DNA of 64,000 nucleotides, taken from the NCBI GenBank assembly GCA_964187785.1, contig OZ076409.1, positions 69,008,001 through 69,072,000 on the forward strand. Reading direction: 5' to 3'. Positions 1 to 64,000 of the stretch are shown piece after piece. The position numbers and the translations under genes were made by a program. Source of the DNA: Amphiscolops sp. MND2022 (lineage: Eukaryota). The notes beneath the pieces are model-generated. The model searched no databases, had not been told where the DNA came from, and worked only from the letters and a program-made list of their open reading frames with translations. Position 1 is the stretch's first letter. Each line of letters begins with the position of its first letter.

Positions 1-1171
1 TTTCTTCATGTAGGAGGTCGCTCGGTTGCAAAATCCCAGTGACAGCATTTTCAGGGTATAGTAAGGAATTAGTCCGGATTAGGACTCTGTCATTTGGCGG
101 GATGGTTATTTCAGCAGGGTTGAGTATTGGTTCAAGTACGTTTGAGTACTTATGGTCAGCTGTTTTGAGCTGCATTGAAAAGAACGGGAAATTCAAAATT
201 CCTTGTCTCATGTCCAGTACTGTATGATTTCGTTGAAGGAACATTAGGCCGATAATCGGACCTGTCAGGTGTTCCATGACTAGAAAAATCTCATGAAACT
301 CAATGTCACCAACTTCAAATTTGAGCTCTATGGTACTCTTAGGAGTTTCCAATTGCCCATTAGCAACCATGATTTGGAAATTTGGAGGTGGACCTTCCCG
401 GATAACAGATTGTGGAGATAGGAGTCGAATTTTCCGGAGGTCCATCTCAGGAATTGCACTGGACAGCGCTCCAGTGTCGATAAATCCGTCTATGGTCAAC
501 TCCCCAAAGTCCATGGGGAAGTACAACATGCGTTTTTTGCATTTGAGATTGATGTTGGTTGACAATGGTACACAGTCTGGTTCACCGTCCCTGGTGATTA
601 AGATATTCTGGAATTGCTTCTCGTCTAATAGTGATTGTGGTATGGGTTGAGCAACGTCTTCATGGGTCTCTGTCCCTAATGGGTTTGGGAACACTGGATG
701 GTTGGTGCCATCATTCATTTGCCAGTTTTCAACTAGTGCTCTGGTCTTTTTATTGTGGGTGATTGGAGGGTTCTCGTGGACTGTTCTATTATAGTGCTCG
801 ATGTCGTCTAAGACATATTGAAATTGTAGTTGTTCCTGGTTGTAGATTTCTGTGTCCCAATAAGGGTCTCTGCCGTAGTCTGGATCTATGTAGGTAGGGT
901 TGTAATTGTCAACCAGGGGAATAGGCCTGAATCGGGTAGTGAAGGTAGTGGTATAATCAGGGTCCCAAACAGGAATTGGTTTTTGGAACAAATGTGTGTT
1001 GTTATATGTGATGGTTATTGCTTTATCCATCTGTTGCTGCCAGACAACAGAGGGATAGCCCATCAATTGCTGATTGTAATGGTGGAAAGTTTGCGTTGGA
1101 GGGTCCGATCTGATGTATTGTCGGACAGATATTAGTTCGTTATATTGGAGTCGTGGCGAAGTTACTTTTTT
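1..1171 (-). CDS. pol: Pol N-terminal part (spacer and aspartic protease), partial, reached by -1 frameshift
   Basis: The -1 frame after A AAA AAG (1165-1171) reads SPRLQYNELISVRQYIRSDPP and later LYFPMDFGELTIDGFIDTGA, matching element C Pol. Confidence 0.88.
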
Positions 1172-2883
1172 GACTCATCATTATGATATGAGGATTGGGA
1201 GCCCGATGATGTCGATTTGGTCTGGGGTTTCTGAGCCTTTGGATTGGGCCTATTGTCAGTTGAGTCCTCAGGTCTAGTGCGTTTGGGTTTAAGATGTGCA
1301 CCAGCACCTTGCCAACATCGTTCTTCCGGGTGGTTCTTTTTGCCACAAGTTCCACACTCCGGGTATGTTTTCTTCTGAGTTGACTTGCCTTGTTGGGCAT
1401 CTTTCTCTTTTTTCTTTTTCAGTTTTTCGCAGTCTTTGACCATGTGGCCTTTTTCCTTGCAATAATTGCAAGTAATGTCTGACATTTGCCCAGTGGACAG
1501 AGGAGTTTTAGATTTTGTAGTCGAGGAGGTCATTGTGGCCATTGGTAGGTCATCTGATTCCTCAAGGGCGTTGAGTTCCAACTCTCTCTCCAAATGAGCA
1601 ACAATTTCATCATATGAGCCATTTTCTAGTCTGGCCATGTTGACAGACCGCTTCAACTTAGGTGGCAATTTTGCATAGAGCAAGCTGTCAATCATTCTCT
1701 GTGCATGATCACCAAACGCCTTCTCGGCTCCCTGGTTTAATTCTTCGAGAAAATCAGGCAGCTTCATCGTATTGGGATCGAAGACTAGGCGGTGCCATAT
1801 ATGTTTGGCAGTCGCCTGTGATTCGGGTTTGACGTATTTCCGTCTAAAGATGACTAGTACGTCCTCTAGAGTTTGTCGGTTGTTTGAGCTGATATTTCTG
1901 AACGTCTGAAGAGCATTCTTCCTCAATAAAGAGTGGAAGTGATTGATCTTCATTTGTTCAGTCATTTCTGGCTGCATCTTGATCATAGTGTGAAATAGGT
2001 CTTCGAACAGCTCGAATTTCTCACTTTTGCCGTCGAATGTCATGGTATTTGAGTTGACTGGGCGTATGGTGAGTTGTTGGGCTGTTGTTCTATTCTGCAT
2101 CGTAGTCAAGACGTCTGCCAGTCGAGTGATGGGGTCGGAGTCAGCAGCCGTAGCGATTCTTTCTTGTGCTGGGATCGTCGTGTCGAGTAGGGGAAGGTCA
2201 TCATTTGATCTGTTGAGATGACTGGTGGATGGTATTCGTCCCGTGAGAAACTCAGGAACTTCGATTGGAGATTCGTTTTCTCCTGTCACCATGTCGTAAG
2301 CACGGGGGTTCGTGCCCGTGAATCCGTCTTTGGGGCGGTCATTGGCCTGCTTACTCTTAGAATTATTCCTAGGTTCTAAGTTTTGCAGCATTTCGGAATA
2401 TCCTTCTGGTCTCTCGGCCGGAACGTTCCATCTCTCTTTGGTCAACTGTCCAGACCCGGCCATAACTGCGTTTTGGATTTGAGGCAAAATTTGACTACTG
2501 ATCGCTTCATTTATTGCCCTTTGAATCTGAACACTGACGCTGTTCATCATTTCGTCCATCTCTCGAGATATACGGGAATTTAACTCGCTCGACAGTCTAT
2601 TGATCGCAACACTTGAACTCTCCCTGATTGAATTTTGGCCTAATTCGGTATTTGGGCTAGGTCCATTATTTCCTGGGTTTGGGAACTCATTCTCATTCTC
2701 ATTTTCAAGTTCGTCTTCAAATAAGCTTTCTGGCCTACCGGCCTGATTACTATACATACTTTCACTTCTCTCATTTCTATCAAAGTGGTTTCCCCCAAGC
2801 ATAATATCCAAATTCTCAATGTCTGATAGCATTTCTGCTTCTCTAGATCTCCTTGCTTTCTTCTGTTTCCTAGTAGTAGGCAT
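1162..2883 (-). CDS. gag: Gag, 573 aa, two CCHC zinc knuckles
   Basis: FDGKSEKFELFEDLF capsid-region motif shared with B and C; CNYCKEKGHMVKDC and CGTCGKKNHPEERC. Confidence 0.93.
   Translation of the reverse strand: MPTTRKQKKARRSREAEMLSDIENLDIMLGGNHFDRNERSESMYSNQAGRPESLFEDELENENENEFPNPGNNGPSPNTELGQNSIRESSSVAINRLSSELNSRISREMDEMMNSVSVQIQRAINEAISSQILPQIQNAVMAGSGQLTKERWNVPAERPEGYSEMLQNLEPRNNSKSKQANDRPKDGFTGTNPRAYDMVTGENESPIEVPEFLTGRIPSTSHLNRSNDDLPLLDTTIPAQERIATAADSDPITRLADVLTTMQNRTTAQQLTIRPVNSNTMTFDGKSEKFELFEDLFHTMIKMQPEMTEQMKINHFHSLLRKNALQTFRNISSNNRQTLEDVLVIFRRKYVKPESQATAKHIWHRLVFDPNTMKLPDFLEELNQGAEKAFGDHAQRMIDSLLYAKLPPKLKRSVNMARLENGSYDEIVAHLERELELNALEESDDLPMATMTSSTTKSKTPLSTGQMSDITCNYCKEKGHMVKDCEKLKKKKEKDAQQGKSTQKKTYPECGTCGKKNHPEERCWQGAGAHLKPKRTRPEDSTDNRPNPKAQKPQTKSTSSGSQSSYHNDESKK
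2280..2291 (-). promoter_or_regulatory. Primer binding site of element A (possibly tRNA-Leu-like)
   Basis: TGGTGACAGGAG directly after the LTR-terminal CA; the same 12-mer occurs at the same place in B and C. Confidence 0.85.
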
Positions 2884-4031
2884 TTAGAAAGAAAGTCCGA
2901 GGTTAATATTGAATTAGTTCGGAAAACTGGTAATATCAATGAACTGAACGTTATGGAAAGAAAGCAAATTGTGTCCCCTCAGAAGGGGGGTATATGTATA
3001 TATACCTCCTGAGGCATGACACTCACATTTTCCACATATTATTGAAATGTTTACATACTCTAAAGGATCGTGAGATTTTACGAGGATTGGAAAATAGCTA
3101 TTGCATCAAAGCGATTCAGGAATTTAGGGTCGGAAGAATTCCTGAGGAATGCACTCAATTACATACTCATGATGGCTTCAAAGTACGGGGGACGGTTTAG
3201 TCCGCATTCCCGTAACAATTAACATCAAGGCAAATACATGTTCAGACACTTCAAAGTAATATTTGTGTCAACAGGTATGTGAGATATCTAAGGCACGTGC
3301 CTGCACACGCAGGCTAATTCATCAGGTAGCAACTCTAATTATATGCACTAATAAAAGGTGAGCGCGGCCCAATTCGGCCATTTGACAAAGGTACCAGCCA
3401 ATTAAAGTGACCGGTTTAGTCCGCTGGACTAGTATTTAGAGTTTTATGACTGGTGGTCACAACTACATCAATTGGGTTTAAATAGCCCCATTAGCGCCTT
3501 CTAAATACAAATATAATCCTACATGACTTTAAATAACATGCATACTCAAATTAAACAATTACAAAAGCTAATAGTCGGAATGGCCTAATCCGGCCATTTG
3601 CCTTTGGTTCGCTTACAAAATAAAGTATAGCGTCAAGTGGCCGTATACGGCCAAACAAATATGACAGTATAATGCACAGCAGGATAGAGCGTTCTGATTG
3701 GCTAATGAAATGAGCTCAAGTGACGTCTCCGGAATTGGAGTTTCGTTCACTTGAACTCGTTTCCTTCAAGCTTTACACTTGCCTTTATTACATTACGTCA
3801 CTGCTAAGCAATTCATCATATAAACATAATCATCAACGTTTGAATTCTAACACGGGTATTAATCAGACTAATATTCAATCCGAATACATAATGAATGTAA
3901 TAAAACAACAATGAGTTTTACTGAAAGTTTTGAATAATTCTCCTAAAATGTGGGTAGAGTGCCCGGTACGGCTTCTTGTTCGTTAGTAGTCGTTGTGATT
4001 CGTGTCCCATCGCAAGCGGCAGCCTGCGACA
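2292..4031 (-). repeat. 5' LTR of element A (~1740 bp)
   Basis: Termini TGTCGCA...TACGACA. The first ~27 nt are homologous to the start of the C LTR. TATA-like run at ~2991-3004. The partner LTR is outside the window. Confidence 0.78.
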
Positions 4032-4085
4032 GCAATAAAATAAAAAGAATTAGAAAATGAGAGTTACCAAAAAAACGGATTTGCT

Positions 4086-4286
4086 ACCATGGAACCCTTT
4101 TCACGAACATGGTTAATCTTGGCCACCTTGCCAAGATCAAGGTAAAACATGGTACGCTTGGCACGATCTTGCATAATCATGGTATCCTTGGCAAGATCTT
4201 GGTAAGATAATGGTAAGATCTTGTCAAGTCTACCTAGCGATTTACCATGGTTCTTGGCAAGCGTACCATGTCTTCGATCGCTGGGC
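4086..4286. repeat. CATGG/CAAGATC-rich short repetitive element (MITE-like remnant)
   Basis: Dense recurring ACCATGG, CCAAGATC and GATCTTGG words in both orientations; similar CATG-rich patches near 48320-48400 and 52200-52950. Confidence 0.35.
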
Positions 4287-4469
4287 GTCTAAACGTTTTC
4301 TGAAAGTTCTGATCATTCTTTGTTGAAGATTCGATTACGAATTGAGAGGAGAATGATTGACAGAGAAAGTGAAAAATTTTCAGTGTCTTGTTTACAAATA
4401 TTAGAAATTTTGAAGAGTTAGTTTTCTGTGAGTTCCGTCTTTTTGGTTCACCTACTATGTTTTCGAAGT

Positions 4470-4672
4470 GACTGTCACAATGGTCTGACGCTCACCGCTA
4501 CTCTTTTTGTTTTTACCGCTACTAACCGCCAAATGCGTTGTATTTTGTCACTGACCACTAAGCTAGGGATGAAGAACTTGTTTGAAGCCCAACAATGTTG
4601 AGTTGGGAGAGATTCGAACCGTACACCGCCCCAGTACAAGACGAATGCTCTTACCACTACACCATGCTCCCC
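4470..4672 (-). mobile_element. tRNA-derived SINE or tRNA pseudogene
   Basis: Minus strand GGGAGCATGGTGTAGTGGTAAGAGCATTCG...GGTTCGAATCTCTCCC has A-box and B-box at tRNA-like spacing but no proper anticodon arm. The 3' boundary is approximate. Confidence 0.6.
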
Positions 4673-5261
4673 TATTGTGTAGACCATTTGGACTTGCATG
4701 AAATACTTTTACAGGTACCATGTTAGAAAAAACACTTGAAATCTTGATATGGTCAGATACCCATTATTGTGTGTTTTTTTTTAAAAAAAAGAATTCAACT
4801 CTACAGCGTGGAAAACTTGCGGCCCTGACGAAGCGGCTGGTAAAGTGATTTGTCAAGCCAAATCGTAGTAAAACTTACCAATACCGAATTTATTTCGTGG
4901 TGTATTGCTCTTCTGCCACTTCATCTTTTGGATCAAGAAAGTAATCGAAGGTTAATATTTCTTGTCTCAAATAACTGTCAAATTTCAAAACTACATTGGA
5001 TAGCAAAATCAGGCATTCCTTCAATTGAAAAGTAGCTTTTTGTTACTTTTCTCCTACATGATAATGTTTCGGAACTATCACGGTCATCTATTGTTTCATA
5101 GTTCCTGGACCGCCCAGAAGGAAGTGTCAAGTTAGAGTAGGGAAGTTTGTTTGAAGAATATACAAAAACAACGATTAATTCATGTCTCAACCTTTAATTT
5201 TGCTAAATATTGTCAAAAATAGTCTTCTGTCATTTTTCAAGGTCAAACTGGTGGACATGTT

Positions 5262-7463
5262 TGTTACGACTATTGTTCGGTGTTGTTTTAGAACTAGTCG
5301 CAGTTTGTGTTTTGACTGGGGTGGACGTTCTCGCTACGGAGATGTTTTCTTGGTCTGAATCAGAATCATGTATGTCCGAACTGACTGGGCGTTTCTTGCT
5401 CACAGGTGCTATTAATTTGAGCATTTCCTTTTGATTTTCGGCGAGTATTTTCGTCAAGTCAGACATAATCTCTTTTCTCAGAGACGTTTTTATTTCCTCT
5501 AAGTTTTCAAGCTCGAGTCTAGGATTTTTACTGGAGCCAGCTATTAAGTTCTCAGTAGAGTTGTTCTCAGCTAAGGAAGCTTCAAAATCACCTGACACCA
5601 GCTCAGCTACAGCTTTTCTCTTCTGGCTCCTTGTTGTCATTTTTCAAAGTTGAGATATCAAAGTCTTTGGCAAGAATTAAATTCTTCAAAGAAATTTTGA
5701 GTTTACGCAATTACAACGAGCAACAAAGTTTTGAAACGAATTCAAGATCAACTAAAATTACATGTCCTTTCTACATATTTATACCTTTTCAGCATCATTT
5801 GTTCCTCACCTAAAATTTCCTAGGAATCTTAAAAATCAGGTTTGTTCAACAAAAAGCGTCAATGATTCAGATTATTTCAGCCCGGCGTCATAAAATCAGG
5901 TATTGCAATTCCTACACACGTCATCGCTCCGTTAATCTTTGTTGAAAACATTTTTGTTCAAGCATTTACATTTCCTGTTTAAACTTCAAAATTGCGGCAA
6001 AACAAATGTCTAGCTTTCATATTCATCGACGCAGGCACGCCGGCGTGATCAATTAGTCAGCTTCCTAACTTGAAAATTGAAATTCGGAGTAAAAAGAATG
6101 ACACTCAAAAAATGGTGACGGAAATATGACGGAAGTAAATATTTTAGAACCAGGAACATTTGAGAGATCAAAATGAAGAACAAAATGATGCCGAGAAGCC
6201 TTTCGAAAACGGATTGTCTATAGGATGGCAAATACTACAACTTTTACATACATCAGAACATAGAACGAAACATTTAACCTTTTAGCAACAGCCGAATACC
6301 ACGGAAGTGGTCCGTTTGCCGAAACTTGTTTAGCAGTTAGCACACAAAGTGTTCAGACTGAAAGTCTAAGAAAACGTATAAAAATACAACATCATAGCAC
6401 CCGCATGAGGACTGGGCAAGAATACAAAAGGAATAGGAGAGATTATTGGAATGATTATTACTGCATCATATCAAAGCTTATACAAAACTCAAAGCAACGC
6501 GAGTATTACGTTCATTTCATAATTCTTCCTCACAGTACAACTATTCTTTATGTAAACTTAATCCTAAAATTTCTTATAGTGCATCGATTCATGAAAAACT
6601 CTTCTGCGGTTCCATTCGTTTCAATATTTCTTAGTCACAATTTTACAATTTGTTCCGTAGTAGCTCCGTATGTATTAAGATTGCTTATAGCTGTAATTTT
6701 CTCCGTAGTAGCTCCGTATGTATTAAGATTGCTTATGGCTCAGCTGCCGGACCAAGTGGAGAGAAAGCGGAGCGCGTAGGTGAATTCATTTTCTTTCTCT
6801 TATTCTAATTGGCGTTGCTAGGGGCAACCGAGTTTAATTTTACTCGCACTAGCTAAGAATAGTTCTATTAATAGGGTGACGTTATTGGTCCGTAAAAGCA
6901 AAATACCTAATATTAGCTCAGTAGATTGACGTTGCCATAACGTTGTAAATATTTGCTTAGGTCACTTGATTGTGCTTTAAACGAGTATTCACAACTACTT
7001 CATCACCGGAAAACAATTTTATCCTTTTGTCTATGTGTTCTTTTCATTTTAGATCGTATGAATTCCGTTGGGATCTCGGAATTGAATTTTATTTTAATGT
7101 TTTCATTTTAGTGTGGACCAGAGGAAAAGATTGATCCCAATTAGAAATGTTCATTTTAGTGTTTAGATTAGTATGGCCGAAATCAGAAAATCATACCGGA
7201 AATGAAAAATCTTATCACGCATGGAGCTAAATAACCGGAAGTTTTAGCTAAAAGCCATTTCTGAAAATATTCCGTAATGCTTACGTTAGGTTTTGTTTTG
7301 GGAAATTATCTACGAGTGAATTTAGCTGTACTGTAAGTAGAATTTTGATTTGGTTAGCTTAACAAAGTTTGAAAGTATTTACTGTGTCCTTGTCCATGTC
7401 CTCTGCCGAATCCCGGTATTTCGGAGCAGCAAGTAAAATTACGACCGGGAGCGGGTCGTGACA
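5262..7463 (-). repeat. 3' LTR of element B
   Basis: Direct repeat of 19251-21452 with about 14 substitutions counted by eye. Preceded on the minus strand by purine-rich AAGAGGGG(CCC). Contains a 48-bp tandem duplication at ~6654-6740. Confidence 0.97.
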
Positions 7464-8244
7464 GGGCCCCTCTTGAAGCAAGAGACAAGGGTAGACCGTG
7501 GCAATGCGGAATTTCTTTTTTCACCACGATTGAAGGGCGGCTGATGTATTTTCGTACTGGATGAGGGCCACGTCCTCTTCCCGCTTTCATGTATTCAATT
7601 TTCTTCTCCTCTTCTTCTAAATCGAGCACCGTTTTCTCCAGATATTGCATTTCTTCAGGAGAAATCTCGGGCGGCTTGCTTTTTCCGTTCAAGTCATTCA
7701 GGGGACTATCGGGACAGCGGTTTTCTTTCGGTAGAGAAACTACTCTCGGTGCGTACCTGCCACGTCCCACAGCCGTAAAGTGATTGCGGTCTTCTATATC
7801 TAGGTTGTATCTAGCTTCCAGTTCCATTACTGATGGTTCATTTTTGTTCTCCGGCTTGGCTGTCTCCGGCGCTCTCTCATTTCCTAGCTGAGGGATGTTG
7901 AATTTCTCTTTTAAAGGTATTGTGATTTTCAGCGAGGAGGTCTGGCATATCGGTGAGTCCGGCTCCTCATAGTAGCTGTCGGAGTCCGAAATTGAACCTC
8001 TTGCGGGGGGCAGATTAAACGAAACTTTAGCGAGCTTTTTCTTTTTGGGAGTAGGTTCCGTTTTCTTAACGTCGCAGTCTGTTTCAAAAGTTGAATCCAG
8101 TTCGGCGTCAGAGGATCGCCAAGCTTCTAGTGATGAGTCGCTTATATTCAATTTTCCGACCATATTCACAGGGACTGACTTAATTGGTGTGCTGGTCATT
8201 CCTTCATCCGATGAGATGTCAATGACTAAAGAGTAGCCGTTCAT
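7354..8244 (-). CDS. ORF3 of element B, 296 aa, unknown function (SIM-like VIDISSDE, NLS-like PKKKK, GRGR motifs); stop lies inside the 3' LTR
   Basis: Intact ATG-started ORF in the same position, orientation and size as 23958-24851 in element C. Confidence 0.75.
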   Translation of the reverse strand: MNGYSLVIDISSDEGMTSTPIKSVPVNMVGKLNISDSSLEAWRSSDAELDSTFETDCDVKKTEPTPKKKKLAKVSFNLPPARGSISDSDSYYEEPDSPICQTSSLKITIPLKEKFNIPQLGNERAPETAKPENKNEPSVMELEARYNLDIEDRNHFTAVGRGRYAPRVVSLPKENRCPDSPLNDLNGKSKPPEISPEEMQYLEKTVLDLEEEEKKIEYMKAGRGRGPHPVRKYISRPSIVVKKEIPHCHGLPLSLASRGALSRPAPGRNFTCCSEIPGFGRGHGQGHSKYFQTLLS

Positions 8245-8842
8245 TTTCGTAATCGTGTCAGGAGAATTTCTTTAGAGTACTTCTTGCTGATGGAAGATCG
8301 CACGTTGAGAATATTCAAAGTTTTAAGCTGGTCAAGCTGCAGATTTGGACGACAAATGAACGTCTTAAGTTCTTCACCTTCGCGATTTCCGTTGAAATCC
8401 TATTGGTCGGTTTTCCCACTTTCGTTTCGGTGCGACTTAAGTCGGGAAGGGAAAGTTTGTTAGCTGCATTGTGATTGGTCAAAACTTGTAGGAAAAGTTT
8501 CTGATTTTACTTTCCGTTTCTTTCTCGGTCGATGACGTCATGACGTCATTAATTTCTTCTCAAATATTCTACGTTCATATTCCGTAATTTCCTGATGATT
8601 TTCTTCAATTTCTTCTTAGTATTTCTTGATGAATTTTATTCATCTGTAGGATCTTTGGAAACGTTTTGTTCCGTCAATGCCACAATAGGCTTTAGAGATA
8701 GAATTGGGGGATAGATGATTTTCTCTCTGTGTAGAAAATGATGTTAAGTTCCTTTTTGGGTAGTTACGTTCACACAGTGTAATTCCCTTCCTTGATTTTT
8801 CTTCTCCTTTTTAGATCAAGTTGAAGCTTTCAATCTTCACTA
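8245..8842. promoter_or_regulatory. Putative internal bidirectional promoter between ORF3 (-) and the antisense gene (+)
   Basis: Head-to-head genes; ATTGG boxes at 8402 and 8474; tandem TGACGTCATGACGTCA at 8533-8548; splice acceptor at 8814 just upstream of ATG 8843. Confidence 0.5.
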
Positions 8843-11800
8843 ATGGAGAGTGGTGAACGTGTTCCTCCCGCTGCTACAGTCACAGGCTTCGTCAGCGGAA
8901 ATGAAACTGTTTATGGTCATTCTGACGGCGAAGTGATTGTGTCAGACATAGAATTTGTCCGGGCTACTTCAGGTTGGTAAAATCTTTCTGACTTCCATGG
9001 GTAATGGGACTATTATTTTGGTGATCAGCCTTTGTAGTCTTACCCGTAACTCTGACGCGTCTGAATCCAGATCTTGATTTTCAGTAGCTCAACCTGGTAC
9101 GACTTCTGCTGTTACTACTTCGGTAACTTCCGCAGTGGTGACGTCTTGCTCTGGTTCGGTGTTGCCCGCAGTTTCTTCCATTTTGCCCGTTATTAGTAGC
9201 ACTGTTATCAACGACGTGTTGGCGTCGACTCTTGGACGGCAGGAACTTGGATCTCCTCTGGCTGCGGATACTCTCTGCTCTGTGGGCAAGGCAAGTGCTT
9301 CTAAGGAGGTAGCTGGAAAAAGTATTGGGAGTTCCGATGGTGGTACAGACGAGGATAGTTCTAGTATTGAGTCCCATGAAGGTGGGACTGTTACTCCCAC
9401 CAGAAAGAAAGGTTAACGCAGTTTTATATTGTTTTGGATTCGTTCCAAGTTTGGTGAGTAGCTTTGTGCGACATGTTAAATGGCTTTTAGTAGCGAAGAC
9501 TGATGTAACGCGGAAAATGTCCGTTAGTTTCGTGGCTAGTCCCAAAGGTGCAGAAGGAGTGGATGAAGGACCTGGGGCTGTTGAGTTATCAGCGGAGCTG
9601 AACGAATGGTTGAGTTAGTTGGTCCTGATTATTTTGTGTGATGGTGAAGAAGGGGTTTTTGTTTGGTTTTTTACCATTGTTGATTCTGTATTGGCAGGTC
9701 AGGATGACACCGGAGGTGCTACGTTTAGTCCGCAGGATTGCATGAAATTGGGTCGTCAGTTGATAAACGAGGTAGAAGCGCGAACGTCTGATGCCATTCA
9801 GAGCGGTAAGTCCATGAAGTTTGTGTTGTTGGGTTATGTGTTATTGGGGTAGTGGGAGGTCGTGGTCCGTTGGTTATAGCTACGTTGGTGCCTCTTATTT
9901 GATGGCTTTGTTGTGTTGTTATAGGGTTTCGTGATCTGTCTACGAAGTTGAGTCCTAAAAAGCGCAAGTATAGTAAACGGAATCTTCTGAGTCGACGGAT
10001 GCTCTCCGAACATCCTGCATTCAATGACTTCGTGACTGGCGCCAAATGTGGGTCAGATGAGTATTTCTTCTGTCGCGTCTGCAAACGAGACGTTGCTATA
10101 CGCGCTCATGGTGTATCAGAAATAATCCGACATTTTGGATCGGCTGGACATTGGCGACGTGATGCTACGTACAGAGTGCATATGGATCTGCCCGTGTACA
10201 ATAGGATTCTGGAGCCGATGACTCCTACTGAAACGCAATTGGCTGACTTTCGTGCCCGTCCCTTTGAAGATCTTGGGGGAGAATTCCCCTTTCCGGAGGA
10301 TCTGCTCTCGAAGCATTCGCATCCAAATTCAAAAGTGCCCTTGATGACTCTGGTGTCAAGCGTTTGTGAACTGGTTGGCAGGGGTGGCGACTTTCTCCTG
10401 TTGCGGTATCTTTGGGGGCATTTCACTTCTTCGTTGGGAGTCCGGGAGCCGCAATTCTCAATGAACTGGAGTCGCTCTGAGACTGTGGTTAGTATGGGCG
10501 TATATAGTCTGTTGTAGATTGTACTTGTATAGTGTTGTTTCGATCTTTGTGTTGCTGCTGACTGTGTGATTGATTGTTCTGTCGTTTATATTGGCACTTT
10601 GTCTTATGTGGTGTGTATTTCAGGCTCTCCTTCGCCAAGGTCTTGCTCCGCAGGTGTTGCGTGTTGTTCTGGGCAACTTGTCTCTGTCCCGCGAGTATAG
10701 TGTGGAGTTTGTAAAACGCGGCGGTCTCGAGTACTGTCACGTTGTTTACTGGGAGGAGGAGAATCTGAAGAAGATCTGTGTGGACAGTCAACCTCTGGAT
10801 CAGAAATTTCCAGATGCGGAGTTGATTCCTCTTGCCAGAGTGATGTGCAGTTTGAGTGATGGACCATTGCCAATTTCGATGCGTGGTTGTAGTCCGTTAT
10901 TGCTCCGTGAGTTGTGTGAGAGTCGGGATGATGCGCGCCAGTTTGTTGTTGCATCCACGTTCAATGGTGAAGTCTTCCTTCAGTGTTTTCGTCAAGCACA
11001 TCAGGACGTGTTTGGTATGGTGGAATTGATCACCTTGATAGAGTATATCGTTGTGCGGATGAAAAGTGCCATGTACGAGGAGTGGACGGAAGATAAGGTT
11101 GTTTTGCGTCGCTGTATCTTGAAAGGAGTTGTGGCCTTCGAGGATCTACGTGACCTGGTGGGCGAGTTGATCGAGCTGTGGCCTTCAATAAAGCCGTATA
11201 TCCGATGTACTGGACTTCCACATGCCAAAGAAACTGTCGATAGCGTAAGTTTGGCATTCTTGAAAACTCTTGGTGTTGTTTGTTTCACTATATTTAGGGC
11301 GATAATTTTGGATGGTTTCAGTTGAAAGGCACTGATTGGAATATCATTGCTGATGAGATGCTCTTGCATCGTTTCGGTCTTTTACGTCTGATACTCGATA
11401 CGTGTAAGTAGGGATTGTGTGTTCATTGAGTTCCGTTTGGTGTTTGTGATGACTGACTTTCTTTGTGTTGATTGATATTACGATTGATGAGATGCCCTCG
11501 TATTTCTTCCGTTGCTGTTGTGTTGTAGTGTCCGTTTGTAATTGAGTAGTTATTTGGTATCGTGTGCATTTTAGTCTATAACAATTTCACGAAGCTGCGT
11601 CAAGGCCGTAGAGATTACAGCTTTCACGGGTACGGGGAGCTGTGCAATTTCGTGTACTGTCTTCTGATGAAAACTCGAGCTGTGGGTAGTCTTCCTGGCA
11701 TCCACGAGTGGGAGAAGTATATGTCAGTTGATGCAATATCGTTGTTTCCCGTGGTAGCGCCGGATGCTTTTTTGGCGAACGATGACTTTGGGAAGACTTT

Positions 11801-12821
11801 GATGGTTAAAAAGACCGGAGAGCTGCCTGAGTTTCGTGCCCGATGTCGACAGTTTCTGGACAGATTGACTGTCGTGATTGTTGGAAGTGTGTGTGTGACG
11901 TCTGGCGTATCACGTTGCTTGTACAGTTTCTGTCCTGAGATTTTGTTTGAAGGCGACGACAGCGGGGTGTTTGCCCTATTTACGGATTTGTGCCGATTGT
12001 TGAAAGTGTGCAACGTGATAACTGCTGAGGAGTCTCGCTGTGCTGTGGATGAATTTAGCAGTTATGTGATTGAGAAGCGGGTTCAGCATCGTAGTTCTGG
12101 GCAGTCGGCCAGTGGTATTGAAGATGTGCTGGACTATTTGCTAGGCGATTTCAGTTTCCAGTCTCGAGAGCTTTTGGTGAGAATCTTTAAACTTTGCTGT
12201 CTGGCCATTGAAACGTCGATCGTGGATTATCCGTCTGTGTCAATCAGTCTCAGTGGTAGTTCTTTGCGTGAGGATGCGTTGCAAAATTGCATCAAGTTGG
12301 TGCAGTCGTATGTATTGAGTCAAGGATACTGCCATCAGCGTTTCTTCACCGGTCAGACGATGGATGCTGTTCGAGCTGCTGTAGATGAGGCTGGAAGTTT
12401 CTTTGTGTGCGGTGAGATTGATCTGTGGAAGGACTTCGTAGGTCCAACGTATACTTCTTTCATCTCTGCTCACAGGAAGTCATGTAATAAGTTGCTGTTG
12501 CAGCGCCGAAGGGAGTACGAAGTCCATTATATTGAGTGTAATAAGACTAATCGATTGGCTCGAATAGATCAGAGTGTCAGGGCTGCTAGTAATGAATCTG
12601 GGAGTGTGCGTTCAGGGCCGTCTCAACTTGCTTGTGGCACATCTGTTGGAAAGAGTGCTACGGTTACTGCTGGTTCCACTAATCCCAAGCCAAAACGGGA
12701 GACGCTAGTAGTACAGAAAAAGAGCGAAGTTAGCACGGCAAAGAAACCGAAGAAAGGTGGTAAGAGGAACGATGAAGATCCGGATGTTGTCCATAAGTTG
12801 AAGAAACCTTCCAAGAGGTGA
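8843..12821 (+). CDS. Antisense spliced accessory gene of element B, ~1066 aa, BED-like finger, hAT-transposase-like; exons 8843-8972, 9085-9411, 9491-9613, 9698-9805, 9925-10487, 10624-11244, 11322-11403, 11575-12821
   Basis: Seven GT-AG introns join the listed short ORFs into one stop-free frame of 3201 nt. Exons 5-8 are homologous to the element C gene. Exons 1-4 are less certain. Confidence 0.8.
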
Positions 12822-13001
12822 TGGGTGACTGGCGAACTTTGTTGATATTTCGTTTATTGATGCTCTTTCTTTTGTGTACTGATTTTATCTGTTGTTGTTT
12901 CTTTGGTTGGCGTTTAGCTTTCTTTTGATTTGTGTAGTTTTAGAAATTTGTAAAATTTAACGTAGTCACTCCGGTTCGGTTTGACGTGCTGATCTTTTAT
13001 T

Positions 13002-16000
13002 CTAGGCTTGAGTTGAGCGTAGGTCTTCTGTAGTAACTGAGTCTAGCATTCTGAAGTCGGGATTCACATTAGGTCTAGGGTTAGGTCGTAAATTGTATCT
13101 GCCCACTTTCCTAGGATTATATCCAACAACTATGGGCGGTAGTTCGGGCGTTTTGGGAGGGCTTTCTATAGGCGGTGGGGTCGAAATATATGGATTGTTG
13201 CTGACATCTAAGTTGAAAGACGTGACGTTGTCGGAGGATGTTTTATCCTCTTCAGTATTCTCATTTGTGGTTGTTTGAACCACGTCATTTTCCGTTATAT
13301 TTTCGCTTGTGGTTGTTTGAACCACGTCATTTTCCGCTGTATCTGTGATCTCTGTAACTGTGGTTTCGTCTGTAGCGTTGTTCGTGGTATTTCCGAACAG
13401 AACTTCTCCGAATTCGGTTTCCCAAGCTTGCGCGTACCAATCATTGTGGGTTGTTTTAACCTCTGGGTCTGGAAGGTAATCTTCCCTTCTGACTGTTACG
13501 TCAGGTACTCGTTGATTGGGCGCATATAGCCTTAGGCGAATTCTATGGAGGGTTTGCGTGTAACGGGTTCCCGTGCGGCGTACGACGTAGTTATTGTTCG
13601 AGAGTACTTTGACGACCATATAAGGGCCAGTCCAAATGCAATCTTTGAAAGCGAATTTCATCGACTGGTTGTCTGCTTTCGGATTGAGAACGTAGCAGTA
13701 GTCATTGACTTTGAGCGGCGTAGCTGTTGCTTTCTTGTCATAGTACTGTTTGTATTTGAGGTAGGACTGCATTAGGTTTTCTTTGGCGGCTTGGTGTATT
13801 TCAGCTATTTGTTTCTGTAGCTGGTCCGTTAATTCTTCGTTGTTGTCTCTTTCCCAGTGAGGTTTCAATCCAAGTTTGATATCTAGGATGTTGTACGGGA
13901 TACGTCCGTGAAACACTGTTGTAGGTTCGCAGCCTAAGCTTTCATGGTAACTTGTATTGTAATTCATGACCGCGATCTGGACGTATTTGTGCCACATGGA
14001 GCGGCGTTCTCCCGTTGATATCTTCATTGAAGTTTTCAAAGTGGCATGAGTTCTTTCTAGAATGCCAATCGTTTGGGCGTGTTTCGTTGATGCGTGGCTT
14101 ATCCGTATGTCGAGTGTTTGTGCTATTTGGTTGATTACCTCTGACTTGAATTGTGATCCTTTATCCGTTAGTATGACGGTTGGTAGGTAGCAGTGTCTTG
14201 TCATGACATCTATGATGCATCGTGCAACTGTTTTCGCTGTCATATCTTGTGTTGGGTATGCGAAAAGGTTACGGGAGAAGACATCCATCATCGTGACAAT
14301 GTGCTGGTATCCATTGGAGGATGGTAGATTTGGTAGTATATCTACTTCTAGGCAATCTTCTGGTCCCAATGTGAATTCAGTGTTGCTCAGCATTTTAGGA
14401 CGTATCTGTCGCGTGTCGATCCTTTTGTTGGCAATGCAATCTGGACAGTTGGTAACCCAGGCGCGGATTTTTTGTGCGAGCCCCGGGAAATAGTATTTCG
14501 CTCTGCATTCTTGTATCATTTTTGTGATTCCTGGGTGTTTATTTGTTTTTCCATGTAGAGTGGCCAAGAGTTCTGGGACTAGGTGTTTCGGAATTATAAT
14601 TTGGTTGTGGGTGACTGATCCGTCTTCCCCGTAGTATTTTCGCATCAGAACTCCATCTTTCATTATGATTCTTTCTTCGTGGCGTAATAGGTTTCGTCCT
14701 CGTGGTTCAGTTTTGAGAAGGTGTTTGTAATATTCTTCGTGTGAGATCCGTTGTTTCAGTGCTTTGAGGAGAGGGTCTGCATCTTGCTCGTTTCTGATCC
14801 GTGCATTTTCCTTAATTGCACCGAAGGAGTAGACTGCGGAGTTGAGTGGTATCTTGATGACTTCGGTTACTTTTGTTGATAGTTCTCTCTCATGTTCGTC
14901 TAGGGCGCGTCGCTTGCTGAGTGCTTTTCGGGCAAAGATTTCTTGTTCAGATTCATCTTCTTCATCAGGTAGGAAGAAAAGTTGTTCTTCGTCAGCTACA
15001 TCTGATGATTGTAGATTGACCTCAATTGGGGACGTTAGGATGTCGTCTCGTAGTTGTACCTTTTCTTTCGGTGTAAGTTCAAGTCTTGAAAGAAATTCTG
15101 CTGCTGTGTTTTGGGAGCCTGCTACGTGCATAATTCGAAACTTGAACTGTAATACATAGTCACAGGCATTCCAGAGTGCAGGGGGTGTCGTTTTTGTCTG
15201 GAAGAATCTTGTTACTGAGCGATTGTCTGTTAAGACCAGGGTTGGAATTGTTGTTTCCCATAGTATGTGGCTGTATTCGAGGAATGCATGGTAGATTGCT
15301 AAGAATTCCTTGCAGTAGATGGACATTTTCAGTTGTGCAGGTGAAAAAACTCGTGATCCGAACGCTACTGGTGCGAAGGTTTTTCGTTTGGAGAGTATTT
15401 TGCGTTCATCGTTCTCCTCAATCATGAGGGCGTAGCCTGACCCACGAAAGCTTGCATCCGTCATTAGGACGTATTGTTTTCCTGCTATGGGCTGTCGGAG
15501 CGCAAGTCCACAAGCTTCCGCTAAACTGGCGTTAATTTCCTTAAAGTTGTCGACAAGTTCTTCTGAATTTCTGATCTTGGAGTCTGCTTTAAGAAGTTCG
15601 TACATGCCGATGAGTTTTTCTGACAAGCGCGGTATGTAGTTGCGGTAATAGTTAACAAAGCCAATGTATTTTTGAACTTGTTTTTTGGATTTGGGAAAGC
15701 GGATTTTGGAGAGGAAATTTTTGACTTTTTGATCTTGCGGGGCTACTCCGTCGGGGGTGATGGTTCGGCCAAGAAATTCGATTTGGGTTACTCCAAAATG
15801 ACATTTTTCGATGGTTAGTTTTATTCCTGCGTTCCTAATGCATTTGAAGACTGCTCTGATGTTTTTATGAGCTGTTCCGTTGTGTTTGCGGCAATGCCAA
15901 TGTCATCTACGTATTGTGCACATTGGTCGGCTTTGATGACTGAGTCCAGATACTCACGCATGAAGCTCGAAAAAGCTGATAGGGCTCTGCTTAGTCCTTG

Positions 16001-18229
16001 TGCCAGGCGACGGTAGGCGAACGTCCTACTAGCGAAATTAAAAGCAAGTAACTCTACTGACCTTTGGTCTGCCATTTGAAGGCAGTGATACGCCTGGGAG
16101 CAGTCAAGCTTGCAGAATAGTTTTTTCCCTGCTAGGTGTTGTGCCGCATCTGAGAGGGTGCTGACAGGGTTGTTGTTGTTGATGTAGTCATCTGCTATGA
16201 GTGCGTTGATTTTGCGTAGATCCACCAGCAGTCTCAGCTTGCCGTTGGGTTTCCGTTGTGCAAATATAGGACTGGCGTACTTGGAGAAGGGGAGTGTCGT
16301 GATGATACCGTATCGGTGCATGAGGGCCAGTTCTACAGTCAGATCTTCTTTGAGGTTGATGGGTACGGGTAGGCTTTGCGTGTAGACTGGTTTGTCGTCT
16401 TGTGGTGTTAGGCTGACTTTGAATTGTGTGTTCATTCCTATGTCTAGCCGGTGTCGAGCGAAGATGTCATTAAATTCGACAATGGTGTCCTCAAGGTTTT
16501 CACGGTCTTTGCCCGCAATTAGTGAATCTGTCCATTTGAACATGGATAGGAATTTGTTGCGGGATTCTTCGCTTTCGGTTGGGTCGAGTTTTTCTAGTTC
16601 GGCAAGGTCTTGCAATTCTTTCAAGATTCGCTTTTGTATGGGCGAATGTTCCTGTTCGTTGCCGGGGTGTTCTGGGGTCGGAAACCAGAATTTCTCTTCA
16701 TTGTCGTCGGGCCGCTCTACTTGCATTAGTGCATTGATGTACGTGACCACATCGTCATGGTCAGTGAGGAGGTTTAGGGCGGCTATGTCAACTGGGCGGA
16801 TCATCTTCGTTTCTTCGGGCTTCAGGATTTGCAGTTCTGCCATTTTGGTATTGGTGGCTATTGTGTATGGAAAATCCGTAGTGTTGGCGATTTTAATTGG
16901 TATCTTTTTGTCTCTGGCTGTGGTAATCGCTGGAGCTACTATTACCTTCGCGCATTCATCGAATTGTGGTAGGGGTTGTATAGTGCCCGTTATTGGGTGT
17001 TCAATACTCACAGGGATTGTTGCGTAGATGACTCGGGTAGAGTGCGCTGGGATTGTATGCTTGGCTTCGGTCTTTATCGTGATGGGTTTGGGATTGCACT
17101 TTTGTCTTTCGTCTGTGAGCGCCATCGTGATTTGGATCTTAGGAAAGTCGATGGTTCCCTGTTCCGTGTCAAGGATTGCGGCATGCTTACGTAGAAACGC
17201 TAATCCGATTATGGGGAATGACGTTTGATTCATGATGATGAATGTTTCTTCGAAGGTGTAGTCTCCTATTTTGAAGCGTAGAGTGTACGTGGCAAGTGGT
17301 TGTTCTAGTTCGGCATTGGCGTACTGCACTTTGAAAGGGGGTGGAGGTGCTTTGTTAACAATGCATTGACTCGCATTTTGGTGGAGTTTTTCAGCATCCC
17401 TTTCGCTAATAGCATTAATGTACGCACCTGAGTCGACTAAGGCTTCGATTTTGACAGTGTTGAATTCGATTGGTAGGAAGAGCATTCTCTTTTTCTTCTT
17501 GAGGGCAATTGCAGACATTAACGGGATGTAGTCGTCTTCCTTGTCGTGCTGGATGAATTCTTTGATGACATCTAGATCTTCTGGTAGTGTTGGGTGACAT
17601 TCCGTTATTTCTTCGTCTTCAGCGGCTATTGCTGTGGCTGGCGCGGTTTGTGGTGATGACGAGAGCGAAGCGGTGTTTTCTCGCTGTTCTCTTGCTTGTC
17701 GTGACCATATTGTTTTGTCTTCAATGCATATGATGGTTTCGGCATCGATCGGTGTGGACGTGATGGTGACGGGTGCTGTTGGGGACGGTGTTGTTCTTTT
17801 CAGGATCGGTGACGGCGGTGATGGTAGGTTTGTGATCTTCGTAGCTTGAGCTTGAGGGTTTGAGACTTGGATTTTGAAGGATAGTTTATTTGTATCATAG
17901 ATGGTTGGTTCATCCCAAGGGTCACATCTGTAGTCTCTGTCATATATATAAATTCGGTCTGTTTTTGATTCCGGCAACGGTCTTTTGAGTGTCGCATAGT
18001 TATCAGGCGACTCTGTTATCCACTGGGGTAGTGGCGTTGGATCTTCTGGGTGTCTGGCGTTATGCCTGAGTATCGTGCCTACGTTCCAACGGCGTTGCCA
18101 GTCTTGAGTTGGTTCTTCATTACATTCGGTTAAAAAATCTTCCTCATACCTGTTTGGGGGGTCCTCTATCGTGTACGCCCTCGCGTCTACTTTTTCCCCA
18201 AATCGTAGGCGCGGCGACTTTAGTTTTTT
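13002..18229 (-). CDS. pol: Pol (PR, RT, RNase H, integrase) of element B; one frameshift near 15865
   Basis: LVDSGA, QYVDD, TDAS, HHCC and DDE integrase motifs. The -1 frame is open from A AAA AAC (18223-18229). ORFs 15821-17977 and 13002-15626 join if one A is added to an A5 run. Confidence 0.95.
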
Positions 18230-19629
18230 GGCTGAGAGGACGTGGTAGGTACAGGTTGTTCACTGATTTTGTTGGTTGGAATGGTGAATTCTCGTTTCTT
18301 CTTTCTGGGGTCATTTGCTGCATTGGCTCCGTTCCAACAATTCTCAGTTTTGTGCATCTTGCCGCATGTATCACACTTGGGTTTGGGTGCTTCGTTTTGG
18401 GCTGGGTCTTTTGTGGTTGTTTTGGCGACATTGTAACGCTCTCGTTGGAGTCTGCGACACTGTGCTTTATAGTGGCCATATTTGCCACAGTGAAAGCAGT
18501 GACCTCGTTGTTGTTGGTCTTTTTTATCGTCCGTCACTACGGCGTCCACTGTGTTGAGTGGGACTAGGGTTGTTTCGTCGGGCGCACCTAGTCCGTTTAA
18601 TCGCATTTCTCTCTCAAGATGCAAAACTATGTCATTGTAGGGTTTATCTTCTAAATATGCTCTATTGAGGATCTTCTCGACGTGATCCGGCATTTTGGCG
18701 TAGATCGCTTCATCAATGAATCTTTGTGCTTCTGAGCCGAATGCTTCTTTTGCAGTTTTTTGCAGAGTGTCAAGGAACTCATGGAGTTTCTGTTTAGTGG
18801 GGTCAAAATGCAGTGCGTCCCACTCACATCTCGCTTTAGCGGATGATTGGAAATCACCAAAGCGGCGTTTAAATGCCGTTATGACTTCTTCTAGGTTGTC
18901 TTTTTTGGTGTCATCTAGATTACAATACGCTTGTAGCGCGTTTCCTCGTAGGAGTGAATGGAAGTAGTTGATCTTTTGTATCTCGGTTAGGTGAGGATAC
19001 ATTTTGATATTGTTTCGGAATAGGTCCTCAAAAAGTTCAAACTTTTCGGACTTACTATCGAAAACTGGGAGCGAAGCAGTGAGTGCTTTCGGCATCGGAA
19101 GTAGATTGGTTGATGGTAATGTGTGTGGTTGTGGCGCGAACAGGATCTTTGATGTGGAGGGACGGGCTTTTTGTTGTTCGTTGAGTATACGTTGTGTTTT
19201 CGGTCTATTGGTGGGTTGGTTGGTGGAATCATTGAGGACTCCTGTCACCATGTTACGACTATTGTTCGGTGTTGTTTTAGAACTAGTCGCAGTTTGTGTT
19301 TTGACTGGGGTGGACGTTCTCGCTACGGAGATGTTTTCTTGGTCTGAATCAGAATCATGTATGTCCGAACTGACTGGGCGTTTCTTGCTCACAGGTGCTA
19401 TTAATTTGAGCATTTCCTTTTGATTTTCGGCGAGTATTTTCGTCAAGTCAGACATAATCTCTTTTCTCAGAGACGTTTTTATTTCCTCTAAGTTTTCAAG
19501 CTCGAGTCTAGGATTTTTACTGGAGCTAGCTATTAAGTTCTCAGTAGAGTTGTTCTCAGCTAAGGAAGCTTCAAAATCACCTGACACCAGCTCAGCTACA
19601 GCTTTTCTCTTCTGGCTCCTTGTTGTCAT
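18220..19629 (-). CDS. gag: Gag, 469 aa, two CCHC knuckles
   Basis: FDSKSEKFELFEDLF; CFHCGKYGHYKAQC; CDTCGKMHKTENC. Confidence 0.94.
   Translation of the reverse strand: MTTRSQKRKAVAELVSGDFEASLAENNSTENLIASSSKNPRLELENLEEIKTSLRKEIMSDLTKILAENQKEMLKLIAPVSKKRPVSSDIHDSDSDQENISVARTSTPVKTQTATSSKTTPNNSRNMVTGVLNDSTNQPTNRPKTQRILNEQQKARPSTSKILFAPQPHTLPSTNLLPMPKALTASLPVFDSKSEKFELFEDLFRNNIKMYPHLTEIQKINYFHSLLRGNALQAYCNLDDTKKDNLEEVITAFKRRFGDFQSSAKARCEWDALHFDPTKQKLHEFLDTLQKTAKEAFGSEAQRFIDEAIYAKMPDHVEKILNRAYLEDKPYNDIVLHLEREMRLNGLGAPDETTLVPLNTVDAVVTDDKKDQQQRGHCFHCGKYGHYKAQCRRLQRERYNVAKTTTKDPAQNEAPKPKCDTCGKMHKTENCWNGANAANDPRKKKREFTIPTNKISEQPVPTTSSQPKN
19238..19250 (-). promoter_or_regulatory. Primer binding site of element B
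   Basis: TGGTGACAGGAGT starts immediately where LTR-LTR identity ends. Confidence 0.9.
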
Positions 19630-21452
19630 TTTTCAAAGTTGAGATATCAAAGTCTTTGGCAAGAATTAAATTCTTCAAAGAAATTTTGAGTTTACGCAAT
19701 TACAACGAGCAACAAAGTTTTGAAACGAATTCAAGATCAACTAAAATTACATGTCCTTTCTACATATTTATACCTTTTCAGCATCATTTGTTCCTCACCT
19801 AAAAATTCCTAGGAATCTTAAAAATCAGGTTTGTTCAACAAAAAGCGTCAATGATTCAGATTATTTCAGCCCGGCGTCATAAAATCAGGTATTGCAATTC
19901 CTACACACGTCATCGCTCCGTTAATCTTTGTTGAAAACGTTTTTGTTCAAGCATTTACATTTCCTGTTTAAACTTCAAAATTGCGGCAAAACAAATGTCT
20001 AGCTTTCATATTCATCGACGCAGGCACGCCGGCGTGATCAATTAGTCAGCTTCCTAACTTGAAAATTGAAATTCGGAGTAAAAAGAATGACACTCAAAAA
20101 ATGGTGACGGAAATATGACGGAAGTAAATATTTTAGAACCAGGAACATTTGAGAGATCAAAATGAAGAACAAAATGATGCCGAGAAGCCTTTCGAAAACG
20201 GATTGTCTATAGGATGGCAAATACTACAACTTTTACATACATCAGAACATAGAACGAAACATTTAACCTTTTAGCAACAGCTGAATACCACGGAAGTGGT
20301 CCGTTTGCCGAAACTTGTTTAGCAGTTAGCACACAAAGTGTTCAGACTAAAAGTCTAAGAAAACGTATAAAAATACAACATCATAGCACCCGCATGAGGA
20401 CTGGGCAAGAATAGAAAAGGAATAGGAGAGATTATTGGAATGATTATTACTGCATCATATCAAAGCTTATACAAAACTCAAAGCAACGCGAGTATTACGT
20501 TCATTTCATAATTCTTCCTCACAGTACAACTATTCTTTATGTAAACTTAATCCTAAAATTTCTTATAGTGCATCGATTCATGAAAAACTCTTCTGCGGTT
20601 CCATTCGTTTCAATATTTCTTAGTCACAATTTTACAATTTGCTCCGTAGTAGCTCCGTATGTATTAAGATTGCTTATAGCTGTAATTTGCTCCGTAGTAG
20701 CTCCGTATGTATTAAGATTGCTTATGGCTCAGCTGCCGGACCAAGTGGAGAGAAAGCGGAGCGCGTAGGTGAATTCATTTTCTTTCTCTTATTCTAATTG
20801 GCGTTGCTAGGGGCAACCGAGTTTAATTTTACTCGCACTAGCTAAGAATAGTTCTATTAATAGGGTGACGTTATTGGTCCGTAAAAGCAAAATACCTAAT
20901 ATTAGCTCAGTAGATTGACGTTGCCATAACGTTGTAAATATTTGCTTAGGTCACTTGATTGTGCTTTAAACGAGTATTCACAACTACTTCATCACCGGAA
21001 AACAATTTTATCCTTTTGTCTATGTGTTCTTTTCATTTTAGATCGTATGAATTCCGTTGGGATCTCGGAATTGAATTTTATTTTAATGTTTTCATTTTAG
21101 TGTGGACCAGAGGAAAAGAATGATCCCAATTAGAAATGTTCATTTTAGTGTTTACATTAGTATGGCCGAAATCAGAAAATCATACCGGAAATGAAAAATC
21201 TTATCACGCATGGAGCTGAATAACCGGAAGTTTTAGCTAAAAGCCATTTCTGAAAATATTCCGTAATGCTTACGTTAGGTCTTGTTTTGGGAAATTATCT
21301 ACGAGTGAATTTAGCTGTACTGTAAGTAGAATTTTGATTTGGTTAGCTTAACAAAGTTTAAAAGTATTTACTGTGTCCTTGTCCATGTCCTCTGCCGAAT
21401 CCCGGTATTCCGGAGCAGCAAGTAAAATTACGACCGGGAGCGGGTCGTGACA
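19251..21452 (-). repeat. 5' LTR of element B
   Basis: Direct repeat of 5262-7463; TATAAATA about 140 nt upstream of the gag ATG. Confidence 0.97.
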
Positions 21453-22595
21453 ATGTTTCAGCTCTTTAGCAAGGAAACTGAGTATTTAACTTGGTGACTC
21501 TAAACTTGCGAACTAAGATATTTTGCATTAAACGTTTTACAATTTTTCTCAACAGAATAATAACATACTCTACCAAAAATAACATTATAGAGGCTGCAAA
21601 AATACAAAAGTATTGAAACATCTATGTTCCGTCCATGATTGAAGAACTGGAATTTTCAACGGGTTGCAATCGTAGTTTACTCCTAAGAAAATTGTCGTGG
21701 CTATCAGAGCGGTTAAACTATTTTTGTATTTTTCCTCTTTTGATTCATTGCAACAAGCTAACAAAATGCTGTGAATTCTGATTGTTTTCAACTTCCTCTT
21801 TTTGTTTCTCGACGGTGTTCTCTTTCTTATTGATGTTGCTTTTTGATGCTTACCCTGGTGACGTCAATGAAACAAAGTACATGTATTAATTGTGAAATTA
21901 AACCCACTTCGCGTTTCTAATATCCGTTGGTTCTCAAATTTATTTGAAGCTTGACAGATGCATGAAAAACGAGGTCAGTTTGATGTCCGCTCGGTTGTTT
22001 TGTTTTTAGTGAACATCAATGAATGAACAATTGGGAACAGCACAAGTTGCGTCGAGAAACGCCAAGTCTTTCGAATATGTTCAATGGTGAATTTCAATAA
22101 AACTCTGAAAAACTCACAAGACCGAAAAAATTGGTCTCAGAAAAGTTTATATTTTTTTAGCTGAACATAACAAAATCGAAGCGGGATTCTTTGGTGAAAT
22201 ATAAAAAATTCTCTTTGAGAAACTCTGAAGAGAAATGCCTTTGTCGAAGTTTCCCGAAATTCAGTCGCGATTCTATTCGTGTTTGTTTGAAACTTCTATG
22301 ATGATTATTGGGGCAATTAGCTCTCAATACCTCTCTATGTAACATCTGGTTTCCAAACCAAGTTTTTAATTTTTGTTTAGTTTACAAAGATTTTTGTTAG
22401 TTTTGTTTATCAACCAGTTCATCGCTTTCCACTGATTGCACTGCCAAACTTCAAGACACTTGAACTTACACGTCTGAAGAAATCGATAATCTTCACTGAA
22501 TCAATTGTGTCTCACCGGTACATTTATTCAAGATAGGACATAGACTTAAGACAACGGATTTGTGATTATCTTTTTACATGTAGACAGTAGGGTAC

Positions 22596-24103
22596 TGTGA
22601 GAACTCTGACCCAGGGTCTCTCTTAGATCTCCTACAGATCGTGAATCCTTCTTTGCAATTTTTATTTTAGGCCCAGATGCGCTTTCCCTGTTTTCCTGGC
22701 TATTCGGGGACGAACTGGCCTCAGTGTCCCTGTGCCCAGCAGAGGACATGGAACTAGCAATGTTTTGGATCTCTGGAATGACTCTTTCGTTTATAGCTGC
22801 TGTGACAGCTCTATTTATTTGATTATGCATCATTGACATCATAGAATCCATTTCTTGAGATAATCTGAGATTAAACTCATTCGAGAAGGTTTCAAAAGAG
22901 TGTCTGATTTCATTCTGTCTCAGTACATCATTTTCATGCTGATAATCTCTATATTCATTCTCTAGGTACGTGTGTGTATCAGCGTCCCCATGGGCCGATG
23001 ACTGATCTATAGCTTCAGCTAATTCTCTTTCTATGGGATTATTATTGCTATTTCCCAGCATCACATCTAAGTTTTCAAAGTCGGACATCATGTCCATTTC
23101 CCTAGATTTCCTAGCTTTCGCTTTTTGACGTCTAGTAGAAGGCATAAGAGATTGTTGCAAGAGGTAAGAATTTAAATTAAGTTCTCAGACTTGCAAATTC
23201 AGTGTGAGATTACTCAGTATCAAGTAACAAGCATGTAGTAAGGTCAAACTTCTTGTGTCTCGGGACTAAATGTCTCCGCTATATATATATAACAAACTAC
23301 ATGACACGCATAATATTGATCATCATTTTCTAATAATAGCCTTAAGGGCTTCTAAAAATAGCAACAGTTCTAAATATAGCAACGGTTAACTAGTGACATC
23401 ATCATAGATTAAAGGGCCTTTCCCGACAGTTATTGTGGCGGGAAGACTGAAGGTCCATGCGGACAAGCAACAACATACATGTATGAACGCAATAAACTAC
23501 ATGTATTTCAACATTTTCTAATTTGCATGAAATATATTAAAGGCATTGATGGCGTACTATTAAGCACAGATTACATGTCCTCTAAGGACTAATAATTCAC
23601 TAAATAAGACAGTAAAGCACCGGTTATTATGTAATTCATAGCACTTTCCAGTAAGCGCCTTTAATTCCAAAACGGCCTCAGCGTCCAATCGACATGAGTG
23701 GACCGAGATATTATTGACTGGCGGCATATGGCCACTCAGTCCCTTTAATCTAGCAGCATAATACAGCACCGAATAAAGAAAGTACTGCACTGTGATTGGC
23801 TAGCGAGTTAATTGGACCGGTGGACCAAGGCGACAGGCGAGAAAACATTTGAACGCGTTTCCTCTACCTGTACGCCTTGGTGTCCAATTTATTAGCAACG
23901 TACAAATTAGCGCCGGTATTACATAACATCAAATCATCACTACATGATATTTTATATTCAGAATAAATAAATTACATGACTTTTAAGATACAAATGCAGT
24001 TCATTTAAAAAGTTTCCATTTAAATGGATCGTGTTGGGTAGGGCTTTTTGATAGTTGTGGCAAATAGAATACAAGTTGCCATCACAGGCGGACGCCTGGG
24101 ACA
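22596..24103 (-). repeat. 3' LTR of element C (~1508 bp)
   Basis: Left end is set by the repeat with 36545. Right end is set by PPT AGGGGGAG abutting TGTCCCAGGC and by homology to the start of LTR A (TGTCGCAGGC). Confidence 0.85.
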
Positions 24104-24851
24104 CTCCCCCTGGGATTAGCATGAAGCAGCCCACCTTCATTCCTTCTAAGAACGCTAGTCTTCTGGCATTGAATTGTTCTGGGGACTCCCCTCGGACAGC
24201 CGTCTTGTGCATGTAGTCAATCACTGCTTCATCTTGAATCTGTTCTACAGATTTTCCGCAGATGAGGCAGTCTGTACAGCCCGTGATGTAGGGATTGTCG
24301 TCGCTAGGGCCTTTGAAGTGTATTCCACTAGGGCATTGTTGCTTGTTACTAGTAGAGGGTTCTACCATTGCCCTCCAGTCGCCTGTAGGGTATTTATCCA
24401 CAGCAGGGGGCGACATTGGCGTGTCCACCATTGGAATTAATTGGCTGCAAATATTAATCGGATGATCGTTTTTGAGCCTTGGGTCCCTTGCGACTGGCCC
24501 TCTCCCCATTCCTAGATCAAAGTATCCAGCATCGAACATTGGTCCAGGGGTGTACGAGAGCCTGATGGTCCCGGAGCGATCTTCTCCCTGCTGGTTTGAA
24601 CAGGAGGGCACCGGAATAATTTCTGAGGCTAATGGGAGTTCCATTTGTCTTTCTACGCATTCCGCCAGTAAAGCCACTTCATCATCATCGGATAGAGATT
24701 CTAGGTCGTCTACTGAAGCTCTGCTCACACATTCCATTTCATCATCACTGGATATGCAAATTATTCCGTCTCCCGGGGCTGCGCCCAGAAAGTCTTCAGG
24801 GAAGTACTCGGGGGACTCTGAGTCGAAATGGCTTGATAGGAATTTGTCCAT
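23958..24851 (-). CDS. ORF3 of element C, 297 aa, unknown function (SIM-like IICISSDDE, CxxCxxC); stop lies inside the 3' LTR
   Basis: Intact ORF; its tail VSQASACDG is conserved as (V)SQAAACDG at the start of LTR A. Confidence 0.78.
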   Translation of the reverse strand: MDKFLSSHFDSESPEYFPEDFLGAAPGDGIICISSDDEMECVSRASVDDLESLSDDDEVALLAECVERQMELPLASEIIPVPSCSNQQGEDRSGTIRLSYTPGPMFDAGYFDLGMGRGPVARDPRLKNDHPINICSQLIPMVDTPMSPPAVDKYPTGDWRAMVEPSTSNKQQCPSGIHFKGPSDDNPYITGCTDCLICGKSVEQIQDEAVIDYMHKTAVRGESPEQFNARRLAFLEGMKVGCFMLIPGGVSQASACDGNLYSICHNYQKALPNTIHLNGNFLNELHLYLKSHVIYLF

Positions 24852-26133
24852 AATTATTTTCTTTGCAATTTTCGGAGATATTTCTTTTGAAAAGTTTTTT
24901 GAGTTTTATTTCAAATAGCCAACTGGTTGTTGTGAATGATTGTAGAACAATGGCGGTCTTCCCTTCCGTCGACTAGCGGGAGTTTTCGTCTCAGTTTCCC
25001 GGGGTTTTACGTCTCCCGAGAAGGATAAATTTTCAATAACAAATTCCATCTTGGTAATATCTTTCATCTATCCGTCTTGCCTTCTTTGACAACGCCGACA
25101 ACTGCCTTGTTGGCTTACATCAGTTCTGTCAACACCTCCATATTAAGAGTGCCGCTTCAAGTGTTTATTAACACTCATCGAGCACTTAAAGGTTTCAAGA
25201 GGGTAAGCTATGGCAGTCAGCCACGCCGTCCCCCAGCAATCTTGATTAGCCAATAGGAATGCAGCACGATCTTTTCTGAATAAAATGGCCCCCCAAGGTC
25301 GTAAATCCATATAAGGACTAATGTAAAATGACCTTGAAATTAATGAAATCTTGGAAAATTATGAAATAATTTGTAAAATGGTATATTTTCGAAATAAATA
25401 AGTAACTGTAGATATCGCTGGCAGACTCCATCCACATAGCACTGTAAATTGTAAATAATAACAAATTTGACACCAAACTGTATAGCCACGAACTCCAATT
25501 TTGACACTTTGTCACATTGCCAATTCAGCTTTCAATTCTATTACATTCGAATTCTTCTCTAGTTACTTTCTTTGTATTATCGCCAGTATTTAATCATCTT
25601 TAGTCTTTTAGTCTTTGCGTCGTATTTATTTCCATTTCATTTGAAGTTTCCTTTTGTAATTTCGCTTTGTTACAACACCTCTGGATTTCTTGGGACAGTC
25701 TAGGACAATCGAAACTGAGTCCCTTTTGGCAAATTCACCCATATTCAACATCCTCTCCCTCTTTCAAAGAAGAATCTGCTTCTTCCACCCAGCTTCTGCT
25801 GTGCAACCACTACTTCCGGCCCAAAATACTTCTTCTCGTCAGCCCGACTTCCAGGATTAGCCATTCACCCGGCATCTACAATCTGCATACAGAACTTCTC
25901 TCCTTCAACTTAGTCCACACAGGTCAGTAGCGTCTCAAGGGTTTTCATTTCTATTTTTGGTATTGAACTAATTTGAGGCTTGATCAGGGCTCTCATTTCA
26001 TTCACGTACTTCCTGTCCCATAACTCAAGCATTCACTTGAGTTCAAATATCTACTTCCGGAAGATTTTTTAATGCGGCAATGGACTCTTTTTCAGGAAGT
26101 TCTCCGCTTAATTTTATCTCTTTCTATTTAGAC

Positions 26134-29100
26134 ATGTCGTCCGAAGAGCACAATGAAATCGTCCCCGCTACCGCTACTGGGACTTTAACAGAAGAAGAAG
26201 TTCCACAACAGCCTGAAGAAACAGTCGTTGACCAGACCGCCACTGCCATAAAGGACGCGGAGTCCAACCAGCCTGATCCGCCAAAAGACAGCTCAGCTAG
26301 GATTGATCCAACTCCCAGCCCTTCCACCGATGAGAGTATCACTGCGTACATTGAGCGTCAGTTGCAGACTCTAGGTTGTCAAGGCACTGGACTGGACATC
26401 TCTTTCTTGCCTCCTACCACATCTGCCATCGTAGGCAATGTGCTAAAGCCAACCGCTGAGAAAGCTTCTGAGTCGGAGCCAATTCCCCAGGTCACGACTG
26501 GGTCACAAGACAAGGAGTCTCCTGAGACTGAGATTGAGCGGGGCAATGATGCTGTCAGTGAAGCTGGATTTTCCGTCACCAAGGCGGATTACTTCCAAAC
26601 AGATACCAGCGACGCTGAAGAACTGCTTGATAGTTCAGGTGCTGAGACCGTCAAGGAACCTCCGTTCTTGATCGCACTTAATGCGCTAAGCTCCGCTGGG
26701 ACCGAAACCCATGAGAATGCTAGGCCATTAACTTCGGCTGAGTTACCAAGCACATCTTCCCCGAAGCTCTTCAGTCCCACCAGGCCTCTATCTGCCTCTG
26801 CTCGAACGCTCATAAATCAGCATTTCAATGAGACCAATCCGTGCATCCTTCCGGTAGGCCATGCGACTGTAGCCTTCAATCAGGGGCAAGTCCATTCCAT
26901 CTTGCGTGCCGTCTCCACCGAAACCATTACTTCTTCCCTACACCAGATGAAGAACATGTTGGAAGAAGCGATCCGGGTGGGAATTCGCTCCCAAGGTACT
27001 CCTCAAGGATCCGGGAAGCAGCGAATCAAGATCTTCCGTAAGCAGAGCGGCAGCCTTGGATCAGGTGCGGAAGACAGTGACGTTGGGACTGAGGGGTACA
27101 CTAGCGGAGCCCTCAGTTCGGAAGATGAGTTTGTCATCAATTCGCAAAGAACTGGCAAGGATCTGAGCATCAATCCCCCTCCAAGTCCTCCAGATCAAAG
27201 TTCGACTTCAACACCTGGACCATCATCTGCACAACAAGTCCCTAGTCCAGGATTCTGCTCAACCGACTATGAGCCCTTAGCCACGTTGACCACTGACCAA
27301 GCTTCTGCCTCAAGTCCACCTCGCAAACGTCGTCGGCTACCTGGACGCACAGGCAAAATAATGAAAGAGGCCTATTTCAAAGGAATTCAGTGGACTCGCA
27401 CATTCGTCACCGGCCCCCTCGACCCAGAGCACAATAAACATAAGTTCTACTGCCAAATATGCAAGACGAACGTTTCCATTTTTTCAAAAGGAGCTCGGGA
27501 GATAGTCCGCCATTTCCAGTGTGAGTCGCATTTCCGCAAAGATCAGCGCTGGAGATACGAACACCTAAGGAAGAAAGACAAAGTGACAGGCCGGATTGTG
27601 CACGAAGTCAGAGGGAAGAAGGGCCAATTGCTGACTCCCTTAGAGCTTGAGAAAGAGAAGCCCTTCTTCATGCAAGTTCCCTTGGTTGAAACTGGCAGCA
27701 GCAACCCCTTCTACGAGGATCATATGGCTGGCCTGGGCTCCATCGCTGGGCAGGAGGAGATCAGACTGTGCGTCCAAATCTCTATGGTTGCTCTCTTCGC
27801 TCCTCGTTGTGGAGATCTAAACATCCTTGAGTCGTTATGGTCACAGATTGGCACTGTAACCAACCATCAGAGTCTGTTCTCTCCTTACGATTGGGGCTCC
27901 TCCAAACTGACAGTAAGTATTGGCGATTTCTAGCCTCAGGGTCCTTTAGCCCTAACGTAGCCTCGATTCATTTTCATCCTGGTTAATTTTGTTTTAGACG
28001 ATCTTTCATCACATCTTCCTCTGTGGCATCGCTGACATCGCGTACCAAGTCAGTGTCACGGGTCAGTACTCTCTGGAGTTTGAAATGCGAGGCACTTACA
28101 GCTTTGTCTCGATCCGATTCTGGAAGGGCGAATCCCTCAATGTCGTTCGTTTGCTACGATACCGGACTGCTTCAGAGCCTGCTGCTGGTTTCCTGTTGGT
28201 ACTTTCCCGCCTCTTGTCCGTCCTATCAACACAACCTCAGATTGTGAGCGTGTCTGGGTGTCCTGCAGAGGTGATCCCTCTTCTTGAACGTTCTTGCCTC
28301 TTCCAAAAAGGGATTGAGTACCCTTTTCGATTTGATGCACTTTGTCTGCCGGACCTGATGCACGAACGATGGGGCAGCGTGTTTGGCACCATCAGTTTCT
28401 TCTCCCAGCTGAAGTTTCTGGTTACATTCTTGGACGGTTGCGGTGGACAGCCATGGGCCGCCCTAATGCCAGAATTCGTTAAGGTAAGGTCACTGTCCGT
28501 AAGACTGTAGGTCCAGCTTTGAATTGCCTCCAATGAACATGTTGATTGTAGGCGATGTCTACCTATCACTTGGAAATTGCCGCTGTACCAGCCATATGTT
28601 CGGAGCTGATTGCGAACTGGAAGTCTGTGCACCAGCATTTGACGAAGATTGCCCCACCCCAGGTCCACCAGGGGGTCAAAAGCAAGCCCCAAAGCCTCGA
28701 GTGGGAAATCATTGCTGATGATTTCTTCACCATCAAGCTGGAGTTCTTCGCACGAATTGTCCGCGATTGTTAGTATATTGGTTTTTTCTCCTGTCCACGG
28801 ACCTCATGGTCTCAGTTTCTCTTACCACTACTTGAGGCTCATGCGAGATATAGTAGATTGACACGTTAGGTCTAATGGTGTCATAGTGACACTTCAGGAT
28901 GGTAATGTTTTGTTTTCCAGACACCAAGAGCTTCGAGAGTCAGTTTGCGCAGCGAAGGGATAGTGACTTCTACACCTTCCGAGAGTTCCATACTTTCATC
29001 CGCAAGTTGGCAGGTCGAGCACTACTTCCCAGACACGTGCCTGATATACTGGACTGGAAGTCGCTGGGCGATTTGCAAGGACAGAATTGGCGACAACTGT

Positions 29101-30071
29101 CTAATCGAGATTTCTTGAGTCGCTTGAAGCTCAAAGAAAATCTGGATGCCGCATGCCATGCTCGCGTCAAGAGAATTTATAGTGAGAAGCAACTGACACC
29201 TGAAGAGACGGAAACAGAAGCTGAGGCCATTCGGGACGATTTCGCCACCAAGGCCCGAGGTTACCTCGTCCATCTTTTGAAAGTCTTCCTTGCCGACATT
29301 AGCCTGAATGCTGGTATCGTTAGAGGCCTGGGCAGTTTCGATCCAGTAGCCCTCCTGAGTCTGCCGCTTGAGCAAGCCACATATTGTTTCTCCGCTCTGT
29401 ACCGCTCCTTTAGTTTGCGAGGCTGGTTAGAGAATTCCCCAGAGGCCGATGCCCGAGACGAGTACGTCGATTTCGTGGAGTACTTCCGTCAAGCCAACTC
29501 TGGAGTCAAGGATACCCCAGAGGTCTTCACCGACATGGTAGCCTTTCTGACTGGTATGCCTGAATTGAAGTTGCGGAAACATCTGTTCTACATCTTCCAA
29601 TTGAGTTGTCTGTGCCTGACTTCTAAGTTGCCAGAGCTCCCAGACATCAAATTCCCTGGAGTCGATTGCAGTGATCCCCGAAGTAGACTTTTCGATGTCA
29701 TCATGCCTGCACAGTCTTACCTAGCTAATGTGGCAAATTCGGTGGCTGTGTGCACTACAGAAGCTTCCTTGGGTACATTCAAAGATCTGGAATTCCGATT
29801 CAGTATTGGCAACGTCCCAGGAGACCCTTGGTCACACGTAGACAGTTTCGGCAAAGCTAATCTGCATAAAACCTTAATCGCAGTCTACAAAGCTCTGGGC
29901 AAGAGTGTCCGTCCTGACATCGAGTCCGCTTCCAATTCCTCGTCCAAAGAAGGGGGGAAACAACGTAAGCTGTCCCCGGGTAAAGGCAAGAAAGTTGGCT
30001 TTCGGGTAGCTAGTGAAACTGAAGCCGCAAAATCCAGTGATGTGAACGCTCCCGGAACTTCTAAATCTTAA
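26134..30071 (+). CDS. Antisense spliced accessory gene of element C, ~1210 aa, BED-like finger, hAT-transposase-like; exons 26134-27912, 27998-28483, 28552-28768, 28921-30071
   Basis: Three GT-AG introns (GTAAGT, GTAAGG, GTTAGT donors) give a stop-free 3633-nt frame. Acceptor at 26131 precedes the ATG; AATAAA near 30214 and 30274. Homologous to the B gene. Confidence 0.85.
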
Positions 30072-30306
30072 ATGTACAAAGAGTACATTTGTTTCTAGAC
30101 TGTACTTGTTGTAAACTGCTTTATATTTATTTCATCATTTTGTTGTTTTGTTTGGGCGTGGCTTTGTATTATTCGCCACTAAGTCTTCTTTATTGTACAT
30201 AATTAGTTCGAGTAATAAAGTAAGTCAGAAAGTCCCAAGTAAAAAATGAATGTCCTCATGGACCAATAGTCAAAATAAAGAGGGGACTAGTAATTCAAAT
30301 TTCTGG

Positions 30307-33300
30307 CTAGTATCTGTATTCATCAGTAAAGTTGGGGTTGGGGTTAGGTCGAAGGTTATATCTCCCTCCTCTAGGGCTAGAGTTTTCTAAAAAACTTTCT
30401 TTTTCCGATATTCCGGGCACGGTAATATCTGCGCCTCTGTTTGAAACGCTTTCCGTATTTTTGAAATCATTAGTGACGTCATTTTGATTGTCGTCCTCAT
30501 ATGGCGTTTCGTTCAGCGGGGACGATTCGTCACTGTTGTTCTTCTTTGTTGGCCATATTTCATTCTCGGTGACGTCATTCTCGTTAATTCGTTCGGAGCA
30601 GCTTTCATTTTCGCTCGCGCTGCTGCGTTCATTTTCAATGACGTAATGATCCGCACTGCCATCCTCAGTGTCGGTCGGCCGGCGTGTGGCCACGTCGGTC
30701 CAATCTTCCTTTCTCGGTTCGAATAAGTCGTACTCAAAATCCACTTCCCATGAGATGGAATACAAGTCGTCTTGTGGTATTACTATCTCATTGTCGGGCT
30801 GTAATTTTTCACCTTCATATTTGTCCTCTAAGGGGGCATTTGGTACGAATTTCTTTAATCTAATGCGATGTAGTATTTGCGTTTTATTTGTATTTAATCG
30901 ACGCACAATATAATTGTCATTGGACAGTACTGTCTGAACGACAGAGGGGCCAATCCACCTGTATTCCCTGAATGGGATCTTTGATGCTTGACTGTCCGCT
31001 TTAGGTTGTAGAATAAAACAATAATCGTTTTCTTTAAGCGGAGCCGCTTTGGCCTTTCGGTCGTAGTAGTCCTTATACTTTAGGTAGGACTGCATTATAT
31101 TCTTTTTGGTCTGATCAATGAGGATTTGTGTCCGCTGTTGCACTTCTTCCGCAAAGTCTGTAGTTGGCATGAAATTTTTATTGGGATTGTTCCCCAATTT
31201 GTGATCTAGGACGTTAAAAGGAATTCGGCCATGAAAGACTTTACTCGGTTCACATCCAATACTGGAGTGATATGTGGTATTATAGTTGAGTACTGCTAAT
31301 GGCAGGTATTTATGCCATTGGCGTCGATACTCTCCTGAGGCCATTTTCAAATTGGTTTTGAGTGAGGCATGCGTCCTTTCCAGCTTGCCAATTGTTTGCG
31401 GGTGCTTTGTAGTTGCGCATTTGAGTGTTATGCCCAAAATTTGAGTTATCTCAGCTATGATGGTCGATGTAAATGCGGACCCCTTGTCTGTGATGAGGGT
31501 TGTTGGCAAATATGAATGTTTCGTCATTATGTCAATTATCACCTTGGCTACATTCGTGGCTGTTGCCTCAATTAGCGGGTAGGCGAATAGGTATCTTGAA
31601 AATATATCAATAGCCGTCATCACTGTCTGGTATCCTCCACTAGTCGGTAGATTTGGTAGTAAGTCGATCTGCATGGCATCTTCGGGACCTAGGTCCCACT
31701 CGGGCAAATTTAACAATTCAGGCGTGATTGTATTGTTAGGGACTCTTTTGTCTCTGGCACACGTCTCACAGCCTTCTACCCATTTTTTAACATGTTTGGC
31801 TATCCCAGGGTAGTAGTATTTTTGGCGAATTTCTTGTAACATTTTGGATATGCCCGGGTGTTTATGGGCCGTGCCATGTATTGCTTGCAGTAATTCTTTT
31901 AACAAGTGTTTGGGCAGTAATATCTGGTGGTGTTTAATTTAGCCTGTTTCGTCATAGTACTTCCTTGTGACAATTTCGTCTTTGAGGACTATTCGGTCTA
32001 GATTGTTCAAATAATGTCTATACCTGATGTCCTGTTGGAGGATCTCCTCAGAGTATTCTTCATTCTGAATTTTTGCCTTTAATTGAAGTAATATCGGGTC
32101 TTTGGATTGCTCTAGCAGTATTTGATTAGTTCTACGGAGCTTCTGGGTGAAATTAGTAATTTCTTCGACGATATTTTCGGATATGGCATCAATTTGGATG
32201 ACAGTCTCCGGGACTTTGAGTCCTGCTTTTGATTGTCGTTTTCGTTCCCAGATTTGTTCTTCCGTTTCATTATCTTCCTCAGTAAAGAACACTTGTTCCT
32301 CTTCGGACACACCGGCCGACTGCACGTTGACTTCAATAGGCCGTGTTTCAACGTCTGCGCGAATTTTCAAAACTAACTTTTCGGTCGGTTCCATTTCCAA
32401 ACGGGACAAATAGTCTGCCGCTGTATTATTCTTGCCTGGAATGTGGGCTATTATAAAGTTGAACTGGATGACGAAATCACAGGCATTCCATAATGGCGGC
32501 GGTATGATCTTGGTCTGGAAGAACCTTGTGACCGATTTGTTGTCTGTAAGGATAATTACCGGTTTAGGTGTCCCCCAGAATATATGTCCGAATTCTTTAA
32601 ATGCGTAATATATAGCGAGAAATTCTTTCGCATATATCAACATTTTGAGTTGGGAAGGAATAAAAGTTTTCGAACCATAAGCAATAGGTGCATAGGATTT
32701 CTTGACTGAGGTGAATTTTTGGTTTGGATCGTCTTCAGTGAGTATAGCGTATCCTGCTGCTGTAAAACTGGCATCTGTCATCAGGACTAGCTGTCGATTC
32801 GGCAGTGGTTGCCTCAAGGCTAATTGGCTACACCGGTCCAGGTCTCTATTGATTTCGTTGAATTGTTCGATTAGCTCTGATGTGACTAAGACCTTCTCGT
32901 CCTTCTTAAGTAGTTGAAAGAAGGGAGCCAATTTTTCTGATAGTCTCGGTATGTAGTTTCTGTAATAATTGAGAAAACCGAGATATCTTTGCAAGGCTTT
33001 TTTGGATTTCGGAAATTTAGTTTTTTCTAGGAAGTTTGTGATACTTTCCTTTTGAGGTTTGACGCCCTCTGGGGTGATTGTTCTTCCCAGAAAGTCAATT
33101 TCTGTTGCGCCAAAATGACATTTGTGCATTGTGAGTTTTAATCCAGCCTCTCTTTTGCATTCAAATGTTGCTCGGAGGTTTTTGATCAAATGTTCGGCAT
33201 CATTTGCTGCTATGCCAATGTCGTCGACGTATTGCGCACATTGGTCCGCCTTGATAACGCGGTCCAAGTATTCCCTCATGAAGCTAGAGAAGGCCGACAG

Positions 33301-35415
33301 GGCTCTACTGAGTCCTTGGGCCAATCGTCTGTAAGCGAAAGTTCTGCTGGCAACGTTGAAGGCCAGCATTTCAATAGACCTTTGGTCTGCCATTTGGAGG
33401 CAGTGGTACGCCTGTGAGCAATCAAGTTTGCAAAAAAGTCTCTTCCCGGCCATGTGTTGCGCAGCGTCCGTCAAGGTACTAACTGGGTGGTTGTTATTAA
33501 TATAATCATCAGAAATCAAATTATTGATCTTCCTGAGGTCTACTAATAATCGTAGCTTCCCGTTAGGCTTCTTTTGCGCGAAAATAGGACTGGCATATTT
33601 TGAGAACGGTAAAGTAGTTATAATACCGTATTTGTGAAGTAATGCCAGCTCAACTAGGATATCCTCTTTTAAATTTATTGGAGTCGGTAAGCTCTGGCTG
33701 TATGCGGGTGAGTCGTCCTTCGGGGTCAGTTTGACAGTGAACTCCTCGTGCATCCCAATATCAAATCTATGACGTGCAAATATGTCATGAAATTCCACTA
33801 AGAGAGCTTCTATTTGTTTGATTTCATGCTGTTGTAGCATTGAGTCTTTCCAATCAAAATTACTGAGGAATTTTTGCCGAGATTCTTCATTTTCTTGAGG
33901 ATTGAGGCTTTCTGCTTCTTGCAAATTTCGCAATTCTCTGAGTATTCGTTTTTGTATTGGCGTGTGGGACGCTTCGTCCCCCGGGTTCTCAGGAGTTGGG
34001 AACCAATATTGTTCATATTGGTCGTTATTCCTGTTGGCTTTCAGAAGGCTGCTGATATATTGAACAGCATCTTCTTCATTTTCATTGAGGAGGTGCCATG
34101 TGGACACCGGGTCTATTGGCCTGACGTGTTTCATCTGCTCTGGCGTCATTACTGAGAAGTTGGCTATATGCATCCCCTTTTTGAGTTTGTAGGGTTGGTC
34201 AGTAAAATTATTAATGTGTATCCTCGTGGTCCCTTCATCGAGTGTAATTATGGCAGCGCAGAAGGTTATATCATTTTCTTCATTTAGATGTTCACTGGGC
34301 TGTAAAATCCCAGTGACAGCATTTTCTGCGTAAATTCTGGATTGAATGGAGATGATTGTACGGTCATTTGGTGGAATTGTGACATCCTCGGGATTGAGGA
34401 TGGGCTCCATGACGTTCGAGTACTTGTGGTCAGCCGTTTTCAATTGCATCGAGAAAAAGGGGAAGTTGAGTATGCCTTGGCGCATATCTAGGACTGTGTG
34501 ATTTCTTTGTAAGAACATAAGTCCAATTATGGGGCTGGATAGTTTTTCCATCACAATGAAGATCTCATGGAACTCAATGTCCCCTACTTCAAATTTCAAT
34601 TCCACTGTGCTTTTGGGAGTCTCTAGGTCACCATTTGCGACCATGATTTGGAAAGATGGGGCAGGTCCCTCTTTGACTATGGATTGAGGCGCTAATAGCC
34701 GTATTTTCCTGAGGTCTGCTTCTGGGATTGCGCTGGAGTGGGCCCCAGTGTCTATGAGTCCATCTAACGTTAGTTCTCCAAAGTCCATTGGAAAATATAA
34801 CATCCGCCTTTTAATTTTAAGTCCAAGATTAGTGGAAAGAGGAACGTATGATGGTTCACCTTGTTGTTCCACTAAAATATGCAAGAAGGCTGTTTCATCC
34901 AGGAGGCTATTGGGGTCTTGGTGATCTTCTTGCTCTGGAGTTTCCCCTATTTCTCTTGAGATTGCTTCAGAATTTGGTTGCCAAAGTTCAATGAGGGCCC
35001 TAGAGAGTTTAGTGTCCTCTATTTGGGGGTCGTCCTCATCGTCTGTTGGGGGATAGTCTTCGTTCCGGAATTGGAGATTTCGTTTGTCATATAATTCATC
35101 ATCCCAATACGGATCTTTGCCATACTCAGCGTCAATGTATTGAGGGTGGTAGTCTTCGACCAATGGTAAGGGACGGAATTGAGTCTCAAAGTCTTTAGTA
35201 TAGTCAGTTTCGTAAAATCGGTCTGGGCGATCGTTGTGTACTTGTTTATAGGTTTTGATGCAGGCTTTCTCCATCTGTTGCTGCCAGACGACGGATGGGG
35301 TGCCTGTGGTATCCTTTATATAGTGTCGGAATGTTATAATTGGAGGGTCTGAAATGACATACTGTCGAACCGACATATAGTCATGTATTTGGAGTCGTGG
35401 CAAAATTAGTTTTTT
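30307..35415 (-). CDS. pol: Pol (PR, RT, RNase H, integrase) of element C; one in-frame stop at 31939-31941
   Basis: LIDTGA, QYVDD, TDAS and integrase motifs. ORFs 31939-35403 and 30307-31905 share a frame. Slippery A AAA AAC at 35409-35415. Confidence 0.95.
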
Positions 35416-37094
35416 GGATCTGGCTTTTTGATATTGGATTGGCTTGAGCTGGTGGTCGTCGTGTCGCCTGATGTTTTAGGTTTGCTTTCTGAAGTTGAGG
35501 CGTTTGGGTCTTTTTGCTCCGCTTGTAACCTCTTGGGACGCAGGTGGGCACCTGCTCCTTGCCAACATTTTTCAGTTGAATGGTTCTTTTTCCCACATGT
35601 GTCACAAGGTGGGTAAGTAGGACGCTGTGGTTTTTTGCCATCTTTTTCCTCCATTTCTTTCTTTTTCTTGAGTTTAGGACAGCTTTTGTAAAAATGTCCG
35701 GTTGCCTTGCAATAGGAGCATTGAGCGTCTTTGTTGGTGTTGATGCCGGTAGAGAGTAAGTTGCTCTGGTTTGTTGACGCCGAGGCCATAGTGGCCATTG
35801 GCAAGTCATCGGACTCTTCTAATGCATTAAGTTCTAGCTCTCTTTCAAGATGAGCGCCTATTTCTTCATACGTCCCGTTCTCCAACCGGGCCATGTTGAC
35901 AGATCGTTTTAATTTTGGTGGAAGTTTCGCATATAACAAACTGTCAATCATGCTTTTTGCATTTTCACCAAAAACCTTTTCAGCTCCTTGGTTCAGTTCT
36001 TCCAAGAAGTCCGGCAATTTCATGGTATTTGGGTCGAACGTCAGTCGATGCCATTTGTGTTTTGCCGTCGCTTGGGATTCCGGTTTAACGTACTTTCTCC
36101 GGAATATGACCAGTACGTCTTCCAGAGTCTGACGGTTGATGGAGTTTATGTTCCTAAATGTCTGTAATGCCCTTTTTCGTAGCAATGAATGGAAATGGTT
36201 GATTTTCATCTGTTCTGTCATTGCAGGTTGCATTTTGATCATCGTGTGGAACAAGTCCTCAAAAAGCTCAAATTTTTCGCTTTTTCCGTCAAACGTCATT
36301 GGAGTTGTTTGGACAGCTCTGATGGTCATAGTTTGTGGTTTATTTTGCAAATTGACTAATACATCAGCTAATCTGTTGAACGGGTCCTGCTGTGGCTCTG
36401 GGACCTCGGGGTCTGGGGCTGGCAGAGTCGCGTCTAGAGAGACATTGTGGTTGGAATGTTGCCTCTGGAGGTTCGGGATTGAGTGGATTCGTCCAGTCAG
36501 GAATTCAGGAATTTGCTGTTGGGTGTCAATGGCTCCTGTCACCATGTGAGAACTCTGACCCAGGGTCTCTCTTAGGTCTCCTACAGATCGTGAATCCTTC
36601 TTTGCAATTTTTATTTTAGGCCCAGATGCGCTTTCCCTATTTTCCTGGCTATTCGGGGACGAACTGGCCTCAGTGTCCCTGTGCCCAGCAGAGGACATGG
36701 AACTAGCAATGTTTTGGATCTCTGGAATGACTCTTTCGTTTATAGCTGCTGTGACAGCTCTATTTATTTGATTATGCATCATTGACATCATAGAATCCAT
36801 TTCTTGAGATAATCTGAGATTAAACTCATTCGAGAAGGTTTCAAAAGAGTGTCTGATTTCATTCTGTCTCAGTACATCATTTTCATGCTGATAATCTCTA
36901 TATTCATTCTCTAGGTACGTGTGTGTATCAGCGTCCCCATGGGCCGATGACTGATCTATAGCTTCAGCTAATTCTCTTTCTATGGGATTATTATTGCTAT
37001 TTCCCAGCATCACATCTAAGTTTTCAAAGTCGGACATCATGTCCATTTCCCTAGATTTCCTAGCTTTTGCTTTTTGACGTCTAGTAGAAGGCAT
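35406..37094 (-). CDS. gag: Gag, ~562 aa (start MPSTRRQK), two CCHC knuckles
   Basis: Highly similar to Gag of element A. The ORF-track extension across the N gap is an artefact. Confidence 0.93.
   Translation of the reverse strand: MPSTRRQKAKARKSREMDMMSDFENLDVMLGNSNNNPIERELAEAIDQSSAHGDADTHTYLENEYRDYQHENDVLRQNEIRHSFETFSNEFNLRLSQEMDSMMSMMHNQINRAVTAAINERVIPEIQNIASSMSSAGHRDTEASSSPNSQENRESASGPKIKIAKKDSRSVGDLRETLGQSSHMVTGAIDTQQQIPEFLTGRIHSIPNLQRQHSNHNVSLDATLPAPDPEVPEPQQDPFNRLADVLVNLQNKPQTMTIRAVQTTPMTFDGKSEKFELFEDLFHTMIKMQPAMTEQMKINHFHSLLRKRALQTFRNINSINRQTLEDVLVIFRRKYVKPESQATAKHKWHRLTFDPNTMKLPDFLEELNQGAEKVFGENAKSMIDSLLYAKLPPKLKRSVNMARLENGTYEEIGAHLERELELNALEESDDLPMATMASASTNQSNLLSTGINTNKDAQCSYCKATGHFYKSCPKLKKKKEMEEKDGKKPQRPTYPPCDTCGKKNHSTEKCWQGAGAHLRPKRLQAEQKDPNASTSESKPKTSGDTTTTSSSQSNIKKPDPKN
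36533..36544 (-). promoter_or_regulatory. Primer binding site of element C
   Basis: TGGTGACAGGAG starts immediately after the LTR repeat ends. Confidence 0.9.
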
Positions 37095-37131
37095 AAGAGA
37101 TTGTTGCAAGAGGTAAGAATTTAAATTAAGT
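36545..37131 (-). repeat. 5' LTR of element C (partial)
   Basis: Matches 22596-23182 up to the gap. Confidence 0.95.
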
Positions 37132-37331
37132 NNNNNNNNNNNNNNNNNNNNNNNNNNNNNNNNNNNNNNNNNNNNNNNNNNNNNNNNNNNNNNNNNNNNN
37201 NNNNNNNNNNNNNNNNNNNNNNNNNNNNNNNNNNNNNNNNNNNNNNNNNNNNNNNNNNNNNNNNNNNNNNNNNNNNNNNNNNNNNNNNNNNNNNNNNNNN
37301 NNNNNNNNNNNNNNNNNNNNNNNNNNNNNNN
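37132..37331. other. Assembly gap (200 N)
   Basis: Run of N. Sequence after the gap does not resume the C LTR. Confidence 0.99.
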
Positions 37332-38037
37332 CATATTGGAAAGGAAAATTACTAACTCATCAGCGTTTTTTCCAAGATTTGTCATGTCCAAACTTGCACC
37401 CCACTAATGAGGTTTCTTCCACAGAACTAAATAACCACAAAATTAGTTTCGTGGGACACGTACTTTTAGAGAGAACTAGACGTTTTCGAGATCACTAACA
37501 TGATCCCAGAATCACCGCAATTATTCAAAATTCCATTTTTTCCTATTTTTACCCCTTTCGAAGAAAGTTTGGTACAGTTTTTGATTGTTTTCGTGACTTA
37601 GCGTTTACAGAGAGTTCAAAGACGTGAAGCTGAACGACCCAATATGAAAAAGTTTTGAGTATGAAAAGGGCCTCAAGATGACCCCCAAAAAGAAAAACAA
37701 AACACAAAAAACTCCAAATTTTGACACTTTATCCCCAATTTTTGCACAGCGTTCGAAATTTTTTTATGGGTCACAATAAACGAAGACTTCAATGTCAAAA
37801 AATTAGTTATCCACTACGCTGTTTCTGGCGAGAAACAAGCAGTTTTTTGAAATTTTTGTGGAAAGGTGTAAACAAATCTTTCGTTTTTAGCATATTTTCA
37901 GTCGGCGCTTTCGTAGAAAGAGACGACTATAGTAGTGGTGTTTTTAAGACCGACGAAGGGACCGATTGTTTAAGCTTTATAGGCTGTTGGCATGTCCTAT
38001 TTGACAATATACGTATTACATTTGAGCAGTAAAAAGT

Positions 38038-38260
38038 GCTAAGGAGTCCCCGACAATAACACAACCCATACCGGACTTAACTCAAACCGGATATAACGAA
38101 TTCCGGATATACCGTATACCGAATATAACGTTTCTGGAGAATTTTTCAAAGCTGTAAAAAAAGCTAAGGAATCCCCTTCAACAATAACACAACCCATACC
38201 GGATTTAACGCAAACCGGATGCAACGTAGTAATTTTTCAAGGCCGTAAAAAGAGCTAAGT
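38038..38260. repeat. Short tandem duplication (~125-bp unit, about two copies)
   Basis: GCTAAGGA.TCCCC..ACAATAACACAACCCATACCGGA.TTAAC.CAAACCGGAT occurs at ~38038 and ~38163. Confidence 0.7.
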
Positions 38261-38987
38261 AAAAATTTTCTCATTCAAGATCCAACACGTACTTTATTTG
38301 GGATTAAACGTTTTCAAAGTTCGGATATGACGTTTTCATTTTTCGTAAACCGTTTTTGATTTTTTCATCAAAATTTCACATAATTTACGTTCAATGTAAA
38401 GCTTTAGGGTCAAGTTTTGAGTACTATAGGACTTTTTTAATTTTCGCAAAATTCAACAATTGATACTAGAACCACGCCCCGAGTAAACTTTGTGGCTTGA
38501 ACGGGGCGCCGACTTGGGCCGTTCCCGACTTGTTCCTTGAGAAAAGGTATTACATATTTTTCGAAAGTACGACCCAACGTGAAGTATATTTTGTTTGTAC
38601 AATAGTTGGAGCTTTCCGTGGGTATGAAGATTCACAATGAAGATCAGCAATGTTGTTCCTCTAGCAGATCCGTAATTTATTATGAGAACAAACTAGACCT
38701 GGACCTAGACCTAAACTAAAACCTTACTGAAAAGAGCAACAACTTGCAATCACTTGCTCCAAAATGTCACAAAAATACAAAGGCCACTTTGCGGATGTAT
38801 AAAAATTTCAAAGACGTCAAACAGCGTCTAAACGCCTTAGAGGGGGCATCAATATAGTCCCAGATACGTTTTCAACGTCCAACCGACGATATTAAATCAC
38901 TGAAGAAGTTGAAAAAATTTATTCAAACAGTGAACCATTCAGTTTGCCTCGGAAATATGCTGGCACTTTCGGTATTTCAAAAAACGC

Positions 38988-41900
38988 CAACAAAAATAAG
39001 GTCGTCAAAGAATGTTTCGGGGTCCAAGTTATTCCGCTGCTCAGCGGGCGACTCGGTTCTGATGACTAGTTTTATTTTACAAAAAAGGTCATTTCAACTT
39101 TTTCAACGTAACCTAAAGCTAATTGTATAATAATTAGGCTATTTACTAAATTACAGTAAAAACATAGCTCAGATCAATTAAGTCAGGCAGTTTGCTGCTG
39201 GGAAAATTATTCAGGCGCAGCAAATTATAACGGGTGCTCAATAGCCATACGTCAACGCTACTACACTACTACGGATGTGAATAAAGACTTGCTTCATTTT
39301 ACGTCGACGCTACATCAACAGTTTTTTACACTTCGACAATGAATACAATTTAGTGTTGTGGTGGGATGTATGATGGGAAAAAAACTAATGATAGTATTTT
39401 TATTTTCCGCCCTCATATAATGGGGGAGGAAAATCATGATCTTTGAAATGTTTTTTTTTACAATTTTGCCAAATCTCCATCATCTCCATCCACTACTTGA
39501 CTATTTTTCACCTAAAATAGTCAAGTAGTTACTACTGGTAAATTGTGCCAAATCGCCACGATCTCCATCCTTTTTTTGACTATTTTAGTTACTTGACTAT
39601 TTCAGTTACTATCAATCAGTAGGTTTTGGGTTCGAATCTCGCCTCCGCATGGTGTTTTTTGAATAGGCGGAAACATCCCGGTGTTTGGCGGGCCTTTTTC
39701 AATAAAAGGTTTAGAAGGTCACACTTTGGTTCTAAAAATGTTGAATCGTAAAATTTTGCCGTATACAAGATCTAAACAGTTGTTTCCACTGTACTAAATT
39801 ACGAATCACAAAATTTACACCCAATGTGCACCAAGGTGCTATTTGTGCACTAAAGTTGAACGGATGAATAATGAATAATCGTTTCAAAACACACTTTCCT
39901 TAATTTTGGGGGTTTTGTTTTAGGACAATACCACTTTCCTTGTAAAAGCGAGTAATTCATGTCGACACGCTCCTGGGTGTGAGAATTAGTTAGAGGCTCG
40001 CGGAGCGTTTCCTTTCTGGTCGAGAGATTACTTGTTGTGTTAAGGTCGCTAGTAGAGTTCTAATCTCATTCATTTCGGTTTGTAATTTATTGATTTTGTG
40101 AATCCTTTCTGCTTGCGAAGTTGAATTTCTTTCATCACGATGACTTTCAACAAAATAAGGTCGTCAAAGAATGTTTCGGAGTCCAAGTTAATCCGCTGCT
40201 CAGCGGGCCACTCGGTTCTGATGATTAGATTTTTACAAGAGAATGTCATTTCACCTTTTTCAACGTAACCGAAAGCTAATTGTTAATATAATTAGGCTAT
40301 TTACTAAACTACAGTAAAAATATAGCTCATATCAATCAAGTCAGGCAGTTTGCTGCTGGGAAAATTATTCAGGCGCAGCGAATTATAAAGGGTGCTCAAT
40401 GGCCATACGTCAACACTACTACACTACTTCTGATGTAAATAAGGACCTGCTTCATTTTACGTGGACGCTACATCAACAGTTTTTTACACTTCGACAATGA
40501 GTACAATTTAATGTTGTTGTGGGATGTATGACGGGAAAAGAAACCAATGATAGTATTTTTGTTTTCCGCCCACAAGTAATGTTGGAGGAAAATCATGATC
40601 TGTGATGCTTTTTTTTCACAAGTTTGCCAAATCTCCATCATCTCCATCCACTACTTGACTATTTTTTACCTAAAAAAGTCGAGTAGTTACTACTGGTAAT
40701 TTGTGCGCCAAGATCTCCATCCACTACTTGACTTTTTTAGTTACTTGACTGTTTCAGTTACTATCAATCACTAGATTTTGGGCTCGAATCCCGCCTCCAT
40801 TTGATGTTTTTTGATTAGGCGGAAAACATCCCGGTGTTTAGCGGGCGTCTTGTATCTTTTCTTCTTTTTTCAAAACAAGGTTTAGAAGGTCACACTTTGG
40901 TTCTAAAAATGTTGAATCGTAGAATTTTGCCGTATACAAGATCTAAACAGTTGTTTCCCTTGTACTAAATTACGAATTACAAAATTTACACCCAATGTGT
41001 ACCGGTGTTTTTTGTGCACTAAAGTTGAACGGATGGGTAATGAATAATCGTTTCAAAACACAGTTTCCTTAATTTTGATTGTTTGATTTTGTTTTATGAT
41101 AATTCCACTTTTCTAGTAAAAGCGAGTATTTCCTGTCGACACGCTCCTGGATGCGAGAATTAGTTAGAGGCTCGCGGAGCGTTTCCTTCATGTGGTCGAG
41201 AGATTACTTGTTGTGTTAAGGTCGCTAGTAGGGTTCTAATATTCATTTCGGTTTGTAATTTATTGATTTTATGATTCAATTCTGCTTGCGAAGATGAATT
41301 TCTTTCATCGCGATGACTTTCAACAAAAATATGGTCGTCAAAGAATGTTTCGCGGTCCAAGTTATTCCGCTGTTCAGCGGGCGACTCGGTTCTGATGATT
41401 AGTTTTTTTACAAGAAAATGTCATTTTAACTTTTTCAACGTAACCGAAAGCTTTGTTATTAAAATTAGGCTATTTACTAAACTACAGTAAAAATATAACT
41501 CAGATCAATCAAGTCAGGCAGTTTGCTACTGGGAAAATTAATCAGGCGCAGCGAATTATAACGGGGGCTCAACGGCCATACGTAAACACTACTACAATAC
41601 TACTGATGTAAATAAGGACCTGCTTCATTTTACGTCGACGCTACATCAACAGTTTTTTACAATTCGACAATGAATACAATTTGGTGTTGTTGTGGGATGT
41701 ATGATGGGAAAAGAAACCAATGATAGCATTTTTGTTTTCCGCCCACAAATAATGTTGGAGGAAAATCATGATCTGTGATGCTTTTTTTTTCACAAGTTTG
41801 CCAAATCTCCATCATCTCCATCCACTACTTGACTATTTTTTACCTAGAAAAGTCGAGTAGTTACTACTGGTAAATTGTGCGCCAAGATCTCTATCCACTA

Positions 41901-44842
41901 CTTGACTTTTTTTAGTTACTTGACTGCTTCAGTTACTATCAATCACTAGGTTTTGGGCTCGAATCTCGCCTCCATTTGATGTTTTTTGATTAGGCGGAAA
42001 ACATCCCCGTGTTTAGCGGGCGTCTTGTATCTTTTCTTCTTTTTTTCTTTTCTTTCAAAACAAGGTTTAGAAGGTCACACTTTGGTTCTTAAAATGTTGA
42101 ATCGTAGAATTTTGCCGTATACAAGATCTAAACAGTTGTTTCCCTTGTACTAAGTTACGAATCACAAAATTTACACCCAATGTGTACCGGTGTTTTTTGT
42201 GCACTAAAGTTGAACGGATGAATAATGAATAATCGGTTCAAAACACACTTTCCTTAATTTTGATTGTTTGATTTTGTATTAGGATAATTCCCTTTTTCTA
42301 GTAAAAGCGAGTAATTCCTGTCGACACGATCCTGGGTGCGAGAATTAGTTAGAGGCTCGCGGAGCGTTTCCTTCATCTGGTCGAGAGATTACTTGTTGTG
42401 TTAAGGTCGCTAGTAGGGTTCTAATATTCATTTCGGTTTGTAATTTATTGATTTTGTAATTCATTTCTGCTTGCGAAGATGAATTTCTTTCATCACGATG
42501 ACTTTCAACAAAAATAAGGTCGTCAAAAAATGTTTCGGGGTTTAAGTTATTCCGCTGCTCAGCGGGCGACTCGGTTCTGATGATTAGTTTTTTTACAAGA
42601 AAATGTGATTTTAACTTTTTCAACGTAACCGAAAGCTATTGTTATTTTATTTAGGCTGTTTACTAAACTAGAGTAAAAATAACTCAGTTCAATCAAGTCA
42701 TGCAGTTTGCTGCTGGGAAAATTATTGAGGCGCAGGAAATTATAACGGGGGCTCAATGGCCTTACGTCAACACTACTACACTACTACTGATGTAAATAAG
42801 GACTTGCTTCATTTTACGTCGACTTTACATCAACAGTTACCCTTCGACAAGGAATACAATTTAGTGTTGTGGTGGGATGTATGATGGGAAAAGAAACCAA
42901 TAATAGTATTTTTGTTTTCCACCCACATATAATGGGGGAGGAAAATCATGATCTGTGATGCTTTCTTTACAATTTCGCCAAATCTCCATCATCTCCATCC
43001 ACTACTTGACTGTTTTTCACCTAAAATAGTCAAGTACTTACTACTGGTAAGATGTACCAAATCGACACGATCTCCATCCACTACTAGACTATTTTAGTTA
43101 CTTGACTATTTCAGTTACTATCAATCAGTAGGTTTTGGGTTCGAATCTCGCCTCCGCCTGATGGTTTTGATTACGCGGAAAACATCCCGGTGATTAGCGG
43201 GCATCTTGTATGTCTTCTTTCTGTTTCAAAACAAGGTTTAGATAGTCACACTTTGGTTCTAAAAACGTTGAATTGTAGTATTTTGCCGTATACAAGATCT
43301 AAACAGTTGTTTCTACTGTACTAATTTACGAATCACAAAATATAAACCCAATGTGTACCGGCGCTATTTGCGCACTTAATTTGAACGGATGAATAACGAA
43401 TAATCGTTTCAAAACACACTTTCCTTTATTTTGGGGGTTCGGTTTTATTTTAGAATAATACCACTTCTCTAGTAAAAGCCAGTGATTCCTGTCGACACGC
43501 TCCTGGGTGCGAGAATTAGTTAGAGGCTCGCGGAGCGTTTCCTTTCTGGTCGAGAGATTACTTGTTGTGTTAAGGTCGCTAGTAGAGTTCTAATCTCATT
43601 CATTTCGGTTTGTAATTTATTGATTTTGTGAATCCTTTCTTCTTGCGAAGATGAATTTTTTTCATCGCGATGACTTTCATCAAAAATAAGGTCGTCAAAG
43701 AATGTTTCGGGGTCCAAGTTCTTCCGCTGCTCAGCGGGCGACTCGGTTCTGATGATTAGTTTTTTTACAAGGAAACGTCATTTTATCTTTTTAAACGTAA
43801 CCGAAAGCTAATTGTTAATATAATTAGGCTATTTACTAAACTACAGTAAAAATATAGCTCATATCAATCAAGTCAGGCAGTTTGCTGCTGGGAAAATTAT
43901 TCAGGCGCAGCGAATTATAAAGGGTGCTCAATGGCCATACGTCAACACTACTACACTACTTCTGATGTAAATAAGGACCTGCTTCATTTTACGTCGACGC
44001 TACATAAACTGTTTTTTACACTTTAGTGTTGTGGTGGGATGTATGATGGGAAAAGAAACCAATGATGATATTTTTGTTTTCCACCCACATACAATGGGGG
44101 AGGAAAATCATGATCTGAGATGCGTTTTTTTACAAATTTGCCAAATCTCCATCATCTCCATCCACTACTTGACTATTTTTTACCTAAAATAGTCAAGTAT
44201 TTACTACTGGTAAATTGTGCCAACTCGCCACGATCTCCATCCACTACTTGACTCTTTTAGTTACTTGACTATTTCAGTTACTATCAATCAGTATGTTTTG
44301 GGTTCGAATCTCACCTCCGCCTGATGTTTTTTGATTCGGCGGAAAACATCCCGGTGTTTAGCGGGCGTCTTGTATCTTTTCTTCCTTTTTCAAAACAAGG
44401 TTTAGAAGGTCACACTTTGCTTCTAAAAATGTTGAATCGTAAAATTTTGCCGTATACAAGATCTAAACAGTTGTTTCCACTGTACTAAATTACGAATCAC
44501 AAAATTTACACCCAATGTGCACCAAGGTGCTAATTGTGCACCGAAGTTGAACGGATGAATAATGAATAATCGTTTCAAAACACACTTTCCTTAATTTTGG
44601 GGGTTTTGTTTTAGGACAATACCACTTTCCTAGTAAAAGCGAGTATTTCATGTCAACACGCTCCTGGTTGCGAGAATTAGTTAGAGGCTCGCGGAGCCTT
44701 TCCTTCCTCTGGTTGAGTATTACTTGTTGTGTTAAGGTCGCTACAAGGGTTCTAATCTCATTCATTTCGGTTGGTAATTTATTGATTTTGTGATTCATTT
44801 CTGCTTGCGAAGAAGAATTTCTTTCTTCACGATGACTTTCAA
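38988..44842. repeat. Tandem array of five diverged ~1.16-1.19-kb units
   Basis: Units start near 38988, 40148, 41321, 42506 and 43678 (CAACAAAAATAAGGTCGTCAAAGAATG). Each ends with ~190 bp of an LTR/gag-like fragment. Confidence 0.95.
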
Positions 44843-45854
44843 ATGTATTTGGGTCAGAATCTGCATTTGCAGTGTTGTTCTGTTCAGAACTCATATTTAA
44901 ATGGTTTCCAGATGCATTTCCAGTCGAGTAAGTGTTATCAATGATTTTTCCTTTGCGAAGTTTTCGAGGAGAAGTTGCAGTCTTTCGATTTAGGAAGGAA
45001 GTGTTTCGTATGTCATAAGAATTGAATTAAGTATTGAGAGAAAAAAGTCAAATTTGGTTAGGTAGGATTCTGTTTATTACGAAAGCAAATCAAGTTAAAA
45101 AGCACATTCAGAGCAGCTCGTGTTGCGTTTGATTCTCAATCTTGTCACCTTCAGGTGGAAAATTCCAATTACCGTACTTTCCACCTCCTTGTTGGCTGGT
45201 CTATTGAGGTGACAATTATCACCCTGTTGTCATTCATCAACTTCAACGGTAAAGTATTCTACTACACCGGATTTTGATAATTCATGGAATTATAATTCTC
45301 ATACTTCAGTGGGAATGAAAAGGTCAAAACACAAGTTGTTCGATTAATATCCGATGGATTTATGATGTTTATTAGCACTGTGATGGAGTTAAGATGAACA
45401 GCGTAATGAAACTTAGTGAAGGACAAATTTTGGACGAATAAATGATGCGCGATGAATTTGGAATGAAAATGGATAGGGCAATCTAGTCTTAGAGGCATTC
45501 CCTTAGTGCCCTGAATTTTATCCATTTTCCATCAAGGCTTGTGAATTAACAGGGAATTCATCCATTTCTTTTTAGAGATCATGAATGCGTTGAAACACTG
45601 ATGACTGCATGTATTTGAACACTAGCACTTTATTGGGTTAAACGACGCTCGATCACTCGCTCAGGTTTATATAATTGTAAATATGAATGTAAAATCAACA
45701 CCCAAGGGGAAGGATCAATATATAAATAACGTAAGGTTGCCAACAATCATGTATCTTAATATATGGCTTCATATTGCCCATAAGTAAGTATATATGACAA
45801 TATGTACCTTGCAAATATTACATGGATCCATCTCTCCATCATGCTGGCATGACA
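44651..45854 (-). mobile_element. Probable solo or 3' LTR of a related gag-in-LTR family (right boundary uncertain)
   Basis: Gag-N-terminus-like ORF (SPRKLRKGK...MSSEQ...coiled coil) runs to ...GTTGACA at 44651 with no PBS after it. Candidate TGTCA start at 45854; no exact TSD. Confidence 0.45.
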
Positions 45855-47345
45855 TTCGTCTTGTACCATTTATCTAAAAAAACTCCTCTTGCTTTGGAAG
45901 GACACCGAACAGAAAAAGGTGCCAAGTTTACGCGCGAGATTTATCCCGCATGTCTAGCACAAAGTATCAAAACCTGATATACCGGATCAGAGAGAGCCAT
46001 TATTTTTTCCAAATTCATTTCTTTTGATTTTTTATTTTCAACTTTGCTGGAACCTTGAATTTTCATTTCTTAGAACCCTAGCTTTGTTTAATAGCTGTAT
46101 TTAGTATCTGACTAAATTCGACTGTTTCTATTGTTCATGGTAAACCAAATTTAGCAGACTGAACAGATGTATTTCCAGACATAAAACATAGAAAACCTAT
46201 TGATTTCTTATCCTGCCACTGAACTTTTTACCTAAGATCATGTCACAAAAGACACTGAGAAGGATGTTGAGAAAAGACCCTCCGAGTGACCAGAAAGTAA
46301 TTGAAACTACAAGTTCAATAGCGGAGGAAAACAAATATCTTTCAGAACAGCATTTTGAGGACATTTCTTTTAAAAACTAAAAGAGAATGTCCACGCGACT
46401 ACCTGACACAGAGCATAGTCAAAGGAAAAAACTAAGGTTGGAAGAACACCTTTTGTCCAAAGTCGACAATTTGTCTAAAATTTCCTCAGAACAAGGCTGT
46501 TCTAATTCCAGAAATGGTACCCAAGGGGTTTGCCACACGTTTTTACTACTGACTCTGATGTATTGAACGTGACTAGAAACGCTAGTTCCAACATATGCGG
46601 TTGTAAATTTTGTCATGTGTGTTGAGTAACCGTTGCAATTCCAAACACTTTATAACGAGGGTTTCAAAAAACTACACAGATTTGAAGTATTCGGAGTTTT
46701 TTCCGGTATTTCACAGAAGTAACTATTTTTGCAGGTTTCGACGCGTACGGCACTATGCAAAAAGGATAGAAAGAAAGTGCATGTACGCAAAACAAACTCG
46801 CTACTATCTTGCAATTCAACTTTGTCTCAAGGTCCCTCACACGTTGAATTTCAAACTAGTTGTAAATTCCGTTGTAAAATAATTTATCCAGAAATGCATT
46901 TTTCAACAAGATGTCTACGAGAAGTCTCAGTATAGGAGCCCAGCAGAAAGACGATAGAAACGTAAGTTCAGTTTAATATTATCCCGTGGATGTTTAAGTT
47001 TCTGAACTAAGTTTTCAAGACGTGACATTTGTGGCCCCATCTACTTCAAAGTCCCCAAGAAATGAGAGAAGGCAGTTGGAGAGAATCAGAACGTCTCCAA
47101 AGGAAGAAATCAGGTCATGGACGCAAAAATAAAATCGGAAAATTATTCAGTCTCAAAAGAACTACTCAAGTTGTTTGGATCCGGAAAAGAACACAAACTC
47201 GTTATCACTGTTAACGAGTCCAAAACATGGGATTGGTAGCGACCCGTTACAAACTTTTCATTGAAATTTTCAGAAATATTACCTAAACGTTTGTGAGGTC
47301 CTGCATTAGTTTTTGTTCGAAAAACATAAAGAGCTGGTTTTGTAA

Positions 47346-47557
47346 CGGCGAGCTCTCACCATTGCCGCTGCTCAGTTATAGAGAAGGAGGAGCCCATGGC
47401 ATGGGTGTTTTCCCGGGACAGGCGCCCATGACCATGAGCCCATTGAGCCTCCTTCGGGTAACAACTGTCCCGTCAGAGGAGGATTCCACCTCGTGTGGAG
47501 TGCTGGCTGGCCTGATTTAACTCGTAATTGCTATCAGTAGCGTGAATAACGCTTTTT
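47346..47557 (+). ncRNA. Candidate structured RNA, family unassigned
   Basis: GC-rich island with several complementary segments, possible pseudoknot, terminal hairpin and T5. Confidence 0.3.
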
Positions 47558-48999
47558 CTTCGAAACTACTGCTTAGATAGCCTTTAAAAAATGACGGTGG
47601 TGGCAAAGGTAATTTTTTTTGTCACAGGACATGATGAAAAGTAGCTCAAGAGCTAATTCAACAAGATCTTCGGTAATTTACAGCACAATTAACATAGCAA
47701 GGCAAGAATTCGCAGGGGACACAAGCACGTATGCTTGTTTAAGTCAACTGGCTCATTTTAAGTAATTGCAACTAATAGTAGTCTTCTTTTTTTCTGGATC
47801 AAAGTAATCGTTCTTGTATCCTTATTTTGCAGTTTTTACCTCTAATTGGCTTAGTTTAGTATCAGTACTGTCAAAAGTACAGATTTTATTCCGCACAATT
47901 AACGGGCGAAGTTTTTTCAGATACTTTTCGCTGTCTTCACAAAACCTTCATTTTTTGATTGAAGTGACCCCAATTTCATTCCTATTTCTATTCTACTGAA
48001 TAAAATCTGTTATTTAGCTTTTGTTTGCCCAAATTTTAGATGTTTTTCTGATAACTTCGACTCGGAAATTCAGTAGTTATTGGTTTTCAGGTGCCCTTGA
48101 GGTCCAAATGAGGTGACGTTTTTGTCATGGGTCTCGTGAAGTGTGATAGTATGTATCCCACGAGCTGAGTTCCTCTCTAAAAATACAGAAAAAGGATTCG
48201 GCAACCAATTTTAAAATTTATTTAAAAGAGGGTGCTGTGTCCGGCATCTTGATTTTATTCTAGATTACATAGTTCCTCATACTAACACTATTTTCATACA
48301 ATGAAACCTAATGACTATAGTATGATCATACTATGGAACATGGTCGGGATGGTTCGTTCTTGACATGGCCATGATCATAGTATGACCATACTATGATCTT
48401 AACGTGGTGAGTATATTTTACTTCGGAGTTAATCCAATGAAAATGGACGTACAAGGTTTTTGCACTTTTTCACGGGTGTTCAGGATGACGTCGATGAAGA
48501 CATTCGGCCGGATGAACTGAGTACACATAGACAAGTAGTCAAATTTTAATGCTCAATGTTTGTTTTTTATACCATATATTGTATTGTCCATTTTTTAATA
48601 ATACGGTTTTACACTGCCCTCCATATATTTGTTTACATTTTAGATATTTTATATAAAGGAATACAGTGTTTTCTTTTTTTTTACAAAAAACTTAGTCGCA
48701 TTAGTGTTCAATTTTTTTTTCGGTTGTGTAAGTCTATTAAAATGGGGCTTGCTTCAACAAAACCATTTTTTGTTGGCACTAATCACAACGCTTGTCAATT
48801 ACCATCAACTGAAATTTGAATTCCTATTTCAGAAAGACTGCTTAAAAACTTCAATCGCTTTCAAATCCTATCTCGTTGAGAATTGACCGGAAAGACTAAT
48901 TTGAATGAATCAGAAACAGTGAATCAGAAACAATCTAGACATTCAATTGACGAATGTTTGAAAACGGTTATTCAGAATAAAACAAAATAATTTTTACAA

Positions 49000-51110
49000 T
49001 TTTTGAACTCTTGTAATATATTGTCCGAATTTGGCCATTTCAACTACAGTCGCATGAACGTTGATAATTAAAGATAAAATTACAATTTTTGATTCACGAA
49101 GAATAGATCACGAAACAAAAACGAGAGCTATTAGGAAACAGGATAAACTAGTTCAAAATGCATTGAAGATCCTAATGAGACTAATCAGCCTATAGAAAAT
49201 AACGGAAAGAAGTGACACAAAAAAGACGAGCAGCAAAAGATGATGCTAATTTTACGAAACTAGGTCAACAACCAACTCCAAAGACAATTTACAATACACT
49301 GAAGCAACAAAAGCGAAAACAACGTAGCATTCGGCAGACACCAATATTGAACAATTATTTCACTTTAGACGGTCGGCTTTATCTTCCGAAATACTGAATC
49401 AAAAACTTAAATGTAGAATTGAGCGAATTGAAAAAAACAAGGGTACTATCACATGCGAACGAAGATGAAGAACAAAAAAAGTGCCGGTCACGATGGAATA
49501 AGCTACGAAATCCTAAAACGCTGCTCGCCAATAATTGAACCTTTTTCAGTTGAAATTTTCGAGAAATCAATAGATCAAGGCGTACTTCCGTCATCTTTGA
49601 AATTGGCAAAAATAATACCTCTATACAAAAAAGAGGTGACTATTCTAATCCTGAAAACTATGGACCAATTAGCTTACCAAGTTCTCTTTCTAAAGTTTAC
49701 GAGCATCTTTTGTTCAAAAGAAGAGTCTTTTGCAAAGAAAATGAAACACTGTCATCAAAACAATTTGGTTTCAGAGAAAAAATTACCTGTATTAAGGCAA
49801 TAATGTCACTGAGGATATGAGAGATGCAATTAATAAAAAGTCAACCGGCCAAGCTTGTTTCATTGGCCTGCAAAAAATCGTTTGATACGCTTGATCATAG
49901 CATATTGCTAGTTAAATTGGAAAATATGGCTTCAAAGGAAAAGTTTGGCAAATTCTTGAAATTTATCTCCATAGAAGAGGACAATATACTTTAATTAACG
50001 GGATAAAAAGCCGAGTTTATTGCCATAAGTACCGGAATTCCACGGGGTTCAGTTTTTGGTCCACTTCTCTTCCTAAATTATCATGGAATCGATAAATGCA
50101 TTGAAAACTGTCAATAAGCAATGTTTGCTGACGATACAACTGTAATTAAAGCAAGAAAACGAGTTGATATTTTAATTAGGAAAGATGTTGACTGTATGTT
50201 TAATTGGTTCTGTTCCAATAAATTGACTGTTAATTAAGACAAATGCGAGAGCATCTGTTTCGGCATGGAAAAACCAGAGTTGAAGTAAATGGGCAACAAG
50301 TTGAGTACAAAAATGCATGTAAGTATCTAGGAGTATACATTGACAAAAATTTGAAGTTTAGAGAACACATCGACTATGTTGTAAAACTCAATATATTTTG
50401 TGGATTAATCTATCGTGTTCGTCATCTCTATGCGAAAATTTGTTTACTCTTGTTCTACAATTCGTTTGCTAAATCAATAATTATGTACGGAATTCTTGTA
50501 TATGGCTCTTCTGCAAAAACAAACTTAGTAAAAAATGAAAAGGCGCAACAACGAATACTGAGGGTAATCTTTTTAATGCATAGAACGGATTCACTGAGTG
50601 AAATCTTAACAAATGAAGGTGTTCTCACTGTTTTTGAGCTGTTTCTTGTGAAATTGATAAAAAAAACTGTTAAAGCAAATTAGAATCACCGTTACAGCTT
50701 TTGGATCTTGGAAGTGTACCTGAAATTATACCCGCAACTAGGTTCAAATGAAAACACTTATTACCAGCTATTCACTGTAGAACTACTTCAAAGCGTAAAT
50801 CTCTGACAAACTCGTTACCTTTAGCACAAAACTGGGTAAAAGAACTGAAACTCATTCCTATGAATTTGAAAGATCTGCCGGCAATAACTGTCAAAAACTA
50901 TATCATGACATTGACAAAGTTATATAAATTTGATATCAAAAATCTGTTCAATTTTTTTTTCAAATGAAGTTAAGTAAGGCACATGTTTGGTTCTCAAGGG
51001 CGCAAACTTAGAAGAGTAGAAATACTCTTTTTGCGTCCTAATTGGATATATCTATTTGATGAATTTTTTCTTGGATCTTTCGTGTACTTTTAAATATCCA
51101 TTTGAATAAA
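49000..51110 (+). pseudogene. Decayed non-LTR retrotransposon (LINE, CR1/L2-like group) reverse transcriptase
   Basis: Frameshifted remnants KSAGHDGIS, AKIIPLYKK, QFGFR, FDTLDH, GSVFGPLLF, MFADDT, KYLGVYIDKNLKFREHI; AATAAA near 51104. Confidence 0.88.
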
Positions 51111-52423
51111 ATGTTATACGTTTTGTGTTCTATCTTAGATTTCATCGACATTGAAACAGCTTGTAGAAAGAAACGTATAAGAAACGTTCGAACAAACGTA
51201 TAAGAAACGTTCGAACAAACTTTTGCTATAATTCATGGACTTAGGCAAACTTCATTTATAATTGGGGAAAATCTAGCTAAGGTATTCATCCGTGAAATTT
51301 ATAAATCCGGAAATCACCCTGCAATATTTCGCCGAAAATCATAAAGACTGGTAGCATATCGGTAGTGAAGCAATTATTACATCTTTGGAAATTTTATACT
51401 CTGCGTTTGTGAATTGCAATGGGTGTGAAACCGTTTTAGGTGACTAAAAATCACATTTCCTCCCAACCGAACTCTAAACTTTGATATTAAATAATGTATA
51501 GCGCCTTGTTAAGTTTTTTCTAGCGCCTTGTTAAGTAATCTTTGACGTAACAGAGCACTAATGGACTCAGAGCACTTAAAGACGGTTTTTGTATCTTGAA
51601 TACAAGATCTATTAGTGGGATGACCTTTTTGCTGGCGCGTTTTCACAGACTACTTCAATTTTTCTTCCGTTAGATTTCACTACTAAGTGGACAAACAATC
51701 CCCTTCATTGTTTTCAATTCTGTACGTTAACAAAAGATTTCAAAGCTGAAATGTTTTTGCCACAATAGGACTTTTACAATTGAATAAAGCAGTTGGTTGT
51801 CTATCGTTCAAGTTTTAAATGTGAACACTTCCGAATTGCCTGATCAAGCCGATATGAAAAGTTGCTCTCAAATTTTCACGTAAAAAATGCAGTTTTTAGG
51901 GAAATTAATTAAAAGTTTTCATGATTCTTGCAGCACTCAAACCATAGTTTGTAATTTTGTCAAGTGGGGTCGTTTATGGGAAAATTAGGAACGGCGCTTC
52001 GGCTAACGCTCACAAAAAGCAAAAGTACTTCAAACCATCAATGAAGCTTTTTGGAAAAATTCTCAATCACCTTGTGCCAGAAAAACTCAAAGGCGACCCA
52101 TTGGGCAAAAAAGATTTTTTCCTTTTTCTCACCAGAAATACAATGAAACACAGGTTTTTTCCTGTTTTATCGGCACGCGGATCTGATCTTATGAGGCTTC
52201 CACTCAATTCCATGAAGAAAATGATCAATGCAATTCCATGCGTTTCTATGCCTAGAACCATGACATCCTTGATTCCCATGCTTTTCCATGAATGGACTCA
52301 GGTGTTTCCATGCATGAAAATGTATGGAACCATATGGTGTTTTGTATGGAAGCATATGAGCTTGATGCAATCATTAAATAACAGTTATGAGAACGTAGTC
52401 AAAATCCCGCTTCTATAGAATTC

Positions 52424-52658
52424 TAAATTCGTCTATTCATAATTGACTCAAAGAAGACATCTCGATAGATAGAGAATGTCACTTCTTGAACTGTAAAAAA
52501 ACCCGAAAAATTCAATGCAAACTTTAGAATTAAATATATCTCTATAGAGATATATTTAATTCTAAAATTTGCATTTTTCGGGTTTTTTTTTACAGTTCAA
52601 GAAGTGACATTATCTATCGAGATGTCTTCTTTGAGTCAATTATGAATTGACGAATTTA
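52424..52658. repeat. Spacer-less near-perfect palindrome (~235 bp)
   Basis: Centre ATATATCTCTA|TAGAGATATAT at 52544/52545; arms are reverse complements with a few small indels. Confidence 0.92.
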
Positions 52659-53922
52659 AGAGGATCGAAACAAGGTATTTGCCTACTAGCATCTTGTTAA
52701 TTGTAACCTTTCTGTAAAATCAAAGTCTAATTTGTTTAACCATTGGGGATTTGTCGTTTCATTTTTGTGATCATAGGTTGAAACAGCAAGTTTATAATGC
52801 ATTTATACTTTGTACAAAATTGTATAGTTTATGACATGATTACATGCAGTTTGATGCAAGGAACTAGATGGTTTCATTATACACCTGGCATGGAATTGTC
52901 ATGAAATTATTGTATGGAACCATAAGGTCCCATGCATGGAATATCATGAAATCGGACGTGGCGTTGGATCCGTGCAGAAACATCAAAGAAGCAAAACAAG
53001 AACCCTTCTGTGAATTGAAAACTTTCCAAAAAAACTGCACAGAGCTGATAAAACCCAAAGGGGGACCCTTTTGACTTGAAACGCTTTTTATTATCCAAAA
53101 ATATCAGAAACTTAATCCAAACGGGGACCCTTTTCAGAAAAACATTTTTTTCGAAGACGCAAAGTTTGAAAAAAACACTAAAATTCCTTGTTAATTTAAA
53201 TACGTATTTCTAAGTTTGAATGGGTCGAGCCATTCAGTCAATTTGAATTTTGCATAATTTTTGTAGAATTTATACGGTCACTTTGTATGGATTGAAAAAA
53301 TAAGAGAAATACATGATGAAAAACCACTATGTAAGAATTTTAATTTTCCAGTAGCTTTAACTATTTGTTGAGAATAGCTCCACTACAACTCAATTAAACC
53401 CGTAGGTACCATGCACGAGACAAGGACTGGCTGAGTATCTACATAAATTTTTATTAACTCCGAAGAAGAGACGAATCAACTTAATCGAAGGCGGTGGGGG
53501 TAAGTGTGACAAGGAAATCACGATCTTTACAACTTTGCTTTTTTCCCTCTTTCAGGGGTTTGTCTCGCTACTCTTGGACTGTTTGAAGTTATCTTTTAGC
53601 TGATGAAAAGAAGCAGGTTGAACTTTAATTACTATACATCAAATTAATAAGTCGAGTAATAGACACAAATACAATTTCACATCCACGAATAATAGAATGA
53701 ATAATATGATAACATCGATAATAGCGGAGAATATTACTGAGTATATTAGGAGGCATATTAGGAGGCATATTAGGAGGCATAAAACACAAGAGAACAGTAT
53801 ACAAGAATTTCAGCAAGGTTAAGTTTTTTTGTATCCGTAAGGATGGGGGAGATATCGAAGATATCGGAAGAATCAACTCGCCGCAAAATCTCTATCGGTC
53901 TTGGAGTGAAAAAAACAACAAT

Positions 53923-54094
53923 CCGTGTATTATCAGCCCACTTAGGCTCAACCGTGTATTATCGCCCACTTAGGCTCAACCGTGTATTATCAGCCCACTT
54001 AGGCTAAACCGTGTATTATCAGCCCACTTAGGCTCAACCGTGTATTGTCAGCCCACTTAGGCTTAAACCGTGTATTGTCAGCCCACTCAGGCTC
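53923..54094. repeat. Minisatellite, 6 x ~29 bp (CCGTGTATTATCAGCCCACTTAGGCTCAA)
   Basis: Contiguous head-to-tail copies with no spacers; a 12-bp triplication (ATATTAGGAGGC) lies at ~53743-53780. Confidence 0.92.
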
Positions 54095-57000
54095 TTTTAC
54101 ATGTAATACGATAGACCAGCAGTCCACCCTACTCCCGGGTCGAAATCCGTACTAGCGAAAAGCGGGGTAGCAACAATTCAGGCAACTTCAGGTTGTTAGG
54201 CTGAAGGCACGGGCTAACCGGCCAGACGAAGTAAATCTGCAATTTCGATAGTCCGGTGTCTGATGCGGGATGCTATCGGACGCAAAGCAGCAAACCGTTC
54301 TCTAGATTTCAACTCACTTTGTGTCTCGCTAAAATGGCGCACACTTCGGCGAAAGTTACTTTTTCGGCAGTTTAGTCATATCATTATTCATAGTTTATCA
54401 TCTTTCCTTTTTCGGGTTCTGACTAAGTGTTGAGCAATACAGTTTTTTCCTTCTTCGGTACTGAAAGTTCATTAGAAGTACATTTTCTCAGCACGACTTA
54501 GTCCTAGTTCCGCCTTCTTGTCAATCATGACTAGTAGTTTTACTTCGTTTTCAATACGATTTAGGGGGAGGTGTTACTGACTCAATTTTTCCCACTTTTG
54601 TAAGCACGACTTGAACTTCGGCTCACTGATTAACATTTGCACTTTTTGCTAGGTCTCTTTTTCTCACGCGGTTCCTGACAACACTCTCCAGCTAAAAATG
54701 GCTGAAGGAAACAATTTCTGACAATTTACAATGACCTAAAAGGCGATTTTGATTCATATCTAAAAAAGTGGATTTTCGTGTTACAACTTCTTAGGGCAAA
54801 AACTAGGTATTCCGATCTAGGGGAGCTAAAACCAAGTACACCATTTGAAAGTACATTTAAAGGGCTACAAAAACGTTACATATCATTATCTTTCTATTTC
54901 AACTCCTTTACGGTGAAAACGCCTTTGAAATAAAGTAGTCAAAAATCACATATTGACATTTGCAAATTTCTCAACTTTGGAGGGCTCGTACTCATTCAAT
55001 TTGAAAGGTACAGCCTGGGGGCTTATATACATCGCTAGCCCAAGCTATTAGGAGTATTTTCCATTTTAGATGAGGTCTCTATCTTTTCTCAACAAAGTTT
55101 GATAGTACTTTTTCTGAAAGTAGTCATTTTCCCGATTTTTATGTCTGGACTTTCAAATTTGGAGGCCAATATCTCAAAACCAGGTCATTTTTCGGAAAAA
55201 CGCTCCTTCTAAACGCTGTGCGCCTGGGTCTTGTGCGTCTACCCTGAAAGTTGCAGCTCGATATCGCCCAAAACGTGCGAGGGGAGGAGTTAGCATTTTG
55301 GTAGGTCGACTTCCCTATCGGCAGAAAGAAATCACAATTTTATATTCTTAGGGGTTCTTCGCTAGCGCGCCGCAGCACTCTATTTATTCTTCTATTCTTT
55401 CCTCCACTTCAATTCTCAAGTACGCTGTGAAGGGGGCGGCTATTGTGCGCTTACTCGTTGAGTACTAAGCGATAACATGCGAAAAACGGCTCTTTAGGCC
55501 ATTTTAGGGCTGTTTTTAACGTTTGCTGGCTCAGTTCTCCAAAACTACTGAGTATTATTTATTTTCCAACTAACACAAGTTAGGGCATTCATTTATCTTT
55601 AATTTAAGCCATATCCGAACATTTTCTGACAACTGTAGCGATCACACAAAATTTTTAAAGGAAACTCAATTTTGGAAAATCGTCAAAATTTTATATGCAC
55701 TTATTTTCAAAACTTCCCCCCGATATGTTCCCGTGGTCGCACAACGCTCATATTTTCAACTTAAGTTTTCCTTTAGATGGGTTTCGAATGCTGAAAACCG
55801 TTTGTTGATATCTTTTTCCATCTTCGAGAAATCGCGTTTTGATTTTTAGTTTGCAAAAAGAGAGGGGATAATTCCAAAGTGTGCGGCGGCCGTTTTCTTA
55901 TTAGCTATGTGTACAGCCACTCACAGCGCGTTCCTAATTTCATTCCTTTCGCTTTTTGACACGCTTAGCTGAGTTGCATTCTATGCTGTTCACGCACACG
56001 GCGGAGTTTTCACTCTCGCTTACCCTCAAACACATGTATTAACATAGTAATTTGACTAAATTTCTATTCACAGTATTTTATGACTTCTAATGCTTTTTCT
56101 GTGGAAATTCGTTACTGAAAAGTTCTTAAATGTTTACTCAACACGTAGTCAGGTCAGAAAGGAACATTTTGGTGGTTTAATTTTTCTTATATTCGCAATA
56201 GGTATTGAGAAATTCAATGTTAAAGTTTCGTTCCGAATAGAATTTTGTTACATAGGTCTGAGTGGTGGCGGCCGTCTCACTGCATTAGTACGTTGCGCGG
56301 TCGCTTCATAGCAGCTAAGAATGGTTCTTTTAGTAGTCCGCGAGACTAAAGACAATATTATTGACATTAAACAATAGTGTGAGGTACTTGAGGTACTTAT
56401 TGTAATCTTTACTTTTATACGTTATCACCCCGTAAAATCTACCTTGCTGATGAACTAAAATTTAATAAACACCAAATCAGGAGCGAAAAGTCAAAAATCC
56501 TACATTCCCCCCCCCACTTGGACTACTACTCTCCTGAGTAGTTGGTTTATTTAAATTTTATTCTTTTAGTAGGGGCATTCTGATTCGTTAATTCGTAGTC
56601 CAGTCAGGTTGTAATGTAGCCTTGTCTCATCAGCTTAATCTTTTTTGTTTGTAAACAAGTGCTTGAAATACAATAGTAAATCTCTTCACATTCTTTTAAC
56701 AATCCTCTTAATTAAATACAAATCTATTACTCCACTTAAATCACATTAATTTCATCAAAATTTTCCATTCTCTCACACAAATTGTATCCCTTTTCTATCC
56801 AATATAAGACTTTGGGAGTGAAGTGTGGTCATTTTTAAAACAATCTCTTTTCTGTTATAACTAAGTTCTTTACTGACTGGATTTCTTAGTTCATTCTCCT
56901 AAGTTTTAATATTTCAATAATTAATTCAATTTTCTGTCCAAGCAAGGAAAATATAGTTTTCGAGCTTTTCTTTGGGGCAAATAAATACAGGGGGGGTTTA

Positions 57001-58056
57001 ATGGTTACGGATTTAATCTGGATACAATTATTCATTGTGAAAAGGTTCGTCTCACGTGTAGGGTTCCGTACTAGCGCTGGCAAGCTTTCTTCACACAAAA
57101 TAGCCTTCGGATCATCTCGGGACATCTTGTCATCTCGTTGGTAGGGAGAGTGTTGAACTTCGTCGACGGCAATGCTGCTGAGGTCGAGGCACACATCTTT
57201 GTCCAAATTTTGCACAATTGTTGGTTGTTCTTTCAATCGACATATATAACATCCCACGCATAATTAACACACCCCAAAATTGTGATACTTCATTGAAGAG
57301 GAATACTTTTCACTTTTCTGAATAGCAGTCGAAGAGAAGTAGACTACTTCGCTGAGTTTACCTGAGACAGGTTGCAGAGTCAATACAACGGAATAAACGT
57401 GCAATCTCCCTTCGCAAGTCATTCGCGGCAAGAACTCTATGTGACCGGTACTCAAATATCGCCATGAAGGGGAGATAGTCTCTCTTCGGGATCTTCTTCA
57501 GTTAACGTACCGAGACTTTGTTAGCGATACTGATTTGACATGTCATTTCTGCCTTTTGGTAGTTACGAAAGGTCGCCCGCGCAGGCCTAGACGGACAAGC
57601 TTCAACGCTGGGTTCGAACGAGATCTTACTTTTCACGCCGGTACCCGATTACGTCAACACAAATACTACATTTACATTATCCTTTGACTATACTAGCGAG
57701 TCGAATTATTCAAGCATGGAAAAAAAAATTTCCGACAACACGAAGCACAGATACATAGAGGTTAAATACGGTAATAATTGTTTTTTTTTAAAAAAAAGTC
57801 CTTCAAATTGATTGTAGGAGCGATGACTACAATTTTTCAATTCTAGTAACTGAGGTAATTAGGTTAAGGCAAAACTAAATGAAGGAGAGCCGGTAGCGAT
57901 ACGGATGACACTATTTTTCGAACTCATCACCTCATGATTGATGGCCCGAGCTTACAGTTAATTCAATTAGTCGTGCTCGCAAACGGCTAAACGAATGATG
58001 AGTTTCACTACTTCGGATGATTCAACTCATCTGACCATCACCCGAAGACATTAATG

Positions 58057-61000
58057 TTATTTTGGCTTTACCACGTACTCGTCTATGCCGAAGCGCACTG
58101 GCGGCCGACGATTCCGTGTCGGTTCGATTATCAGTGAATCTGATCGGTCACTTTCGGTGTCTTCCTCGACTGACGGGGGCGGGGTGTTTCTGCTCTCGTT
58201 TATTTCTTCATAATCGGGAAATGATGATTCCTCTGACGGTTCGGGGACATCTATATTCAAGGGACGATTAATCAGAGAAACCTCTTCGTCGTTTTTGGCG
58301 ATTATCACGCGGGGAACGTCGTGAAATGACACGTGCGGCCGATTTCTATTGGCTTGGATTTCCGCCGAAGTAGGGCGAAACACGTGATACGGTCTATTTT
58401 CGATCTCTTGGTCGGATGAATCGGATTCATCTGCGACTTCTTCATAACTCGGTAGCGTTTTTGTCGCCACTCGTTCGGATCGTTTCGGGAGGGATTCGCC
58501 AAGATACGGTTTAAGACGATTAAAATGGATATTTTGCTACTTTTCCGGGCAACCTGGCTTGCAAATCTGATAGTTCACTTCACTTGTCTGACTCAATACT
58601 TCGTATGGACCGTGCCAAGGGAGATGGAACTTTCTGGATTTCGCTTTGTGTGGCTCGAATAGCCACACTCGGTCCCCTATTTTAAAACTTTCTCCATGGA
58701 CCTTTTTCTGATAATAATCTTTTTGACGACGTTGTTCTTTCCCCATAGTTAGTTGCGCATGACTATGCACTTCGAATAGTTTATCCCTCAACTCGCCTAA
58801 TTCTAAACGGGGGTCGCCAGGAGGTTTCGGATAGAATAAGTCGATCGGATATTGTGCTTCTCTCCCGTACAACATCGAAAACGGGTCGTACCGAGAGTCT
58901 TATGTACGGTGGTATTGTACACAAAATTGACGTGGGGTAAGTAGAGATCCCATTCCTGCGGTTTTTCGGCACAATACTTAGAGAAAGTATCGGCAATGAC
59001 TCTATTGAATCTTTCTACTTGACCATTTCCTTGAGGATGATACGGAGAAGTCCTGGTCTTATCAATCATGAATACTTGGCAAACATCCTTCATCACTTCG
59101 CTGTTGAAGTTGGTTCCTTGATCAGTATGTAAAGTATCGGGAGCCCCAAATTTCAAAATCCACTCTTCGACTAAAGTCGTGGCCACCGTCTTAGCCGTCA
59201 TGTCTTTCAAAGGAACGGCAACCGCATACTTTGTATACAAATCCGATATGACTAAAATGTATCGCGCCTGTGACTTTTTCGCTAGCGTTACGGGTCCCAA
59301 GATATCTGCTGCGACAATATGAAACGGCGCCTTTGCTTCAATTGTTTGCAAATTAGCTTTTCGACCTTTTCCCGCCGTTGATCTAGCCGCGCAACGCGTG
59401 CATTTGGCAATGTACTTTTCTACACTTGACCTGAGACCAGGCCACCAAAATCTCTGTTTTATCCTTGATAACGTTTTCTCGGCTGCAAAATGACCTCCAC
59501 TAAGAGGGGAGTCATGTAACTGGTGTAACACTTCGGCTCTCATAGTCGAAGGAACTACAGCCTGCCATATTTCACGTTCACGATTGCTAGGTTTCCATTT
59601 TCGATAAAGGACTCGATTGGCCAGCGCTAGCTGATCCCAATTACTCCAAAGTTCTAACGCTTCTGGACAACTCCATTCTAATGCTACTTCTCGGGGGATG
59701 GGGTTTGGCCCTAAATCTTCTAATGTACCATCTATCCGAATTCCACGTCTAACCATTTCACGGAATAGTAGTCCCATACTACGATCCATTCTCTGACCAT
59801 ACGCTAGGTCACTGTCTGATCTAGTCCATGAGATATGCCCCCCCACTTGCTCTGATACTAACATTTCTTCAAGGGTAACGACGGAACAGGCGGAATCTAC
59901 ACTTGATGAACGCGCGGTACCTCGTCTTGCCGAAGTCGAGGGGTACAATTGCTCTTGGTCTCTCGGTGTATACACAGAGATCGCGAAATACGAATCTTGA
60001 AACACTACCTCTAGACAAATAGCAACATTTACCCATTCTAATTTGTCGTCGACGCAACCTATTCTAGGCATTGCAAGTTTGGAAATTCCGTGGGAACTAG
60101 CGTGTTCTTTCATTCTCAATAGACATTCTTTTAATACATCGTATTTGGCAACTTCTCCTTTACAATGCTTGGTGATCAATATGTACACATAACGTCCTTT
60201 TTCAACATCTCCGTACACTAGAAAGCCTCCAACACGATTTACCGACTCAGCAAGAGGGGGTAGATACGAATAAGTTTTCACAAACGACTTCATGGGAGTA
60301 GTGGCTACTCTCATATCGGTAGATACACACAAAACTAAGGAATCGGGGGATTCGAAAAAATCCCCTTCTCGATAACGGACTACCTCTCTAGGTGGGTGAG
60401 AAATTTGCATTTTCAAATGCCGAGCTACATACTCTGAATTTTCCAATTTCTCACGATCTTTGGTTCGGGCGGCTCGAAGATCGCGTTCGGCTTCAAACAA
60501 AGCACTATCAAATTCGGTGAATTCGGGAATCGGTCCCCTTAACGCATCTTCTTCGCCAGGGAGCCATTGGGGTACGTCATTCGGTCGTCGACTAAGGCCG
60601 TACGCATTACAATGTTTATCACCTGGACGATGTACTATTTGATAGTCATACTCCTGAAGTTTCTGAACCATTCGAAAAGTCATTCCATCCGCCTTTTGCC
60701 TAAACAACCATTGAAGACTTGCATGATCTGTGCGAATAATACATTTGGATCCGTAAATGTACGGTCTGAACCACTGGACGGCTTGAACTACACCTAGCGC
60801 TTCTCTTTTGGTTGTTGCATAATTTACCTCCGTTTTAGTTAGAACTCGCGACTCAAAGGCAATTGGATACTCTATCCCATCGATCACTTGCGACAAGACT
60901 GCACCGAGCGCCGTATCACTAGCATCGGTATCAATAATGAACGGAAGGTCAAAAGTTGGAAATGCCAATATTGGAGCTTCTAACAATCTTTTCTTCAGCG

Positions 61001-62872
61001 TTCGGAACGCTTTGTCATGTTCTTCGGTCCATGTGAATTTTAATCCTTTGCTCGTCAACAAATAAAGTGGCCTAGCCACTTCTGCGAAGTTTTGGACAAA
61101 CTTCCGATAATAGTTGCAGAAGGCAACAAATGAGCGAACTCCGGTGACGTCGGTCGGAGGCTCCCATTCGCGTACTGCCGCTAACTTTTTCGGATCTCGT
61201 TGGATCCCTTCCTTGTTAATCACATGACCTAGATAGTGGACCTCGGTGCGGAATAAGTTGCATTTCTTCGGTTAAGACGTAAACCGGCTTTGCGCAAAAC
61301 TATAAACACCTTTTCTAAATGCTCCAAATGTTCTTCTGGAGTTTTGCTAAACGTTAGCACATCATCTAGGAATATGAGCACATGTTTATATAGATCTTCT
61401 TTAACAATATCGTTCATGTTCCGTTGGAAAGTTGGCGGGGCATTCGTTAAGCCAAAAGGCATTTTCAAACACTCATATAACCCTCAATCCGGAGTACAAA
61501 ATGCCGTTTTGTGCCGGTCTTCGGCCGCGACTGGAATCTGCCAATAGCCACTTGCTAAATCGAGAGACGAGAAGACTCCCGCCCCTTGCAGTGCATCAAT
61601 CGTTTGACCGATCCGGGACAACGGATACGCGTCCTTTACTGTAAGGTCATTCAACTTTCGATAATCTATACACACTCGGTTGGAGCCCTCTTTCTTAGGC
61701 ACCATTACTATGGGGCTGCTGAAAGGACTTTTACTCGGTACGATCACTCCTTTCTCAAGCATCTCACGAATGTCTTCGCGAACAGCTTCTAATTTATGCG
61801 GAGCAATTTTGTAGGGCGAAATTTTGAACGGTTTCGCATCGCCTATGTCTATGCGGTGTTCTACTCCTACAGCGGTTCCTAACGGGTCTGAAGGCAGTGA
61901 AAACACATCTCTGTAATCACGAATCAAATCTCGCAATTTTTCCTTTATTTCGGCATTCTCGAGTCCAGGGGTGGCTAAATTTAAAATTTCGTCAACTTCC
62001 TGTTCGAGTTTTTCGTTTATTTCGGAGGCCGCTGATACTGTGTCAGGACCGGGTACCATTTCGCAAACAAATGCGTCATCTTCCGGCGGGGGAACATGAC
62101 CGCTTAGGACTTGCATGGGTACTTTGATAATGAAACCATCATCTTTGGGGATCGTTAGTTTTTGTTCGACTAAGTCAGTCGAGCATTGATTTTCCATCAT
62201 GAATTTTAAGCCAATCATGATCTCAGGGTAGAGATCTTCCACAACCACGAATTCATCGGAAGCGACGCACGTTCCGATTTTAACTTCTGCTTTTACGATA
62301 CCTTTGGTAGGCATCTCGTTGGCTATTGGGCCTGTTAAACGACTGGGATTGGGGGCTATTGGGTTACCAATAGTCTTAGCCAATTCCAAACTCATCAAAC
62401 TTCTACTCGCACCAGTGTCTATCATGGTCCAACAGCGTAGGCTTTCGACTTCATAGAGGATTAAAAGCGTGGCCCCTGGAATGTATTGACTATGGGTAAA
62501 TTTTCTCGATTTTACCTCATCAGACCGGGCCTGAGTTGGAAATTCTGGTTCCTTCTTGGAAAAAATTTTCACAGAGCCAGGCTCTGCTTGTTTATCCTCA
62601 AAAAGATTTTGGATGGAGGGACTATTTACAACAAGGGTATGGGATTCTTTTGGGAAAAAGCCTCCCGGGCAAAACTCCTCACACATTTGTTTCCAAGCTT
62701 CGGGGTCGATCCGCCTACTGCGATTGCCCGGTCGCAATCGGCTATCGTTACTCCTAGATCTAGAACGAACACGCTGACTTGTTTGTGGAAAATGTGTAGC
62801 AGCTGGGAAAGGAATGGAATCCCAAGCGCGAGTAGAGCCTGCTACTGCATACTCGGCTGTCGGTAGTTTAAA
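58057..62872 (-). pseudogene. pol: Pol of element D (PR, RT, RNase H, macrodomain, integrase) with stops and frameshifts
   Basis: IDTGA, MPFGL, FLDD, TDAS, TDH, HHCC, HTDQG, GQVER and GPY motifs. Stops at 61484 and 58537; frameshifts near 61272 and 58885. Confidence 0.92.
59968..60383 (-). other. TARG1/OARD1(C6orf130)-like macrodomain within Pol
   Basis: YREGDFF..DSLVLCVSTD, GRYVYILITK and LAMPRIGCVDDKLEW match TARG1 motifs (YVKGDLF, GRYIYYLITK, LSMPRIGCGLDRLQW) recalled from memory. Confidence 0.9.
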
Positions 62873-63984
62873 GAATTAGACTGCGGAAGACTTGGACATT
62901 GTTTAGCGTAGTGACCTATCGCCTTACAATTAAAACATTCCGCTTCTTCGGGGGGAGGGTGCGAAACATTCAGCTGACCCGACGATCCTGCCCTATTTAG
63001 AGGCGCGCGATAGTTAGTATTGAAAGGGGTTTGAAAACGGGGAGCTTGCCAACTCTGAGGCTGCCCACCAACCGGCCTTTGCGAACTTCCTAACGCTCCT
63101 ACGATCGCAGATGACATGTCTTTCATACCCTGCATTAGGATTTCGTTTTGTCTGGTCATCATTTCGATTTGTTTCGAGGAACTTTGTTCTAAGTTTTTCG
63201 TTATTTGATCGGTTTGCTTGGATATCTGCTGGCAGATGAAATTTTCGAATCGATCAAAGCGACTTGCCACATTGGTTAAAGATGTTTGAAGGGCGGCAAA
63301 TTTTTCTTCGATTTGGTTGTTACTCGAATAGCCAGCTCTCACTAGATCGGGATCCTCATATTCGTCATACGAATAGCGCAATTTATCAAGTTTACGCTCT
63401 CTTTTTGATTCATGAGTCTTGTGGATTATTTCGAGTTCCTGTGGTTTCAAATTTTCAAGTAGTTCATCAAACCGTGGGGGATAAGAACCTGGTTCTTTTT
63501 CAATATATCTTTGGGGGACAGTTTCAAATTCTTCAATAGCCCACGATGTTAAACAAGTAGGCATTGCTGCAATTTTCTGACTATCATTCCACCCATTGGC
63601 TTTAGCAACTGCTTTGAAGTGTTTTACCCAATTTTCCCAGCGGTTGTAATCTTTGTTGGGGAACTTTTCAGGTTTTATTGGCGACTTTTCATATAAGGGT
63701 TTTTGTCTTTTCTTAGATTCATTTTCAAGAGCCAAGGAGTCGTCAGAATCTAGGTCTGCTTCAATTTTGAATCTTTTAATTTCTCTTTCCATTTCTTTCA
63801 ATCGCCGATAAGAATCTCTTTTACACTCCTTTTCCGTTTCGGCCAATCCTACGAAGGAAAATTTAGTGGACTTACTGAGGAGTGGTTTACTACCACCTGT
63901 GACGGGAGCGTGGGTGCCGTTGGGATCTTCTTGGGTGACGGGGGAAATCTGCTGATCGTTGTGGTCGTCTTCAGACATCGTCAA
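62842..63984 (-). CDS. gag: Gag of element D (single CCHC knuckle; possibly internally deleted; start uncertain)
   Basis: KPEKF..WENWVKHFKAVAKANGW capsid motif; CFNCKAIGHYAKQC. Confidence 0.85.
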   Translation of the reverse strand: MTMSEDDHNDQQISPVTQEDPNGTHAPVTGGSKPLLSKSTKFSFVGLAETEKECKRDSYRRLKEMEREIKRFKIEADLDSDDSLALENESKKRQKPLYEKSPIKPEKFPNKDYNRWENWVKHFKAVAKANGWNDSQKIAAMPTCLTSWAIEEFETVPQRYIEKEPGSYPPRFDELLENLKPQELEIIHKTHESKRERKLDKLRYSYDEYEDPDLVRAGYSSNNQIEEKFAALQTSLTNVASRFDRFENFICQQISKQTDQITKNLEQSSSKQIEMMTRQNEILMQGMKDMSSAIVGALGSSQRPVGGQPQSWQAPRFQTPFNTNYRAPLNRAGSSGQLNVSHPPPEEAECFNCKAIGHYAKQCPSLPQSNSLNYRQPSMQ

Positions 63985-64000
63985 GAAGGGTTCAGCAACT

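Follow-up and report, generated by a model that had tools for sequence, protein, structure and literature searches.

The closest described systems are plant Ty3/gypsy retrotransposons of the Retand/Tat type (Grande, RIRE2, and Retand), which carry an antisense open reading frame (ORF) lineage-wide in the interval between pol and the 3' LTR. Its product (TRP28/PF04195) was proposed to be a nuclear DNA-binding regulator (PMC11963269, PMC7264820), and dsRNA regulation was suggested for plant antisense ORFs (PMC7264820). TRP28 is described in these papers as confined to flowering plants. Antisense nuclear regulators in LTR elements are also represented by HTLV-1 HBZ and HTLV-2 APH-2 (PMC11963269). 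Bdelloid LTR retrotransposons with an extra ORF3 (env, DEDDy, or GDSL) are animal elements with captured non-env accessory ORFs (PMC5408684). The Mutator-like VANDAL elements encode VANC, an anti-silencing accessory protein that acts on chromatin, evolves fast, and was acquired from elsewhere (PMC13547354). Factors of this type bind motifs specific to their family and lift silencing in trans. In the hAT transposase Hermes, the catalytic residues are D180, D248, and E572, in addition to R318 and W319 (PMC6027215).

The antisense gene described here lies, like the Retand-type ORFs, in the interval from pol to the 3' LTR, and it was antisense to the reverse transcriptase (RT) and integrase in all 37 aligned copies (rows), which were chosen by the gene and not by pol. 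In contrast to the Retand-type ORFs, it had no PF04195/TRP28 match in Pfam scans, and it carries several spliceosomal introns, whereas the word "intron" is absent from the available text of PMC11963269 and PMC7264820. It also has a recognizable predicted hAT fold, and exchange of allele cassettes was not found in the available descriptions of those elements. Like VANC, it is a fast-evolving, element-encoded accessory gene, but the element class and the fold differ, its alleles segregate independently of the LTR, and its role is putative. HBZ is a spliced, small bZIP protein. In comparison with HBZ and APH-2, the product here is a putative transposase derivative of 1,070–1,230 aa, whose gene has as many as seven introns. 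The words "intron", "transposase", and "opposite" are absent from the available text on bdelloid ORF3 (PMC5408684). With hAT transposases (Hermes; DUF4371/FAM200/ZBED5/THAP12-like) and their domesticated derivatives, the predicted product has in common the domain order, i.e., C2H2 finger, helical domain, and RNase H-like core with helical insertion and conserved Trp. It differs in having no visible DDE triad, no conserved Arg before the Trp, no terminal inverted repeats, and no Pfam hAT match, and in residing in a retrotransposon instead of in a DNA transposon or at a fixed site in the host genome. The CxxH motif of hAT proteins is also missing. No precedent for an intron-bearing antisense hAT-like gene in an LTR element was found in the literature searched.

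The window (the whole stretch of 64,000 nucleotides analyzed) contains three related elements, A, B, and C, with the following features outside the antisense gene of element C:

1..4031, (-) strand: element A, 5' part only (pol start, gag, and 5' LTR)
L062:1561-5716, left of the window: antisense gene of element A, with one in-frame stop
5262..21452, (-) strand: element B, with LTRs at 5262-7463 and 19251-21452 (mutual identity 99.4%) and the 5-bp target duplication ATGTT
8843..12821, (+) strand: antisense gene of element B, 8 exons, 1066 aa, stop-free
22596..24103, (-) strand: element C 3' LTR, ends TG..CA, polypurine tract immediately internal
23958..24851, (-) strand (sense): second extra ORF of element C, ~297 aa, terminating within the 3' LTR
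30307..35475, (-) strand: element C pol (protease, dUTPase-like, RT, RNase H, and integrase), this copy having one in-frame stop, 31939-31941
35406..37131, (-) strand: element C gag, primer-binding site (~36530-36544), and start of the 5' LTR, which runs from 36545 into an N gap (37132-37331)

The host element is a Ty3/gypsy LTR retrotransposon because it has TG..CA LTRs, a primer site, a polypurine tract, and a short target duplication, and encodes gag followed by protease-RT-RNase H-integrase. The LTRs of element B are 2.2 kb long, and a TCACA target duplication was present at one C-family copy. The sense extra ORFs of B and C were not alignable (E 0.19).

The antisense gene of element C lies on the (+) strand between integrase and the 3' LTR and consists of the following parts:

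26080..27912 (or from 26134), (+) strand: exon 1, low-complexity N-terminus, NLS-like stretch, finger, and helical region
27445..27531, (+) strand: zinc finger C-x2-C ... H-x5-H (C440, C443, H460, and H466 in the 1210-aa model)
27913..27997, (+) strand: intron i1, phase 0
27998..28483, (+) strand: exon 2, putative RNase H-like core and beginning of the helical insertion, with W746 and without a conserved Asp
28484..28551, (+) strand: intron i2, phase 0, A and C lineages only
28552..28768, (+) strand: exon 3, without intron i3
28769..28920, (+) strand: intron i4, phase 1
28921..30071, (+) strand: exon 4, remaining helical insertion, C-terminal hAT-like region, basic low-complexity tail, and stop
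30214..30219, (+) strand: AATAAA, a possible polyadenylation signal read from the sequence

Counted from 26134, the four exons (26134-27912, 27998-28483, 28552-28768, and 28921-30071) encode 1210 aa with zero internal stops, as the first-pass annotation had proposed, and the three introns (85, 68, and 152 nt) are all GT..AG. Conservation suggests that the gene is spliced. Translation probably begins farther upstream than 26134, at the in-frame ATG at 26080 (1228 aa), because the motif MD[SF]F.GS.P..FISF.L opens the frame in 8/8 copies that are open that far upstream (8 of 26 A/C-lineage copies). The stretch with this motif also resembles a splice acceptor, so that the 5' end of the gene model is provisional. 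An A[AT]TAAA signal within 300 nt of the stop was present in only 8/35 loci. In exon 1, a Ser/Thr/Glu/Pro-rich low-complexity region of ~400 aa is followed by PRKRRR, which may be a basic NLS-like stretch, and by a BED-like C2H2 finger; the helical region would occupy the position of the hAT DNA-binding/dimer domain. The finger ligands C440, C443, H460, and H466 were conserved in 36, 36, 37, and 36 of 37 rows, respectively. Pfam gave only a sub-threshold C2H2 match for this finger (E 0.00077) and no zf-BED match among the 23 members scanned.

The homology of the C and B genes, proposed in the first-pass annotation, was borne out by BLASTP of the spliced proteins (E 9e-35, 21% identity over 658 columns), and the local score of 328 was far above that of shuffles (40.6 ± 4.7, maximum 57, n = 200). 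Single exons matched even without any splicing assumption (E 8e-9, 4e-13, and 3e-9). The collinear C/B motifs that it had listed (FYCQIC/FFCRVC, YSLEF/YSVEF, ELIANW/ELIELW, WEIIAD/WNIIAD, RRDSDF/RRDYSF, IFQLSCL/IFKLCCL, and QSYL/QSYV) are present in the sequences, and the homologue that was to be sought in element A was found left of the window. With the protein of the other element as the sole guide, a spliced aligner recovered the core introns in both directions, with one extra intron near the end of B.

The phase-0 intron after WGSSKLT/WSRSETV (i1) and the phase-1 intron after RIVRD/LILDT (i4), described earlier as equivalent, occupied identical alignment columns in C and B and in 37/37 copies. 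The other introns cannot be called lineage-specific, as had been claimed, since both also occur in element A, which carries all four. Intron i2 was in the exact column in 22/37 rows, displaced in 4, and missing in all 11 B-lineage rows. Intron i3 was present in 26/37 rows (B and most of the A lineage) and missing in 11, of which 6 belong to C and 5 are nested within the A lineage. Of the proposed gain or loss within the retroelement, loss is supported by the intron columns on the tree, where one intron was lost inside elements at least once, probably twice. Intron lengths were 68–230 nt and without 3n bias (33/116).

The origin of the gene product was approached through predicted structures. 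With the model of the B exon homologous to C exon 2, ranks 1–11 in Foldseek were all Hermes (best E 1.4e-3, prob 0.98). VIA-align placed residues 1–111 of this model on Hermes 151–266 (Z 5.8, rmsd 3.9), and another alignment spanned Hermes 152–351. The model of C exon 4 (pLDDT 72) aligned weakly with Hermes 365–603 (Z 5.0, 157 aligned, rmsd 6.0), the longest alignment among 50 rows; Foldseek gave no match for this exon. All of these matches fell short of the firm threshold (Foldseek E > 0.001, VIA Z < 6), the VIA scores of Hermes were tied with those of actin/Hsp70-type folds, and the long alignments had rmsd values of 6–12. In the ESM Atlas, the rows with an assigned family were FAM200/ZBED5/DUF4371 hAT types (scores 0.75–0.77), a lead only. 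The RabGAP-TBC clusters returned by the first Atlas query (C exon 4) had scores <0.9 and were taken as noise.

Sequence-level searches were negative. In Pfam, neither the gene nor any of the 57 relatives scanned, out of at least 150, had a match above the cut-off, and the hAT families PF05699 and PF14291 were not among the matches. BFVD had no match at E 0.001, the PDB sequence search gave nothing significant, and the spliced-core profile reached a best E of 0.064 against the ORFs of 20 hAT loci in the same genome. In hhalign against 49 and 54 DUF4371-type hATs, P values were 0.41 (no better than block shuffles, with a column setting not as intended), 0.054, 0.17, and 0.16. A DUF4371 search of the genome had no match anywhere, which carries no weight either way. 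As judged from the structural models, the gene product is very probably derived from a hAT transposase. Antisense extra ORFs of plant LTR elements are known, but not their origin and function; here, the origin may be readable, which makes the mechanism testable.

Within lineages, the gene moves as a cassette from one pol backbone to another. Between loci L066 and L067, pol was 99% identical (aa; dS 0.03), whereas the antisense gene was only 58% identical with saturated dS, and the identity changed in a sharp step at the 3' end of the gene. The pol tree rejected an allele group in the AU test (p 3.8e-44). The trees exclude L071 and L077 (incomplete RT), and five 10-kb stretches without a gene core were left out of the spliced alignment. 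The proposed co-inheritance with the retrotransposon clade thus holds for the deep lineages B, C, and A, which agree in the gene and RT trees, but not within lineages, where the gene swaps between backbones. The 37 rows formed 19 allele groups at 80% identity; this count and the intactness of the sampled gene cores (only 16/35 without stops or frameshifts) do not represent genome frequencies, because the loci were hand-picked from best-hit lists, preferring open frames and distinct types. The LTRs of L067 and L072 were 93–98% identical and their alleles 57% identical. An allele-specific LTR target as in VANC is a poor fit because the alleles do not travel with the LTR.

The best explanation overall, on which our judgment is evenly balanced, is a dead hAT-derived accessory factor that serves the element and whose cassette was diversified by frequency-dependent selection. 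In an ancestor of this Ty3/gypsy clade, the interval from integrase to the 3' LTR would have received, in reverse orientation, the gene of a hAT DNA transposon. Lying antisense, the gene would keep its introns in the genomic RNA and through reverse transcription, and a promoter of its own would drive a separate mRNA that is spliced. Its protein, which has basic NLS-like stretches and begins with a long disordered region, would still be built like a hAT transposase, from a BED-like finger, an RNase H-like core, and a helical insertion, but would have lost the DDE triad. It may act in trans as a non-catalytic nuclear factor that binds DNA or chromatin and keeps copies transcribed via anti-silencing or transactivation. 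The gene and its upstream region form the cassette that is swapped by recombination between near-identical elements, and the simplest cause for the persistence of many old alleles would be an advantage of rare alleles. The more detailed proposal, which we consider slightly short of even, is that an enzyme of class II elements became domesticated in a class I element as an intron-bearing dead hAT accessory gene, and that this gene is a balanced cassette (at least 19 old alleles) shuffled among near-identical backbones. The cassette would serve the retrotransposon population as a locus for specificity or counter-defence, and one or more other hosts would have relatives. This would be a case of a DNA-transposon enzyme turned into an accessory protein by a retrotransposon, and of introns that persist and are lost within a reverse-transcribed element. 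The natural allele series on near-identical backbones would be a tool for studying accessory-gene roles and diversification.

It is unlikely that the dead transposase instead binds host DNA or chromatin to guide the integrase, with alleles claiming separate genomic niches and so sustaining diversity on one pol backbone. The gene adjoins integrase, its alleles are independent of LTR and pol, as expected for a target outside the element, and hAT proteins are DNA-capture machines. However, among the A-lineage alleles the finger varies least (82% identity vs 60–64% for later domains), the integrase is nearly identical across alleles, so that no allele-specific partnership is visible, and copies occur on all large contigs.

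Deep allele diversity on homogenized backbones and a direct advantage of rare alleles would also be accounted for if the protein or the antisense RNA, which is complementary to the genomic RNA, repressed elements with the same cassette (copy-number control), from which a rare cassette escapes. The movement of the cassette as a block with its own upstream region would be explained as well. Such self-restriction is nevertheless improbable for a clade at ~7,400 copies in which single alleles exceed 100 near-identical copies, and a role of the RNA alone is ruled out because purifying selection acts at the protein level.

Returning to the dead hAT derivative, the state of its catalytic sites was read from alignment ranges and secondary structure and not from residue-level superposition. 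The first site was Glu in 30 and Gln in 6 of 37 rows, the second had no acid, and the third had no conserved acid; no conserved DDE triad is visible. W746, present in 36/37 rows, lies within the range aligned to Hermes 152–351 and may correspond to Hermes W319. The residue before this Trp was Asp, Glu, or Pro, with no conserved Arg. Given a hAT origin, the loss of catalysis is highly likely. The first strand has two Glu residues that are conserved in 30/37 and 31/37 rows, the structural scores are modest, and the sequence tests are null, as would suit a protein of RNase H fold or host origin unrelated to hATs, or a nuclease still active with a rearranged active site. This is doubtful, because two separately predicted models match consecutive Hermes segments in collinear order, the C2H2 finger and the Trp are at hAT-like places, and the other two sites are without an acid.

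The antisense gene is under purifying selection. In the selection test (24 of 35 loci), dN/dS was 0.05–0.22 in the 28/97 within-clade pairs with measurable dS, and the other 69 pairs were saturated at synonymous sites, in agreement with the old, selected module first suggested. The last exon averaged 0.1 stops per 900 nt in the coding frame and 9–19 in the other five frames (33 loci). Conservation caused by coding on the opposite strand was rejected. hAT transposons are abundant in this genome (at least 150 matches) and many gene copies are broken, as would suit a passenger of no benefit to the element, whether an inserted hAT or a host gene taken up by transduction. Such a passenger is very improbable and already contradicted by dN/dS far below 1 across saturated divergence, by splice sites kept while intron lengths differ, by the lack of terminal inverted repeats bracketing the gene (longest 5 of 55 inverted pairs), and by the dissimilarity of 20 hAT loci of this genome to the gene.

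No sequence scored among 6,003 and 7,999 candidates in a weak search for longer annotated full-length relatives, and none of 159 pattern matches in metagenome contigs was confirmed. In the first 15.1 Mb of C1, the primer site of the clade was located 8–10.5 kb away in the expected orientation at 30/38 gene motif sites, and in the opposite orientation at 0/38. Genome-wide, 7,449 clade primer sites and 2,605 sites with exact matches of two gene motifs were counted, from which it does not follow that every element carries the gene. Single alleles reach >100 near-identical copies, and the gene copies are spread over all large contigs. With ~7,400 primer sites, the clade would make up about a tenth of the 1.07-Gb genome if the elements are full length (estimated at 14–15 kb each), and the gene may thus bear on the growth of this genome.

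Three related Ty3/gypsy elements (A, B and C) lie on the minus strand of the window (69008001-69072000 on contig C1 of the 1.07-Gb genome), with Pfam domains in the Ty3 order protease, RT, RNase H and integrase.

Features of the three elements in the window
5262-7463 and 19251-21452, minus strand: LTRs of the complete element B, 99.4% identical, target duplication ATGTT
22596-24103, minus strand: 3' LTR of element C, which extends to a 5' LTR interrupted by an N gap
37132-37331: N gap of 200 bases inside the C 5' LTR
Left edge, minus strand: element A, continuing beyond the window
19251-19632 (B), 36545-37030 (C), 2292-2883 (A): gag start inside the 5' LTR
23958-24851 (C) and 7354-8244 (B), minus strand: second extra ORF; partial match in A (L061:9723-9965)
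8533-8548; 30474 and 30570: TGACGTCA palindromes

Because the C 5' LTR is not continued by the sequence beyond the N gap, the target duplication of C is unreadable at this locus.

The antisense gene of C was spliced over three GT..AG introns into a stop-free frame of 1210 aa, in agreement with the four exons and ~1210 aa of the first-pass annotation. Its start, however, probably lies 54 nt upstream of the annotated one, at 26080, because a conserved peptide opens the frame there in all eight copies that are open that far (among 26 A/C-lineage copies). This stretch is also acceptor-like, so an upstream exon is possible. The B gene comprises 8 exons (1066 aa). Its proposed homology to the C gene was borne out by alignment of the spliced proteins (E 9e-35, 21% identity over 658 columns), with a local score of 328, where 200 shuffles reached 57 at most. 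The exon pairs also matched separately, unspliced. When each element was spliced-aligned using nothing but the protein of the other, the core introns were found both ways, plus one additional call close to the B end.

Exon queries taken from C, B and A yielded further copies, and 35 loci of 10 kb were spliced-aligned, giving 37 rows with the two window copies. The gene was antisense to RT and integrase in all 37, and introns i1 and i4 occupied the identical column and phase in every row, as had been claimed for two positions in C and B. The remaining introns, in contrast, are not lineage-specific as supposed: i2 is common to A and C (exact column in 22 rows, displaced in 4, absent from 11/11 B-lineage rows), and i3 to B and most A rows (present in 26 rows, missing in 6 C and 5 A-lineage rows). 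These five A-lineage rows form a nested group whose sisters retain i3, and i3 was therefore lost within the element at least once, and twice under a midpoint root, which fits the suggested intron gain or loss inside a retroelement. Intron i2 was either gained in A/C or lost in B. Since the aligner requires GT/AG, the evidence for these introns is their common position while length varies freely (68-230 nt, divisible by three in 33 of 116), not the splice dinucleotides.

Across the genome, the clade primer site with LTR start occurred 7,449 times (control 1), the A/C gene motif 2,040 times (control 0) and the B gene motif 565 times (control 12); the primer-site elements not accounted for by these motifs may have other alleles or no gene. 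Within the first 15.1 Mb of C1, a primer site lay 8-10.5 kb off in the expected orientation at 30 of 38 motif sites, and in the opposite orientation at 0/38.

The gene core showed dN/dS of 0.05-0.22 (simple counting method) in the 28 of 97 within-lineage pairs with measurable dS; synonymous sites were saturated in the other 69 (dN 0.15-0.44). The last exon held a mean of 0.1 stops per 900 nt in the coding frame compared to 9-19 in the five other frames (33 loci), and 16/35 cores, a sample biased toward open frames, were free of stops and frameshifts. Judged from these sequences, the gene is real, widespread and, as first surmised, selected.

The gene had also been regarded as co-inherited with its retrotransposon clade, to be checked against the RT tree. 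This holds for the deep splits between B, C and A, which agree in the gene and pol trees, but not within lineages, where the trees disagree: a group set beforehand on the gene tree (window B with loci L112, L064 and L065) was rejected on the pol tree (p-AU 3.8e-44). Tree length was 10.5 for the gene vs 1.7 for pol, and gene distance and synonymous distance in pol were uncorrelated (Spearman -0.01 and 0.14). Copies L066 and L067 are 99% identical in pol (dS 0.03) and 58% identical in the gene (dS saturated), and sliding identity rises from 50-65% to >95% directly after the gene stop. The LTRs of L067 and L072 are 93-98% identical, and the 37 rows formed 19 groups at 80% identity. Old alleles are thus swapped as whole blocks between backbones that were homogenised recently. 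The block pattern is explained by suppressed recombination within cassettes (gene plus upstream region) that have diverged, and the long survival of alleles with open frames suggests frequency-dependent selection. Among A alleles no part is as well conserved as the zinc finger (82% vs 60-64%); among B alleles its lead is less clear (63% vs 51-59% for later domains).

Pfam, PDB sequence and long-protein searches with the gene gave no firm match. The B homologue of C exon 2 has a predicted fold of helix, three strands, helix, strand, helix (pLDDT 72), and Foldseek placed chains of the hAT transposase Hermes at ranks 1-11 (best E 1.4e-3, prob 0.98). VIA-align laid model residues 1-111 on Hermes 151-266 (Z 5.8, rmsd 3.9) and 1-195 on 152-351 (Z 5.5, rmsd 11.7); Hermes Z was tied with actin/Hsp70-type folds, the Hermes alignments being longest. 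The last exon model (pLDDT 72) had no Foldseek match, and its alignment to Hermes 365-603 ranked fifth (Z 5.0, 157 residues, rmsd 6.0; other rows 41-82 residues). The two Hermes ranges follow directly on one another in the right order. The finger and core region, submitted to a language-model search, returned FAM200/ZBED5/DUF4371 hAT clusters (0.75-0.77), as a lead only. Evidence on the other side is that profile comparisons to DUF4371-type hATs got no further than P 0.054, albeit in the expected register, and were null for the other parts. We consider a hAT origin highly probable.

Of the Hermes residues given as essential in PMC6027215 (D180, D248, R318, W319, E572), Trp alone has a clear counterpart (36/37 rows). 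The first catalytic site holds Glu or Gln, the second no acid and the third no conserved acid (37 rows), with sites placed by alignment ranges and not residue-level superposition. No inverted repeats bracketing the gene were among the longest pairs listed. The protein thus modelled would be a hAT scaffold without a catalytic centre, outside the active hAT family. The exon-4 profile matched 1,277 cluster representatives at E 0.001, with no named protein among the members examined in 10 clusters. One relative of exon 4, P0054, is only 29-31% identical to its best match in this genome, so the family is probably present in another host.

Introns antisense to the genomic RNA survive the RNA stage of a retrotransposon, and antisense orientation would let those of the present gene escape removal; the gene would then require a promoter and an mRNA of its own. 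The disordered N-terminus together with basic stretches, the zinc finger and a dead transposase body would suit a nuclear DNA/chromatin-binding factor. We favour, with about even confidence, a factor of this type that keeps the elements transcribed. The alleles do not co-segregate with the LTR, which counts against a strict model of the VANC type (an anti-silencing factor captured by DNA transposons; PMC13547354) and leaves two other roles viable, both unlikely: tethering of integration and self-restriction.

In the plant elements Retand, Grande and RIRE2, antisense ORFs lie between pol and the 3' LTR, as the present gene does; most of them contain a TRP28 domain, obscure in origin and role (PMC11963269, PMC7264820). 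An antisense accessory ORF of an LTR element is of an already known kind. Bdelloid LTR elements bear other extra ORFs (PMC5408684), and the words antisense and transposase are absent from the accessible text of a survey of envelope-carrying animal elements (PMC13524379). No hAT-derived, intron-bearing antisense gene in an LTR element emerged from a literature search whose reach excluded most subscription papers and repeat databases. Three traits appear unusual here: the class II origin of the accessory gene, its introns, some of which were lost within the element, and its makeup as a cassette that has many alleles and can be exchanged.

In A, B, C and the 10 other copies checked, the gag frame opens 380-600 nt within the 5' LTR and reads across the primer-binding site; the gag N-terminus is therefore repeated in the 3' LTR. 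Between protease and RT, a dUTPase-like segment (31942-35475, minus strand, residues 362-444; E 0.00025) fell just below the Pfam cut-off. The second extra ORF (~300 aa, sense strand), which had no Pfam match, ends within the 3' LTR of B and C. Its B and C versions gave no alignment, and the partial A match to C had E 9e-14. Both B and C carry an acidic I-x-I-S-S-D motif, which we take to resemble a SUMO-interacting motif. The palindromes occur upstream of the antisense gene in 6/7 B-lineage copies; in 5/6 A/C copies they sit within the integrase tail. The start of L064 recurs 13.6 kb further on at 99.8% identity (L064 and L173), which suggests two head-to-tail elements with one common LTR. 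In an unrelated Ty3/gypsy element (58803-63999, minus strand), an insert with a weak Macro domain match (E 0.015, under the Pfam cut-off) separates RNase H from integrase. The window also contains a tandem array of ~5 units of 1.16-1.19 kb (38988-44842), a 29-nt minisatellite (53923-54094) and a 48-nt doublet inside the B LTRs.
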